64,000 bases of DNA from Eledone cirrhosa (lineage: Eukaryota). The stretch covers positions 20,770,001 through 20,834,000 of the forward strand of contig OZ024742.1 of NCBI GenBank assembly GCA_964016885.1. Reading direction: 5' to 3'. A model generated the notes under the pieces. That model had not been told where the DNA came from, made no database searches, and was given only the letters and a program-made list of their open reading frames with translations. Both the position numbers and the translations under genes were made by a program. Shown one piece after another: positions 1 through 64,000 of the stretch (positions are counted from its first letter, which is position 1; each line of letters starts with the position of its first letter).

Positions 1-612
1 GTGTTCTTCTTGTTTTCGTTGGCGGTGTTGTTGTCGTTGTCGTTGTTCTTGTTGGTGTTGTTGTTAGCACTGTCGCTGTTATCATTGTTGTATTTGTTGC
101 CACCATTGTTCTCGGTGCAGTTGGTATTGTTGCTGTTAGTGTTGTCGCTATTTGTTTTCATGTTAGTGGTGTTGATATTGTTGTTGTATTTGGGTTTTTT
201 TTTTGTTATCTGTATTTTCGTTGTCGCTGTTACTGTCATTTCTTTCAAAATTAGAGTTCTCATTGGTATCATTGGTGTCTTTGTTTACATTGTTTGTGGT
301 GGTGTTTGTGTTATCAATGTGTGTTAATTTCGCTGTAGCGCTCCTCTCAACTTCTACGTCGTTGTCGCACGACAGCCGACATATCGCTGGGGGCGTGGCT
401 CAGCCATGTTTTTTTTTCTTCGTAAATGTTTTAACATGTAAAAAAAAGTTCAAATATTTGGGCCAAAAGGCCCAAATATCATACTTTCCCCTTCACGGGG
501 CAAAGTCTAAGGGCTTATATCCCTTACACAACAAGAAATATTTAACAACAAATAATTTTAACAGGCAAATAAAGCGATTTACTGTGAGCGAGCAAAATAC
601 GTCCGCGTAGAC
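1..612 (-). mobile_element. 5' end (UTR and Asn/Thr-rich ORF1 start) of a Tx1-like L1 element, cut by the window edge
   Basis: The minus frame from 360 reads DVEVERSATAKLTHIDNTNTTTNNVNKDTNDTNENSN, the same low-complexity style as the N-terminus of the 6311 ORF1. It has a 5'UTR hairpin (454-479) homologous to that of the neighbouring element and abuts (AAT)n at 614. Confidence 0.55.
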
Positions 613-901
613 CAATAATAATAATAATAATGATTTCATTTATTAGCCACAAGGGCCGACATATAGGGGACAATACAAAGACAGGGACAGTGGGGATTTA
701 CAATAAGGTCGAGTAAAATTGCACAATGGCAAGACTAATTTAACAATGAAGATATACAAATATAAAATAAACTATGCATAAACATAACAAAATAAATTCC
801 CCGATAGGGGGTGGACGACCCTGGGGTGACTCGGGTACCCCACCAATCCTGAATCACCCTGCGCTTCTAGGGCACCCAGGGAGAGCACCCCTCTCCTCAA
901 G

Positions 902-3900
902 TTAGCTAGCCGATAGGCGCATGGTCAGAGTAGGCCCATTCACACGAACTATTCTCGCCACATTCATCCACCTTTTAGCAAATGTACTGGGAAGGGGGGG
1001 GGGGGCAGCACCTCTACTCCACCCCACCTTCCTTTCCAGGTGAAACTTGAAGAAGTTGATGAGGGATTGGCCGAAGAGAAAAACGTCTGTCTTCAGTCCT
1101 TTTAACCTGGTCCACCATATAACCTCTTTCCCAACTGCCACCAGACAGAGGAAAATTACCTGCTCCTCCTGACCTAAGGAAGGTGGTGGGTCGATCTTCA
1201 CTACGGACTCGGCCGATAGCCGGATTCGTTCCACACGCGACAGTAGCTGTTCGACATAACTCCACAAGTCAGTAATGCACGGATATTGGACAAGTGCGTG
1301 CAGAACGGTTTCGTCGTTCTATGTGCATCTTGGGCAGGTCGGTCTGACAGCACTTCCGTGACTGTAGAGTTTGTCCCGAACCGGCAGTGCCCCCCGTTAG
1401 CACTGCCAAGTGAGGGATTTCTGGAAATTGTCCATCGTCCCCGGATCAAAAGTCTTCCGGTATAGACTGGTCAGTTCGACTTCGTCGAGGCCCAAAGCTT
1501 CTCCGAGTGCGTCATCGCACTTACCCACCACTAATCCTCTATAGAACTCGAGAGTGGAAGTTCCACTGATCGCATTGCCCGCTTGGTAGAGGGCAGTGAG
1601 TGCCTGGCAACATTCCAGGTGCCAGTCACCCAGTCTCGGTCTCTTCTTGACCCAGGACTGCAGCTTAGTCAAAGAAATGAGCTGCGGAAAGGCCCGTCTG
1701 ATAAACGGCGACCACACCTGTTCACCGTTGAGGCAGAATATCTGGAGATGTCGCAGCCTCAACGCATGTCTGCGCATCATTAGCCACGGCATGCCCAGCC
1801 ATCCGCGTAGTGGGTGCTGGCAGCAGATGGACTGCCTCACCAACGGAACTTGTCCTCTCCACAAGAATTTGAAGAGGAGCCGTTCCAACTTGATGAGGCG
1901 CGGACGGGGGCAAGGCACGACGGTCAGTCGGTAGTAGATGACGGACGCGATGTACGCATTCGCCACCTCCGCGAGAACTTTCAGCGATAGCTTCCTCCCA
2001 GCCCATTTTTGGCTACTCTGCTCGTTACCTCGACCCAATTTTTTTCCACCTGGAGGTCTGGTCCGAACCAAACCCCGAGCAAATTTACCGGTCCCTCCGT
2101 CCAGCGCCCCACGACGCTGTTGGACGGTATTGGCTTGCCTCTCCTGGTTCCGAGCTGCAAGCCGACCGACTTTTCCGGGTTAATTTTGGTTCCTGTCAAC
2201 CTTTCATATTCCTTCAATAAGGTGCCGACCACCTCGATTTCTGAGGTGTTCGACACCATCACGGTGATGTCGTCCGCATAAGCCGACACCGCCTTTCCAC
2301 GCCCCGTTTCGAGCGGGATGCCCTGCAACAGCTCCAGCTTCCGCAGTAAAGGCTCGAGAGTCCATACATACAGAAGGGAAGAGAGAGGGCACCTTGACGG
2401 ACCGATCGGGAGAGCCGAAATGGTTCCGAGAGGTGGCCATTAACCTTGACCACCGAGCGTGAGCCGCTGTGCATTGCAGCGATCCAGCTTCTGAAGACAG
2501 GACTGAAGCCAGCTGCTTTGAGGACAAACTCCAGATACCGATGGTCGACCCTATCGAATACTTTCGATTGATCTAAATTGATCAGTGCCCCACCGAAGCC
2601 AGGTTTACACCCTACCCTCTCTATGATGTATCGCATGAGGTGGAGATTGTCGTGTATGGACCTGGCTGGGATTGCGCAAGTTTGCGCCTCCCCAACCAAA
2701 TCCTCGACGACAAGCGCAAATCTCTTTGCTAACACCTTGGCCAAAATCTTAAACTCTGTGTTGAGCAGAGTTATGGGCCTGAAGTTGTCTAATGTATCCA
2801 TCTTGTTCTCGTCTTTCCTTATCAGCGTCCCCACTCCCCTACTCACTGAACTGGGAATACTCCCATTCTGTGGCCAGTTGCAGTAAAGTGCTTCGAGGAG
2901 TTCGGATAACTAGTCTGGCATATTTACGTAAAGCACGTAGGGCAGGCATCCAAACCCGGGTGACTTGCGCCTTATGCAGCCGACAAGGGCGCCCTGAATT
3001 TCGGCTGAAGTAATCGGCCTTTCGCAGCGCTCAGTTTCGACCGTCGAGATGCGCGGCAAGCCGTCAAGGTGGGGACTGAAATGCGCTACTCTCTCTGACG
3101 CGCCACTCTCCCCGAACAACCGAGCAAAGTGCTGGCGAAAGGCCTCACACATCCGCTTGGAATCGTTTATCTCGTGTCCGTCTCGGTCCGCCAAAGACCG
3201 AATTGTGGTTTTATTACCACGCTGCCCCTCCGCAACGCGGGCCCATCGAACAGCTTGGGTTCCCTCGTTTCTCAGTGCACGCGCCTTAGCTCTGACAATG
3301 CAACCTTCGCGTTTCGCATTGAAGAAATGGTCTAATGCCATTCTCGCCACTAGCACGTCAGTTGTAATGCCACTACAAATAGCCTCGTCTAACTTATCTA
3401 CCAGCTCATCCTCCTTTCTATTTTTCTCTAACGCTATTTCTTTGCTGAACTCTATCGAAGTTACTCTAATCTCACCCTTTTGAGAGTCCCCCACCATCTG
3501 TTGTTGATGATCCCCCCCCTGTCAACTTTTGCTTAACTAAATTGTTGACACGGTCCCTGTAAGCCTTACGTGCTGGAAATGACATGTTCAGCTTCCAGTA
3601 ACCCGGCCCTAACCTACGCGTTTTATCTAGGTCGACCGTACAGATCACAAATTTGTGATCTGAATAGGCGACCGTTTTAAAAAGTGGGCTGCCCACACTA
3701 TTTCTATCTATTTTCCTAATGAAAATCCTGTCTATATACGATCTAGATGACCCCATTCGGTTGGTCCATGTCCATACTTGCACATTGGGGAAATCTAGTC
3801 GATACCTGTCAGACAGTTGGAACTGACTGAGTAGGTGCTTGAGGCTTTTGCACCCCCCGCTCCTATCGGCTACTCCCACACAATCCCAGCATGCGTCTAA

Positions 3901-4331
3901 GATTATTCCAGTGCCCAGCAAACAGTAAGAGGCGAGACGTACCCAGAAAGGTCTCCAGGCGCCTAAAGAAGTCCGGTCGTCCGGCCCCTGTAGGGGCGTA
4001 GACGGCCAGCAGTCTAAAGCACCACCTTCGCTACTGCTCACATCCAAGACCACCAACTTACTGTCCGGGTCCCGGAAGATCGACCTTACCTCGAGTTCCA
4101 GTCCTTTCCTAAAAAGCACTGCCACCCCACCCCTATACCAGGTCTGCTAACAGATGCGAAGATCTGATAGTCGTCGAAAATGGGGGCTAGTGCGCGCCTG
4201 TCGGAAATTCTGCTCTCTCTGACGGCAATCACATCCATTTCCAGCAACCCGAGGTCGTTGAGCAGGCGACCCTGCTTCCAGGGTGACCCCAGGCCGCGAA
4301 CATTTAAAGTTCCTACTCTTAATATGGCCAT
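902..4331 (-). pseudogene. Tx1 ORF2 (AP endonuclease + reverse transcriptase), multiply frameshifted
   Basis: APE motifs TLNVRGL, SYIDRIF, YSDHK and GPGYWKLN. RT motifs KSPG, NFRPITLLNTEFKILAK, LDQSKVFDRVDH, VRQG and SAYADDITV. C-terminal WWTR..FFKFHL..KRW. Confidence 0.92.
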
Positions 4332-4360
4332 ATTGGTAAGCTAAGAGAGAGAGGGAAGGT

Positions 4361-6311
4361 TTACTTACCTCCCGGGGTCTTGTGAAGGTCGGGTGGTTCG
4401 ACCTCCATGGCTGGTGGGGTTTCTTTCTGGAACCCCTTTAAAAGTCTTGATGTAGGTTTCACACTCGGGTTCCCACGTCTTGAGGAAAGCTATCTCGAAT
4501 TTCTTTGATGGAATTGAGTGACATTCGGACCAGGAGCAAATCTTCTGGTACGCAAAATATGCTCATTTCAAAAATCTCCCCCTGTTTGAATGTCCTCGCT
4601 TCGTGCTAAGAGCGCCATCAGTTTATCGTTGGCCCTTCAGACAAGCACGAAGTTTTTAACATTTTGTTGGTGTGGTTTTATTTGTTTTCGTTTTGGTGAC
4701 TGTGGTGGTGTTGTTTCGGGTATGTCTGTGTTTGTTGTAGGTGTGGTGTCTGCAATTTCAGGTATTTGTATGTTTATTTGTACTTGTGTTTGTTTAGGTT
4801 GTTAGCGTTTCGGGGATTGTGGAGGTGGTGTCGATGTTGCTGTTGGTGATGATGTTATTGGGGAAATGTTTGCGTTAGTGGTGTCTGTATTTTTTGTTGT
4901 GTATGTTTTTGTGTTTTGTTGGGGCTTTTTTGTGTCAGTTTTCTGTTTTTTTGCACTTTGGGGTTTTCCTTCACCTTCGCTGCTGGGAGACAAAGGGTCT
5001 GTGGCTGTGAGTGTCTCTGTGTCTGTGTGTGCGTTTGTTGTTTTGTCTATGTGTATAATGGGGGGGGGGGGAGCTTTCCTCGTTTTCCTTTTGGATTGGT
5101 TTTGGTGTTGGTGGTGATCCGGCTGTTTTTGATGTTGGTGTCCGTGTTTTTGTTGGTGTGTTTTTGGTGGTGGTGGTGGCGCAGATTTCCGTGCTGACAC
5201 TGGCGTTGGCAACAAAGGAGGTTTGCGACCCCCTGCATTTTTTGCGCTGAGGGTAGAAGGCTTGCAGATGCGTTGCTTCCCCGCAGACGAAGCAGCATGG
5301 CCTTCTTCCGTCAATGATTAGTTGGATTGTTGTCCCGTCCTGCATGCGGGAAAAATCCGGGATATTGCTCATGTCCTCCGGTTTCATTTGGAGAAGAATC
5401 TCCAAATCCATTCCGGACTAGTCCTCTCTCTCTGTCCTTTCGATATCCAGGGGGGTAGTGTCTGTCCCCTCCTCGATTACTCATCCCAGCAGCCACCATA
5501 TGTTCATTCCTTGTGGGATGCTGGTAATGCGTACCTTTACTGTCCTTTTACCCATGTAGGACGGATGCAAGATAATGCGTTCCGTTCTGCAGGGGGTCAC
5601 CGAGTGCTTAATAGCGAGGGCCTCGGTTTTGAACAGTACCGAGATGGTACCGAACTGTTTGCCTCTTGCTTTATACTCTATGATACTTCCGATGTACTCC
5701 AAGGCAGCCTCGACGTCTGCTTGGCTGGCAAGTTCCACTTTTCGTGTCTGCACCGAAATGCATTGAAAGAACACCGTCCTCCTTTGCATGGCCGCTATTG
5801 CCTCGTCCGGGATGGCCAGGATTGCCCAGGACTTCTCCCGTTTAATTAACCTCCACGATTGGGCCAACTGTTCGTCTTTATCGCAAATATCAATATCAAT
5901 ATTCAATAAGCGCGTTGTTTTTGCTGCTGCTGCAGCAAATGTGGAGCTTCTGATGCTCTTATTGTTGGTGTTGTCATTCTTGCTGTTGTTATTGGTGTTG
6001 TTGTTGTTGTTTTGTTTGTTGATGCTGTTGCCACCGCCATCCGTGTTTACATTGAAGCTGTTGGTGTTATTGTCGTTATTACTCTGAGTTGTTGTTGTTG
6101 TGGTGGTGGCAGTGGTGGTGATGTCCTTTTCAGATGATACTGCTGCTATCACAGAAGGTTGTGATGGTAGCTTTTTAGTTTTGCCTTCACATTCAGTAGA
6201 GTGGACGAAAGGCATGACTGTAGCCGTCGTAGTCGTGGTGAAATCTGCAGTGGCTGCCTTTAAACTTTTGACCTGAACGTTGTTTACCGTTTCAAGGTCG
6301 AAAATTTCCAT
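4361..6311 (-). pseudogene. Tx1 ORF1 (gag-like, degenerate CCHC knuckle), frameshifted
   Basis: Pieces 5481-6311, 4971-5411 (GRRPCCFVCGEATHL) and 4802-5314. The C-terminus KETPPAMEVEPPDLHKTPGGK* ends at 4361. Confidence 0.75.
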
Positions 6312-6544
6312 AATTATTTTTTTGGTGGGGAAGCGATTTTTTTTGAAGTTTTTAAAAAATAAATCTGAATATTCGGGCTTAAAGCCCGAATATTGAGAGG
6401 TATCCCTCTCTTTAAATCAAGATGTGTACCTTAAGTTTCGTTAACGACAAGAAAATTTAAAAAATGACACTTTAAAACAGCTTAAAGTTACAAACCTTTT
6501 TCCCTCGCAGATTTGTACTGTCTTCACACATGTGCGGCCATATC

Positions 6545-6554
6545 AATAATGATG

Positions 6555-6619
<65 letters not shown>

Positions 6620-6648
6620 TATTATTATTATTAATTACTATTATTATT
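6545..6648. repeat. (AAT)n/(ATT)n microsatellite at the Tx1 5' junction
   Basis: Directly visible. Confidence 0.95.
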
Positions 6649-6950
6649 GTCTCAAGTTTTAACAAAATGTTTAAATCCAATATTAAGAAAATATGTCAAC
6701 ACATATACGCGACTAACCCCATAGATTCACCGATCAAACAAAATACAGTCTATTCAACAAAACTCAGTAACGACAACGCCATCACTACAGTCACCGCCGC
6801 CGCCACCCATCCATCATTACTACCACTATCCCATCACCGCCGCCACCACTCCTTCATTGCTACCACCGCTATCCCCCGATTACCTTCTATTAACTTACGA
6901 AAGGGGAAGATGGCGGTATCACTAGACAATATTAATAAACAAGATTAATA
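6640..6950 (+). repeat. Dispersed non-coding module, copy 1 (others at ~10010-10525 + and ~32360-32950 -)
   Basis: Shared strings ttattgtctcaagtttt, atatgtcaac, ccatcaccgccgccaccactcc and gaaaggggaag.tggcggta. Confidence 0.8.
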
Positions 6951-7472
6951 TTTAATTTTGGATCAGGAATGTTAGAGTCGAAAAGGAGGAAAATGACAAA
7001 ATGACTAAATAACTAAAGATAATTTCACCACCAACAACACCACCACCACTACCACGATGAAAACTCTGGTCAAGTCGACTCAACCGCTATTTCTACTCCA
7101 ACTTCAACACCATCACTACAGTAATACGATCACATCACCACCGCCACTGCCTCATTATCACTACCGCCGCTATTCTCTCCCGCTACCACCTGCTACATTG
7201 TAGAATCCCCACTAAAAGAGGAAGGCATCAAAATATATAAATAGACTGAATTGATGACCCGGTCAAAATCAAAAAACAAAAATCAAAATCAAAGCAGCAC
7301 AGCAACAACGAAAAACGTAAAGAAAATAAAAATGAATAGAAAAACAAGCAGACGGGCAGAGGAGGGAAGGGAAAAACAAAGTCAGACATTCAAACACTAC
7401 ATTACAATGAAACTTATGCTTATTTATTTTTGGTTTTTTTTTTGCCTGTTTGTTTGTTTGTTTATTTATGTT

Positions 7473-10018
7473 CGTCTACAGCGTGATAATGTCACACAAA
7501 AATCACGTGGAGTGACGAAACCACCGGAGGCGATTAATTCACCGGTGGTTATGTAACCATACATTCACCAATCCTCGATAGGAGTGTTTAAATGTCGAAC
7601 CTAAACAGTTCGAATAACGGTGAAATGGAGACTAGAATGTCATGTGACAGACTCTCACCCAATAGGTGCTCCCTGGCTCAGCTGCAGGGACCTGGCTGTC
7701 AACCAAATACTGCTGGTGTCGGAGGAAGAAGAAGAAGGAAAGGGACCAGAACCAACTGGACGAAAGAATTGAATAGAACTCTTATGCAATGTTACCTGAA
7801 GAGTAACCCCAAGGAGAAAGGCTATAGGAAACGGATGCATAACATCTGGAACGAGATTGGTCTATTTAAATTAGATGAACAAAAATTGGCCGGGCAGGCT
7901 CGGGTAATAACAACTAATGGGTGGATAAGCGAGCTGGAACTGGAGGAACTGAGCAGATAGATTAGCTTGGAGATGGAGAGTGGAGTATGCCAGGCAAACG
8001 AGCCAGTGGGAAATGAAGGTGAGGAGGTCGAGAGAACGGAGGAACCACCCGAAGCAGACAATGATCTGAATGCTGAGATAAATAATACCTGGAACAGAGA
8101 TACGGCCACTGAGGAGATGAATGCTGACGGGCTAGGACAAGATTTGGTTGATATCCTAAACATAGTGGTAGATGAATTGAACAATGATAGTGGGAGACGT
8201 ATGAACCTAAGATTTGTAGACAGGAAAAAGTTAAAAGAAACAACAGCTAAGGTAAACAAAGTCATCCCATACCTTGAGGCGAGGAGCCTTCACCAGTGCA
8301 ACAATATCCTCAAAGAAACAGCAAATACGGTGAGGAAACTACTTGGTATAAAGGCGAGAGGAAACAACAGACAAGAAAGAGCAGAGCCTTGGTGGAAGAA
8401 ACGACTGACTGGTCAAATCAGGGAAATGAGAAATGACATTGAAAAGCTTGAGTCCCTACTGAATGGGACACTAAAAAACATAGACACTAAAAATAGACTG
8501 GAAATAAAGTACAAAACTAGGAGGAACAAGCTAAATATTATCATAGAGGAACTGAAGCAACGCATTGTAGCAAAGAGTGCAAAAATCCGGCGATACGAGA
8601 ACAGAGTCAGTCAGTATAGACAGAACCGCATGTTCGACAACAACCAGAAGATGCTGTTTGGACAGCTTGAAGGGAAAGAAAGAGGCAACGACTTGATCCC
8701 TGAGGCGGAACAAACTAAAATATTCTGGAGAGGAATATGGGAGCAGGATGTTAAACATAACGACCAGGCAGTGTGGATTGAGACAGTACAGAAGAAGATT
8801 AGTGAACAGGCACACCAACAAACTGATTTGAGTATGACAGTTGAAACTCTTGAAGGGCAGGCCAAAAAACTAACCAACTGGAAATCACCAGGCCCAGATG
8901 GTGTGCAGGGGTATTGGATTAAAAATATAACATCCCTCCACCCGAAACTGACAACCATGTTCAATGACTGCTTGATGTCAGGTGAGGTACCAGAGTGGTT
9001 GACAAAAGGCACCACAGTTCTGATAATGAAAGACCGAATCAAGGGTAATGATGTTACCAACTATAGACCTATCACATGTCTGTCCGTAATGTGGAAACTG
9101 TTGACAAGCATTATGTCTGAGGAAATAACATCAAGGAGAAAGAGCAGCCTTCAGGAAAAATCCCTTCATAGTACCTTCTTTGAGAAAACTGAATTTAGAG
9201 ATCCACAGACATGGAACTGGTTGAAAAGAGGAGACCTTAAAAAGGCTACAGAAGGAATGTTAATGGCTGCACAGGAGCATGCCCACAAAATGAAGTGGTT
9301 GAAACACCATATTTACAAGGAGGGGGCTAGCCCACTGTGCTGGATCTGTGGAGAGAGAGAGAGGAGACTGTGGCTCACATTGTATCCGAGTGTAAACACC
9401 TAGCCCAGGCTCACTATAAGAGCAGGAGACATGATGTGATGGGCAGGGTGATCCACTGGCACCTATGCAAAGTAAACAATTTACCACATTCTGAGAAGTG
9501 GTATGAGCATTAGCCAGAGTCGGTGATAGAAAACGATCAGGTGAAGGTGCTGAGGTATTTTAGGATACAGACGGACAAGAAACTGGAACAGATTAGACCT
9601 GACCTGGTGGTTGTGGACAAAGAAAAAAGATCGTGTCTGATTGTGGATGTGGCCGGCCCATTCGACACGAGAGTGTAAGAGAAGGAGAGGGAGAAAATTA
9701 ACCGATACCAGGACTTAAAGTGGGAGGTAAAAAGGATTTGGAACTGCCATGAAGTCAAAGTGATCCCGATTGTCATAGGCGCTAGGGACTATCTCAAAAA
9801 GTATCCTGGGATGGTTAAAGAAAATTGGCCCCTTCACGCTTTTTGGAACGCTTCAAAAGGCATGCTTGTTGGGAACAGCAAGAACCCTCCGATACGTCCT
9901 GAATATCTGAGGCTGCAGGTAGTGGCTTGATATTCATTCCAACAAACTTTCCAGTTAACTAACATCAATGACTGAGACTCAAAGAGTAATAACAATAATA
10001 ATAATTATTATTATTATT
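7473..10018 (+). mobile_element. R4/Dong-clade non-LTR element, family A, internally deleted
   Basis: N-terminal RTNWTKELN..GYRKRMHNIW..LELEEL, then PWWKKRL, WKSPGPDG and NYRPITCL. It jumps to EGMLMAAQE, CWICG, RHD and the RPDLVVVD..LIVDV restriction-like endonuclease, and ends in an (AAT)n tail. Confidence 0.88.
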
Positions 10019-10525
10019 GTATCCCAAGTTTCCTCAAACTATTTAACTCAAATATTAAGGAAATATGTCAACATATATATAAACATAGGCGACAAACCAC
10101 ATAGATATACAGATCAAACAAACGCATACTAGCTACAGTCTATTCAACAGAATTCAGTAGCAACAACGCCATCATTACAGTACCACTATCCCATCACCGC
10201 CGCCACCACTCCATCATTGCTACCACAACTATTCCCCCGCTACCTTCTGTTAACTTAAGAAAGGGGAAGGTGGCGGTAACACGAGACAAGGGAGAGGATA
10301 ACAAAAAGTATAAATAAACTTAGTGACTCGGTCAAAAGAAAACGACTCTGGCACTGAATTTCCCCGCCCCCCTTCCCCACAACAATAGAAAAAGCCCAGC
10401 ACCACCGGCATAGGCAACAATAACAACAGAGGCAATTCCAACAAAAAGTATATTACATTATTAATAATAATTTCTTTCTTAGGCACGTAGGTCTCACATT
10501 AAGGAACCATTCATGATAATAACAA
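10010..10525 (+). repeat. Dispersed non-coding module, copy 2, directly upstream of Dong-B copy 1
   Basis: Aligns by eye with 6640-6950 and, over its whole length, with the reverse complement of 32360-32950. Confidence 0.8.
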
Positions 10526-10561
10526 TTTAACCCCCCCCCCCCCCCCCCCAAAAAAAAAAAA

Positions 10562-13500
10562 AACTCCGTGACCAAGAAATACCAGGTGGCAGCCGGCGGG
10601 GAATAACCGTGTCTCTATTTGAGGACGATCCTTCTAGCCTTGGTTGACACTCGCCTTAGGAGTGGTAACACGAAATGATTTCCCCTTGGTGGCTAAGGAT
10701 AAAACGCAACAAAATAAAGCCAATGTCAAATGATAAAATATCATACCTGATCGGCCGTCACCCGGGTCAAAAAGGCCCGCGTCCCTCAAAGAGGAACCAG
10801 ACTGGGGTCGAAAAATCAGCTAATGGTTCAAACATTCCTATCAATTCGGAGATGGAGAACTCCCATAACCGGAATACTCCTACTGTTGGCCCTTCATGCT
10901 CACCACCAAGAAATCCAAAGAAAAAGAGAGAAAAATGTTCAAGGGAAAACAATAAAGAAGTCCTAGAGGCTTTCTACACTGCCATGTACTACCCATCAAA
11001 TAGATCGAATACCGAACAGACGTATATCAACTGGAAAAAGAAACATACCGAAAACAGAGGCTATATTGACAGTAACAAACTAGCTAATATACGAAGAAAT
11101 ATTGTTAAGAAAATGTTACTGATATAGAAATTGATTAGATCACGCAATTAACGCAAAGTTAGCGAAGGGAAAATGAAACGACTCAGTTAAAACGAGGTAA
11201 ATTGTAACACTTCAAATCCCAGGGTTGGGGCGGAATCACTGACAACAGAACAAATTAAAGAAAGGATCGAAAAAGTAGAAGGAGTGCATGCTCAAGATGG
11301 TACTCAAAATGAAAAGAATGAGATCATAAATGATAAAGAAATGAATGAGAATGAACTCGCCAACTTGAAGAATGAAATTATGATCGAATGGATGAAAATG
11401 GAAGAATCTGACATGTGGGAACGAGACATCTCCCTAAGATCCAGAACTCCAAACAAAACCAAAGGATAATACACAAGACTAACATAACTCTCAAAAACAT
11501 TATCATCACAAATAAACTAAACATTACTGATCTAAATCATTTCTATTATGCATCGGCTAAAGTCACCACTCACGTATGTGGAGTGAAAATGAACAAGAAC
11601 AAAGGAATTCCCACAAAAAACCTACTTTGCAAGAGAACATTAATCGCCAAATAAACCTTCTCCGATCTGACATAGAAATTTTAACAAACTACAAAGTAGG
11701 TGAACATGTTAAAGAAACTCAACTTAGAAAATTGAAAAGAAAATACAGTATAAAATCAACAAGTGACATGCTGATAGAAACAATCAAGCAAAAAGTGTCG
11801 GCCAAAGCTGCTCGTATAAGGCGCCTTGAAAAAAGATCTAGATTTTATAGGGATAATCATATGTTCAAAAACAACCAAAGAAACTACTACAGACAAATTG
11901 GCAAGTGAACAATAACTGCTAAATCAACACCACTAAAGGAGGAAGTGCAAGACTTCTGGGAAAAGATCTGGGCCGAAGAAAAAGTTCATAATATACATGC
12001 CCCATGGATAGATAGACAAATGAAAGATACAGCTCACCTTGAGGAGAAACATGGGAAAATATAACAGTTGAACAACTGCGTTTAGCTCTTAGAAAATCCA
12101 GCAAATGGAAATCCCCAGAGAAAGACAGTCTCATGAGTTGTTAGCCCAACTTCACAATGAAATGGTTAAGGAGCCAGAAGAGATACCATCATGGCTCGTT
12201 AACGGCATTACATTCCTACTTCCCAAGAATGATGAGACAAACAATCCCAAAATTACAGACAGATAACTTGCTTGACCACAATGTATAAAATGTTAACATC
12301 AGTCGTAACTGAATATACATATGATCACAAATGATCTATTTCTGAATGAGCAGAAAGGGTGAAAACGAGGCTCATATCGCTGTAAGGATCAGCATTTGGT
12401 TAACAAAATGATACTGGAAGATTGTCATAATAGACACAACAATCTATCAATTGCTTGGATAGATTGCAGAAAAGCATTCGATAGTTTGCCACACAGTTGG
12501 ATTGAAAAGTGTTTAGAGATTTTCAAAATATCTCCCGTTGTCAGGAGGTTCCTGTCAGTCAGTATGAAGACATGGAAAATGACACTCCTTTTCAATAGTG
12601 AATAAAAAATCACTGGAAGCTGAAGAAGTTAATATTAATTGTGGAATTTTTCAGGCTGACTCTTTATCACCGCTTTTATGCTGCATCGTACTTATACCAT
12701 TAAGTAAAATGCTCAGTGAAACAAAACATGAATATAAAGTCTATGACAAAACAATTAATCACATGTTCTACATGGATGACCTGAAACTATTTGCAAAAAA
12801 ATGATGAGTAATTGCAAGAGTTATTATCCACTGTGAAGCAGTTCAGTGATGATATTAAAATGGAGTTTGGACTAGATAAATGCTCCAAAACAACGTTCAC
12901 GAGAGGAAAGCTGCTGAAAAGTTCAGACATTAATCTTGATCGAGGGAATGTGATAAGAGAACTTGATCAAGAGGAAACTTACAAATATCTAGGTGTTTGT
13001 GAAGGAGACGGAATCAAGCACTCGACAATGAGGGAAAGGATAAGGAAGGAATGTTACCGAAGAGTTAAGGAATAGGATCGATACCATAAACACGCTTGCC
13101 ATACCAGTAGTAATCTACAGTTACAATATCACCAACTGGTCAAGCACAGAGATTCGTAGGCTCGATACAAAAATTAAAAAATTCTTAACCATGCACAGAA
13201 TGCATCACCCTAAGGCAGATACAGATATAATATATTTCCCTAGGAAAGAAGGAGGACGTGGGTTAATCCAGTTAGATATTGCGTTGAAAACTGCAACAAT
13301 TGGATTATCTACATATCTAAGAGAATCACATGATTGGATGGTCAAACTCGTTTTGAAACATTAAAGCATCAAAATATCATACTCCATTACAAAAGATGCA
13401 CAAAGACACAGTAATAAACTACACATTTCCGAAGTTCCATTTACTGCTGAAATGAAAAACACAGAAAAAGCAAAGCAGGTAAAAGTAACTGCAAAGAAAG

Positions 13501-14450
13501 AGCTGCTACTGAAATTGGCTAAGAAATGGCAAGAAAAGCTTCTGTATGGAAAATACCCAGAGCGAGCTAACAATCCTGATGTTGACAAAACTTTAACCCA
13601 TCAGTGGTTGGCATCCTCTGGACTGAAATCGGAGACTGAAGGACTGATTATATCAGCACAAGATCAGTGTCTGCCAACAAAAGATTACCAAGCCAACATA
13701 ATAAAAAATGGATGCAGCCCATTATGCCGTGTATGTAAAAAACAACCAGGGACCATTGATCATATAATTTCAATGTGCAGTCCTATAGCTCCAACCGAAT
13801 ACCAAAACAGGCATGACAGAACTGCACAATACATACATTGGATAGTGTGTAAGCATTTTGACCTGCCGCATCAAAAGAATTAGTGGGAGCATCAACCACC
13901 TCCCGTACTTGAAAAAGATCACATCTCAATCTTGTGGAAGTTTAGCATCCAAACAGACCGAAAAATAGATGCAAATAGACCTGATATAGTACTGAAGGAC
14001 TTTAAAAAGAGGTTATGCCTGCTAATTGATATGTCCTTTCCACTAAACAAGAATATATCTATAAAAAACATTTGAAAAGTTGAGCAAGTATAAAGACCTG
14101 GAGAAAGAAATTGGAAAAATATGTAAGTTGAGAATTAAAACAATACCAGTGGTTGTAGGCGCTCTAGGAATGATACCTAAGGGATATAATGATTACTTAT
14201 CGGAAACCCCAGGCAACAGCGTATAGAAGAAATACACAAGATAGTACTAATGGGAGCTGCCCATATACTTAGGAAGATTCTGTCACAAGTCTAAACACTA
14301 AAGATGCATGTGTGTATGTATGTTCTTTCTTGAACATGGCGGACCTTGTCTCTTGAAGTCACTGGTTGTGACTTGGTGATAACTCGTATGAACATAAAGC
14401 AAGATAAATGCAGTAATAGTAATAATAGTAATAATAGTAATAATAATAAT
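10562..14450 (+). mobile_element. R4/Dong-clade element, family B copy 1, near full-length, disrupted
   Basis: GIFQADSLSPL, HMFYMDDLKLF, YKYLG, ETEGLIISAQDQCL, CRVCKKQPGTIDHIISMC, RHD and NRPDIVLKD..LLID; (AAT/AGT)n tail. Confidence 0.92.
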
Positions 14451-14603
14451 TGTGAAGACTAAAATCCAAAGAGGGCTCGATAAGGATAAATATATATCAA
14501 ATAGATAAGAACCCTCGAGCAAATATTTATTAAAATAACAGATCCCGTTAAGGGTGAAAGCAGCGTTTCTTTGCTTCAACTTTAATCTGTTATTTTAATA
14601 TAC

Positions 14604-14706
<103 letters not shown>

Positions 14707-15849
14707 TGTCTGTGTATGTGTGTATGTATGTGTGTGTGTGTGTATTATATATGATATATAAATTTATGTATTGCAATATTTATTTATTTAAAGTTATATA
14801 TTTCCATATTTTTGTTGACCAAATTATCTTCAGTCAAAATGCTTGTCCTGGGAATGGCAAATATGTGGAAATAACTAGAAATATATGAAGAATATTAAAA
14901 AGAAAGAGTTAGGGGAAGAGAGAGGCAGACATAGTGTGTTAAAATGGTAGTAGGAAAGAGGATGGAGAGAGTGAAAGAAAGGAAACGAACAGAGGTAGAG
15001 ACTACACGAATTTGCAAGTGAAATTGATATTTCAATTGGAAAAAATACGACAGTAAACCCTAAAGAGAGGAAATCTATTAAGATATATCAATATCATACT
15101 AGACAAAGCAATTGACTAAAGAAAATTAGATCAAATACAGACATACAAATACTTAGGAATCAATGAACTAGACAGTTTACTACTAAAACAAATAAAAGCA
15201 AATATTAAGATAGAATATTATAGATGCATTATATTACTATTGAAAAAAAGAACTAAATACAAAAAAAAAAGATTAAAACTATAAGGTTAAAAATCAAACG
15301 GTCCCAGTAGTAAGCTACAGTTTTAATATAATTAACTGGACACTAAATTAACTACCAGGACTAGAGAGAGGAAAAAAGAAACAATAAGAGTAATCACTGA
15401 ATTTAAAACGCACCACTCAAAATCAGATACATACAGTATTTTCTTGTTTAGTAGGAATGTAGGAAAATGGGAGCTTTACGTGACTAGAAAACTATTCTAA
15501 AATATTCACAGTAGGACTATACCCAATGAAGCATAATGGAGAGTTGATACATATAAAATCGAAACTCGGACAAAAGATGTTTTCTGCTTTTACAAATGAC
15601 AATAAATATGAAACAAATAATTAAAAAAAACCCCAGATAGTTACGACGAAAATGTATGAAAACAGTTAGAATATGATAAAATGATGGCAAGAAAAACCTC
15701 TAAATTGCCAATACCCGAAAAATCTAAACAAGAGAAAGTAGATAAAGGAAATACAGCATTGGCTAAGAGGAGATAGAATTAGTCTTGGTTGCCGCACAGG
15801 AACACAGCCTCCTTCCTAGAGACCTCCACATGTACATAATGGTTTCTGA

Positions 15850-16045
15850 TTTAGATAAAGGCCAACACAATTTTGGGATGAGAAAGTCGATTAAATCGAC
15901 CCAGTGCATTACTGGTATTTTATTTTTCGACCCCATAAGGATGAAAGGCAAAGCTAACCTCGGCAGGATTTGAATTCAGAACGTAAACTATATGGCACAA
16001 ACCAAGATCTTCAACATATTACCCATACTGCCAATCAACCGCCCT
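15850..16045 (-). mobile_element. Abundant SINE-like family 1
   Basis: Core actggtactttattttatcgaccccgtaaggatgaaaggcaaagttaacctcggc..gatttgaactcagaacg. It recurs at ~18890-18960, 22070-22440, 23545-23915, 33375-33545, 34020-34122, 48430-48605, 54845-54925 and 60970-61255. Confidence 0.75.
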
Positions 16046-16094
16046 GCAAATGTACACAATGAAACAGAACCCATTAGGCAACTGCATAATATAT

Positions 16095-16350
16095 GGAAGG
16101 CACGTGGCTTAGTGGTCTGAGAATTGGATTCGTAATCGTGAGGTTCCGAGTTCTATTTTTGGAGCGGGTGATGCATTATGACCTTCAGCAAGAAAGTTTA
16201 TTTCCAGTTTCTTTTTCTGCCAGGCGTTGCGGTCGGTAGATGGAATCAGTAATGTAAAGTCCGATAGAAACATTCTTTCTTTGGTCCGATTTCACGAGTT
16301 CCGCCCCACTGCGTAAGCCATAGGTTACGGTTCTTGTCGATAGATTCGAT
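16095..16350 (+). mobile_element. tRNA-derived SINE family 2
   Basis: A-box-like tggcttagtgg and B-box-like gagttc head, then a ttgagcaagacactt-like core. Related pieces at ~20640-20840, 24165-24410, 55630-55930 and, on minus, 41360-41640 and 60560-60810. Confidence 0.65.
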
Positions 16351-16738
16351 CGATCGATATGGAGAGAAGGAAAAAATAATAAAATACATTATCTTTGGCT
16401 GCCCTGTCTTACACAAGAAAGAATATAAGAACATACATGACAGAATTGACATTTACTTACACTGTAAGTTATGTCAACGTAAAAACACACAAATGAACCA
16501 AGAGAAAATAGGCAGTATAGATAAACATCAGAGGACGTGTCAGAGAATAACTCTGCAAGCATAATCAGGGATATGCCAATACATTTAGACAGGGAAGTCG
16601 GAGGTAATCGACCTGGCAACATTGACAAAGAGCACCAGGAGAACAAATGCCTTCTAATCGATATATCAGTCCCAATAGATGACAATATGCTCCTAGAAGA
16701 AATGAATTTATCTAAATATAAAACTTTGCGATTGAGAT

Positions 16739-16872
<134 letters not shown>

Positions 16873-17071
16873 GTGAGGTTATTTTTACAAAATGTAAAAT
16901 AACCGAGGTGTCCTACACGAGTGAAAGTATAAAGAAAAATATGATGAAATCGAAAATGCAACTGGAGTCTTATTTAAAAAAAAATATATATATATTTATT
17001 TGGTTCCTTTACCGGTTTCGCAGTTCTTCTGCTTTTCAAAATAGAGTTGAGATGGAGGGTCTGTGGTTTTT

Positions 17072-18475
<1,404 letters not shown>

Positions 18476-18482
18476 CTCTCTC

Positions 18483-18553
<71 letters not shown>

Positions 18554-19166
18554 GTGTGTGTATGTGTGTGTATGTATGCAAAAAGCAAATAAAAGACAAA
18601 CAGCTAACGCAGTACAATGAAGAAATATGTTAGTTTAACTCTTGATATAGTGGGAAAAGAGTCTTTACGTTTTCTCTTTTTTACTTTAGTTGTTTATACT
18701 ACTAAAGTAAACTACAGTCGTCACTCGCCATTGATTATGATTTCGTAATATGTACTATGAATATGGTAAGGTCTTGTACATACTCATATAATTGTGAACA
18801 GATACAAACACCTTTTGAAACCCCCACCAACCTCGCTTAATATAGCGAAACAAGTAGGATGTATCAGCGGGTATTAGAGGCGACTGCAACAGTACTTCAC
18901 TGGTGCTTATTATCGACCCTGAAAGGATAAAATTCAAAGTGGACCTCGGTAGGATTAAATGCATACACACATATGCATCTATATATATGTATATTAGTCA
19001 TGTATATTACAAAAACACACACACACATATCTATATATACGTTCCCATCCACACATAAACATCGATACGGGAATGTGTCTACGTGTATGTGTGTTTGTCT
19101 GTGTGTGTGTATTTGTATATACATGCATCTATACAGTAAATAATACTCGCATCATTTTGCCGAAGG

Positions 19167-19202
<36 letters not shown>

Positions 19203-19608
19203 ATGTATAATAATATCACGTTAATGAAGATAAGCGAAACTAAATAAATGCTCCTCTCTTCTCATGTACATATTTTCTTTCTATTAAACATTAAATGTGT
19301 GAGAGAGACGTAAACATAGGACATTTCCGCTTCCAGCAATGATACGGCTAAGCTAAACCGTTTATCTTTCATGCACCTCCACCGATAGATCTATGCTGTA
19401 TGTTAAACTAGAAAAAGCGAACACATTGAAATAACGTAGGATGAAAATCCAACACGAATCTAATTTCTCTATTAGGAAATATTATAGAATAGTAATTAGT
19501 CCAATCTGAGATGTTTCTTGTATGTATTCCTATTGTTTTCGTTTTTCTTCTCTCTCCCTTTCTCTCATTCTCCTATATTTCTCTATCTATTTATATATGT
19601 ATACATAT

Positions 19609-19672
<64 letters not shown>

Positions 19673-21242
19673 CAAATATATATATACACACACACACACA
19701 CATATATATATATACACATATTTATCCCTTTATCTAGATACATATTCATAAATAACTGTTTCTACTTTTGGCACAAGGCCACCAATATTCATAAATAACA
19801 TACACTAAACCATTATATGCATGTAAGCATGTATGCAATAAACCAACACACACACACACATATATATATAATCTCTTCCCCAACTCCCCCTATCTCTCTC
19901 TCTCTCTATATATATATATATACACATTACCCTATTTATCTGTGTTCATTAAATACATATCTATTTGTATATTCTCTATTACATTATCCTGGATATTTGG
20001 GTAATAAACTAAAAATTGTATTTCCTTTATTGCTATTTTTTTTTCGTGTATCCCTCTTTGGCATATAATCTGATACGGACACCAGAAGAAGAAGAAAAGT
20101 AAACAATTGTAGCAAAAAGAGATAGATAGTTAGATAGAAAGAGGCAGAGAAAGATGGAAGAGAGAAGACAGCGTTGATGGTATGTTCTTCGAGGAATACA
20201 GCATTATGACGCCACGGTTTGTTTAAGCAATGCACGGGAAAGTAATTATTTTCCACTTCAGGCATTGTTAGTCATCTCTCCTACTGACACAACAAAAAGA
20301 TGAATTTCGAGATTGTATCATGCAGCTAATGGTATACTGATTTTTTTTAGTAAGTTAATGACTGAAGGGTGAAAAATATCGATTATCATATAGTCGCTTC
20401 ATAGTTTTTTCAATGTGTATACAAAGGTATTTATCTGCCAATGACAAAACTAACAGTTATTAAAGAGATAATGTCATCTTACGCTATAGAAAAATAGCAA
20501 TAACGAATAGCGAGAGATAAGTAATATATATCTAATAAACAAAAAACTAATCTGTGAAAATGAAACATCTATCAGTTGTGCACTTTGATTTACCTGACTG
20601 AGTATCAAAGGGTATGGTAGAGACGCCATTGGATTTTTAGATTAGGTTGAGAGATCGATTCTCGAGCCGGACTGCCTACTTTGTATTTGAGCAAGAAAGA
20701 CACTTTATTTCATGTTCTTATTTCTCACACACTGAGAACTACGATTTTAAAGATACACGTGGCTGTGAAATATTCAGTCACAAGTCCGTTAATTTCACGA
20801 GCAGTGTGTTACGTTGACTGAATCGATGGAAACGAGGAAAGTCCAATATATATATCATACACAGTAAAGTATAGAGTAAATGAGATATAATACAATGGGA
20901 AATAGGCAATAGCACTATCAACAGCATATATATGGTGGGTCATAACGATCTACATTGGTTTATATCACTTCAAAATAAAAGAGATCTTTATGCCCACCCT
21001 GCAATATAAGGTAGATATACTAAATGAAGTAATCGTTAAGTGAGTCAGAAGATCGTACCTCAGAGATTGAATTAAAGGTGAATGATTGTGGTTGAGGTGT
21101 TTAATGTAAAATGTTCTAATTCACATAGCAACCACCATAGGAAATAAATGAATGTGGTTGGCTCATACTGATTTCGATGTCTTACATAGACACCGGGTCA
21201 CAGATATGGGACAGTCGATTATAGTACTTTATTAGGACTTTC

Positions 21243-21601
21243 CGAGTGTTGGCTGAAAAGTTCATAGGCTGAATATGAAGGAGTGAGAGATACTAGTGTT
21301 GTGAAATCTTGCATCCATTAATTTCAACTCCGCTTATTAATAACTGCATTGTTTCTTTCCATGGACTATGTTGAAATTAAACTTAATTTAGTAATTTCAT
21401 GAGAGAATCTTGTTCACCCTATGAAGGAGTGATGCTTCAGCTGTGAAAACGTCCCTGCATTAATTTCAACTCGTCTTATTAATAACTGCATTGTCTCTTT
21501 CCAGAGACTATGTTTAAATTAAACCTGATTTGAACATTCCATGAGAATATATTGGTCAGCTTGTGATCGTTCCAGTCTATGAACTTTTCAGACGATCCTC
21601 G
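21243..21601. mobile_element. Mariner-type MITE with an internal ~146-bp tandem duplication
   Basis: TIRs cgag..t.ggctgaaaagttcataggctg / cagtctatgaacttttcagacgatcctcg followed by TA. 21275-21420 resembles 21421-21560. Confidence 0.75.
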
Positions 21602-24600
21602 TATATTATCAACCCAAGGAAGATGAAAAGTTATGTCGACCAAGGCTGCTCTCATGACGTAACAATTTGCAGATAAATACCAAGAAACATTAATTTTACC
21701 ATTTTACCAAATATCTTCGGATATTAATTTTTGCGGCTGATAAATAAAGTAGAATACGCCATTTTGATCAGAAACAAAGCAGTTCGCTCTTCTTTACAAA
21801 ATTTTAAATGTAGGAAGAAATAAATTAAAAATTTCATCTATTCGTTCATCTCACTCTAATTCAAAGAACTGTAGAATCGCCACTCAAATAAACAAATATT
21901 TAAAACACTGGACCTCGGTTGGTTCCGACGATGAGTGTTCCATTTTCTTGATCAATGGTATACCCTGCCTAGATTCAAACTAACGATAGTTAGCCGATCA
22001 CTAACCAGTAAAATACACTCTTTCACTCAGTTACTAATAGCATGATGTATCATTATTATTGATATTATTGCAGGCGGTGGATTGGCAGTATCGGTAGAGG
22101 GTCGGACGCCATGCTTTGCAGCAAAGAGTTACGGCCCTTTGTGGTCTGAGTTCAAATCCCGCCGAGTTTAATTTTTCCTTTCATCCTTACGGGGTCAATG
22201 AAATAAAGCACCAGCAAAGCAATGGGATAATTGCTGGCCTTGTGCCCAAACTAGAAACATTATTTTTGATATTATTAGGGCGGTGGATTGGCAGAATAGG
22301 TAGCATAAATTACGCCCCTTTACGTTCTGATTTCAAATCACACCTAGGTTAGCTTTGCTTTTCATCGTTACGGGCTCGATAAAAGTACCAGTAATGCAAT
22401 GGGGTCGTTTTAATCGACTTCAAACTCCCCTTGTGCCTATAGTAGATATCATTATCGTTGATATTATTGGAACTGAATAGATAAGATGTAATCTCCCACA
22501 GATATTACATACTCTGCATATTAATTATTCAAAGTTTGTATATATCTTCTAGACATACGAATGTTGATTATTTCTAATTACCTAAATTATCGTTCGAAAA
22601 TTTCGTTACAAACTCAAAATGATTGTTTGCGTTGTCGAGCGTCAATCGCAAGTAATCTGCATGTATTTAGCCTTCATTAATAAATATAATTAAATATAAT
22701 TATCTAAAGAGGAGGTCTTCATCCATTAAGCTATGCATCACACACCTTCCAGCATACCCTATATTCATGATAAAATGATGAAGTTATATATTTTTGTTTA
22801 CATTTCTTTTCTCTAAGGAAAATTATCTCCCCAACTAGATCCACCATTTATCTAACGGCTTCGAAATCTGATATTAGACAAAAGAATTAATCTTCTCTTA
22901 TCTAAGCTTTTATTTTATATATATATATATATATGAAGTATTTCCGTAGGAAGGGTAAAGAAAAAAAATATATATATATTGGTAAAAGTATTCTGTAACA
23001 TCACATGCGGTATGATCAGATACAGCTTTCGTTTGGAAATCCTTCTTAAATTGTCAGTAAAATAGCATTATAAGGACCCTATGTATCTGTAAGCTACAGT
23101 CGTGCTCTCACTATGAAGAATATATTTCAAATATTTTCTTTTTTCCAACTGGAGGTACGTTGCTCATTCTTGTATTTATATATATTTACAGTGGTATATG
23201 TGTCGATCTCCATGACAAGGAGATAAATAGATTTGTATGGATATGGTAAATGCGAAAGTAGTATACAGGAAAGAGGTGCCAAATGGTCTCAGAAGCATTC
23301 ATATTAATAGATAAAGTGTCATTTATTACACGACTAGAAAGAAAGGAATTACAATCTATTTTAGGGGGATTGAAGCGAAAATGATTATTTATCCCAGAAA
23401 ACTTATTTTCTATTCGATGTAATAACGAAAGTGATATTAAAAGAAAGTATCAATCCATTATAATGTCTCACGCAGATGATACCCCACCTCCGAACATCTA
23501 CACTGTTGTAACATTAACATGCAATTTATATATAATATTCTATAATAATTGTTTCTACTTTTGGCACAAAGCCAGCAATTGTCTCAGTGCATTACTGGTA
23601 CTTTATTTTATCAATCCCGTAAGGATGAAAGGCAAAGTTAACCTCGACGGGATTTGAACTCAAACCGTAAAGGGACGTAACTATGCTAGAAAGTATGGCG
23701 TCCGACCCTCTACCGATACTGCCAATTCACCGCCCTTCTATAATAATTGTTTCAATAATAATGGTTTCTTTTATAGGCACAAGACCAGCATTCTTGGGGC
23801 GGAGAAAGTCGATTAAATCGATCCTAATGCATGACTGGTACTTTTTACGTTATCGACCCCGTAAGGATGAAAGACAAAGTTAACCTCAGTGGGATTTGAA
23901 CTCAGAACGTAAAGTATAACATTAAGGACAGCACAGGATGGTACAAATGGGCATTTCTGTGTGTAAAGAAAAAACAATATCAAAGGAAATAACAAAATGA
24001 AAGAAAGGAAAATTCCCCAATGGACTTTCGAGGGTCACAAAATTTGTTGAAATTCTAAGCGACCATATGATATAATAAATCTTTCTTCAAATTTCAACAG
24101 ATTTTGCGTAGGATTTCCTACAAACCTATTCGATTTAAATATATATTTTATATATTAGTTTGGCCTCATAGAGCAAGATACCTTATTTCACGTTGCTCCA
24201 GTCCATTCAGCTGGCAAATATGAGTTCAACCTGTAATTCGAAGGGCCAGCCTTGTCACATACTGTGTGACGCCGAATCTTCCTGAGAAATACGTTACGGT
24301 TACACATGTCTGGGGAATACACAGCCACCTGCACGCTAATTTCACGCACAGGCTGTTCTGTTGATCACGTCAACTGGAACACTCGTCGTCGTAACCGACA
24401 GAGTACAAGTTATTAGTTATTTAGTGAGAAACAAAGTCACATACATATAAGCCTTCTCTTTCCTATCACATCAGTCGACTGAATTATACTTGTGAACCAG
24501 ATTTTCTCTGTAGGCCTCAACGTACCGATACCGATAGTAATCATTGATCATCGATCTTACGAATCTTAAGAAACCCCATGTAGATATATACTTACAGAAT

Positions 24601-26274
24601 ATATCAATCTGTTGGCATGGGACTGTCATAAACATATCACCCTAATTCATTTTAACCCATTATTCCTCTTAGGCACCAGAGTATCTGAAACAGACATATA
24701 CATATGTATTTCTAATTATTGTCAAGTATTAAAGAAGGAAGAGACTATATGCTTTCCTGGGCGTTTGATGTTAATCACTGCTTAAAAATGATACATCGTT
24801 TGTTTAGTCAACATTTCTCATTGTATAAAGTATTAAAAAAACTGAAATATGTAACATCAAACAGAGGTGGTCAACTATATTATTTTTAATAACCAGCACG
24901 AATGTCACATTTTATGAGATGAAATTTTATCTAAACTAGAAAGGTGTCAGTAGAACACAACAAGTGAACGGTGTTGGCGACATAGTCAGCTCAAAACATA
25001 TAAATTCTTCAACGGACACCTAAATTTTTGGCTTTTATTTTTATGTTTGAATAATTCGTATTTTCTGTAATAAGGAAAATAACTTTCATATACTATTAGA
25101 TAATAAACTCTCCAGAGTGCACACACTTATATAAAATTACAGCCTTTAAAATATCTATATGAAATTATATGTGATTAATGATCATTGAGTTGGTATGAGA
25201 AATGTTTTATAATGACGTACTATATTTTCTGTAACAAGACGAAATACATTTTATTTATTTATCACAAGCTATATTATATAGCAAGGCTGGTTTTGTATTA
25301 AAGATTAGAATCCATAGTTGTTGTGATTTCACTGAACTCGCTAGATAAGTAGCAGTTACATACGTTATCCCCTAGATATAAGCACAGATGAAGCAAGGAC
25401 GCAATTATGTGATACTCTTCCAATGTCTTACTTTCCTTAAACTGTTGAAATATTCCAGTAATTAGGAAACTCATGATGATGGGGGCGTCGAGATTTTAAA
25501 TAAATAAAAAAGTGAAGTATTAGAAAGAGTGGACATTTATAGCCACATGAACTATCCTTCTTTACATTTCTGCTGATATTATATATCCAACTCAAGTTCA
25601 ATTGATAATCAAACAAGTATATCTATGCCAGTTATCTATTCAAGTAATTATACAGATAACCGTTTCAATCCCAACTATTTACAATGTGAGAGACCTTAGC
25701 AAATTCATATAGGAATATAGCTAAATAGATTTAGTGTTTTATCTCTCATGTAGTAATATTTAGATATGTAAATAAATCCTCGTGTAGGAGGCAATTCATG
25801 CTTTATGATGTAGGCTTTCTGTTCTTCATGCTATTTAAATATTGGATGTTTTTTTGTCCCTTTTACCTTTAGTTACTTTAGACTGCTTAATGAACCATAG
25901 CCATTGCTATAGATTCAGACTTTGGTATTCGGTCAATTTCTCGTCGATGTTTCACGTGTGATTGGTCAGATGATATTACAACGGCAGAGTGCAGATAATG
26001 AAGATTTATATTGGTCAAAACAGACGCTGGTGACAAAATATTCCACACAAAAACTTATATCTAGGACTTTGTCTATCGTAAGTGTAGTGGTTGAAGACAA
26101 CTCTTTAAATATACCTATTAAATATATTCTAAAGATCCTTGAATCTGATATTACGTGTGTGCAAAGCGAACTCCTTAACCACACAGCTATATATATATAT
26201 ATATATATATATAGTAATAATACTAATATATATATATTTATATAAAATCAAATATAATATGTAGATTGAGATTG

Positions 26275-26690
26275 ACAGCTAGCACCATCCCAGTCCCACA
26301 ATAAAGAGAAGCTGCCTCGACCTTTGCTTGACCGCACTTATTACATGCGCACGCGCGCTCTACAGAATATCTCAGTTACACACAAACAGCGGACAACAGA
26401 GACCACGTACCGTTCCTCTCCGACAGATAACTTTCCCCCTCTGAAAACCCCCCAGAAGATGGATGCGAAATCCGAAATATAGGGACAATTAAATCTCTCC
26501 CAAGGTAACTCTAGTGCCAAAAGTAGAAACAATTATTTTTATTTTACGCTCTTTCCTACGTTCCTCTACACACTATACATCTCATTCTACATTTCCTCTT
26601 ACATCTCTCTCTTCTCCACCGGATTCTGTTACCCGGTGATTTACCCATCTGCATTGTTGAGGCTTCCAAAACGACCCAAAATAACTTTAT
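26275..26690 (+). mobile_element. Probable PLE terminal remnant with degenerate HHR
   Basis: ccc-cAGAAGA-tggat-gcga-aatcc-GAAA-ta-ta-ggg at ~26449-26484 is an HHR layout with a mutated core; AT-run flanks. Confidence 0.4.
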
Positions 26691-27914
26691 ATATATATAT
26701 AGTAATATTTGCTCTACGGTTCTTATATATTTGATATATATTTATCCTTATCGAGCCCTCTTTGGATTTTAGTCTTCAAATTTATTATTATTACTATAAT
26801 AATGATGAAGTGTGTGTATTATATATATATAATACACACACTATATGATAGATCTAATATGATCTCGTTTGATAGGAAACAACATACCACGCACATACAT
26901 ACACACAGTATTGTACAGTACGCACAACACACAACACACAGTCACATATATATATTCATACTTACATGCATATATACATATATGCATTAATCCATCATCC
27001 ATCAGTACATATACATATTCATTAATTCATGCATCCATCTATCCATACATACACACATCCATAAATTCACACATATATACATACATACATGCGTAAATAT
27101 GCATATATACATTTAGATCATATGATCGAAAAAAACCCCACATTTATTCATATTATCTGAGGTAATTATTTCCCTAGAAATATCTATCATGAATTAATGA
27201 TTAGTTTTGGCAAATTGGAATCACTTTCATCCATCTTGGCACACTGCAATATTCTACATCTAAATGTAATTGGTGGGTGTTGAAGTAGTTGGTCCTTAAT
27301 TTAAGAAAAATAGGGTTAAAATCAATATGACAAGGCCATGATATTATATGGGTACAATTGAGGTTGTCAACGTGAATATACGTTCTTGAATTCATGTTAA
27401 TGTCTTTAAAGGAAAAGAGTTCAACGTTGAATGAAATTGGTAAAGATTATAGATTTTTTTGCAGAAAATGGAATATAAGAAAAAAAATGAAATTTAATTT
27501 ATTTCTCTGCTTTAATTTGCTTTTTATCTGAGATATGGATTACATTTTCAAAGTAATTACCTATAAAACAAAAGATGTATCATAACAGAATACCTTGTAG
27601 TTGTATTAGAGAAATATATTCCTTTCTTTGTTACCGCCTGTAACGTTAAGAATTATATTTTAATATTTATCTTTAAAACTATATACAGACAATATGTCTT
27701 ATTGCAAGATTTTAGAAAGATAATTACTGGAATGATGCTATTTACTTTATGTGATGTGATATCGTGTGTCAGTTTATCTAATTTCCCACAGAGTAGGATA
27801 AGACATACAATTATTATAATATATATAACTATGTATTTCTCAAGTTAGAATATTTTTGTCCGTTTAGACGATCAGATGTGTTTCGTACGTATATTTTGAA
27901 AAAGAAGATATAAT

Positions 27915-28110
27915 TCAGCTGCTCTCTGATAGGTTCCTCTCACGAGCCAGCCTCGCTACATTCACCCACTTTTAAATAAATGTACCAGTAGGAGGGGGGG
28001 GGGGGGGCAAACATTCCCTATTTACCTGAACTTTCGTTTCCAAGTGGAACTTGAAGAAGTCAATGAGGGCTTAGCCGAAAAGGAATGAGTCTGTCTTCAG
28101 GCACCCTTTC
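27915..28110 (-). mobile_element. Tx1 ORF2 C-terminal fragment
   Basis: Aligns with 950-1100 (gaacttgaagaagt.aatgaggg..t.gccgaa...gtctgtcttcag) and translates FFKFHLETKV..KWVNVARLAR. Confidence 0.75.
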
Positions 28111-28324
28111 CCAGTCTTAGCTTGACACGAGTGTTGGTCATTAAGTTGGCAACAGTATGATACTAGTTTTGTTGTTGATTTGAGATGAGTTAGGATTTGA
28201 TTTTGTCGTTGTTGTTCTTGTTGATGTTGTTGTTCTGATGGTCCTAGTGGGTGGTAGTAATTCTATCAAATTGCGATAGTAATAGGAAATAATCAGTGTA
28301 TGCTTTTGTTGCTTCCCATCATTT

Positions 28325-28370
<46 letters not shown>

Positions 28371-28374
28371 AACT

Positions 28375-28379
<5 letters not shown>

Positions 28380-28445
<66 letters not shown>

Positions 28446-31400
28446 AGTTGCATTTATCTTGCTTTATTTTCATACGAGTTATCACCAAGTCACAACCAGT
28501 GACCTCAAGAGACAACAAGGTCCGCCATGTTCAAGAAAGAACATACATATTCACACATGCATCTTTAGTGTTTAGACTTGTGATGTACTTATATTGACAG
28601 AATCTTCCTTAGTATATGGGCAGTTCCCATTAGTACTATCTTTTGTATTTCTCCTATACGCGGGTTTCCTGGGATTTGCGATAAGTAATCATTAGACCCC
28701 TTAGGTATCATTCCCAGAGCGCCTACAACCACTGGTATTGTTTTAGTTCTCAATTTCCACATTTTTCCAATTTCTATCTCCAGGTCCTTATACTTGCTCA
28801 ATTTTTCAAATGTTTTTATAGATACATTCTTGTCTATTGGAACGGACATATCAATTAGCAGGCATACCCTCTTTTTAAAGTCCAACATTATATCAATTCT
28901 ATTTGCATCTATTTTTCGGTCTGTTTGGATGCTAAAGTTCCACAAGATTGAGATGTGATCTTTTTCAAGTATGGGAGGTGGTTGATGCCCCACCAATTCT
29001 TTTGATGGGGCAGGTCAAAATGCTTACACATTATCCAATGTATGTATTGTGCAGCTCTGTCATGCCTGTTTAGGTATTCGGTTGGAGCTATAGGACTGCA
29101 CATTGAAATTATATGGTCAATGGTCTCTGGTTGTTTTTTACATACACGGCATAATGGGCTGCATCCATTTTTTATTATGTTGGCTTGGTAATTTTTTGTT
29201 GGCAGACACTGATCTTGTGCTGATATAATCAGTCCTTCAGTCTCCGATTTCAGTCCAGAGGATGCCAACCACTGATGGGTTAACGTTTTGTCAACATCAG
29301 GATTGTTAGCTCGTTCTGGGTGTTTTCCATACAGAGGCTTTTCTTGCCATTTCTTAGCCAGTTTCTGTAGCAGTTCTTTCTTTGCAGTTACTTTTACCTG
29401 CTTTGCTTTTTCTGTGTTTTCCATTTCAGTAGTAAGTGGGACTTCTGAAATGTGTAGCCCATTACTGTATCTTTGTGCATCTTTTGTAATGGAGTATGAT
29501 CTTTTGATGCTTTCATGTTTCAAAACGAGTTTGATCATGTAGATAATCCATTTGTTGCAGTTTTCAACGCAATGTCTAACTGGATTAACCCACGTCCTCC
29601 TTCTTTCCTAGGGAGATATATTCTATCTGTATCTGCCTTAGGGTGATGCATTCTGTGCATGGTTAAGAATTTTCGAATGTTTGTATCGAGCCTACGGATC
29701 TCTGTGCTTGACCAGTTGATGACATTGTAACTGTAGGTTACTACTGGTATGGCAAGCGTGTTTATGGCATCGATCCTATTCCTTGCATTCAATTCCGTTC
29801 TTAAGATTGCTCTTACTCTGTGGTAACATTCCTTCCTTATCCTTTCCCTCATTGTCGAGTGCTTGATTCCGTCTCCTTCACAAATACCTAGATATTTGTA
29901 AGTTTCCTCTTGATCAACTGCTCTTATCACATTCCCTCGATCAAGATTAATGTCTGAACTCTTCAGGAGCTTTCCTCTGGTGAACGTTGCTTTGGCGCAT
30001 TTATCTAGTCCAAACTCCATTTTAATGTCATCACTGAACTGCTCCACAGTGGATAATAGCCGTTGCAATTGTTCATCATTTGTTGCAAATAGTTTCAGGT
30101 CATCCATGTAGAACAAGTGATTAATGGTTTTGTCATAGACTTTATATCCATGTTTTGTTTCATTGAGCATTTTACTTAATGGTATAAGCGCGATGGAGCA
30201 TAAAAGCGGTGATAAAGAGTCAGCCTGAAAAATTCCACAATTAATATTAACTTTTCCAGCTTCCAGTGATTTTGTTTCACTATTCAAAAGGAGTGTCGTT
30301 TTCCATGTCTTCATACTGAATGACAAAAACCTAAGCATTTTTCAATCCAACTGTGTGGCAAATTATCGAATGCTTTTTTATAATCTATCCAAGCAATTGA
30401 TAGATTTTTGTGTCTATTATGACAATCTTCCAGTATCATTTTGTTAACCAAACGCTGATCCTTACAGCCATATGAGCCTCGTTTACACCCTTTCTGCTCA
30501 ATGGGAAATAGGTCATTTGTTATCAGGTGGTCATATGTATATTCAGTTAGGACTGATGTTAAAATTTTATACATTGTGGTCAAGCAAGTTATCGGTCTGT
30601 AATTTTTGGGATTGTTTGTCTCATCATTCTTCGGAAGCAGGAATGTAATGCCGTTAACTAGCCATGATGGTATCTTTTCTGGCTCCTTAACTATTTCATT
30701 GTAAAGTTGGGCTAACAGCTCATGAGACTCTGTGAAGGCATTTATCCAAAAATTTTGTATTTTGTTTTTCCTAGGGATTTCCATTAGCTGGTTTTTCTTA
30801 GAGCCAAATGAAAATTTCAACTGTTATATTTTCCCATATTTGTTCCTCAAGGTGAGCTGTATCTTTCATGTGTCTGTCTATCCATGGGGCATGTATATTA
30901 TGTACTTTTTCTTTGGCCCAGATCTTTTCCCAGAATTCTTGCACTTCCTCCTTGGGTGGTATTGATTTAGCAGTTATTGTTGACTTACCAATTTTTCTGT
31001 AGAAGTTTCTTTGGTTGGTTTTGAACATATTATTGTCCTTATAGAATCTAGATCGTTTTTCAAAGCGCCTTATACGAGCAGCTTTGGCCGACACTTTTTG
31101 CTTGATTATTTCTATCAGCATACCTATGTCACTTGTTGGTTTTATACTGTACTTTCTTTTCAATTTTCTAAGTTTAGTTTGTTTAACATGTTCACCTACT
31201 TTATAGTTTTTTAACATTTCTATGTCAGATCGGAGAAGGTTTATTGGCGATTGATGTTCTCTTGCCAAGTAGATTTCTTGTGGGAATTCCTTTGTTTTTT
31301 TCATCTTCACTCCACATAAGTTAGTGGTGACTTTAGCCGATGCATAATAGAGATGATTTAAATCAGTAATGTTTAGTTTGTTTGTGATGATAATGTTTTT

Positions 31401-32340
31401 GAGAATTATGTTAGTCTTGTGTATTATCTTTTGGTTCTGTTTGGAGTTCTGGATCTTAGGGAGGGTGTCTCGTTCCCCCATGTCAGATTCTTTCATTTTC
31501 ATCCATTCGATCATAATTTCATCCTTCAAGTTGGCAAGTTCATTCTCATTCATTTCTTTATCATTTACGATCTCATTGTTTTCATTTGGAATTTCATCTT
31601 GAGCATGCACTCCCTCCACTTTTCCGATCCTTTCTTTAATTTGTTCTGTTGTCAGTGATTCCGCCCCAACCCTGGGATTCGAAGTGTTACAATTTACCTC
31701 GTTTTCACTGACACATGTTTCATTTTCCCTTCGCTGACTTTGTGCTAATAGCTTGATCTGATCAATTTCTATATCAATTAGTAACTTATTTTTTACAATA
31801 TTTCTTCGTATATTGGCTAGTTTCTAACTGTCAATATAGCCTCTGTTTTCGGGATGTTTCTTTTTCCAGTTGATATATGTCTGTTCTGTATTCGATGTAT
31901 TTGATGGGTAGTACATGGCAGTGTAGAAAGCCTCAAGGACTTCTTTATTATCTTCCCTTGACCATTTTTCTCTCCTTTTCTTTGGATTTCTTGGTGGTGA
32001 GCATGGAGGGCCAACAGTAGGAGTATTCCGGTTATGGGAGGTCTCCAGCTCCGAAGTGATGGGAAGGTTTGAACCACTAGCTGATTTTTCGACCCCAGTC
32101 TGGTTCCTCTCTGAGGGACGCGGCCCTTTTTTACCCGGGTGACGGCCGATCCGGTATGAGATTTTATCATTAGACATTTACTTTATTTTGTCGCGTTTTA
32201 TCCTTATCCGCCAAGGGGTAATCATTTTTTGTTACCACTTCTAGAACGTGTGTCAACCAAGACTAGAGGGGTCGTTCTCCCCTAGAGACACGGCTATTCC
32301 CCGCCGGCCGCCATCCCTGTATTTCTTGGTCACGGGGTTT
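28380..32340 (-). mobile_element. R4/Dong-clade element, family B copy 2, near full-length, disrupted
   Basis: ORFs 31824-32177, 30798-31619, 30311-30820, 29535-30338, 28909-29538 and 28589-28996 carry the RT (YMDD), the CCHC knuckle and the RLE. Long (AAT)n tail at 28380-28443. Confidence 0.93.
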
Positions 32341-32359
32341 TCTTTTTTGTTGTTTTTTT

Positions 32360-32950
32360 TTTAAATTGTTATTATCTCGAGTGGTTCCTTAATGTGAGCA
32401 TTGCGTGGCTTAAGAATGAAATTATTAATAATTGTCTCCACTCCAGGCACAAGGCCAGCAATTACCCAGTGCATTACAATAATATAATATACTTTTTGCT
32501 GAAGTTGCCTGTTATTGTTGTTGGCTATGTCGGTGGTGGTGCTGGGCCTTTTTATATTGTTGGTGGGGAAGGGGGGAGCCAGCAGTGCCATAGTTGTTGA
32601 CGTTTGGCCGGTGGCCGGGTCACTAAGTCAATCGATTTATACCTTTTTCTAGCCTCTCCCTTGTCTAGTGATACCGCCACCTTCTCCTTTCTTAAGTTAA
32701 CAGAAGGTTATGGGGAATAGTGGTGGTCGCAATGAAGGAGTGGTGGTGGCGGTGATGGGATAGTGGTAGCAATGATGGATGGAGTGGTGGCGGCGGTGGC
32801 GTTGTCGTTACTGAGTCTTGTTGAATAGACAGTAGTATCTATGCGTTTTTAGTATCTATGCGTTTGTGTCGCGTTTGTTTAATATATGTGTTGACATATT
32901 CCCTTAATATTGGAATTAAACATTTTGTTAAAACTTGAGACAATAATAAT
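32360..32950 (-). repeat. Dispersed non-coding module, copy 3, upstream of Dong-B copy 2
   Basis: Reverse complement aligns with 10010-10525. Confidence 0.8.
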
Positions 32951-33546
32951 AGTAATTATTATTATGATGCTGGGATTGGTGGTGGTGGTGGTGAAATTGC
33001 CGTTATCAGGCTGTTGTATTTAGTGTACACAACGGGGTGATGGGATAGGTGGTGTATCTAGTTTCTGGAGTTGGTGAAATTGCTGTTATTTGGCTGTTCT
33101 ATATAGTGTAGACAGAGGGGGTTTTCTTCCATTTATAACCATTTTCTTTTTTGAACATAAAATGTATAATACAAAATTGAATATTTGAGCGATATAACAA
33201 TATATTATGGATCCGAATTTTTATGATGCTTGATTCGGTGCTTTATGCATCATTTGTACTAAGAATTGTTATTTCACAATTGAATTAAATATGTTAAAAA
33301 TCAAAAACTTACGGGAGCGATTTCATGACCTTCTACCACCACGTGCGTCTTCTTCCCTTATTCTTCTTCTTTTGGCAGTATCGGTAGAGGGTCGGACGCC
33401 ATGCTTTCCAGCATAGTTACGTCCCTTTTCGATCTGATTTCAAATCCCGCCGAGGTTGACTTTGCCTTTCATCCTTACGGGGTCGATAAAATAAAGTACC
33501 AGTAATGCACTGGATATTTGCTGGCCTTGTGCCTAACGTAGAAACA

Positions 33547-33628
<82 letters not shown>

Positions 33629-33629
33629 A

Positions 33630-33663
<34 letters not shown>

Positions 33664-34123
33664 TGTTGTTGTTACTGTTGACGTTGGTATTATGGTTGTC
33701 GTCTCTATTCTGTGGATAAACGGTTGATCTTTCCTGTGGATGACATTTATTTATCCGGCATTTTCTTTCAAAACAAAATTGTGAGGAAGTTTATTTGCAA
33801 ATTAATCGTATATTTTACTAATAAGTACTGAAAATATGGGAAACCCGACCGATTACTTCGGATTCCGGTCGCTGTAGTCATGAAAACAATATATAATTCC
33901 TGTAAATCCGTTTGAGAACAAAGACAATATACAGAATGAGAACAAACACAGTGTACGGAACGATTTCTAAATATGTTATGACGAGACGCGAAACAAATGA
34001 TAATAATAATAATAATAATAATTGTTTCTACTTTAGGCACAAGGCCAGCAATTACCCAGTGCATTACTGGTACTTTATTGTATCGACCCTGTAAGGATGA
34101 AAGGCAAAGTTAACCTCGGCGGG

Positions 34124-34196
<73 letters not shown>

Positions 34197-34237
34197 TAAT
34201 AATAATATATCCACACACACACATATGTATGTATATC

Positions 34238-34304
<67 letters not shown>

Positions 34305-34329
34305 ACACGCACACACACATATATATATA

Positions 34330-34478
34330 TATATACATATATATATAGAGGAAAAATGCATGACCCCGACGACAGAGCTCAAGCCGTTTCGACGGTATTT
34401 CTGGACAATTTCCCACTCTACTACCCTAAGTATTTAGCACTCTGGTGCGTTATGGTCCATCTGGTTCCTTACCACAAT
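34330..34478 (-). repeat. ~150-bp (TA)n-flanked dispersed repeat (second copy ~38998-39137 +)
   Basis: Shared tgtggtaag..ataacgcaccaga..atacttagggtag..gtcgaaacgg..cgtcggggtc..tttttcct. Confidence 0.7.
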
Positions 34479-34575
34479 TCCTTTGTTATATATATATATA
34501 TATATGTGCTTATAAGTTTTTGTAATTGATTGGTATATTGACACATCATTTTCTATCAGAACACACACACACATG

Positions 34576-34619
<44 letters not shown>

Positions 34620-34620
34620 A

Positions 34621-34669
<49 letters not shown>

Positions 34670-35331
34670 AATATGTGTGTGTCTGTGTATATGTGTGGGT
34701 ATACCTATTTACCTACCCATATACATACATACTTATATATATACATTTAATTATGTATATATCATATGATATATGGAGAAATGATAGCATTTCACGCCAA
34801 AGTCTCATATTTTCACCAAAGCACCAACAAAAAGCAGAACACAACTAAATTTAAGACTGCATCATTTATATCATACACATTCGAATATCAAATGGGGAAT
34901 CTGAGAGTATTTATATATTTTATAGCTGTTGCAATGAGAAATAACAATGCACCAGATTTCCTTAAATACATTTTTTTTAAATTCTGTTTTTTCGTTAGTT
35001 TGCTAGGCTCTGCAATTCGGATATTTTATCTTCTGTTACATAAAATAGGCCAAATGAATATGATGTTTCTGGTATTGATTTTCCTCTAACGTACTATCAC
35101 CTGTTTAACACTGTGGTTGTATTTAATCCACCTGCTAGCGGGATATATAATTTATAATTGAAATTCCCAGATCAAAAGGGGAAATCTAACACATAGTTTA
35201 CCTCTAAAAAAGCAGCATAAGGAAAAGTAGAAATTAAATATTAAAATCTCGAAGTTATATATCTATATTATTAATGTCCACCTTCAAAAAATGGCGGTTA
35301 TGAATTGTTCATATATCCAACTATATGTATG

Positions 35332-35363
<32 letters not shown>

Positions 35364-35406
35364 CGTACATATAGTGGGATATATGAAAAAAAATATATAT
35401 ATATAC

Positions 35407-35457
<51 letters not shown>

Positions 35458-35469
35458 CACATATATACA

Positions 35470-35557
<88 letters not shown>

Positions 35558-35559
<2 letters not shown>

Positions 35560-35883
35560 TAAGTTAAAGATGTACATCCATATATGTATACTGAAATACT
35601 AGTATGTATATGAATACACACACGTATACATATGTAGATGTACCAAGTTTTTTCACTGGTCACTTTACTGTGAGTGGCCAGCTATTCTGTATGTAAACAC
35701 ACAGACAAACCGGTTTTTAGAGTCATACTGGTTTGTCTGTGTGTTTACATACAGAATAGCTGGCCACTCACAGTAAAGTGACCAGTGAAAAAACTTGGTA
35801 CATCTACATATGTATACGTGTGTGTATTCATATACATACTAGTATTTCAGTATACATATATGGATGTACATCTTTAACTTAAT
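35558..35883. repeat. Perfect palindrome, 154-bp arms, 18-bp spacer
   Basis: 35558-35711 is the reverse complement of 35730-35883. Confidence 0.95.
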
Positions 35884-35961
35884 TGTTTAAGCGTCAGTCA
35901 TACAAAAGTGAGTTACAAACGAAACGAAGTTTAATTTCGTTTCGTTATTTGTTTTTATATA

Positions 35962-36008
<47 letters not shown>

Positions 36009-36023
36009 GGATATGCTTCACAT

Positions 36024-36070
<47 letters not shown>

Positions 36071-36269
36071 GTGTGTGTGTGTTAGTAGTATAATATAATG
36101 TGAAATATATGATGAACCTCACTTTCTGTCTATTTAAGAGAGTTGTATATGATGGCGTTTTTGTATGGCAGAAGAGGAGTATGGAAATATATACCAGGTA
36201 ATATACCATGTTAATAAATAAAGCTGACATACACACACCACACACACGTATATTCATATATACATATAT

Positions 36270-36316
<47 letters not shown>

Positions 36317-36550
36317 TATGCATGTATACGTACATACATATATGTATACAGACGTACAGTAGCATGCACATATATATATATATATACATATATACATACA
36401 TATGCATACAGGTACACATACATATATGCACGTATCAGTTTAGCGGCGCTAACGTCGCTTTGTTCGTTTGTAACCAAACTGAACAGCCTGAATTTATGCC
36501 ATACGGTGTTAAGGCAACCACGTCACCTTTTTGTTCAACACTGACACAGG

Positions 36551-36595
36551 AACGATGTACTAGTTTCAAGCTTGTTAGCTATCATCAGCACCGTT
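36551..36595 (-). ncRNA. Type I hammerhead ribozyme, inverted unit
   Basis: Reverse complement of the 36929-36973 motif. Confidence 0.75.
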
Positions 36596-36928
36596 TACCC
36601 ATCTGCCAGATAGTTGAACGTTCGAAAGTATATACTTTCCTTATGAAAATTAACGGCTGAGCAGCCTAATTTGCATATATATATATATGTGCATGCTACT
36701 GTACGTCTGTATACATATATGTATGTACGTATACATGCATACTTACATTTAAGTAAGTGCCATACTAAGAGTGAGAAATGAAATTTCGTTTTCATTTTGT
36801 TTCAATTTATCGTTTTCGGTATGCCTGACCGATTTAACTCACTCAATATGCAAATTAGGCTGCTCAGCCGTTAATTTTCATAAGGAAACTATATACTTTC
36901 GAACGTTCAACTATCTGGCAGATGGGTA

Positions 36929-36973
36929 AACGGTGCTGATGATAGCTAACAAGCTTGAAACTAGTACATCGTT
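36929..36973 (+). ncRNA. Type I hammerhead ribozyme, unit 1
   Basis: AACGGUG-CUGAUGA-U-AGCU-aaca-AGCU-U-GAAA-CUAG-UA-CAUCGUU. Stem I 7 bp, stem II 4 bp, palindromic stem III (ACUAGU), GUA cleavage triplet ending at 36966. Confidence 0.8.
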
Positions 36974-37394
36974 CCTGTGTCAGTGTTGAACAAAAAGGTG
37001 ACGTGGTTGCCTTAACACCGTATGGCATAAATTCAGGCTGTTCAGTTTGTTTACAAACGAACAAAGCGACGTTAGCGCCGCTAAACTGATACGTGCATAT
37101 ATGTATGTGTACCTGTATGCATATGTATGTATATATGTATATATATATATATATGTGCATGCTACTGTACGTCTGTATACATATATGTATGTACGTATAC
37201 ATGCATACTTACATTTAAGTAAGTGCCATACTAAGAGTGAGAAATGAAATTTCGTTTTCATTTTGTTTCAATTTATCGTTTTCGGTATGCCTGACCGATT
37301 TAACTCACTCAATATGCAAATTAGGCTGCTCAGCCGTTAATTTTCATAAGGAAAGTATATACTTTCGAACGTTCAACTATCTGGCAGATGGGTA

Positions 37395-37439
37395 AACGGT
37401 GCTGATGATAGCTAACAAGCTTGAAACTAGTACATCGTT
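37395..37439 (+). ncRNA. Type I hammerhead ribozyme, unit 2
   Basis: Identical to 36929-36973. Confidence 0.8.
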
Positions 37440-37860
37440 CCTGTGTCAGTGTTGAACAAAAAGGTGACGTGGTTGCCTTAACACCGTATGGCATAAATTC
37501 AGGCTGTTCAGTTTGTTTACAAACGAACAAAGCGACGTTAGCGCCGCTAAACTGATACGTGCATATATGTATGTGTACCTGTATGCATATGTATGTATAT
37601 ATGTATATATATATATATATGTGCATGCTACTGTACGTCTGTATACATATATGTATGTACGTATACATGCATACTTACATTTAAGTAAGTGCCATACTAA
37701 GAGTGAGAAATGAAATTTCGTTTTCATTTTGTTTCAATTTATCGTTTTCGGTATGCCTGACCGATTTAACTCACTCAATATGCAAATTAGGCTGCTCAGC
37801 CGTTAATTTTCATAAGGAAAGTATATACTTTCGAACGTTCAACTATCTGGCAGATGGGTA

Positions 37861-37905
37861 AACGGTGCTGATGATAGCTAACAAGCTTGAAACTAGTACA
37901 TCGTT
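37861..37905 (+). ncRNA. Type I hammerhead ribozyme, unit 3
   Basis: Identical to 36929-36973. Confidence 0.8.
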
Positions 37906-38326
37906 CCTGTGTCAGTGTTGAACAAAAAGGTGACGTGGTTGCCTTAACACCGTATGGCATAAATTCAGGCTGTTCAGTTTGTTTACAAACGAACAAAGCG
38001 ACGTTAGCGCCGCTAAACTGATACGTGCATATATGTATGTGTACCTGTATGCATATGTATGTATATATGTATATATATATATATATGTGCATGCTACTGT
38101 ACGTCTGTATACATATATGTATGTACGTATACATGCATACTTACATTTAAGTAAGTGCCATACTAAGAGTGAGAAATGAAATTTCGTTTTCATTTTGTTT
38201 CAATTTATCGTTTTCGGTATGCCTGACCGATTTAACTCACTCAATATGCAAATTAGGCTGCTCAGCCGTTAATTTTCATAAGGAAAGTATATACTTTCGA
38301 ACGTTCAACTATCTGGCAGATGGGTA

Positions 38327-38371
38327 AACGGTGCTGATGATAGCTAGCAAGCTTGAAACTAGTACATCGTT
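38327..38371 (+). ncRNA. Type I hammerhead ribozyme, unit 4
   Basis: Same motif; the only change is in loop II (aaca to agca). Confidence 0.8.
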
Positions 38372-38666
38372 CCTGTGTCAGTGTTGAACAAAAAGGTGAC
38401 GTGGTTGCCTTAACACCGTATGGCATAAATTCAGGCTGTTCAGTTTGTTTACAAACGAACAAAGCGACGTTAGCGCCGCTAAACTGATACGTGCATATAT
38501 GTATGTGTACCTGTATGCATATGTATGTATATATGTATATATATATATATATGTGCATGCTACTGTACGTCTGTATACATATATGTATGTACGTATACAT
38601 GCATACTTACATTTAAGTAAGTGCCATACTAAGAGTGAGAAATGAAATTTCGTTTTCATTTTGTTT

Positions 38667-38722
<56 letters not shown>

Positions 38723-38783
38723 ACAGAACACAAAACGATAAGTTCTTGTTTTGAATATGTCACTATCTGTAAAACAACTTTTA

Positions 38784-38845
38784 TATTTTATCTGATGAGT
38801 GCGTACCAAAAATGTTGGTACCCTTGAAATATATATAATAAAATA
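38784..38845 (+). ncRNA. Type I hammerhead ribozyme, second family (also at 47.2-47.5 kb)
   Basis: UAUUUUAU-CUGAUGA-gugc-GUACCAA-aaaug-UUGGUAC-ccuu-GAAA-UAUAUA-UA-AUAAAAUA. Confidence 0.7.
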
Positions 38846-38947
38846 AATATGGTTTTATAAAGTTAGTTTCCATTTATTAATATTATATATATCTATATAT
38901 CTCTATATATATGTCTATATCTATATCTATCTATCTATCTATATATC

Positions 38948-38978
<31 letters not shown>

Positions 38979-39229
38979 GAATGTGTGGTAAGATACTATG
39001 TGGTAAGATACCATTTAGACTATAACGCACCAGAATTCTCGATACTTAGGGTAGCAGAATAGGTAATAGGAAAATATTTCGGATCTAGTTGTCGAAACGG
39101 GCGGAGCCTAGCCGTCGGGGTCCTGACTCTTTTTCCTATATATATATAGTTTCATGGTTTGTAATGTTATGTTTCTTTTGCTTCACGAAGGTTGAGCACA
39201 CATTCCTACGTGGTCCGGTTAAGTATGTG

Positions 39230-39309
<80 letters not shown>

Positions 39310-39361
39310 TATTATCAAATAACAGGAGGCTGGACTGGTGTAATTCCTTGAAAGGTCTATT

Positions 39362-39418
39362 ATACTATGATCATTTCAATGACCGGGTTCAGATGAATCC
39401 GGTGACATCATCAGGTAT
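39362..39418 (-). ncRNA. Type I hammerhead ribozyme, third family (core-mutated copy at 40064-40121)
   Basis: AUAC-CUGAUGA-ugucACCGG..CCGGUcauu-GAAA-UGAUCA-UA-GUAU, inside a ~125-bp repeat (39319-39440, 40021-40142). Confidence 0.65.
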
Positions 39419-39508
39419 TTGAAATATAACAAAGAAATATAACCGACACAATCTCTGGGGCTGAAATCAGAGACATGAGGGCGACCGAACATTTAGCAGC
39501 TTCTACGC

Positions 39509-39549
<41 letters not shown>

Positions 39550-39601
39550 TTTATTTAAAAGTGTCGACGACAGTGTTGTAGCATATATACAAACGTTATT
39601 T

Positions 39602-39687
39602 GCATATTACAATTGTTTCGATATCAATCAGCTCAGGGAACAATCAAGGTTCCCGACTCCTCCTTTTCAACATGTCATCAGATATGC
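39602..39687 (-). ncRNA. Type I hammerhead ribozyme, fourth family, long stem II
   Basis: GCAUAU-CUGAUGA-(55 nt including GGGAAC/GUUCCC hairpin)-GAAA-CAAUUG-UA-AUAUGC. Confidence 0.65.
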
Positions 39688-39821
39688 GAGTTTATATGTA
39701 CAAACAAACATCTCAGCCGTTGACAGAGGTCCTTAGATCCATTTATATACACTTATTGGTGTGTTTATTGGGGTGGGTGGTAGGTTTTGGTTTAGAGGTT
39801 TGTATATACATACATATATAT

Positions 39822-39871
<50 letters not shown>

Positions 39872-40381
39872 TAAGGTTTGTTTGTTCACCACTGGATAGA
39901 ACTGGTCATTCCGTATGGTCAATCCTGGTGTAATATTGTGAAGAGTACTCAACGCAGTGCAGTTCACCCATCTTCATTTGTGTAGTTGGTGGTGCGAATA
40001 CGGAGTTAATTATAAATGAAATAACAGTAGGCTGGACTGGTGTAAATCCTTGAAATGTTTATTATACTATGATCATTTTAATGACCGGGTTCCATATGAA
40101 TCCGGTGATATCATCAGGTATTGGAATATAACAAAGGAATATGTAAAAAGCCATGGGGCCGAAATACCATGGGTTCGGGAAACCAGAGACAGAAAGGGCG
40201 GCTGACCAACAAGTTCACAGCCAGCCGCCCTCAAAGTGTTGGCAACCGGAAACTACCAGTGAGTATCTGGTAAGGGGGCGCAGGCCTATCATATACTACC
40301 ACCAACCACTCCGTCAAAGAAGAAGGGGAAGAAAGAAGGAAAGGGAGAAAGAAGTGTAGTGTAAGGGTCAAACTACATTCA

Positions 40382-40565
40382 TGTTAGAAAATGCCGGCAT
40401 TTTTTTTCGCGGCATTTTCTAACATATTGTCTGGTACCATATCGACTGGTAGTTCCTTGTCAAGCACTTTATTATTTAGCGCCTTATTGTTTGACACTGC
40501 ATTATGTGAAACCCTATTGTTTCGCCTTTCATTATCTGAAACCGTGTCGTGCATCATCCGAACTC
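40382..40565. repeat. Degenerate ~15-bp periodic array starting with a hairpin; possible DNA-transposon terminus
   Basis: gttagaaaatgcc..ggcattttctaac, then ttattgt/ttatt motifs at ~15-nt spacing. Confidence 0.4.
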
Positions 40566-41015
40566 CAATCAAACAAACAGGCAATTGATGTCTGAGAAGA
40601 AAAATGACAGCGACACTGTTGGAGAAATATTATGAGTATATTAGAATATATTATCACTATATTTTGTCTTCTCTGTCACAACATAGATTTTCAATTATCC
40701 TGTTTATTTAAAGCCCTACAATCGACGTATATAATAGCAGTGTCAATTGTAAAATAGTGCTTTATCATAAAATACTGAAATCAAAACACAATGAAATCAA
40801 AACCAATAACTGTCAATTTAATTGTAATTCATATTAATATAAATTAATTATAAATCATAATAAAATAAATATCATGACAGACCCTGTCTCTGAAATTACC
40901 GTAAATAACATATCAACTGATTAACTGATCGTTTCCTGATTATTCCTCTTTTATTTTTAATTCGAACGACCAAAGTGTCTTGATATTCGTATCTCTGGCC
41001 CATGGCTGGAATATA

Positions 41016-41113
41016 CAGGGTGTCACCCCAATATATATACACATTCAACATCATTCTAATAAATATTGCTTGTACAGGTAATCAAAACGGGTGTACATTT
41101 TTAGGACACCCTG
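41016..41113. mobile_element. Tc1/mariner-type MITE (98 bp)
   Basis: TA|cagggtgtc ... gacaccctg|TA. Confidence 0.8.
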
Positions 41114-42253
41114 TATATATTTTGACAAGATAAGACATAGACTATTAAATTGGAACCCAGTATGTAACTGGTACTTACTTTAAAAAATTCAACAAGGAAA
41201 GGTAACATTGAAAAAGGATAATATGAAATTTCACAAATAAAACAAGAGTCGACCCTAGGCTGAGATGAGGTAAATGACACATGCTGAAACGTTATACGGA
41301 GTAGGATTGACCCGTGACTTAATGACTTTTTAACCATTCGGCCAGGCTAACTAGACACATATGTGGAATCTCGCAAGTCTCAAGTCTGTCTCAAGCCCGA
41401 GAATCATCAGTCCGGTGCTTATCCATGTTTCATTGGCGTGAAGCGATTGAGGATACAAGACTTCACCCTGGACTGGGCGCCAGTATTGCTGGTAATTCAT
41501 TTTCAGCTGAGTATACAGGAGCAACGTGACAGGAAGTGTTTTGCTCAAGAACACAACATACAGTCCAGCCCAAGAATCGAAACCATGACATTATGATCGC
41601 AAGTCCAACACTCGTACTGTAAGCCAGGCACCTCCAAAATGTGGAGTCGACATAGGAAAAGACAGGAAAAGCTGGTGAATGATGTATTTATTTACTGCAA
41701 ACATTTTGTTATATGTGTGGACAGGATTCAACACTTCTTTACACCTATATGTTGCGTAACTATTCCAGAAATGTTCATATATTAGTTGTTATAAGCGAAT
41801 GACAAGGAGTTCTACAACCAGACGAGGCCATTGGGCCAACTATTTGGTGGTATTTATACATTTGCTGGTTGTAGGAAAGGCTGGTGATTGGGATGGGTGG
41901 AGGTCAATGGTTGATGGGTTTAAAGAAAAGGGATTCTTTAAAAACTATATTTAGAGAAACAAAGGCAGAAAAAAATTCAAGCTAAGTACCTATATATAAA
42001 CTCGAATATACTGAGAGGCACTCCTAATTTTTAAGGTTCATTTATTCCAAGCAAACAAAGACTATTCATTGGTGAGGTCTGCAAACAGGGTCAGGTGTCT
42101 ACAATCACTCTCACACATATACACACACCCACGCACATGAACACACATACTGAGGTATCTCTTTTACTCTTTTACCTGTTCCAGCCATCCGGCTGAGGCT
42201 ATGCTGGGGCACCGCCCTTGTACACGCACCTACCCTCACACTCAGGTATGTAT

Positions 42254-42317
<64 letters not shown>

Positions 42318-42929
42318 TTATATACCCGAGGAAGTCGCCTTGTCTTGCATCATAATCGGATGATAGACCTGTGCCAACGAAACATGTATTTTCTGCGGGA
42401 TTAAAATATTCCGAACTAAATGTTCCAGTCGGCGTTCTGCAGTTGTTTTTATTAGAAATTTACTCCCTTCCTGCACCAACCACTGGATGATTTGTATAAT
42501 GTTCGATGCTTTAATTAATTTGTTGCATCATGCTTTACCAACCAGAACCACCAGTTCAACCCATTGGTAAGCAATCTAACAAAAATGATATATATGTACA
42601 TATATATAAATATTGATGTATATTATATATATATGAACTCATTTACAGTAACTTTATGTATAATAAACATCATATACTTACTGAATATGCTTTGATACAT
42701 GTCCCTATATATATCACGTTCTGGTGATGCGACAAGTAATACACGCCCCCCCCCCCCTACACACACACACACAGACACACATATATATATAAAGAGAGCC
42801 GGCTATAAATGTACATCCTCTATTTCTTATATAAGTATATATATATATATCATAGATTGAGTTAGAAACTCAAAATAGTCTATTACAATTAAATAGCTCA
42901 AAGAAGGGAATCTTTCCGAGCTGTGTAAT

Positions 42930-43219
42930 ATAACTGGATATATGAGAGGGATGAACACAGATATAAGTATACATGTGTTCCAATTGCAAATGAAAAATAC
43001 TAATGTAAAACAATATGGTCTGCCTGACACGATTTAGCAAAATAAATCAATAAAAATAACAAACCTACACGGGCAAATAGGCTATGATACCCGGACAAAC
43101 ATGAATCTGTTTCGCAAACCATATTGTTTTAAATTAGTATTTTTCAACCTAGCTAATTTTGTCATTTGCAATTGGAACACAGGTATGGTTATATCTGCGT
43201 TCATTCCTCTCATATATCC

Positions 43220-43226
<7 letters not shown>
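42930..43226. repeat. Diverged fold-back (~100-bp arms) next to (TA)n
   Basis: ggatatatgagagggatgaac..tgtgttccaattgcaaatga versus tcatttgcaattggaacaca..gttcattcctctcatatatcca. Confidence 0.8.
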
Positions 43227-43274
<48 letters not shown>

Positions 43275-43281
<7 letters not shown>

Positions 43282-45795
43282 ATACTTGGGGAGGGTCATA
43301 TTTGCGTAATATTGCCAGAATTAATAACAGAACACACTCACTGTTTGGTTGATTTTCGCTTCTCGCTGTCTTTTATATCTGCGATCTAACTTACTCGGTC
43401 CTCAATGTTGCCATTGACTGACCGACGGTCAAAAATAATACAGATACAATATAGACACAAACACATATATATAGTTTACATAATTTACATAAATCTTTCG
43501 TTGCACATCTGCAACATCGTCAGTGGTGTTATATTCTTTTTTTCCTCCTGTTGTGTTGTATGTCTACGCCATTTTTTATTCAGTCTGTCTATTTTGCTGT
43601 GAAAAGATGTGTGGAGATGATCATTGAGAGTGAGGTGGAGTTCTGCGACGTCGACACAGACGAACTGTGCCTCCTACTTAGACTTACCTACGACACTGAC
43701 TACCTAGACAGCCATGACCTTAGATGTTTCTGCCCTAGTAGACCTATAAGAGGTAGACCTCCCACCATAACCTCAATGGCAAAAAAGACTCCCATAGGAA
43801 GGTGGATTGGGTGGACCAAAGCTATACGGAACCCCCAAAACACTGATCAGGTAAGAAAAGTGGTCGCACATGCAATAGGGGCTAGTATCAAAACTACCCT
43901 AAAGGGCCACATATTTAAGTTCAATGAGAAAATCTACACCCAAAATGAGGGAGCAGCCATCGGCGTCAGCATAGCTGGTGATGTTGCCAACCTTTTCATG
44001 GTATGGTGGGAAAGGAGACTTAAAGATCTCCTTAATGAAAGCTCCATAGATCTCATCATGTACTCTCGTTATGTAGACGATATCAATATAGTTATAAGAA
44101 CACCCCCACTAGAGAGCACTAACAAGTTTGATTTAGTACGTAGCACGATGGAAAGCATCCAGCAGATAGCTAATTCCATACACCAGAGTATAACTGTAAC
44201 TATCGACTTCCCTTCCAAACACCCTAACAATAGACTACCTGTATTAGACACAGAACTCTGGATTAACACTATAAAGAGAGAGCCCAAATTCTCCACTCAC
44301 ACTATGCTAAACCCATGGCCTCCAAATACCTGATACTCAAAAACTCAGCAATGTCCAGTAGTGCTAAGTTTAATATTCTGATCGCAGATTTGGTACGAGT
44401 GATGAAGAATGTGTCCAGCATGTGCGACCAACAGAAATGGAAAGACACATCCAACACTTCATCAACCGCATACAGTTCTCTGGCTACAACCAAAGAGACA
44501 GAGTCAGAGTATACGAAGGAGCCATGGAAAAGTATAAGACCCTCATAGAACTGGACATGAAAGGAATTTGCCCACTATACAGGAGCAAATCATGGAATAG
44601 CTTAGATAGGGCTAGACATAAGATAGGGAAGGCCACATCATGGTACGACAACCAGAGATATCAGAGTGCCATGTTTGTGGACGCCACCCCTGGAGGGAAA
44701 TTAGCTAACCAGTGTAGAAAAGCCCTGAGAAAGACCCACTTAAAAATAAAGGTGGTAGAAAAGCCAGGAACCACCATAAAATCCTTGATCAGCAAAACCT
44801 ATCCTTTTAAGAAAGCCCACTGTACCAATAGGAAATGTATCATATGTAAGGTGAACCCCCGGATAAACTGTAAAACTAGAAACGTAGTCTATAGCATAAG
44901 ATGTACAGAGGGTACTTGCAGAAACATGACAACAACATACATAGGTGAGACAGCTCGTAGCATAGGTGAAAGGATAGACCAACACTGGGGGGAACTAAAA
45001 GGACGAAAAAACGGGTCAGTACTATACGAACATGCTAGACAACAACATGACGGTAACATAGACAACATAGAAATTAGAATAATATCTAAACATAGGAATG
45101 ACCCAGCAGATAGGCAAATCAGAGAGGCCAGTGAAATAGAAATTAGAAGACCAAAGCTAAACAGAAAGAATGAGTGGAACAACAACAACACCCAAACAAG
45201 CAACACTGACCTAAGAGAAGTATAAATAAGTAAATAAAATAAAATAAAATAAGATAAATAAATACATACACAAGTACAATAACAACAAGCACATACACAC
45301 ACACTAGTCACCCAACAGACACAACACTATACACACTAGTCACACAGCACACATAACACTATACACACACGCAAACGCATGTGCAAAGAAGACAAAATAA
45401 AATAAACAAACAAGCAAATAAATAAATAAATATATAGACAGACTGAATAAAAAATGGCGTAGACATACAACACAACAGGAGGAAAAAAAAAGAATATAAC
45501 ACCACCACGATGTTGCAGATGTGCAACGAAAGATTTATGTAACTTATGTAAACTATATATATGTGTTTGTGTCTATATTGTATCTGTATTATTTTTGACC
45601 GTCGGTCAGTCAATGGCAACATTGAGGACCGAGTAAGTTAGATCGCAGATATAAAAGACAGCGAGAAGCGAAAACCAACCAAACAGTGAGTGTGTTCTGT
45701 TATTAATTCTGGCAATATTACGCAAATATGACCCTCCCCAAGTATAACAATATCTGTTTCGACACACGATTTCATATAAAAAACCTCGCTAAACT
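43275..45795 (+). mobile_element. Penelope-like element, Naiad-type, 5'-truncated with inverted pseudo-LTR, in (TA)n
   Basis: 43275-43592 is the reverse complement of 45434-45752. The RT and GIY-YIG ORF lies between them, with (TA)n on both sides. Confidence 0.92.
43593..45225 (+). pseudogene. PLE RT + Cx4Cx2C linker + GIY-YIG endonuclease, about two frameshifts
   Basis: YTQNEGAAIGVSIAGDVANLFM, YSRYVDDI, LPVLD, FVDATPGG, CTNRKCIIC..C, VVYSIRC..C..YIGETARS..ERIDQH..H...H, RQIREA and LNRKNEW. Confidence 0.92.
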
Positions 45796-46118
45796 ATATA
45801 TATATATATATATATATAGATATATATATACATACTGACACAAACAGGAAGAGGTTGTGGAAAAGTTATATAATATTTTATTATCTCTATGTCTATCTAG
45901 TTATACACTGTTGATATATATTACAATATATGTGTTTGTCAGAAATATTTTGCGGTGCAGTATATCATTTCTGAAAGAAAGAAAATATATATATATTACA
46001 AAATATTTGTATAACTAAAATTATGTTTGCCAAGTTGAAGAAGAAAGTTAACAAATTCGATTATATGGTTGATTCTGAAGTTTGGAAATAATTCATTTCA
46101 GCTATTATTATTATTGAG

Positions 46119-46188
46119 TTGTAACATAAATTCCCGCCGTTGCTATCCGACTTTTTAATAAAACAACGGCGGGAATTAATGTTACAAT
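46119..46188. repeat. Short hairpin, ~25-bp arms
   Basis: ttgtaacataaattcccgccgttg / caacggcgggaattaatgttacaa. Confidence 0.8.
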
Positions 46189-46609
46189 CATTTTCTAAGT
46201 CAGGTTTGAATCAAATGAACAAAATATATTTCCTGGTCTTCCTTCTCTTTGATTCAATGGACGAAGTTCAGTATAGTTTTAGTAGATATATATGACAATG
46301 GTTTGATTTGTTCCTTTTTCCGGAAATTAATACTTTTGGCTCTCTCTAGGCACCAGTTAGACAAGGTTATTTACTAAAGCAACAGTAATACTTATATTTG
46401 CCTTATATCCCTACAACCCACTCTGTTTGTCAATAATGATGTGAATATTAATGACATGAATTGGTTTGTTTGGGATTTGGAATATCTAATAATAAATATT
46501 GAGATTATGCGTAAAAGTATAGGCGCACTTTTGTGTGTAAGAGTGTGGGAGAGATTGCGAGTAGTGTGTATGTGTGTGTGTAGAGAGAGACAGATAGACA
46601 GATAGAGAT

Positions 46610-46687
<78 letters not shown>

Positions 46688-46782
46688 TGAGAGAGAGAGA
46701 GAGAGAAGTAGAGGGATATATATATATATATACAATATAAACATATATATGTAAAAGGTAAACAGAAATAACAAAACAGACG

Positions 46783-46842
<60 letters not shown>

Positions 46843-46847
46843 AGAGA

Positions 46848-46890
<43 letters not shown>

Positions 46891-46913
46891 AGAGAGAGAG
46901 AAAAGAGAGACAA

Positions 46914-47008
<95 letters not shown>

Positions 47009-47185
47009 GAGATTATGCGCAACGTATTTATATCGAGAAACCATATATTGAAATAAATAAACATTTTAGTAATATTGTTTGTTGATATTGAGTCGAGTCG
47101 TTGCCATATTACATATATACCAAGGGCGTTGCTTATTTTCCGATATATATACACATACATAAAAAATATATATATACATGTATGT

Positions 47186-47514
47186 ATATTCAATGATATT
47201 AAGTAAATAGAAACTATATTTATAAAACCATATTTATTCTATTATATATATTTCAAAGGTACCAAAACTTTGATACGCTATCATCAGATAAAATACGAAG
47301 TGTGCTTTATACATTTTAATATAACCAAGGAAAATACCTTAACGGTTCAAGTTTTCCATAAGCTATTTTACTTGGTTATGTCAAAATTTATAAAGCACAC
47401 TTTGTATTTTATCTGATGATAGCGTACCAAAGTTTTGGTACCTTTGGAATATATATAATAGAATAAATATGGTTTTATAAATATAGTTTCCATTTATTTA
47501 ATATCATTGAATAT
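47186..47514. mobile_element. PLE-terminus fold-back (~155-bp arms) with an HHR motif in each arm
   Basis: Arms 47186-47340 and 47360-47514, homologous to 38770-38885. The minus-arm HHR (47235-47295) keeps GAAA; the plus-arm copy reads GGAA. Confidence 0.8.
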
Positions 47515-49829
47515 TATAGTCCAGAAAACTTGTCGAGTGCTCTGAATCAGTTATAAACATTTATATTTGTTGAATTACCGACAAATTGAATACCCCTTCT
47601 GCTTACATGAATATATATATATATTTTTTCCTCCGTGTATGGACACAAATAAATAACCTTAACCCTTACCCATACAATATGAAAAAGTATACAGAAAAAG
47701 AAACCAGCATTGGAAAGGACTATAAATGCCATATGTGAAAGGAAAAGGAGAGAAGGAGCAAGGACTAATAGATAAAGGAATAAAGAAAGGGGAAATGGAG
47801 AGGGTGACAGACGCTACACCTAGGTTAGAGTGGTGTTTCGGGTGCACTCTGTGGACAAATCAGCAAAGACACTTCGGCGGACAATATAAAAATATATAAC
47901 TGCAACTTTGTAACAACTTGAGAAAACTTAAAAAATAACCATTTCACATTAATTATTCCTATTCCTCCGTTCAATAAACACGACTCCAAACATCTAAGAA
48001 TATAGGTATAACTTTAAAATTAGTAAAATCAGAAAATCGTAAACAACAGTAGACTGTAAACAAAATTAAGTTGAATAAATAGCCGTTGGAAGACTTCGCG
48101 TTTCAATATTAATTATTATAACACCCCTGGTTAGCAGTTCTATAATTACACTTGGTTATTCAGTCGATACATTCAATAATTAAAAAAGAATCAGTTTCTT
48201 TCAACATTTTATACCCGCAGGCGAAATGTATCAAGTGATATTTCTTGTAAGAGATATCAACTTAAGCTACAACAAACATAAATTGAGACAGTTGATTAAT
48301 AAGACAGGTTAGGTGATTCGTCTCACTTGCGATTTATCCTTCATATGTCGGTGGGAAAATATCTTAATGACAAAACCACAGTCGAAAGAAGACAATGGGA
48401 GAGGGTAGGCGCGAGGGCCCTTATTTGCTCATAATTGTTTCTACTTTAGGCACAAGGCCAGCAATTACCCAGTACATCACTGGTACTTTATTTTATCGAC
48501 CCGGTCAGGACGAAAGGCAAAGTTAACCACGGCGGGATTTGAACTCAGATTGTAAAGGGACGTAACTATGCTAGAAAGCATGGCGTCCAACCCTCTACCG
48601 ATATTGTCAAGGAGACCAGGAGAGACGGAGACAACGACAATGGGAATTTGGTTCCAGTGTATTCGGTCCTGGTGTATATATATATATTTATTTACCACAC
48701 CATATTAATATTTATATTTGTGTAGGTTCGAATATTACACACAGACCAGACAATATCTTACCATCCTCCTGGAAAACACCTTCTCCATTCTGTCCACCGG
48801 GGCTGTAGGGAGGGCAGCACGTGGGACCCCATTTGCTCACAATACAGAGAGTTGGGGAGGGCGAGAGAGATGGAGCCGATGACAGTGGGAGTTGGCTCTT
48901 CCACGTTCGGACCATATCCTTGTGGCTGTATTCATTATCAATAGAGTTCATTCTATTATTCAATTGTAAGTATTCACTGTTACAGCTAAACACATGGTGC
49001 ATATATAGGGAAAGTGTTGTTTTTCTAGAAAATTATGATTACTAACATAGAAACCTAGCCGTCGATAATCAGTAATATCTCGCCTAATACTTGACTAGTA
49101 CTTATTTTATCCGTCTCAACTGGATGAAGAACAATATTAATGCTGGTACAGTTTGAATTCAGAACTTAAAAGCATCTTATCCAGACATGTATGTAAATTA
49201 TACTAGTCTAAAATTAAAATGAAAAAACTAGATCGCTAAATAAGGTGAAATTAGAACGTGAAATTACATAAGTTAGCAGCAGAATGGATTTCAAGCATTC
49301 TTCTTCTATAGCTGATATCCACCACCTCCACTTATTAGAAATTGTTTATATTTGGATAGTTCCTTTAATGTTTTCATTAATCATTTCTGATATAGGTCGA
49401 TATCAGATTTCAGAGAGAGAACCCCAGTTTTATATCGCTGATATATCATTATAAATCTAAATCTTTTGAATAGCAACGGAACAAGTTAAGTGGAAAGAAT
49501 TAGACAGTTTAATTATTAAATTTATTCGTCTGTAACGCTTTTCAGACTCCTTGTCTTTGTTCCACCTGTTTCACACTTGGAACAAAGACACGACCAAGAT
49601 TTTGTCAGTTCCTTCTTATAACATCGCAGTTAAAATTGTTTTGTGTATCCGCTGAGTGGAATATCAAAATAAATCTTGTAATGTTTTATCCGTTTCACGT
49701 CACCGCTTTCACGTAGCATTTATAATTGTAATAGAATTTCACGCTTAAAATCTTCCCCCTACATGAAATTTACAGAATCTATGACATTATGTATAAGGAT
49801 GACGATGGTGTGGATAATAAAGATAAATA

Positions 49830-49837
49830 TGATGATA

Positions 49838-49897
<60 letters not shown>

Positions 49898-49969
49898 ATA
49901 TTAATAATAATGATAATAATAATAATAAAAATTATTATTATTATTATTTATTTTTATTAATGATAATGA

Positions 49970-50031
<62 letters not shown>

Positions 50032-50078
50032 AGAAGAAGAAGAAGAAGAAGAAGAAGAAGAAGAAGAAGAAGAAGAAA
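49830..50078. repeat. Compound (GAT)n-(AAT)n-(AAG)n microsatellite
   Basis: Directly visible. Confidence 0.95.
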
Positions 50079-50559
50079 AATGAAATATATTTAAAATTAT
50101 TAATAAAAAAGGAAAAAATCTTCCTCGATAAAATTAGAGTTAGATCGATAGTTGATCAATATTCTTAAAAATAGTTGTGTTTAGTTGGTAACATAAATAA
50201 TGATTAACATATAATTACAACCAGTGAAAATAGATCATCAGTTTGTATTTGTTTTTAATTCCTCTCCAATTAGGATTTGATTATTAGCATCTAGTAAAAT
50301 AAAGACTGAAGTAGAAAATATATATATATAGGTGTGTGTCTGTGTGCGTGCGCGCGCGTGTGTGTATGTGTGTGTGTGCGCGTATACGTACGCATACGTA
50401 GATATGTATGTATATCTAGTTACAAATCATAAAGACTAGCACACAGATACAATTATACAAAATATTATTTGTTTGTTGATTATTGGAGTATTTTATTACA
50501 ATATAGAGTCCATATAGCTTAAGAGTGTGACTGTTGTACTGGGTATTGAATTATATGTC

Positions 50560-51160
50560 AATATAGCTGGGGATGAAGTAGGAATAATTGGGTCATTCCT
50601 GTGACTATGGCCGCCATAGCGATCTGTTGCTGACATCACATGGAAAAGAAAAACCTTTGGTGCCGAGAACCAGCTCCGAAAAGTGGATACGTTAGGAGGT
50701 AGAGGGGTGAGAGGAAGTGTCTGAGGTCTTTAAGGCCCTGGTTATGAAGGATGCTTGTGTAGTTCGACATTATGTCAATCGTGAATAGTTGGGAGAGAGT
50801 CAGGTGGGATGTCAAAATGGTGGAGTTTATGGTTTGTGTCAGAGATACGGGAGTGGTAAGCAGCAATTAATAAGGTAGGGCTAATTCTAGTGGAGATGAT
50901 AGGTCGGCCAATGCTGTTGAGATTGTGTTTTGGTGAAGGAAGTAGATGGTTGTTGCGTGGGTTTGATAATGAGAAAGTTGGATGTGGTGAGGTTATAGAA
51001 GGGCGGGTTGTAGTGATGTCCCCCAAACCCTAACTTGATATCGGTGCACTTACGGCGCCACACTCACCTGCTGGGTTGATGACGATGGAAGGGAGATATT
51101 GCACTGTTGGAAGGTTTATAGAGGACGACATGGTTTAGTGCGTGATGTCAGCCATTGACA
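50560..51160 (-). mobile_element. Degenerate Penelope/Poseidon-type RT fragment
   Basis: Across frameshifts: GRPIIS..PT, ISDT, LFTIDIMSNYTSILHNQGLKDLRHFL and QQI.MA. Confidence 0.7.
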
Positions 51161-51457
51161 AATGTTTCTAAAGTACTGAATTGTCCTGGAGATGACTTAC
51201 AGTGAGACTGTCTCCAGCCCAGGTCCAAGAAACTCTCAGACTTGTTCATAGCCATGTACGATTATAGACACACATATGTATCCACTGTACACACATCGTT
51301 ATATTTTTCTGCAAATTTCTGTCAATCTCGAGTCTCGTATATTTTCCATTTTTGTTTACTTTGCTTTCAACCATTATTTTTTTTGTTTCTTTCCGTGTAT
51401 TTTTGTTTCGTTTTCACACACACACACGCGCGCACATACACACACACACGCACACAC

Positions 51458-51581
<124 letters not shown>

Positions 51582-52434
51582 GCGGTCTGCACAAAATATA
51601 ATTTAAATTATATTTTTCCTTAAATATATTTATATATTTTTTCGATTTTTTCTTAATCTTAATACACTGTATATCATTATACCAAAATATAATTTTGTAT
51701 AAATAAAACTCTGTAAATTATAGATATTAGCGTGTATAATATGATTTGAATAATATTTATTTTTATCTACTTTTGTAACAGCTCCATATCTATCTATTTA
51801 TGTCGCTCTTTCTTTCTTTCTCTCTCTTTCTCCCCCCCCCTCTCTCTCTCTATGTATATATACGTAAAGATGGACGCGGGCACATATATATACACTATCA
51901 CACAGTCGTCCATACATACCACAGACATTTGCATTTTTGATCAGATTACAATTGCAAATTATTGATCAGCCTATGGGAAGGCACATGCCCAAGGTGTCAC
52001 GTGGCAGGACTAAATCCATGACACCCACAATGCGAAGAGAAGTCCATAACTACATATTTAGTAGATATATTGTCTTCACTGCCGCTCAGAGCGAAAGAGG
52101 AAGATAGCAAGTATGGAAAATGAAATTATATACTAAGATAAGTAATAATATATATTTAACTATATATATATCTAATCAAAGAGTGATAAATATAATTAAT
52201 AATATACCGTTTTTAATTCGCCAAATATAATACTCTGAATTTGTTAGCTTTACTTGTATGATTTTGAGATAACGTTTGCTTTAGATCCCACAACTCAATA
52301 GAAGGTGTTTAGCTTTGATTAACTTCATATTCCAATAGTTTATTCAATAATATATTAGTAATTTGACAGTAATACATACACACACACGCGAACACGCACA
52401 TACGTGCACGCAAACACGCAAACACATACATGCA

Positions 52435-52491
<57 letters not shown>

Positions 52492-52594
52492 CTGTATTCA
52501 AATGTTACTAAGTAGTCGCATTGGATGGAGTCAACCGACGTCGGAGATTGCTCAACGTATAATAAAGTGTGTTTTAAAATCCGGAGAAAATATG

Positions 52595-53220
52595 AAGAAG
52601 AAGTTTATGAAACGGAAATGCGGGTATAAAGAATTTATTAGGTAACAATTGTTTCTATAGTGTATGGGTTACCTATACCTCGCTATTTGTATAATATAAA
52701 AATGTTATCATAAATCGTAGGTACACTGTAAGAAAACACACCATGTCGTCAGACCTTTGTAGTAGAATGATATGAAAATATTTTATACACTAGATATAAG
52801 AGAAAGAAGGAGGTAGGAAGGGAAGAGGAAGAGGGAAGCGAGTAAGGGGGAGGGAGTCTTAGGATTTAAGACTGTCAGAGTAGTAGAGATTATAAGGAGA
52901 AAATGTTTTGGCAGCAGTTAGCTTAATGAGGCGTGTTAGGGTTGGCGGGGGAAGTAAATTCTTCCTCCCCCTTACTCGCTTCCCTCTTCCTCTTCCCTTC
53001 CTACCTCCTTCTTTCTCTTATATCTAGTGTATAAAATATTTTCATATCATTCTACTACAAAGGTCTGACGACATGGTGTGTTTTCTTACTGTGTACCTAC
53101 GATTTATGATGATATTTTTATATTATACAAATAGTGAGGTATAGGTAACCCATACACTATAGAAACAATTGTTACCTAATAAATTCTTTATACCCGCATT
53201 TCCGTTTCATAAACTTCTTC

Positions 53221-53222
<2 letters not shown>
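52595..53222. repeat. Long fold-back, ~259-bp near-perfect arms, 110-bp spacer, between (TA)n runs
   Basis: 52595-52853 is the reverse complement of 52964-53222 with a few mismatches. Confidence 0.92.
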
Positions 53223-53251
<29 letters not shown>

Positions 53252-53252
53252 C

Positions 53253-53284
<32 letters not shown>

Positions 53285-53306
53285 GTATATATATTTTATA
53301 TATATA

Positions 53307-53399
<93 letters not shown>

Positions 53400-53578
53400 T
53401 AGCGAGGTTTTTTATATGAAATCGTGTGTCGAAACAGACTGTAGTTTTAAGTTTTTAACAGGTAAAAACATAAAACTAAAACTGAATACTAACCAATACT
53501 TAATACTAATTTATACTTATTCGTAATTAAACTATTTTTCACTGGAAAAAAATTATCAGCATTTTCTTTTCGTTTATA

Positions 53579-53607
<29 letters not shown>

Positions 53608-53612
<5 letters not shown>

Positions 53613-54210
53613 GGTTGGACGATCACTGATGAAGGACTAATTTTATTCATATGTAACCATGTGCAAACACGCAGCACGCCATTTTTCATATATTTATATT
53701 TTTTCCTCCGCTGCGACCTGTCTGTTTCTTTCTTACTGCTTCCCCTTTCTCTGTATCTCTCACCTTCTTTTTACCCCCTCTGCCAGTCACTCTCTCTCAG
53801 CTGGCCTCTTCCTCACCCTTTCACTCACTCAATCTCTGCTTCTCCCCTTTCTCACTTCCTCCCGTTTGACCTGTTTGAAATCCTTTTCTCGGTCAGATCT
53901 CGCCCAGGTCGGATGGTCTTTACCTCTCGTCTATGATTTCACCGAGCTTAAGTTCATAGATATCACGGACTTGTCTCTTCTCTTCCTCTCTTTCCGTTGC
54001 ATCACCATCTATGTTTGTTTACATATCCCGCTCGCTTCACCCTATTTTATGTGTCCCAATAACTGTCTTTAGTTATTGCTCGCACCAACCAGAGGTATAT
54101 GATCTTTAAAGCGAAGAAATACCAATGAAGGTTGGAAGATCACTGATGAAGGACTAATTTTATTCATATGTAACCCATGTGAAACCACACAGCACGCCAT
54201 TTTTCATATA
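53608..54210 (+). mobile_element. Probable PLE remnant bounded by ~85-bp direct repeats containing CTGATGA
   Basis: atgaaggttgga.gatcactgatgaaggactaattttattcatatgtaacc..cagcacgccatttttcatatat at 53608 and 54125; TA flanks. Confidence 0.6.
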
Positions 54211-55989
54211 TATATATATACACACATCCGTGCACACCTATATTCATATACAGATATACATACTAGATACATTTTGGTAATAAGCAACGAGGGAGAAAGT
54301 TTGTACTGATATGTTTATACATATAAATATAGAAAAGAAGGCCTGAACAGCGTTAGACGAAATTCAATTAATACCACTGATAGAAGAAAAACAAAAATAC
54401 TAAGCACGTTGATTAAGGCTTCATTTTACAACGTGTATAACTGCATATCTTTGCCACTAGAAGCAATGAATTGATAATTAAATATAAACGTTTCGTTATT
54501 CATCTGTTTGAAAGTATTCGCTGTTTTAAGCATTTCTCAACAGATTTATCGTAGGAATATAGTTATCCGACAGATTTATTTCACAAAATCCATTAATTGC
54601 AATGTAAACTAATCTGTTTTTGTTTATTATATTTATTTATTTTTGTTCCTTTAATACTTGATACGAATACTTCTGTATATGCAAATATATTTACGTATAT
54701 CTTCTGGAATTCTGTTAGTTCTGCCGACAAGTGTTCCAGTTGTGCCATCAAAGGAACAGCCTGCTCATGAAGTTTACCTGCATATGTCTGAGCATTTCAG
54801 AGAGGCATATACTATTCTCTGTGACATTCAGCGTGGCAATATTGGATTGGCAGTATCGGTAGGGGGTCGGACGCTATACTTTGCAGCATAGAGTTCCGTC
54901 CCTTTATGATCTGAGTTCAAATCCGCTAATTGCAGTGTGTGAGGTACGTTTATTTGCGTCTGTTTTGTCAGTCAACCGCTTATAACAATAATTTACTGTA
55001 TCGAACTTGAGAAAATAGATAGAGATGTACTTAGAAAGCTTTTAATAGGGGTTCACCGGATATTGAGAAGGCACCCTCGAAAATCTTGCTATGTATTTGT
55101 TCCGTATATAACAGTAATATGCGTGGGTTATTTTATTAAAATACGAAAGACTTCTGTAATAATTAAATGATAACTGATCGTAAGAAATCATATTATTTTT
55201 GATAAAGAATGTTCTTGCAATCATACATACTGTGTATTGACGAATGATTTATAATTTGCCTTGCAATCACTAGTTTCCGGGTTCGAGCCCACTGTAGGGC
55301 ATCACTAGAATGTGCCAAATATTATATCCTCAGGTGGAATTATACATTGTGAGTGAAACTGGGTAGAGGGATACTGTTTGGATTACTATCTTGTCAACAG
55401 TATCTGTATTCAAACAGGCAACAATTATCCCACACTGCTCAAACATCTTGAGCTATGGGTACCCGTGTCTGTGGAATTTTCAGGCATTAAATATGGTAAT
55501 GTCACGAACAGGGTTTTCTGTTGATCGAACAAGAAGAACCTTGATTGTCGAAAGCAACGGTGATGCATCGACTTTATAATTAGGATCTGAAAGGTTTCGA
55601 TCATTTCTTTCAATTTATTAAACGTTGGGCTTGCATTTGGGAGGTTGTGAGTCTGATTCTCGGACCTGGTGACATGGTGATGTCCTTGAGCAAGACACTT
55701 TTTTTCACGTTGCTCCAGGTTTCTCAAATGTAGAAATGAGTTGCGACGTCACTGGTGCCAAACTGTATCGGCCATAGCCTGTCCCTTGGAAATATCGGAG
55801 AGACGTGGAGAAGGGAGATTGGTACGCATGGGTAAATCGTGGTTTTTCAGAACCAAACTTTGCCCAGGAGTGAACCTTGGAGCGAAACTTTCTAGGTGCA
55901 AAGCCATGGTTATTAGTGGCCGATGGGATCCGTTAAAAATACTGTACTATTATAGTCAGGCAAATATTTTACTAGTAGAGGCAATCTAT

Positions 55990-56520
55990 CATATGAAATA
56001 GCAAACATCTCTCGTATTATCATGTGAAATAGCATACATCTAATGTATTGTAATATGGAATAGCAAACATTTAACATATAGTCATATGAAATAGCATACA
56101 TCTAATATATTATCATATGAAATAGCATACATCTAATATATTGTCATATGAAATAGCATACATCTAATATATTGTCATATGAAATAGCAAACATCTAATG
56201 TATTGTCATATGAAATAGCATACATCTAATGTATTATCATATGGAATAGCAAACATCTAACATATAGTCATATGAAATAGCATACATCTAATATATTGTC
56301 ATATGGAATAGCATACATCTAATGTATTGTAATATGGAATAGCAAACATTTAACATATAGTCATATGAAATAGCATACATCTAATGTATTATCATATGGA
56401 ATAGCATACATCTAATATATTGTCATATGAAATAGCAAACATCTAATATATTGTCATATGAAATAGCAAACATCTAATGTATTGTCATATGGAATAGCAT
56501 ACATCTAATATATTGTCACA
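55990..56520. repeat. 31-bp minisatellite, ~17 copies
   Basis: Unit catatgaaatagcatacatctaatatattgt. Confidence 0.92.
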
Positions 56521-56729
56521 TATGGATATCCAGTCCGTTACTATACTATTATATATATTCTATAACACTATTTACAAAACATCTGAATGATGTGCAAAAA
56601 GAATATTTAAAAATTCGGTTTATATATTTCTTCTGCCAATTGTTTTATTTTGATACATAAAACACGCTCACACACATATCTGAAAAGACAGACACACAGA
56701 TTTAAATACATAAACACGAACATACATAC

Positions 56730-58030
<1,301 letters not shown>

Positions 58031-58639
58031 CATGAATAATATCCGTCAATTCTCACGTGGAATATTTTAGGTAAAGAGATATTGTATATGAGATAAAATA
58101 CATTTTGTCGTTAAACTTGTAAAATAATGTTTGGTATTGAACAGTGTTATATATGTTTGTAAATGCTACAATTCTTTCTAAAATCCGGAAATAATATATC
58201 TTATATACAATACAAATGTATTATGAGCTTTTGGTTTATAAGATTACATATTAAAAACAAACGATGGAATAAAACATAATAATAATACTAATGATTTTTG
58301 ATTTAGGCACAAGGCCAAACATTTTGGGGCACTGAGAAATTTGATGAAATCCTATTAATTCGGCGTCGGGATCCACACGTTTTTATGTAATTTAATTTTT
58401 TGTTTTGAATATTTTAAAACATTTTATGTCTACTACACTTTACAGACATGAATTATACACTGATGGAAATATAAAAAAATTATAAAAACAAAATAAAGTA
58501 ACGATTAAACTGGATGAAGAGGTAGAGAAGGGCAGAACTGGTTGTATAGGAAAGTGAAAGAAAGGAGTATAGAAGCCATACATGAGAAGATAAAGGAGGG
58601 AAAGAGCAAGAACTATAGGCAATGGAAGAAAGAGAGGAA

Positions 58640-58910
58640 GGAAAAGGAGAGGATGGCAGACCCTACAGTTAGGTCAGGATGTTGTTCCGACTGTTTTCAG
58701 TGGATAAACCTTCAAAGACATTTCCGTCCGCGGACAATGGCCAGCGACACTCACTGCAACAGCCCACCCACCACACCTCACGGGGCTTCTTCCTCGGACT
58801 GCCTGCTGATGTTCCGATTTTACAGGAAAGTGCGACTGTACGGGGTCTGAAGAGGCCTGAGATCTCCACGGTGACCGGTGCAAAGAAGAAGTTCAGATAT
58901 TTGCTTGCCT
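58640..58910 (-). mobile_element. CRE-clade-like non-LTR 3' fragment (RLE C-terminus)
   Basis: KY..FFAPVTVEISGLFRPRTVALSCKIG then LLQ*VSLAIVRG, matching the CRE pattern F.P..vEt.G..G......lG...l.QrvSlAi.RGN. Confidence 0.55.
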
Positions 58911-61900
58911 TGCTAATATTTAATTACATCTGCAATATAATATTAAAATAATAAGCCACGAATTATGGCCAGCACATTGAAGAAATTTTAGATAAGACTA
59001 AAAGCACTCCCTCCCTCACCAAAGGAAATGTTATCTAAATCCATATTCTTTGTATTAATTATGGTTATATTAAATTATGGGACTTCGATTCACTGAATTA
59101 TTATTTTCTTGAAATTAAAAAAAGACTCTTCATATCGAAAAAGTTCCCCAACCTTGCTATAAACCAACAAGCCGAGCATTAAAATTCATACAAATATTCA
59201 TAAATATATATATGTATACATATATAAACATTTTTTCCAAGTAAATTTTGTTATCTTTATCCAAGCACACATAAACAGGAACTCTCTTACACATACAAAC
59301 GCATACTCTCACAAATAGGCAATTATATACGCAGAGCAGTCAGTGTGGCTATACGTTCTGGGGTATATTAGATAAATATTACGCTAGGAAATATTGCTAT
59401 ATATTTTACATATTTTACATGTTCTACAAAATGTTTATGTTTATACAAATATAGATATATTTTTTAGTATCTCTTCGAAAATGATGCCACCCTTTTCTCC
59501 CCGTGGAATATTCTGTATAAAACGATGTTGCACAAAACAAAATAACATTGGTCATTGGAATTGTAACAATATGTTTGAAGATGAAATACGCCACATGTGT
59601 TTGTGAGTGTTACTACATTTATTTAAAACATCCTAACATAGCATACAATATATATTTGTCCATTTATCCATTTAAAGATAAAATATAGATATACACAATA
59701 TATATCTTGTTTCATATGTGGAGATTATAGAAAAGGAAACTAATGTGAATCGAATAGCTGCTTAAACTTTTCATTAGATCTGTACATTTTTATGCCTTTC
59801 ATCTGTAATGCAATGTTATATACATCTTTTATCCTTGATTAGGGAGGATAATTAAAAGCCTTCAAAAGCAGCAGCACTAAAACAACCGCAACAACAAACG
59901 CACCAACAACAAAGACAACAACAACAGCAACAAAGTTAACAACAACAACAATACAGTAACGATATAGATTATGTTTGTAATTATTGCAAGATGAAAATAA
60001 TTAATCACAAATTGAAACCGACTAACATCTGCTGGCTACAATGTATTTACACTGAGGCATGAAATCAGACTAATTCAACGTTTATTGTAAGACACTAGGT
60101 ATTCTAACAACTTAATTAAACTTGTCATAATGGTTGCTGCCAAATCTATGATATATTATGTATAGAAAATCATTGCATACTTTGAACTTGATATACCACT
60201 GTGAAATTAATGTACGATTTAATGACTCGTGTCTGATTCAATTCCAGGTGATATCCTACTGGAATACGACAGTATAAATGCGATTTTAAATTCTGTGATA
60301 GTTTGAAAGTAAATTAGATAAATGGGTAAATCGAATAAATTGAACGGAAATTCTTCGAAATATGACGAGGGAATCATAAATGCATTTATATTAATTTAAA
60401 AAAAAACAATAAAAAGGAAACAAAGATGTTAAAATATTTTGAATTTATATAATTAATTTTCATATATCAATTGTTGTAGATGCGTTATATTTTAGAATAT
60501 ACTTGGAAGGTATCATATCTACTATAGCTACTTAAAAAGATAAAGTCTGTTTAACCCAAAGGCTCATCAGGCCGGTGCTAATCCTTGCTTTCCTTGACGG
60601 TAAGTGACGGAGAGTACAAGACTCTCCCTAGATAGGAAGCTGTTTTGTCGCAGGATTCACTCCCCAGCTACTGCTGGTGGTCACTCTGAGATGGGTATAC
60701 TGGAGTAACGTGAAATAAAGTGTTTTCCTCAAGAACACAACGCAACGGCCTGTTTAGGAATCGTCCTACGATCGTAAGTCAAACGTCCTAAGCATTAGAC
60801 CATGCGGCGCCATGCACTGTAGCTACTGGAATTGTTTTAATCACCACATATCTCAAATGAAACCGAACTTTGCTATATTTATTTAGCTGTAGTATTAACA
60901 TAGCTTTGTGGCATATAACGTCATATATGCCTCTATAAGGAATCATGCTATGTTAGTGCTACTGCTAATCAATTGTTTCTACATTTGGCACAATTCCAGC
61001 AATTACTCCAGTGCATTACTGGTACTTTATTTTATCGACCCCGTAAGGATGAAAGGCAAAGTTAACCTCGGCGAGTTTGAACTCAGAACGGAAAGGGACA
61101 TAACTTTTTGCTGGAAAGCATGGTGTCTGATACTCTACCGATACTGCCAATCCACTGCTAATTAATTGTTTCTACTATTGACACAAGACCAGCAATTATC
61201 CCAGTGCATTACTGGTACTTTATTTTATCGACCCCGTAAGGATGAAAGGCAAAGTTCTGCTAATTAATACCAGCCCATCAGGTTCGCATTATATGTAAAC
61301 AGTATCTCCTTTGATGTACCATTCGCAAAATCTATATAGGCGATAGTTTATATTTCCTTAATAGCTATTTGTTGGTTACAGAAAATGGATAAAAACCCTG
61401 ACACACTAGTGTTAGAAGTGTGCTGCACACCAATACTGACGAAGCAGTTAACTGTAGAAACAATACATCGCCTAACTAAATGTCTCTACAGTAAGTTACA
61501 GCTATCTATATTTTGGTATAATCTTTGATGTTATCCATCAATGGATCGCTAACATGCACACTCGTCCTATACCAGAGTGGATGATGTCTTTTGTCGGTTT
61601 GCTTTTTCTTGGGGATCTATGGTTGAAATATGTTGAAGTATTCATAGGAGAAGTTAGATTTAGATTTCTGATATCCTAAACGGACGGTAGTCCGTTTAGT
61701 AATATTGTTGTTGTCGTGTTTTCGTTGGCAATCGTTTTTTTACGACAGTACAGCGCGGCTCTACTTTATTTAACTGAGATAAAACTTATATGAGCATGAA
61801 CAGTAGATCATTACGCATCTTTTGGCTTAAAAATCTAAAAATTTGGTCCAGCGGGTAAAAGTTTATAATCAAAGTTTGCTCATAAGTGCTTCAAGTGAGT

Positions 61901-61918
61901 GAGTAGTAAGCGTGACGC

Positions 61919-62050
61919 TAGGGGAGGTAATCCAGAAATGACGAATTCTTTTTAGGCGGAACTCTTGTGATTGTGATTACGTTAGTCAAATGTAGTCAAA
62001 TCGCCGAATCCCCTCCTCCTAATTGACTACGTCATTTCTGAACGGCCCTA
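61919..62050. mobile_element. Short MITE with TIRs
   Basis: tagggg..tccagaaatgacg ... cgtcatttctgaacggcccta. Confidence 0.65.
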
Positions 62051-62859
62051 CTTGCGTCAGTGTGAAACATTACTTCACTTTTCACTGCTAAAATGCTTTT
62101 TAAATACTTCGTTAAAAATTTATGTTTATTATCAAAGCTATTTTTTGTACCAATCTATCAATAGTTTGCGAAAATATAGGTAAACATGTGAGTTAAATTT
62201 TTTTTAAACGCATCGATCGCTTTGTCGCACCGACTGTGACACTGTCTGACTGTCTGTCTGACTGACACCTTTGTCGGACCGACACCTTTGTTCAAGCGGA
62301 CAACTTTGTGTCACTGACACCTTTGTTCGTGCCGGAATCTCTGCGAAACACCGATGACAACAACCAGACCAAAATTTCACTTCATTCTTGATTCTTCTTC
62401 AAGACCGATCGCCGACCGATCGTATCGGTTGCTCTTCATATACCAGGTATTCAACAGATAGTTTGCACTTCTAGTATTATTAACAGTCGTGCGATTTTTT
62501 GTACCGATAGGTGCGAATAGTGCGCTATATTTTTGTACCGATAGGGGCGAATAGTGCGATAGGTGCGAATAGTGTACAATATTTTCTGAGATTTGCATCC
62601 ACTAATTTCGCTTAATTAAAAATGATGTTTCGCGGCTTTTTGATCTGCTGATTCATTTTTTCCATGGCACGGAAATGGAGTATTTCCATTTCGAATCAAA
62701 ACTTTTCACTAAAATCGGGCAATTGAACTGATCAAATTCACATTCATGCCAGTTTTTACAAATCCGTAATTAGAATTGTGGCGAAATCGAATGACCAGAA
62801 GGTATAAAAATATTAATAATTCAAATGTATTTACTTATCATACCAACAAAAATACTTAG

Positions 62860-63420
62860 ATATTTTGTATACCTGGGGCCCGTCAGGGCCAGGTAATGTT
62901 AATCGCCAACATTGTTATCTGTTGTCCTTTTGTGAAAGTATTGGTGGTTCATGTCGGCTCTAATGATCTGAATCATCGTCACACCGTTAGCACTACAAAG
63001 CTGTGCAAAGTAATACAATAATTTTTGCCCAAGTTTTTTTTATTAATCATTTATTTGTAAATTAAGGACAAAGTGCCCATTCGAGGCACAACACCGGAAA
63101 AACAGGGGAAGAGTCTCTTTGCAAGGCTACAGAAAATAGCGGAAAAGCACCACTGTACACCCATTTTCTACAGTGGTGTCATTCCACGTCCACAAAGTGT
63201 AATTGAAAATAAAAATGACTTGGGCAAGAGAAATTCTCGTTTGGAAAAGTTTAATTACTGCATGAAAGAAATGATTCAAAAATTGAACTTGCCCAATCTT
63301 CACAACATTGAAAATTGGTCAACATTTGACAAATCTGACTTCAAACCAGATATGATTCATTTGAACAATGTTGGAAATCTTAAATTGACACAAATTTTTG
63401 CCAATGTTTTTGCCACCTGA
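62860..63420 (+). CDS. SGNH/GDSL esterase-like gene, exons 62860-63009 and 63067-63420; upstream exon(s) appear degraded
   Basis: IFCIPGAR (block II), VLVVHVGSNDL (block III), SGVIPR and DMIHLN (block V). A phase-0 GT-AG intron at 63010-63066 joins the two parts in frame. Confidence 0.7.
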
Positions 63421-63600
63421 TCCTTGTTCTATGGCTGACTGACTAAATTTGTGACTTAATAAAATGTCATCATACTAGTAATGCACAATGGTCATTTTTA
63501 AATTTAAATTTTATTAAATAGTTGTTTCTTGCATTGCCTTAAAATAGTAACAAGAATGTACACATACTTTTTAAAAATACATCATTATCAGTCAAATCAG

Positions 63601-63961
63601 TCAAATGTCACTAAAGGCCAGGTAGTCGATAACAACTTCTATAAGATTAGTTACATGCTCACACATTGGATCACCTCTCATCAATGGCATTGGGTGTCTG
63701 AGATAATCGTGGAGATAACTGATGAAGTCACAAATGAAGTGATGGTCTTCCAGTGTGAACAACTCCCTATATCCATTGATATATGTGATGGCTTCCGATT
63801 CATAGGTGCATTTTATGAGGAATTCCATGCATCCGATTTTCAGTGATTCAATGGGCATTTTATCAGAGATGATAAGGTATTTGACCACGTTTTGCTTTGT
63901 AAGTAAATTGGAGAGAATCACTGCAGTCAAAGTCATTTCTTTGCATGGGTTTTTGTCCGTT
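63601..63961 (-). CDS. Terminal exon of a BTB/BACK (SPOP C-terminus)-like protein; continues beyond the window
   Basis: L..LLTKQNVVKYLIISDKMPIESLKIGCMEFL resembles NV...L..AD......LK..C..FI. Acceptor ttttag at ~63962-63967. Confidence 0.5.
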
Positions 63962-64000
63962 CTAAAAAGTTAAAATGATAAAGTATTACTACTATATAAC

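Follow-up and report, generated by a model that had tools for sequence, protein, structure and literature searches.

For animal retrozymes, the identity of the mobilising enzyme and the RNA circle as the true template have been proposed, not shown (PMC7229834, PMC7761336, 10.64898/2026.07.22.740005). Penelope-like elements (PLEs) insert into (TA)n targets with an inverted 5'-truncated copy and a tail of 30-40 bp (10.1101/2021.04.23.441226). In vitro, this tail was shown to be delimited by two internal sites at which the reverse transcriptase (RT) starts, and both DNA strands were cut and extended; the anole PLE, the only one reconstituted in vitro, worked mainly on uncut RNA and did not require the hammerhead (PMC11167929). 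Hammerheads with a short palindromic helix III act as dimers (PMC4209133). The axolotl hammerhead HHR_Amex2, which has a U-U at the base of helix II, cleaves 22% as a monomer and much more as a dimer (PMC7229834), and eight of nine Xenopus retrozyme dimers showed no cleavage in vitro (10.64898/2026.07.22.740005).

Here we analysed a tandem hammerhead repeat in a 64,000-nt stretch of Eledone cirrhosa DNA, hereafter the window. Tandem Repeats Finder delimited an array at 36675-38674 with a period of 466, 4.3 copies and 99% matches. The initial annotation had described about 4.3 head-to-tail 466-bp units under the coordinates 36313-38670. This description holds for the 4.3 direct units on the forward strand (36675-38670); 36313-36678, within the same coordinates, is instead an inverted partial copy on the reverse strand. 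This 5'-truncated arm is a reverse-complement copy (372 nt at 99%) with one substitution relative to the direct units; it comprises unit positions 346-466 followed by 1-245, counted from the predicted cut, and its outer end is the "short" one of two fixed ends described below. The arms meet head to head at 36675-36678 with a 4-nt overlap, the direct arm starting at 36675 and the inverted arm reaching 36678. The direct arm is 5'-truncated at unit position 175 and finishes at the "long" fixed end, position 306; it alone carries the Penelope-type tail, the ~60 nt between both fixed ends (38610-38670, forward strand). The whole insertion, with both arms, lies between a left (36258-36312) and a right (38671-38718) (TA)n target tract. 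Base-by-base comparison of the direct units at period 466 over 36675-38670 found mismatches only at 36889 and at 38347 in loop II of unit 4, the two substitutions originally reported.

The three predicted cut-to-cut monomers on the forward strand (36967-37432, 37433-37898 and 37899-38364) are each 466 nt long, in agreement with the earlier prediction, and the first, like the unit in general, has a GC content of 36%. Every unit includes a TA-rich self-complementary block at unit positions 123-251 (37089-37217 on the forward strand), the length of which determines the unit length of each array. This block is identical in 5/5 copies, as expected from the reported match of the internal (TA)n lengths. 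The hairpins named in the initial annotation are present, and the monomer is predicted to fold with -156 kcal/mol (z -7.8; 0/100 shuffles as good), or with a z of -5.2 (60 shuffles) when the TA block is removed. Rfam microRNA matches on this block were dismissed as composition artefacts. No credible ORF had been recognised in the unit; the longest Met-started frames in the four-mer span 48 codons on the ribozyme strand and 112 codons on the other strand. Neither the unit nor the insertion contains an RT plus GIY-YIG reading frame, and we therefore rejected the assignment of the element as an autonomous PLE.

Each unit also contains ATGCAAAT, which we take to be an octamer (37313-37320), and a TATATA box (37356-37361), which precede the cut by 115 and 75 nt, respectively. 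The octamer is retained in the direct copy of a sister subfamily (locus L061). Both motifs together possibly constitute an internal promoter.

The family was counted by pattern searches of the genome assembly. The exact 31-nt hammerhead core gave 10,718 matches genome-wide, a looser core with N7 and loop II left free 25,215, and the tail motif 33,879; reversed-pattern controls gave none. For mapping, 53 loci were taken from the first 100 exact-core matches, to which 27 loci from the looser-core list and 20 from variant searches were added, so that the samples represent the start of one contig or chosen variants and are non-random. Unit lengths across these loci range from 419 to 573 bp, and no LTR layout was seen in the mapped loci. 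The initial annotation had suggested a search for dispersed, multimeric, TA-flanked copies and had set against its own reading the case of a single locus arising by local tandem duplication or from an assembly artefact. Since such copies are present in the genome by the thousands, this latter case is ruled out. Tandem hammerhead units, dispersed multimers, low GC content and a self-paired monomer agree with the proposed retrozyme-type element, and support the view that the insertion at 36313-38670 is a young copy of a high-copy, protein-free hammerhead repeat of the non-LTR retrozyme type.

A type I hammerhead motif was found in 4/4 direct units, at 36925-36975, 37391-37441, 37857-37907 and 38323-38373 on the forward strand, the last of which includes the loop II change at 38347. 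The CUGAUGA sequences at 36936, 37402, 37868 and 38334 and the predicted cuts after 36966, 37432, 37898 and 38364 reproduce the one hammerhead per unit and the cut positions given earlier. The inverted arm adds a fifth type I motif on the reverse strand (36549-36599) with a predicted cut between 36558 and 36557. The motif is composed of a 7-bp stem I plus 2 bp, CUGAUGA, a 4-bp stem II over a U-U mismatch, GAAA, and a stem III formed by the palindromic ACUAGU, which pairs over 1-2 bp in the monomer and over 6 bp between two copies. The canonical core (C3-A9, G12-A15.1, U16.1-H17) and three helices are all present, and the G10.1-C11.1 pair closing helix II is absent. U-U occupies this position in 167/167 pieces, which were found by the core pattern, and in 22/22 tail-anchored pieces, and it recurs in other hammerheads of the genome. 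The hammerhead thus unites two weak features, the U-U under stem II and a stem III of 1-2 bp. The first had been entered as a caveat, which stands as an observation and weighs less than feared, because axolotl HHR_Amex2 cleaves with the same U-U (PMC7229834).

The palindromic stem III is very short, which suggests that cleavage would take place in a double hammerhead. The double hammerhead is predicted at -21.8 kcal/mol compared to -5.0 kcal/mol for two monomers; a non-hammerhead, inactive dimer fold is predicted to be stabler (-25.5 kcal/mol). Ribozyme activity is predicted. Within the 64-kb window no Rfam hammerhead reached its gathering score, HH9 scoring 18.5 bits where the cut-off is 52 (E 0.071), and hence the identification as a ribozyme is based on the core motif together with its conservation in the family.

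To assess this conservation, 30 loci were retrieved by the tail motif; after removal of 7 duplicates and of 10 lacking a hammerhead-spanning piece, 13 loci with 22 pieces were left. In these tail-anchored loci, recurrent alleles occurred at 2/31 core positions (N7 and loop II) compared to 23/118 and 22/85 positions in the flanks. The core is also conserved across subfamilies: a sister subfamily, ~80% identical, carries a G-U to U-G swap in stem I, present in 34/167 pieces. Locus L200 has a degenerate core in both of its pieces. The scarcity of core alleles relative to the flanks and the stem I swap were counted in favour of a ribozyme under constraint.

Counted from the predicted cut, outer ends of the arrays cluster at about 245-255 nt and at about 305-310 nt. 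In the main group (the window and 53 loci), 49 of the 87 terminal pieces end near 310 and 38 near 251, and 68 pass directly into TA repeats in a strict test; a few entries in this set are chance matches in TA-rich DNA. The 30 terminal pieces of the sister group split 19 and 11 between both ends. Fifty-nine loci are head to head, with both ends resolved in 41 and one end left unplaced in 18. One short and one long end were combined in 39 of the 41 resolved two-armed insertions (p 8e-10 vs coin toss). The fixed outer ends lie ~59 nt apart and are each used once per insertion, and the longer arm can be either of the two. Autonomous elements with RT and GIY-YIG domains in the same genome likewise have two ends in (TA)n. 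Two fixed ends, an inverted arm and (TA)n flanks match both the published PLE layout and these autonomous elements, from which we strongly infer that the family is mobilised by Penelope-like machinery. The initial annotation had also considered borrowed PLE machinery, a proposal that the inverted arm and the two fixed ends now place on firmer ground.

To find a possible source of this machinery, 50 GIY-YIG loci were considered (of at least 150 scored, from 10,596 candidates), and none of them contained a pLTR homologous to the unit. Copies of the unit within three of the loci (L061, L075 and L076) are separate insertions. Derivation of the element from a truncated autonomous PLE was rejected, as there is no coding remnant and no homologous PLE in the 50 loci. 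One locus, L063, includes an open RT-GIY-YIG frame of 938 codons; judged by the CxxC linker described in 10.1101/2021.04.23.441226, its family appears Neptune-like. This family has 1,631 motif matches in the genome, its young members include L063, L064, L070, L072, L073 and L076, and U replaces C3 in the hammerhead-like motif of every copy seen. Measured from this motif, the ends of the family lie 241-243 and 307-310 nt downstream, about 65 nt apart. Alignment of the whole unit to this family scored 40 compared to a shuffle mean of 56. An end-anchored 40-nt match had a p of 0.0005 as one of 12 comparisons and was equalled by 0/5000 random 40-mers; this match was picked post hoc, is AT-rich and pairs the long end of the element with the short end of the PLE. 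The L063 family is thus a candidate helper only, and serves as a lead.

The window and the mapped loci contain further elements. At 43274-45790 lies a separate 5'-truncated Penelope-like element with RT and GIY-YIG-like frames (43455-45225), a 247-nt inverted arm, a ~45-nt tail and (TA)n flanks, which has a relative in L064. Another hammerhead-like family with a long stem II and a palindromic AT stem III is represented at 38780-38860 on the forward strand, adjoining the right side of the array, and at 47230-47300 on the reverse strand, with relatives in L061, L072 and L075. A near-perfect 160-bp inverted repeat with a short spacer beside a (TA)n tract (35557-35883) may be the two-armed stub of another PLE-mobilised element, and 267-nt inverted arms, 98% complementary and ending in (TA)n (52590-53227), look similarly two-armed. 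L065, L066, L070 and L073 contain yet another hammerhead element; its stem II has a U-U at the base, and its two ends, ~65 nt apart, are joined to (TA)n. Decayed LINE-like frames are located at 7592-13887, 28589-32313 and 902-6416, including two related copies in opposite orientation (90-95%), and a 31-bp minisatellite of 17 copies (55989-56518) adjoins a 1-kb TA-rich tract.

Regarding the template, inner ends of the arms are scattered, and of the 56 that could be resolved only one is 5 nt or less from the cut. The cut site itself is crossed letter-perfect in 105/123 main-group pieces, with one visible indel and 4 pieces unmatched. RTs of retroelements are capable of template jumping, and a linear cut monomer on which the enzyme jumped repeatedly from the 5' end to the 3' end would likewise yield one haplotype per array. 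Such jumping would be expected to leave stops or indels at the cut, yet inner ends are scarce there and the junction is nearly always exact, which makes this route highly improbable. We favour, as the probable reading of the template, reverse transcription round a circle, and consider the insertion in the window to be probably a young PLE-type insertion into (TA)n that was copied from a circular 466-nt monomer RNA. Multimeric transcripts would be cut by double hammerheads between neighbouring units, and a host ligase would close the monomers into circles, which would likely serve as template. A Penelope-like reverse transcriptase-endonuclease acting in trans would cut both strands of (TA)n and prime one cDNA at each of two internal sites, which lie about 251 and 310 nt past the cut. 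These cDNAs would each continue across the ligation point, making up to ten rounds, before being joined head to head.

Uniformity within arrays bears on this reading. L162 carries 11 identical 480-nt monomers over both arms, and related arrays have their own unit lengths (466-480) and their own variants, these homogeneous arrays having been chosen for sharing a variant, a selection that favours homogeneity. Among the arrays of this chosen set with at least two cut-to-cut monomers, 4/18 are letter-identical, L162 being one of them. One array carries the variant 373G in 11 units, the 12 further matches in the genome being all single, and the variant of L102 is in tandem at one locus only (3/6 matches). 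Uniform young arrays and the occurrence of these two variants in tandem at one array each are as expected of one monomer copied many times. Other variants are shared: 66A is common to several arrays, of 15, 11 and 3 units, and 345T and 303T are each common to several arrays. Divergence within the array is below that to the nearest other locus in 12/31 arrays only, which we regard as not decisive for a circle; the means are 1.7% within arrays and 1.5% to the nearest locus, compared to 7.5% for the median locus. A survey of 35 arrays gave only 4 rare variants fixed in their array. The shared variants, together with the near-identical counterparts that many arrays have elsewhere, leave room for a homogeneous multimeric source.

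With such a source, the same element and a Penelope-type enzyme could have copied a linear transcript that reads through a long homogeneous array and stays uncut, in which case no circle would be needed and the hammerhead would matter little. Scarce ends at the cut and clean junctions fit this equally well, the anole PLE mainly uses uncut RNA in vitro (PMC11167929), and the 66A arrays are possible long sources. However, a source of the same variant at least as long as the longest arm is required, and the genome holds none for 373G or the L102 variant, although one assembly may miss it. Older arrays also vary unit by unit in TA length (484, 502, 484, 494 and 456 in L084), an unsystematic look noticed no locus pair with a repeated unit-length pattern, and the origin of new uniform unit lengths would be left unexplained. 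We therefore judge an uncut multimeric template unlikely, while giving it some weight.

Expansion in place is a further explanation of the tandem structure, in which short PLE-type insertions of one or two units later grew by unequal crossing-over or slippage in the manner of a minisatellite, as has been put forward for vertebrate retrozymes (10.64898/2026.07.22.740005). Most two-armed loci do have a single long arm, and the older array L136 contains a perfect in-place ABAB duplication, in which 13 differences separate A from B and the outer units are distinct. These outer units agree with neither A nor B, and a dimer circle was therefore rejected for L136. In L161, where a single unit is converted, the idea that a heterogeneous multimer was copied in register was discarded, since only one pair of units matches. 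Clear local duplication was found in only 1/31 multi-unit arrays. L162 and L163 are multimeric in both arms with one haplotype, very young arrays already have at least 10 units, and differences within arrays mostly affect single units without hierarchy, with shared columns numbering 0/12 in L129 and 2/20 in L102. These observations argue against local expansion, which we hold to be improbable as the general origin of the arrays.

Marks of RNA editing were not confirmed, A>G accounting for 1/4 array-fixed rare variants and for 2/14 changes in two-piece loci; both fixed changes in L164 are A>G, a number too small to judge editing. Returning to the circle, a more specific reading is twin rolling-circle reverse transcription, in which a PLE-type dimer would prime both ends of the (TA)n break on a single circle, at two sites 59 nt apart, each copy going round it up to ten times, and the L063 family would act as helper via the shared 40-nt end motif. 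This combination is plausible, and we advance it with slightly more doubt than trust. If true, genomes would show what the retrozyme model only proposes, namely a circle as template and a PLE as helper. The family displays the Penelope footprint unusually clearly; both RT start sites are mapped, and the genome also contains a candidate helper with an intact frame. The family further bears on the formation of PLE tails and inversions. Footprint, mapped starts and candidate helper make the question of enzyme and template testable in the published in vitro PLE system.

Among known systems, newt satellite-2 (PMC7229834, PMC4209133) is similar in its tandem hammerhead repeats with a weak helix III and dimer action, but forms long satellite blocks, whereas the arrays described here are short, dispersed and of fixed ends. 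EN+ Penelope-like elements (Neptune, Poseidon, Naiad; 10.1101/2021.04.23.441226, PMC11167929) share partial tandems, an inverted 5'-truncated copy, a tail between RT start sites, (TA)n targets and a hammerhead with palindromic helix III. In contrast to these, the unit lacks an RT-endonuclease frame, the whole unit repeats, and both arms may reach many units. The tail is ~59 nt long compared to 30-40 bp in the PLE papers, and to about 50 and 65 nt in autonomous elements of the same genome.

Metazoan non-LTR retrozymes from coral, mussel and axolotl (PMC7229834, 10.64898/2026.07.22.740005) consist, like the family described here, of tandem non-coding units with one type I hammerhead each, and are likewise of low GC content, with a self-paired monomer, thousands of copies and co-existing PLEs. 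The U-U base of helix II recurs in axolotl HHR_Amex2 and the short palindromic helix III in HHR_Amex1 (PMC7229834), whereas the present hammerhead combines both. Xenopus retrozyme families have a pLTR parent (10.64898/2026.07.22.740005), unlike this unit in the 50 GIY-YIG loci considered. Cleavage and circles have been demonstrated for metazoan retrozymes, whereas for the present unit both are predictions. Two-armed (TA)n insertions with a PLE tail are undescribed in the main texts of the retrozyme papers; the word "inverted" occurs 0 times in that of PMC7229834 and once, in a reference, in that of 10.64898/2026.07.22.740005. Literature searches turned up neither a cephalopod retrozyme nor two-armed insertions of retrozymes, and the supplements of these two papers could list this family or a relative. 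Units of 150-450 bp and circles of 170-400 nt are reported for retrozymes (PMC7229834), compared to 466 here and about 420-570 family-wide. Altogether, all the sequence features tested agree with a metazoan non-LTR retrozyme, this slightly long unit being the only exception; the class is already known, and what its sequence adds is a further family of metazoan non-LTR retrozymes.
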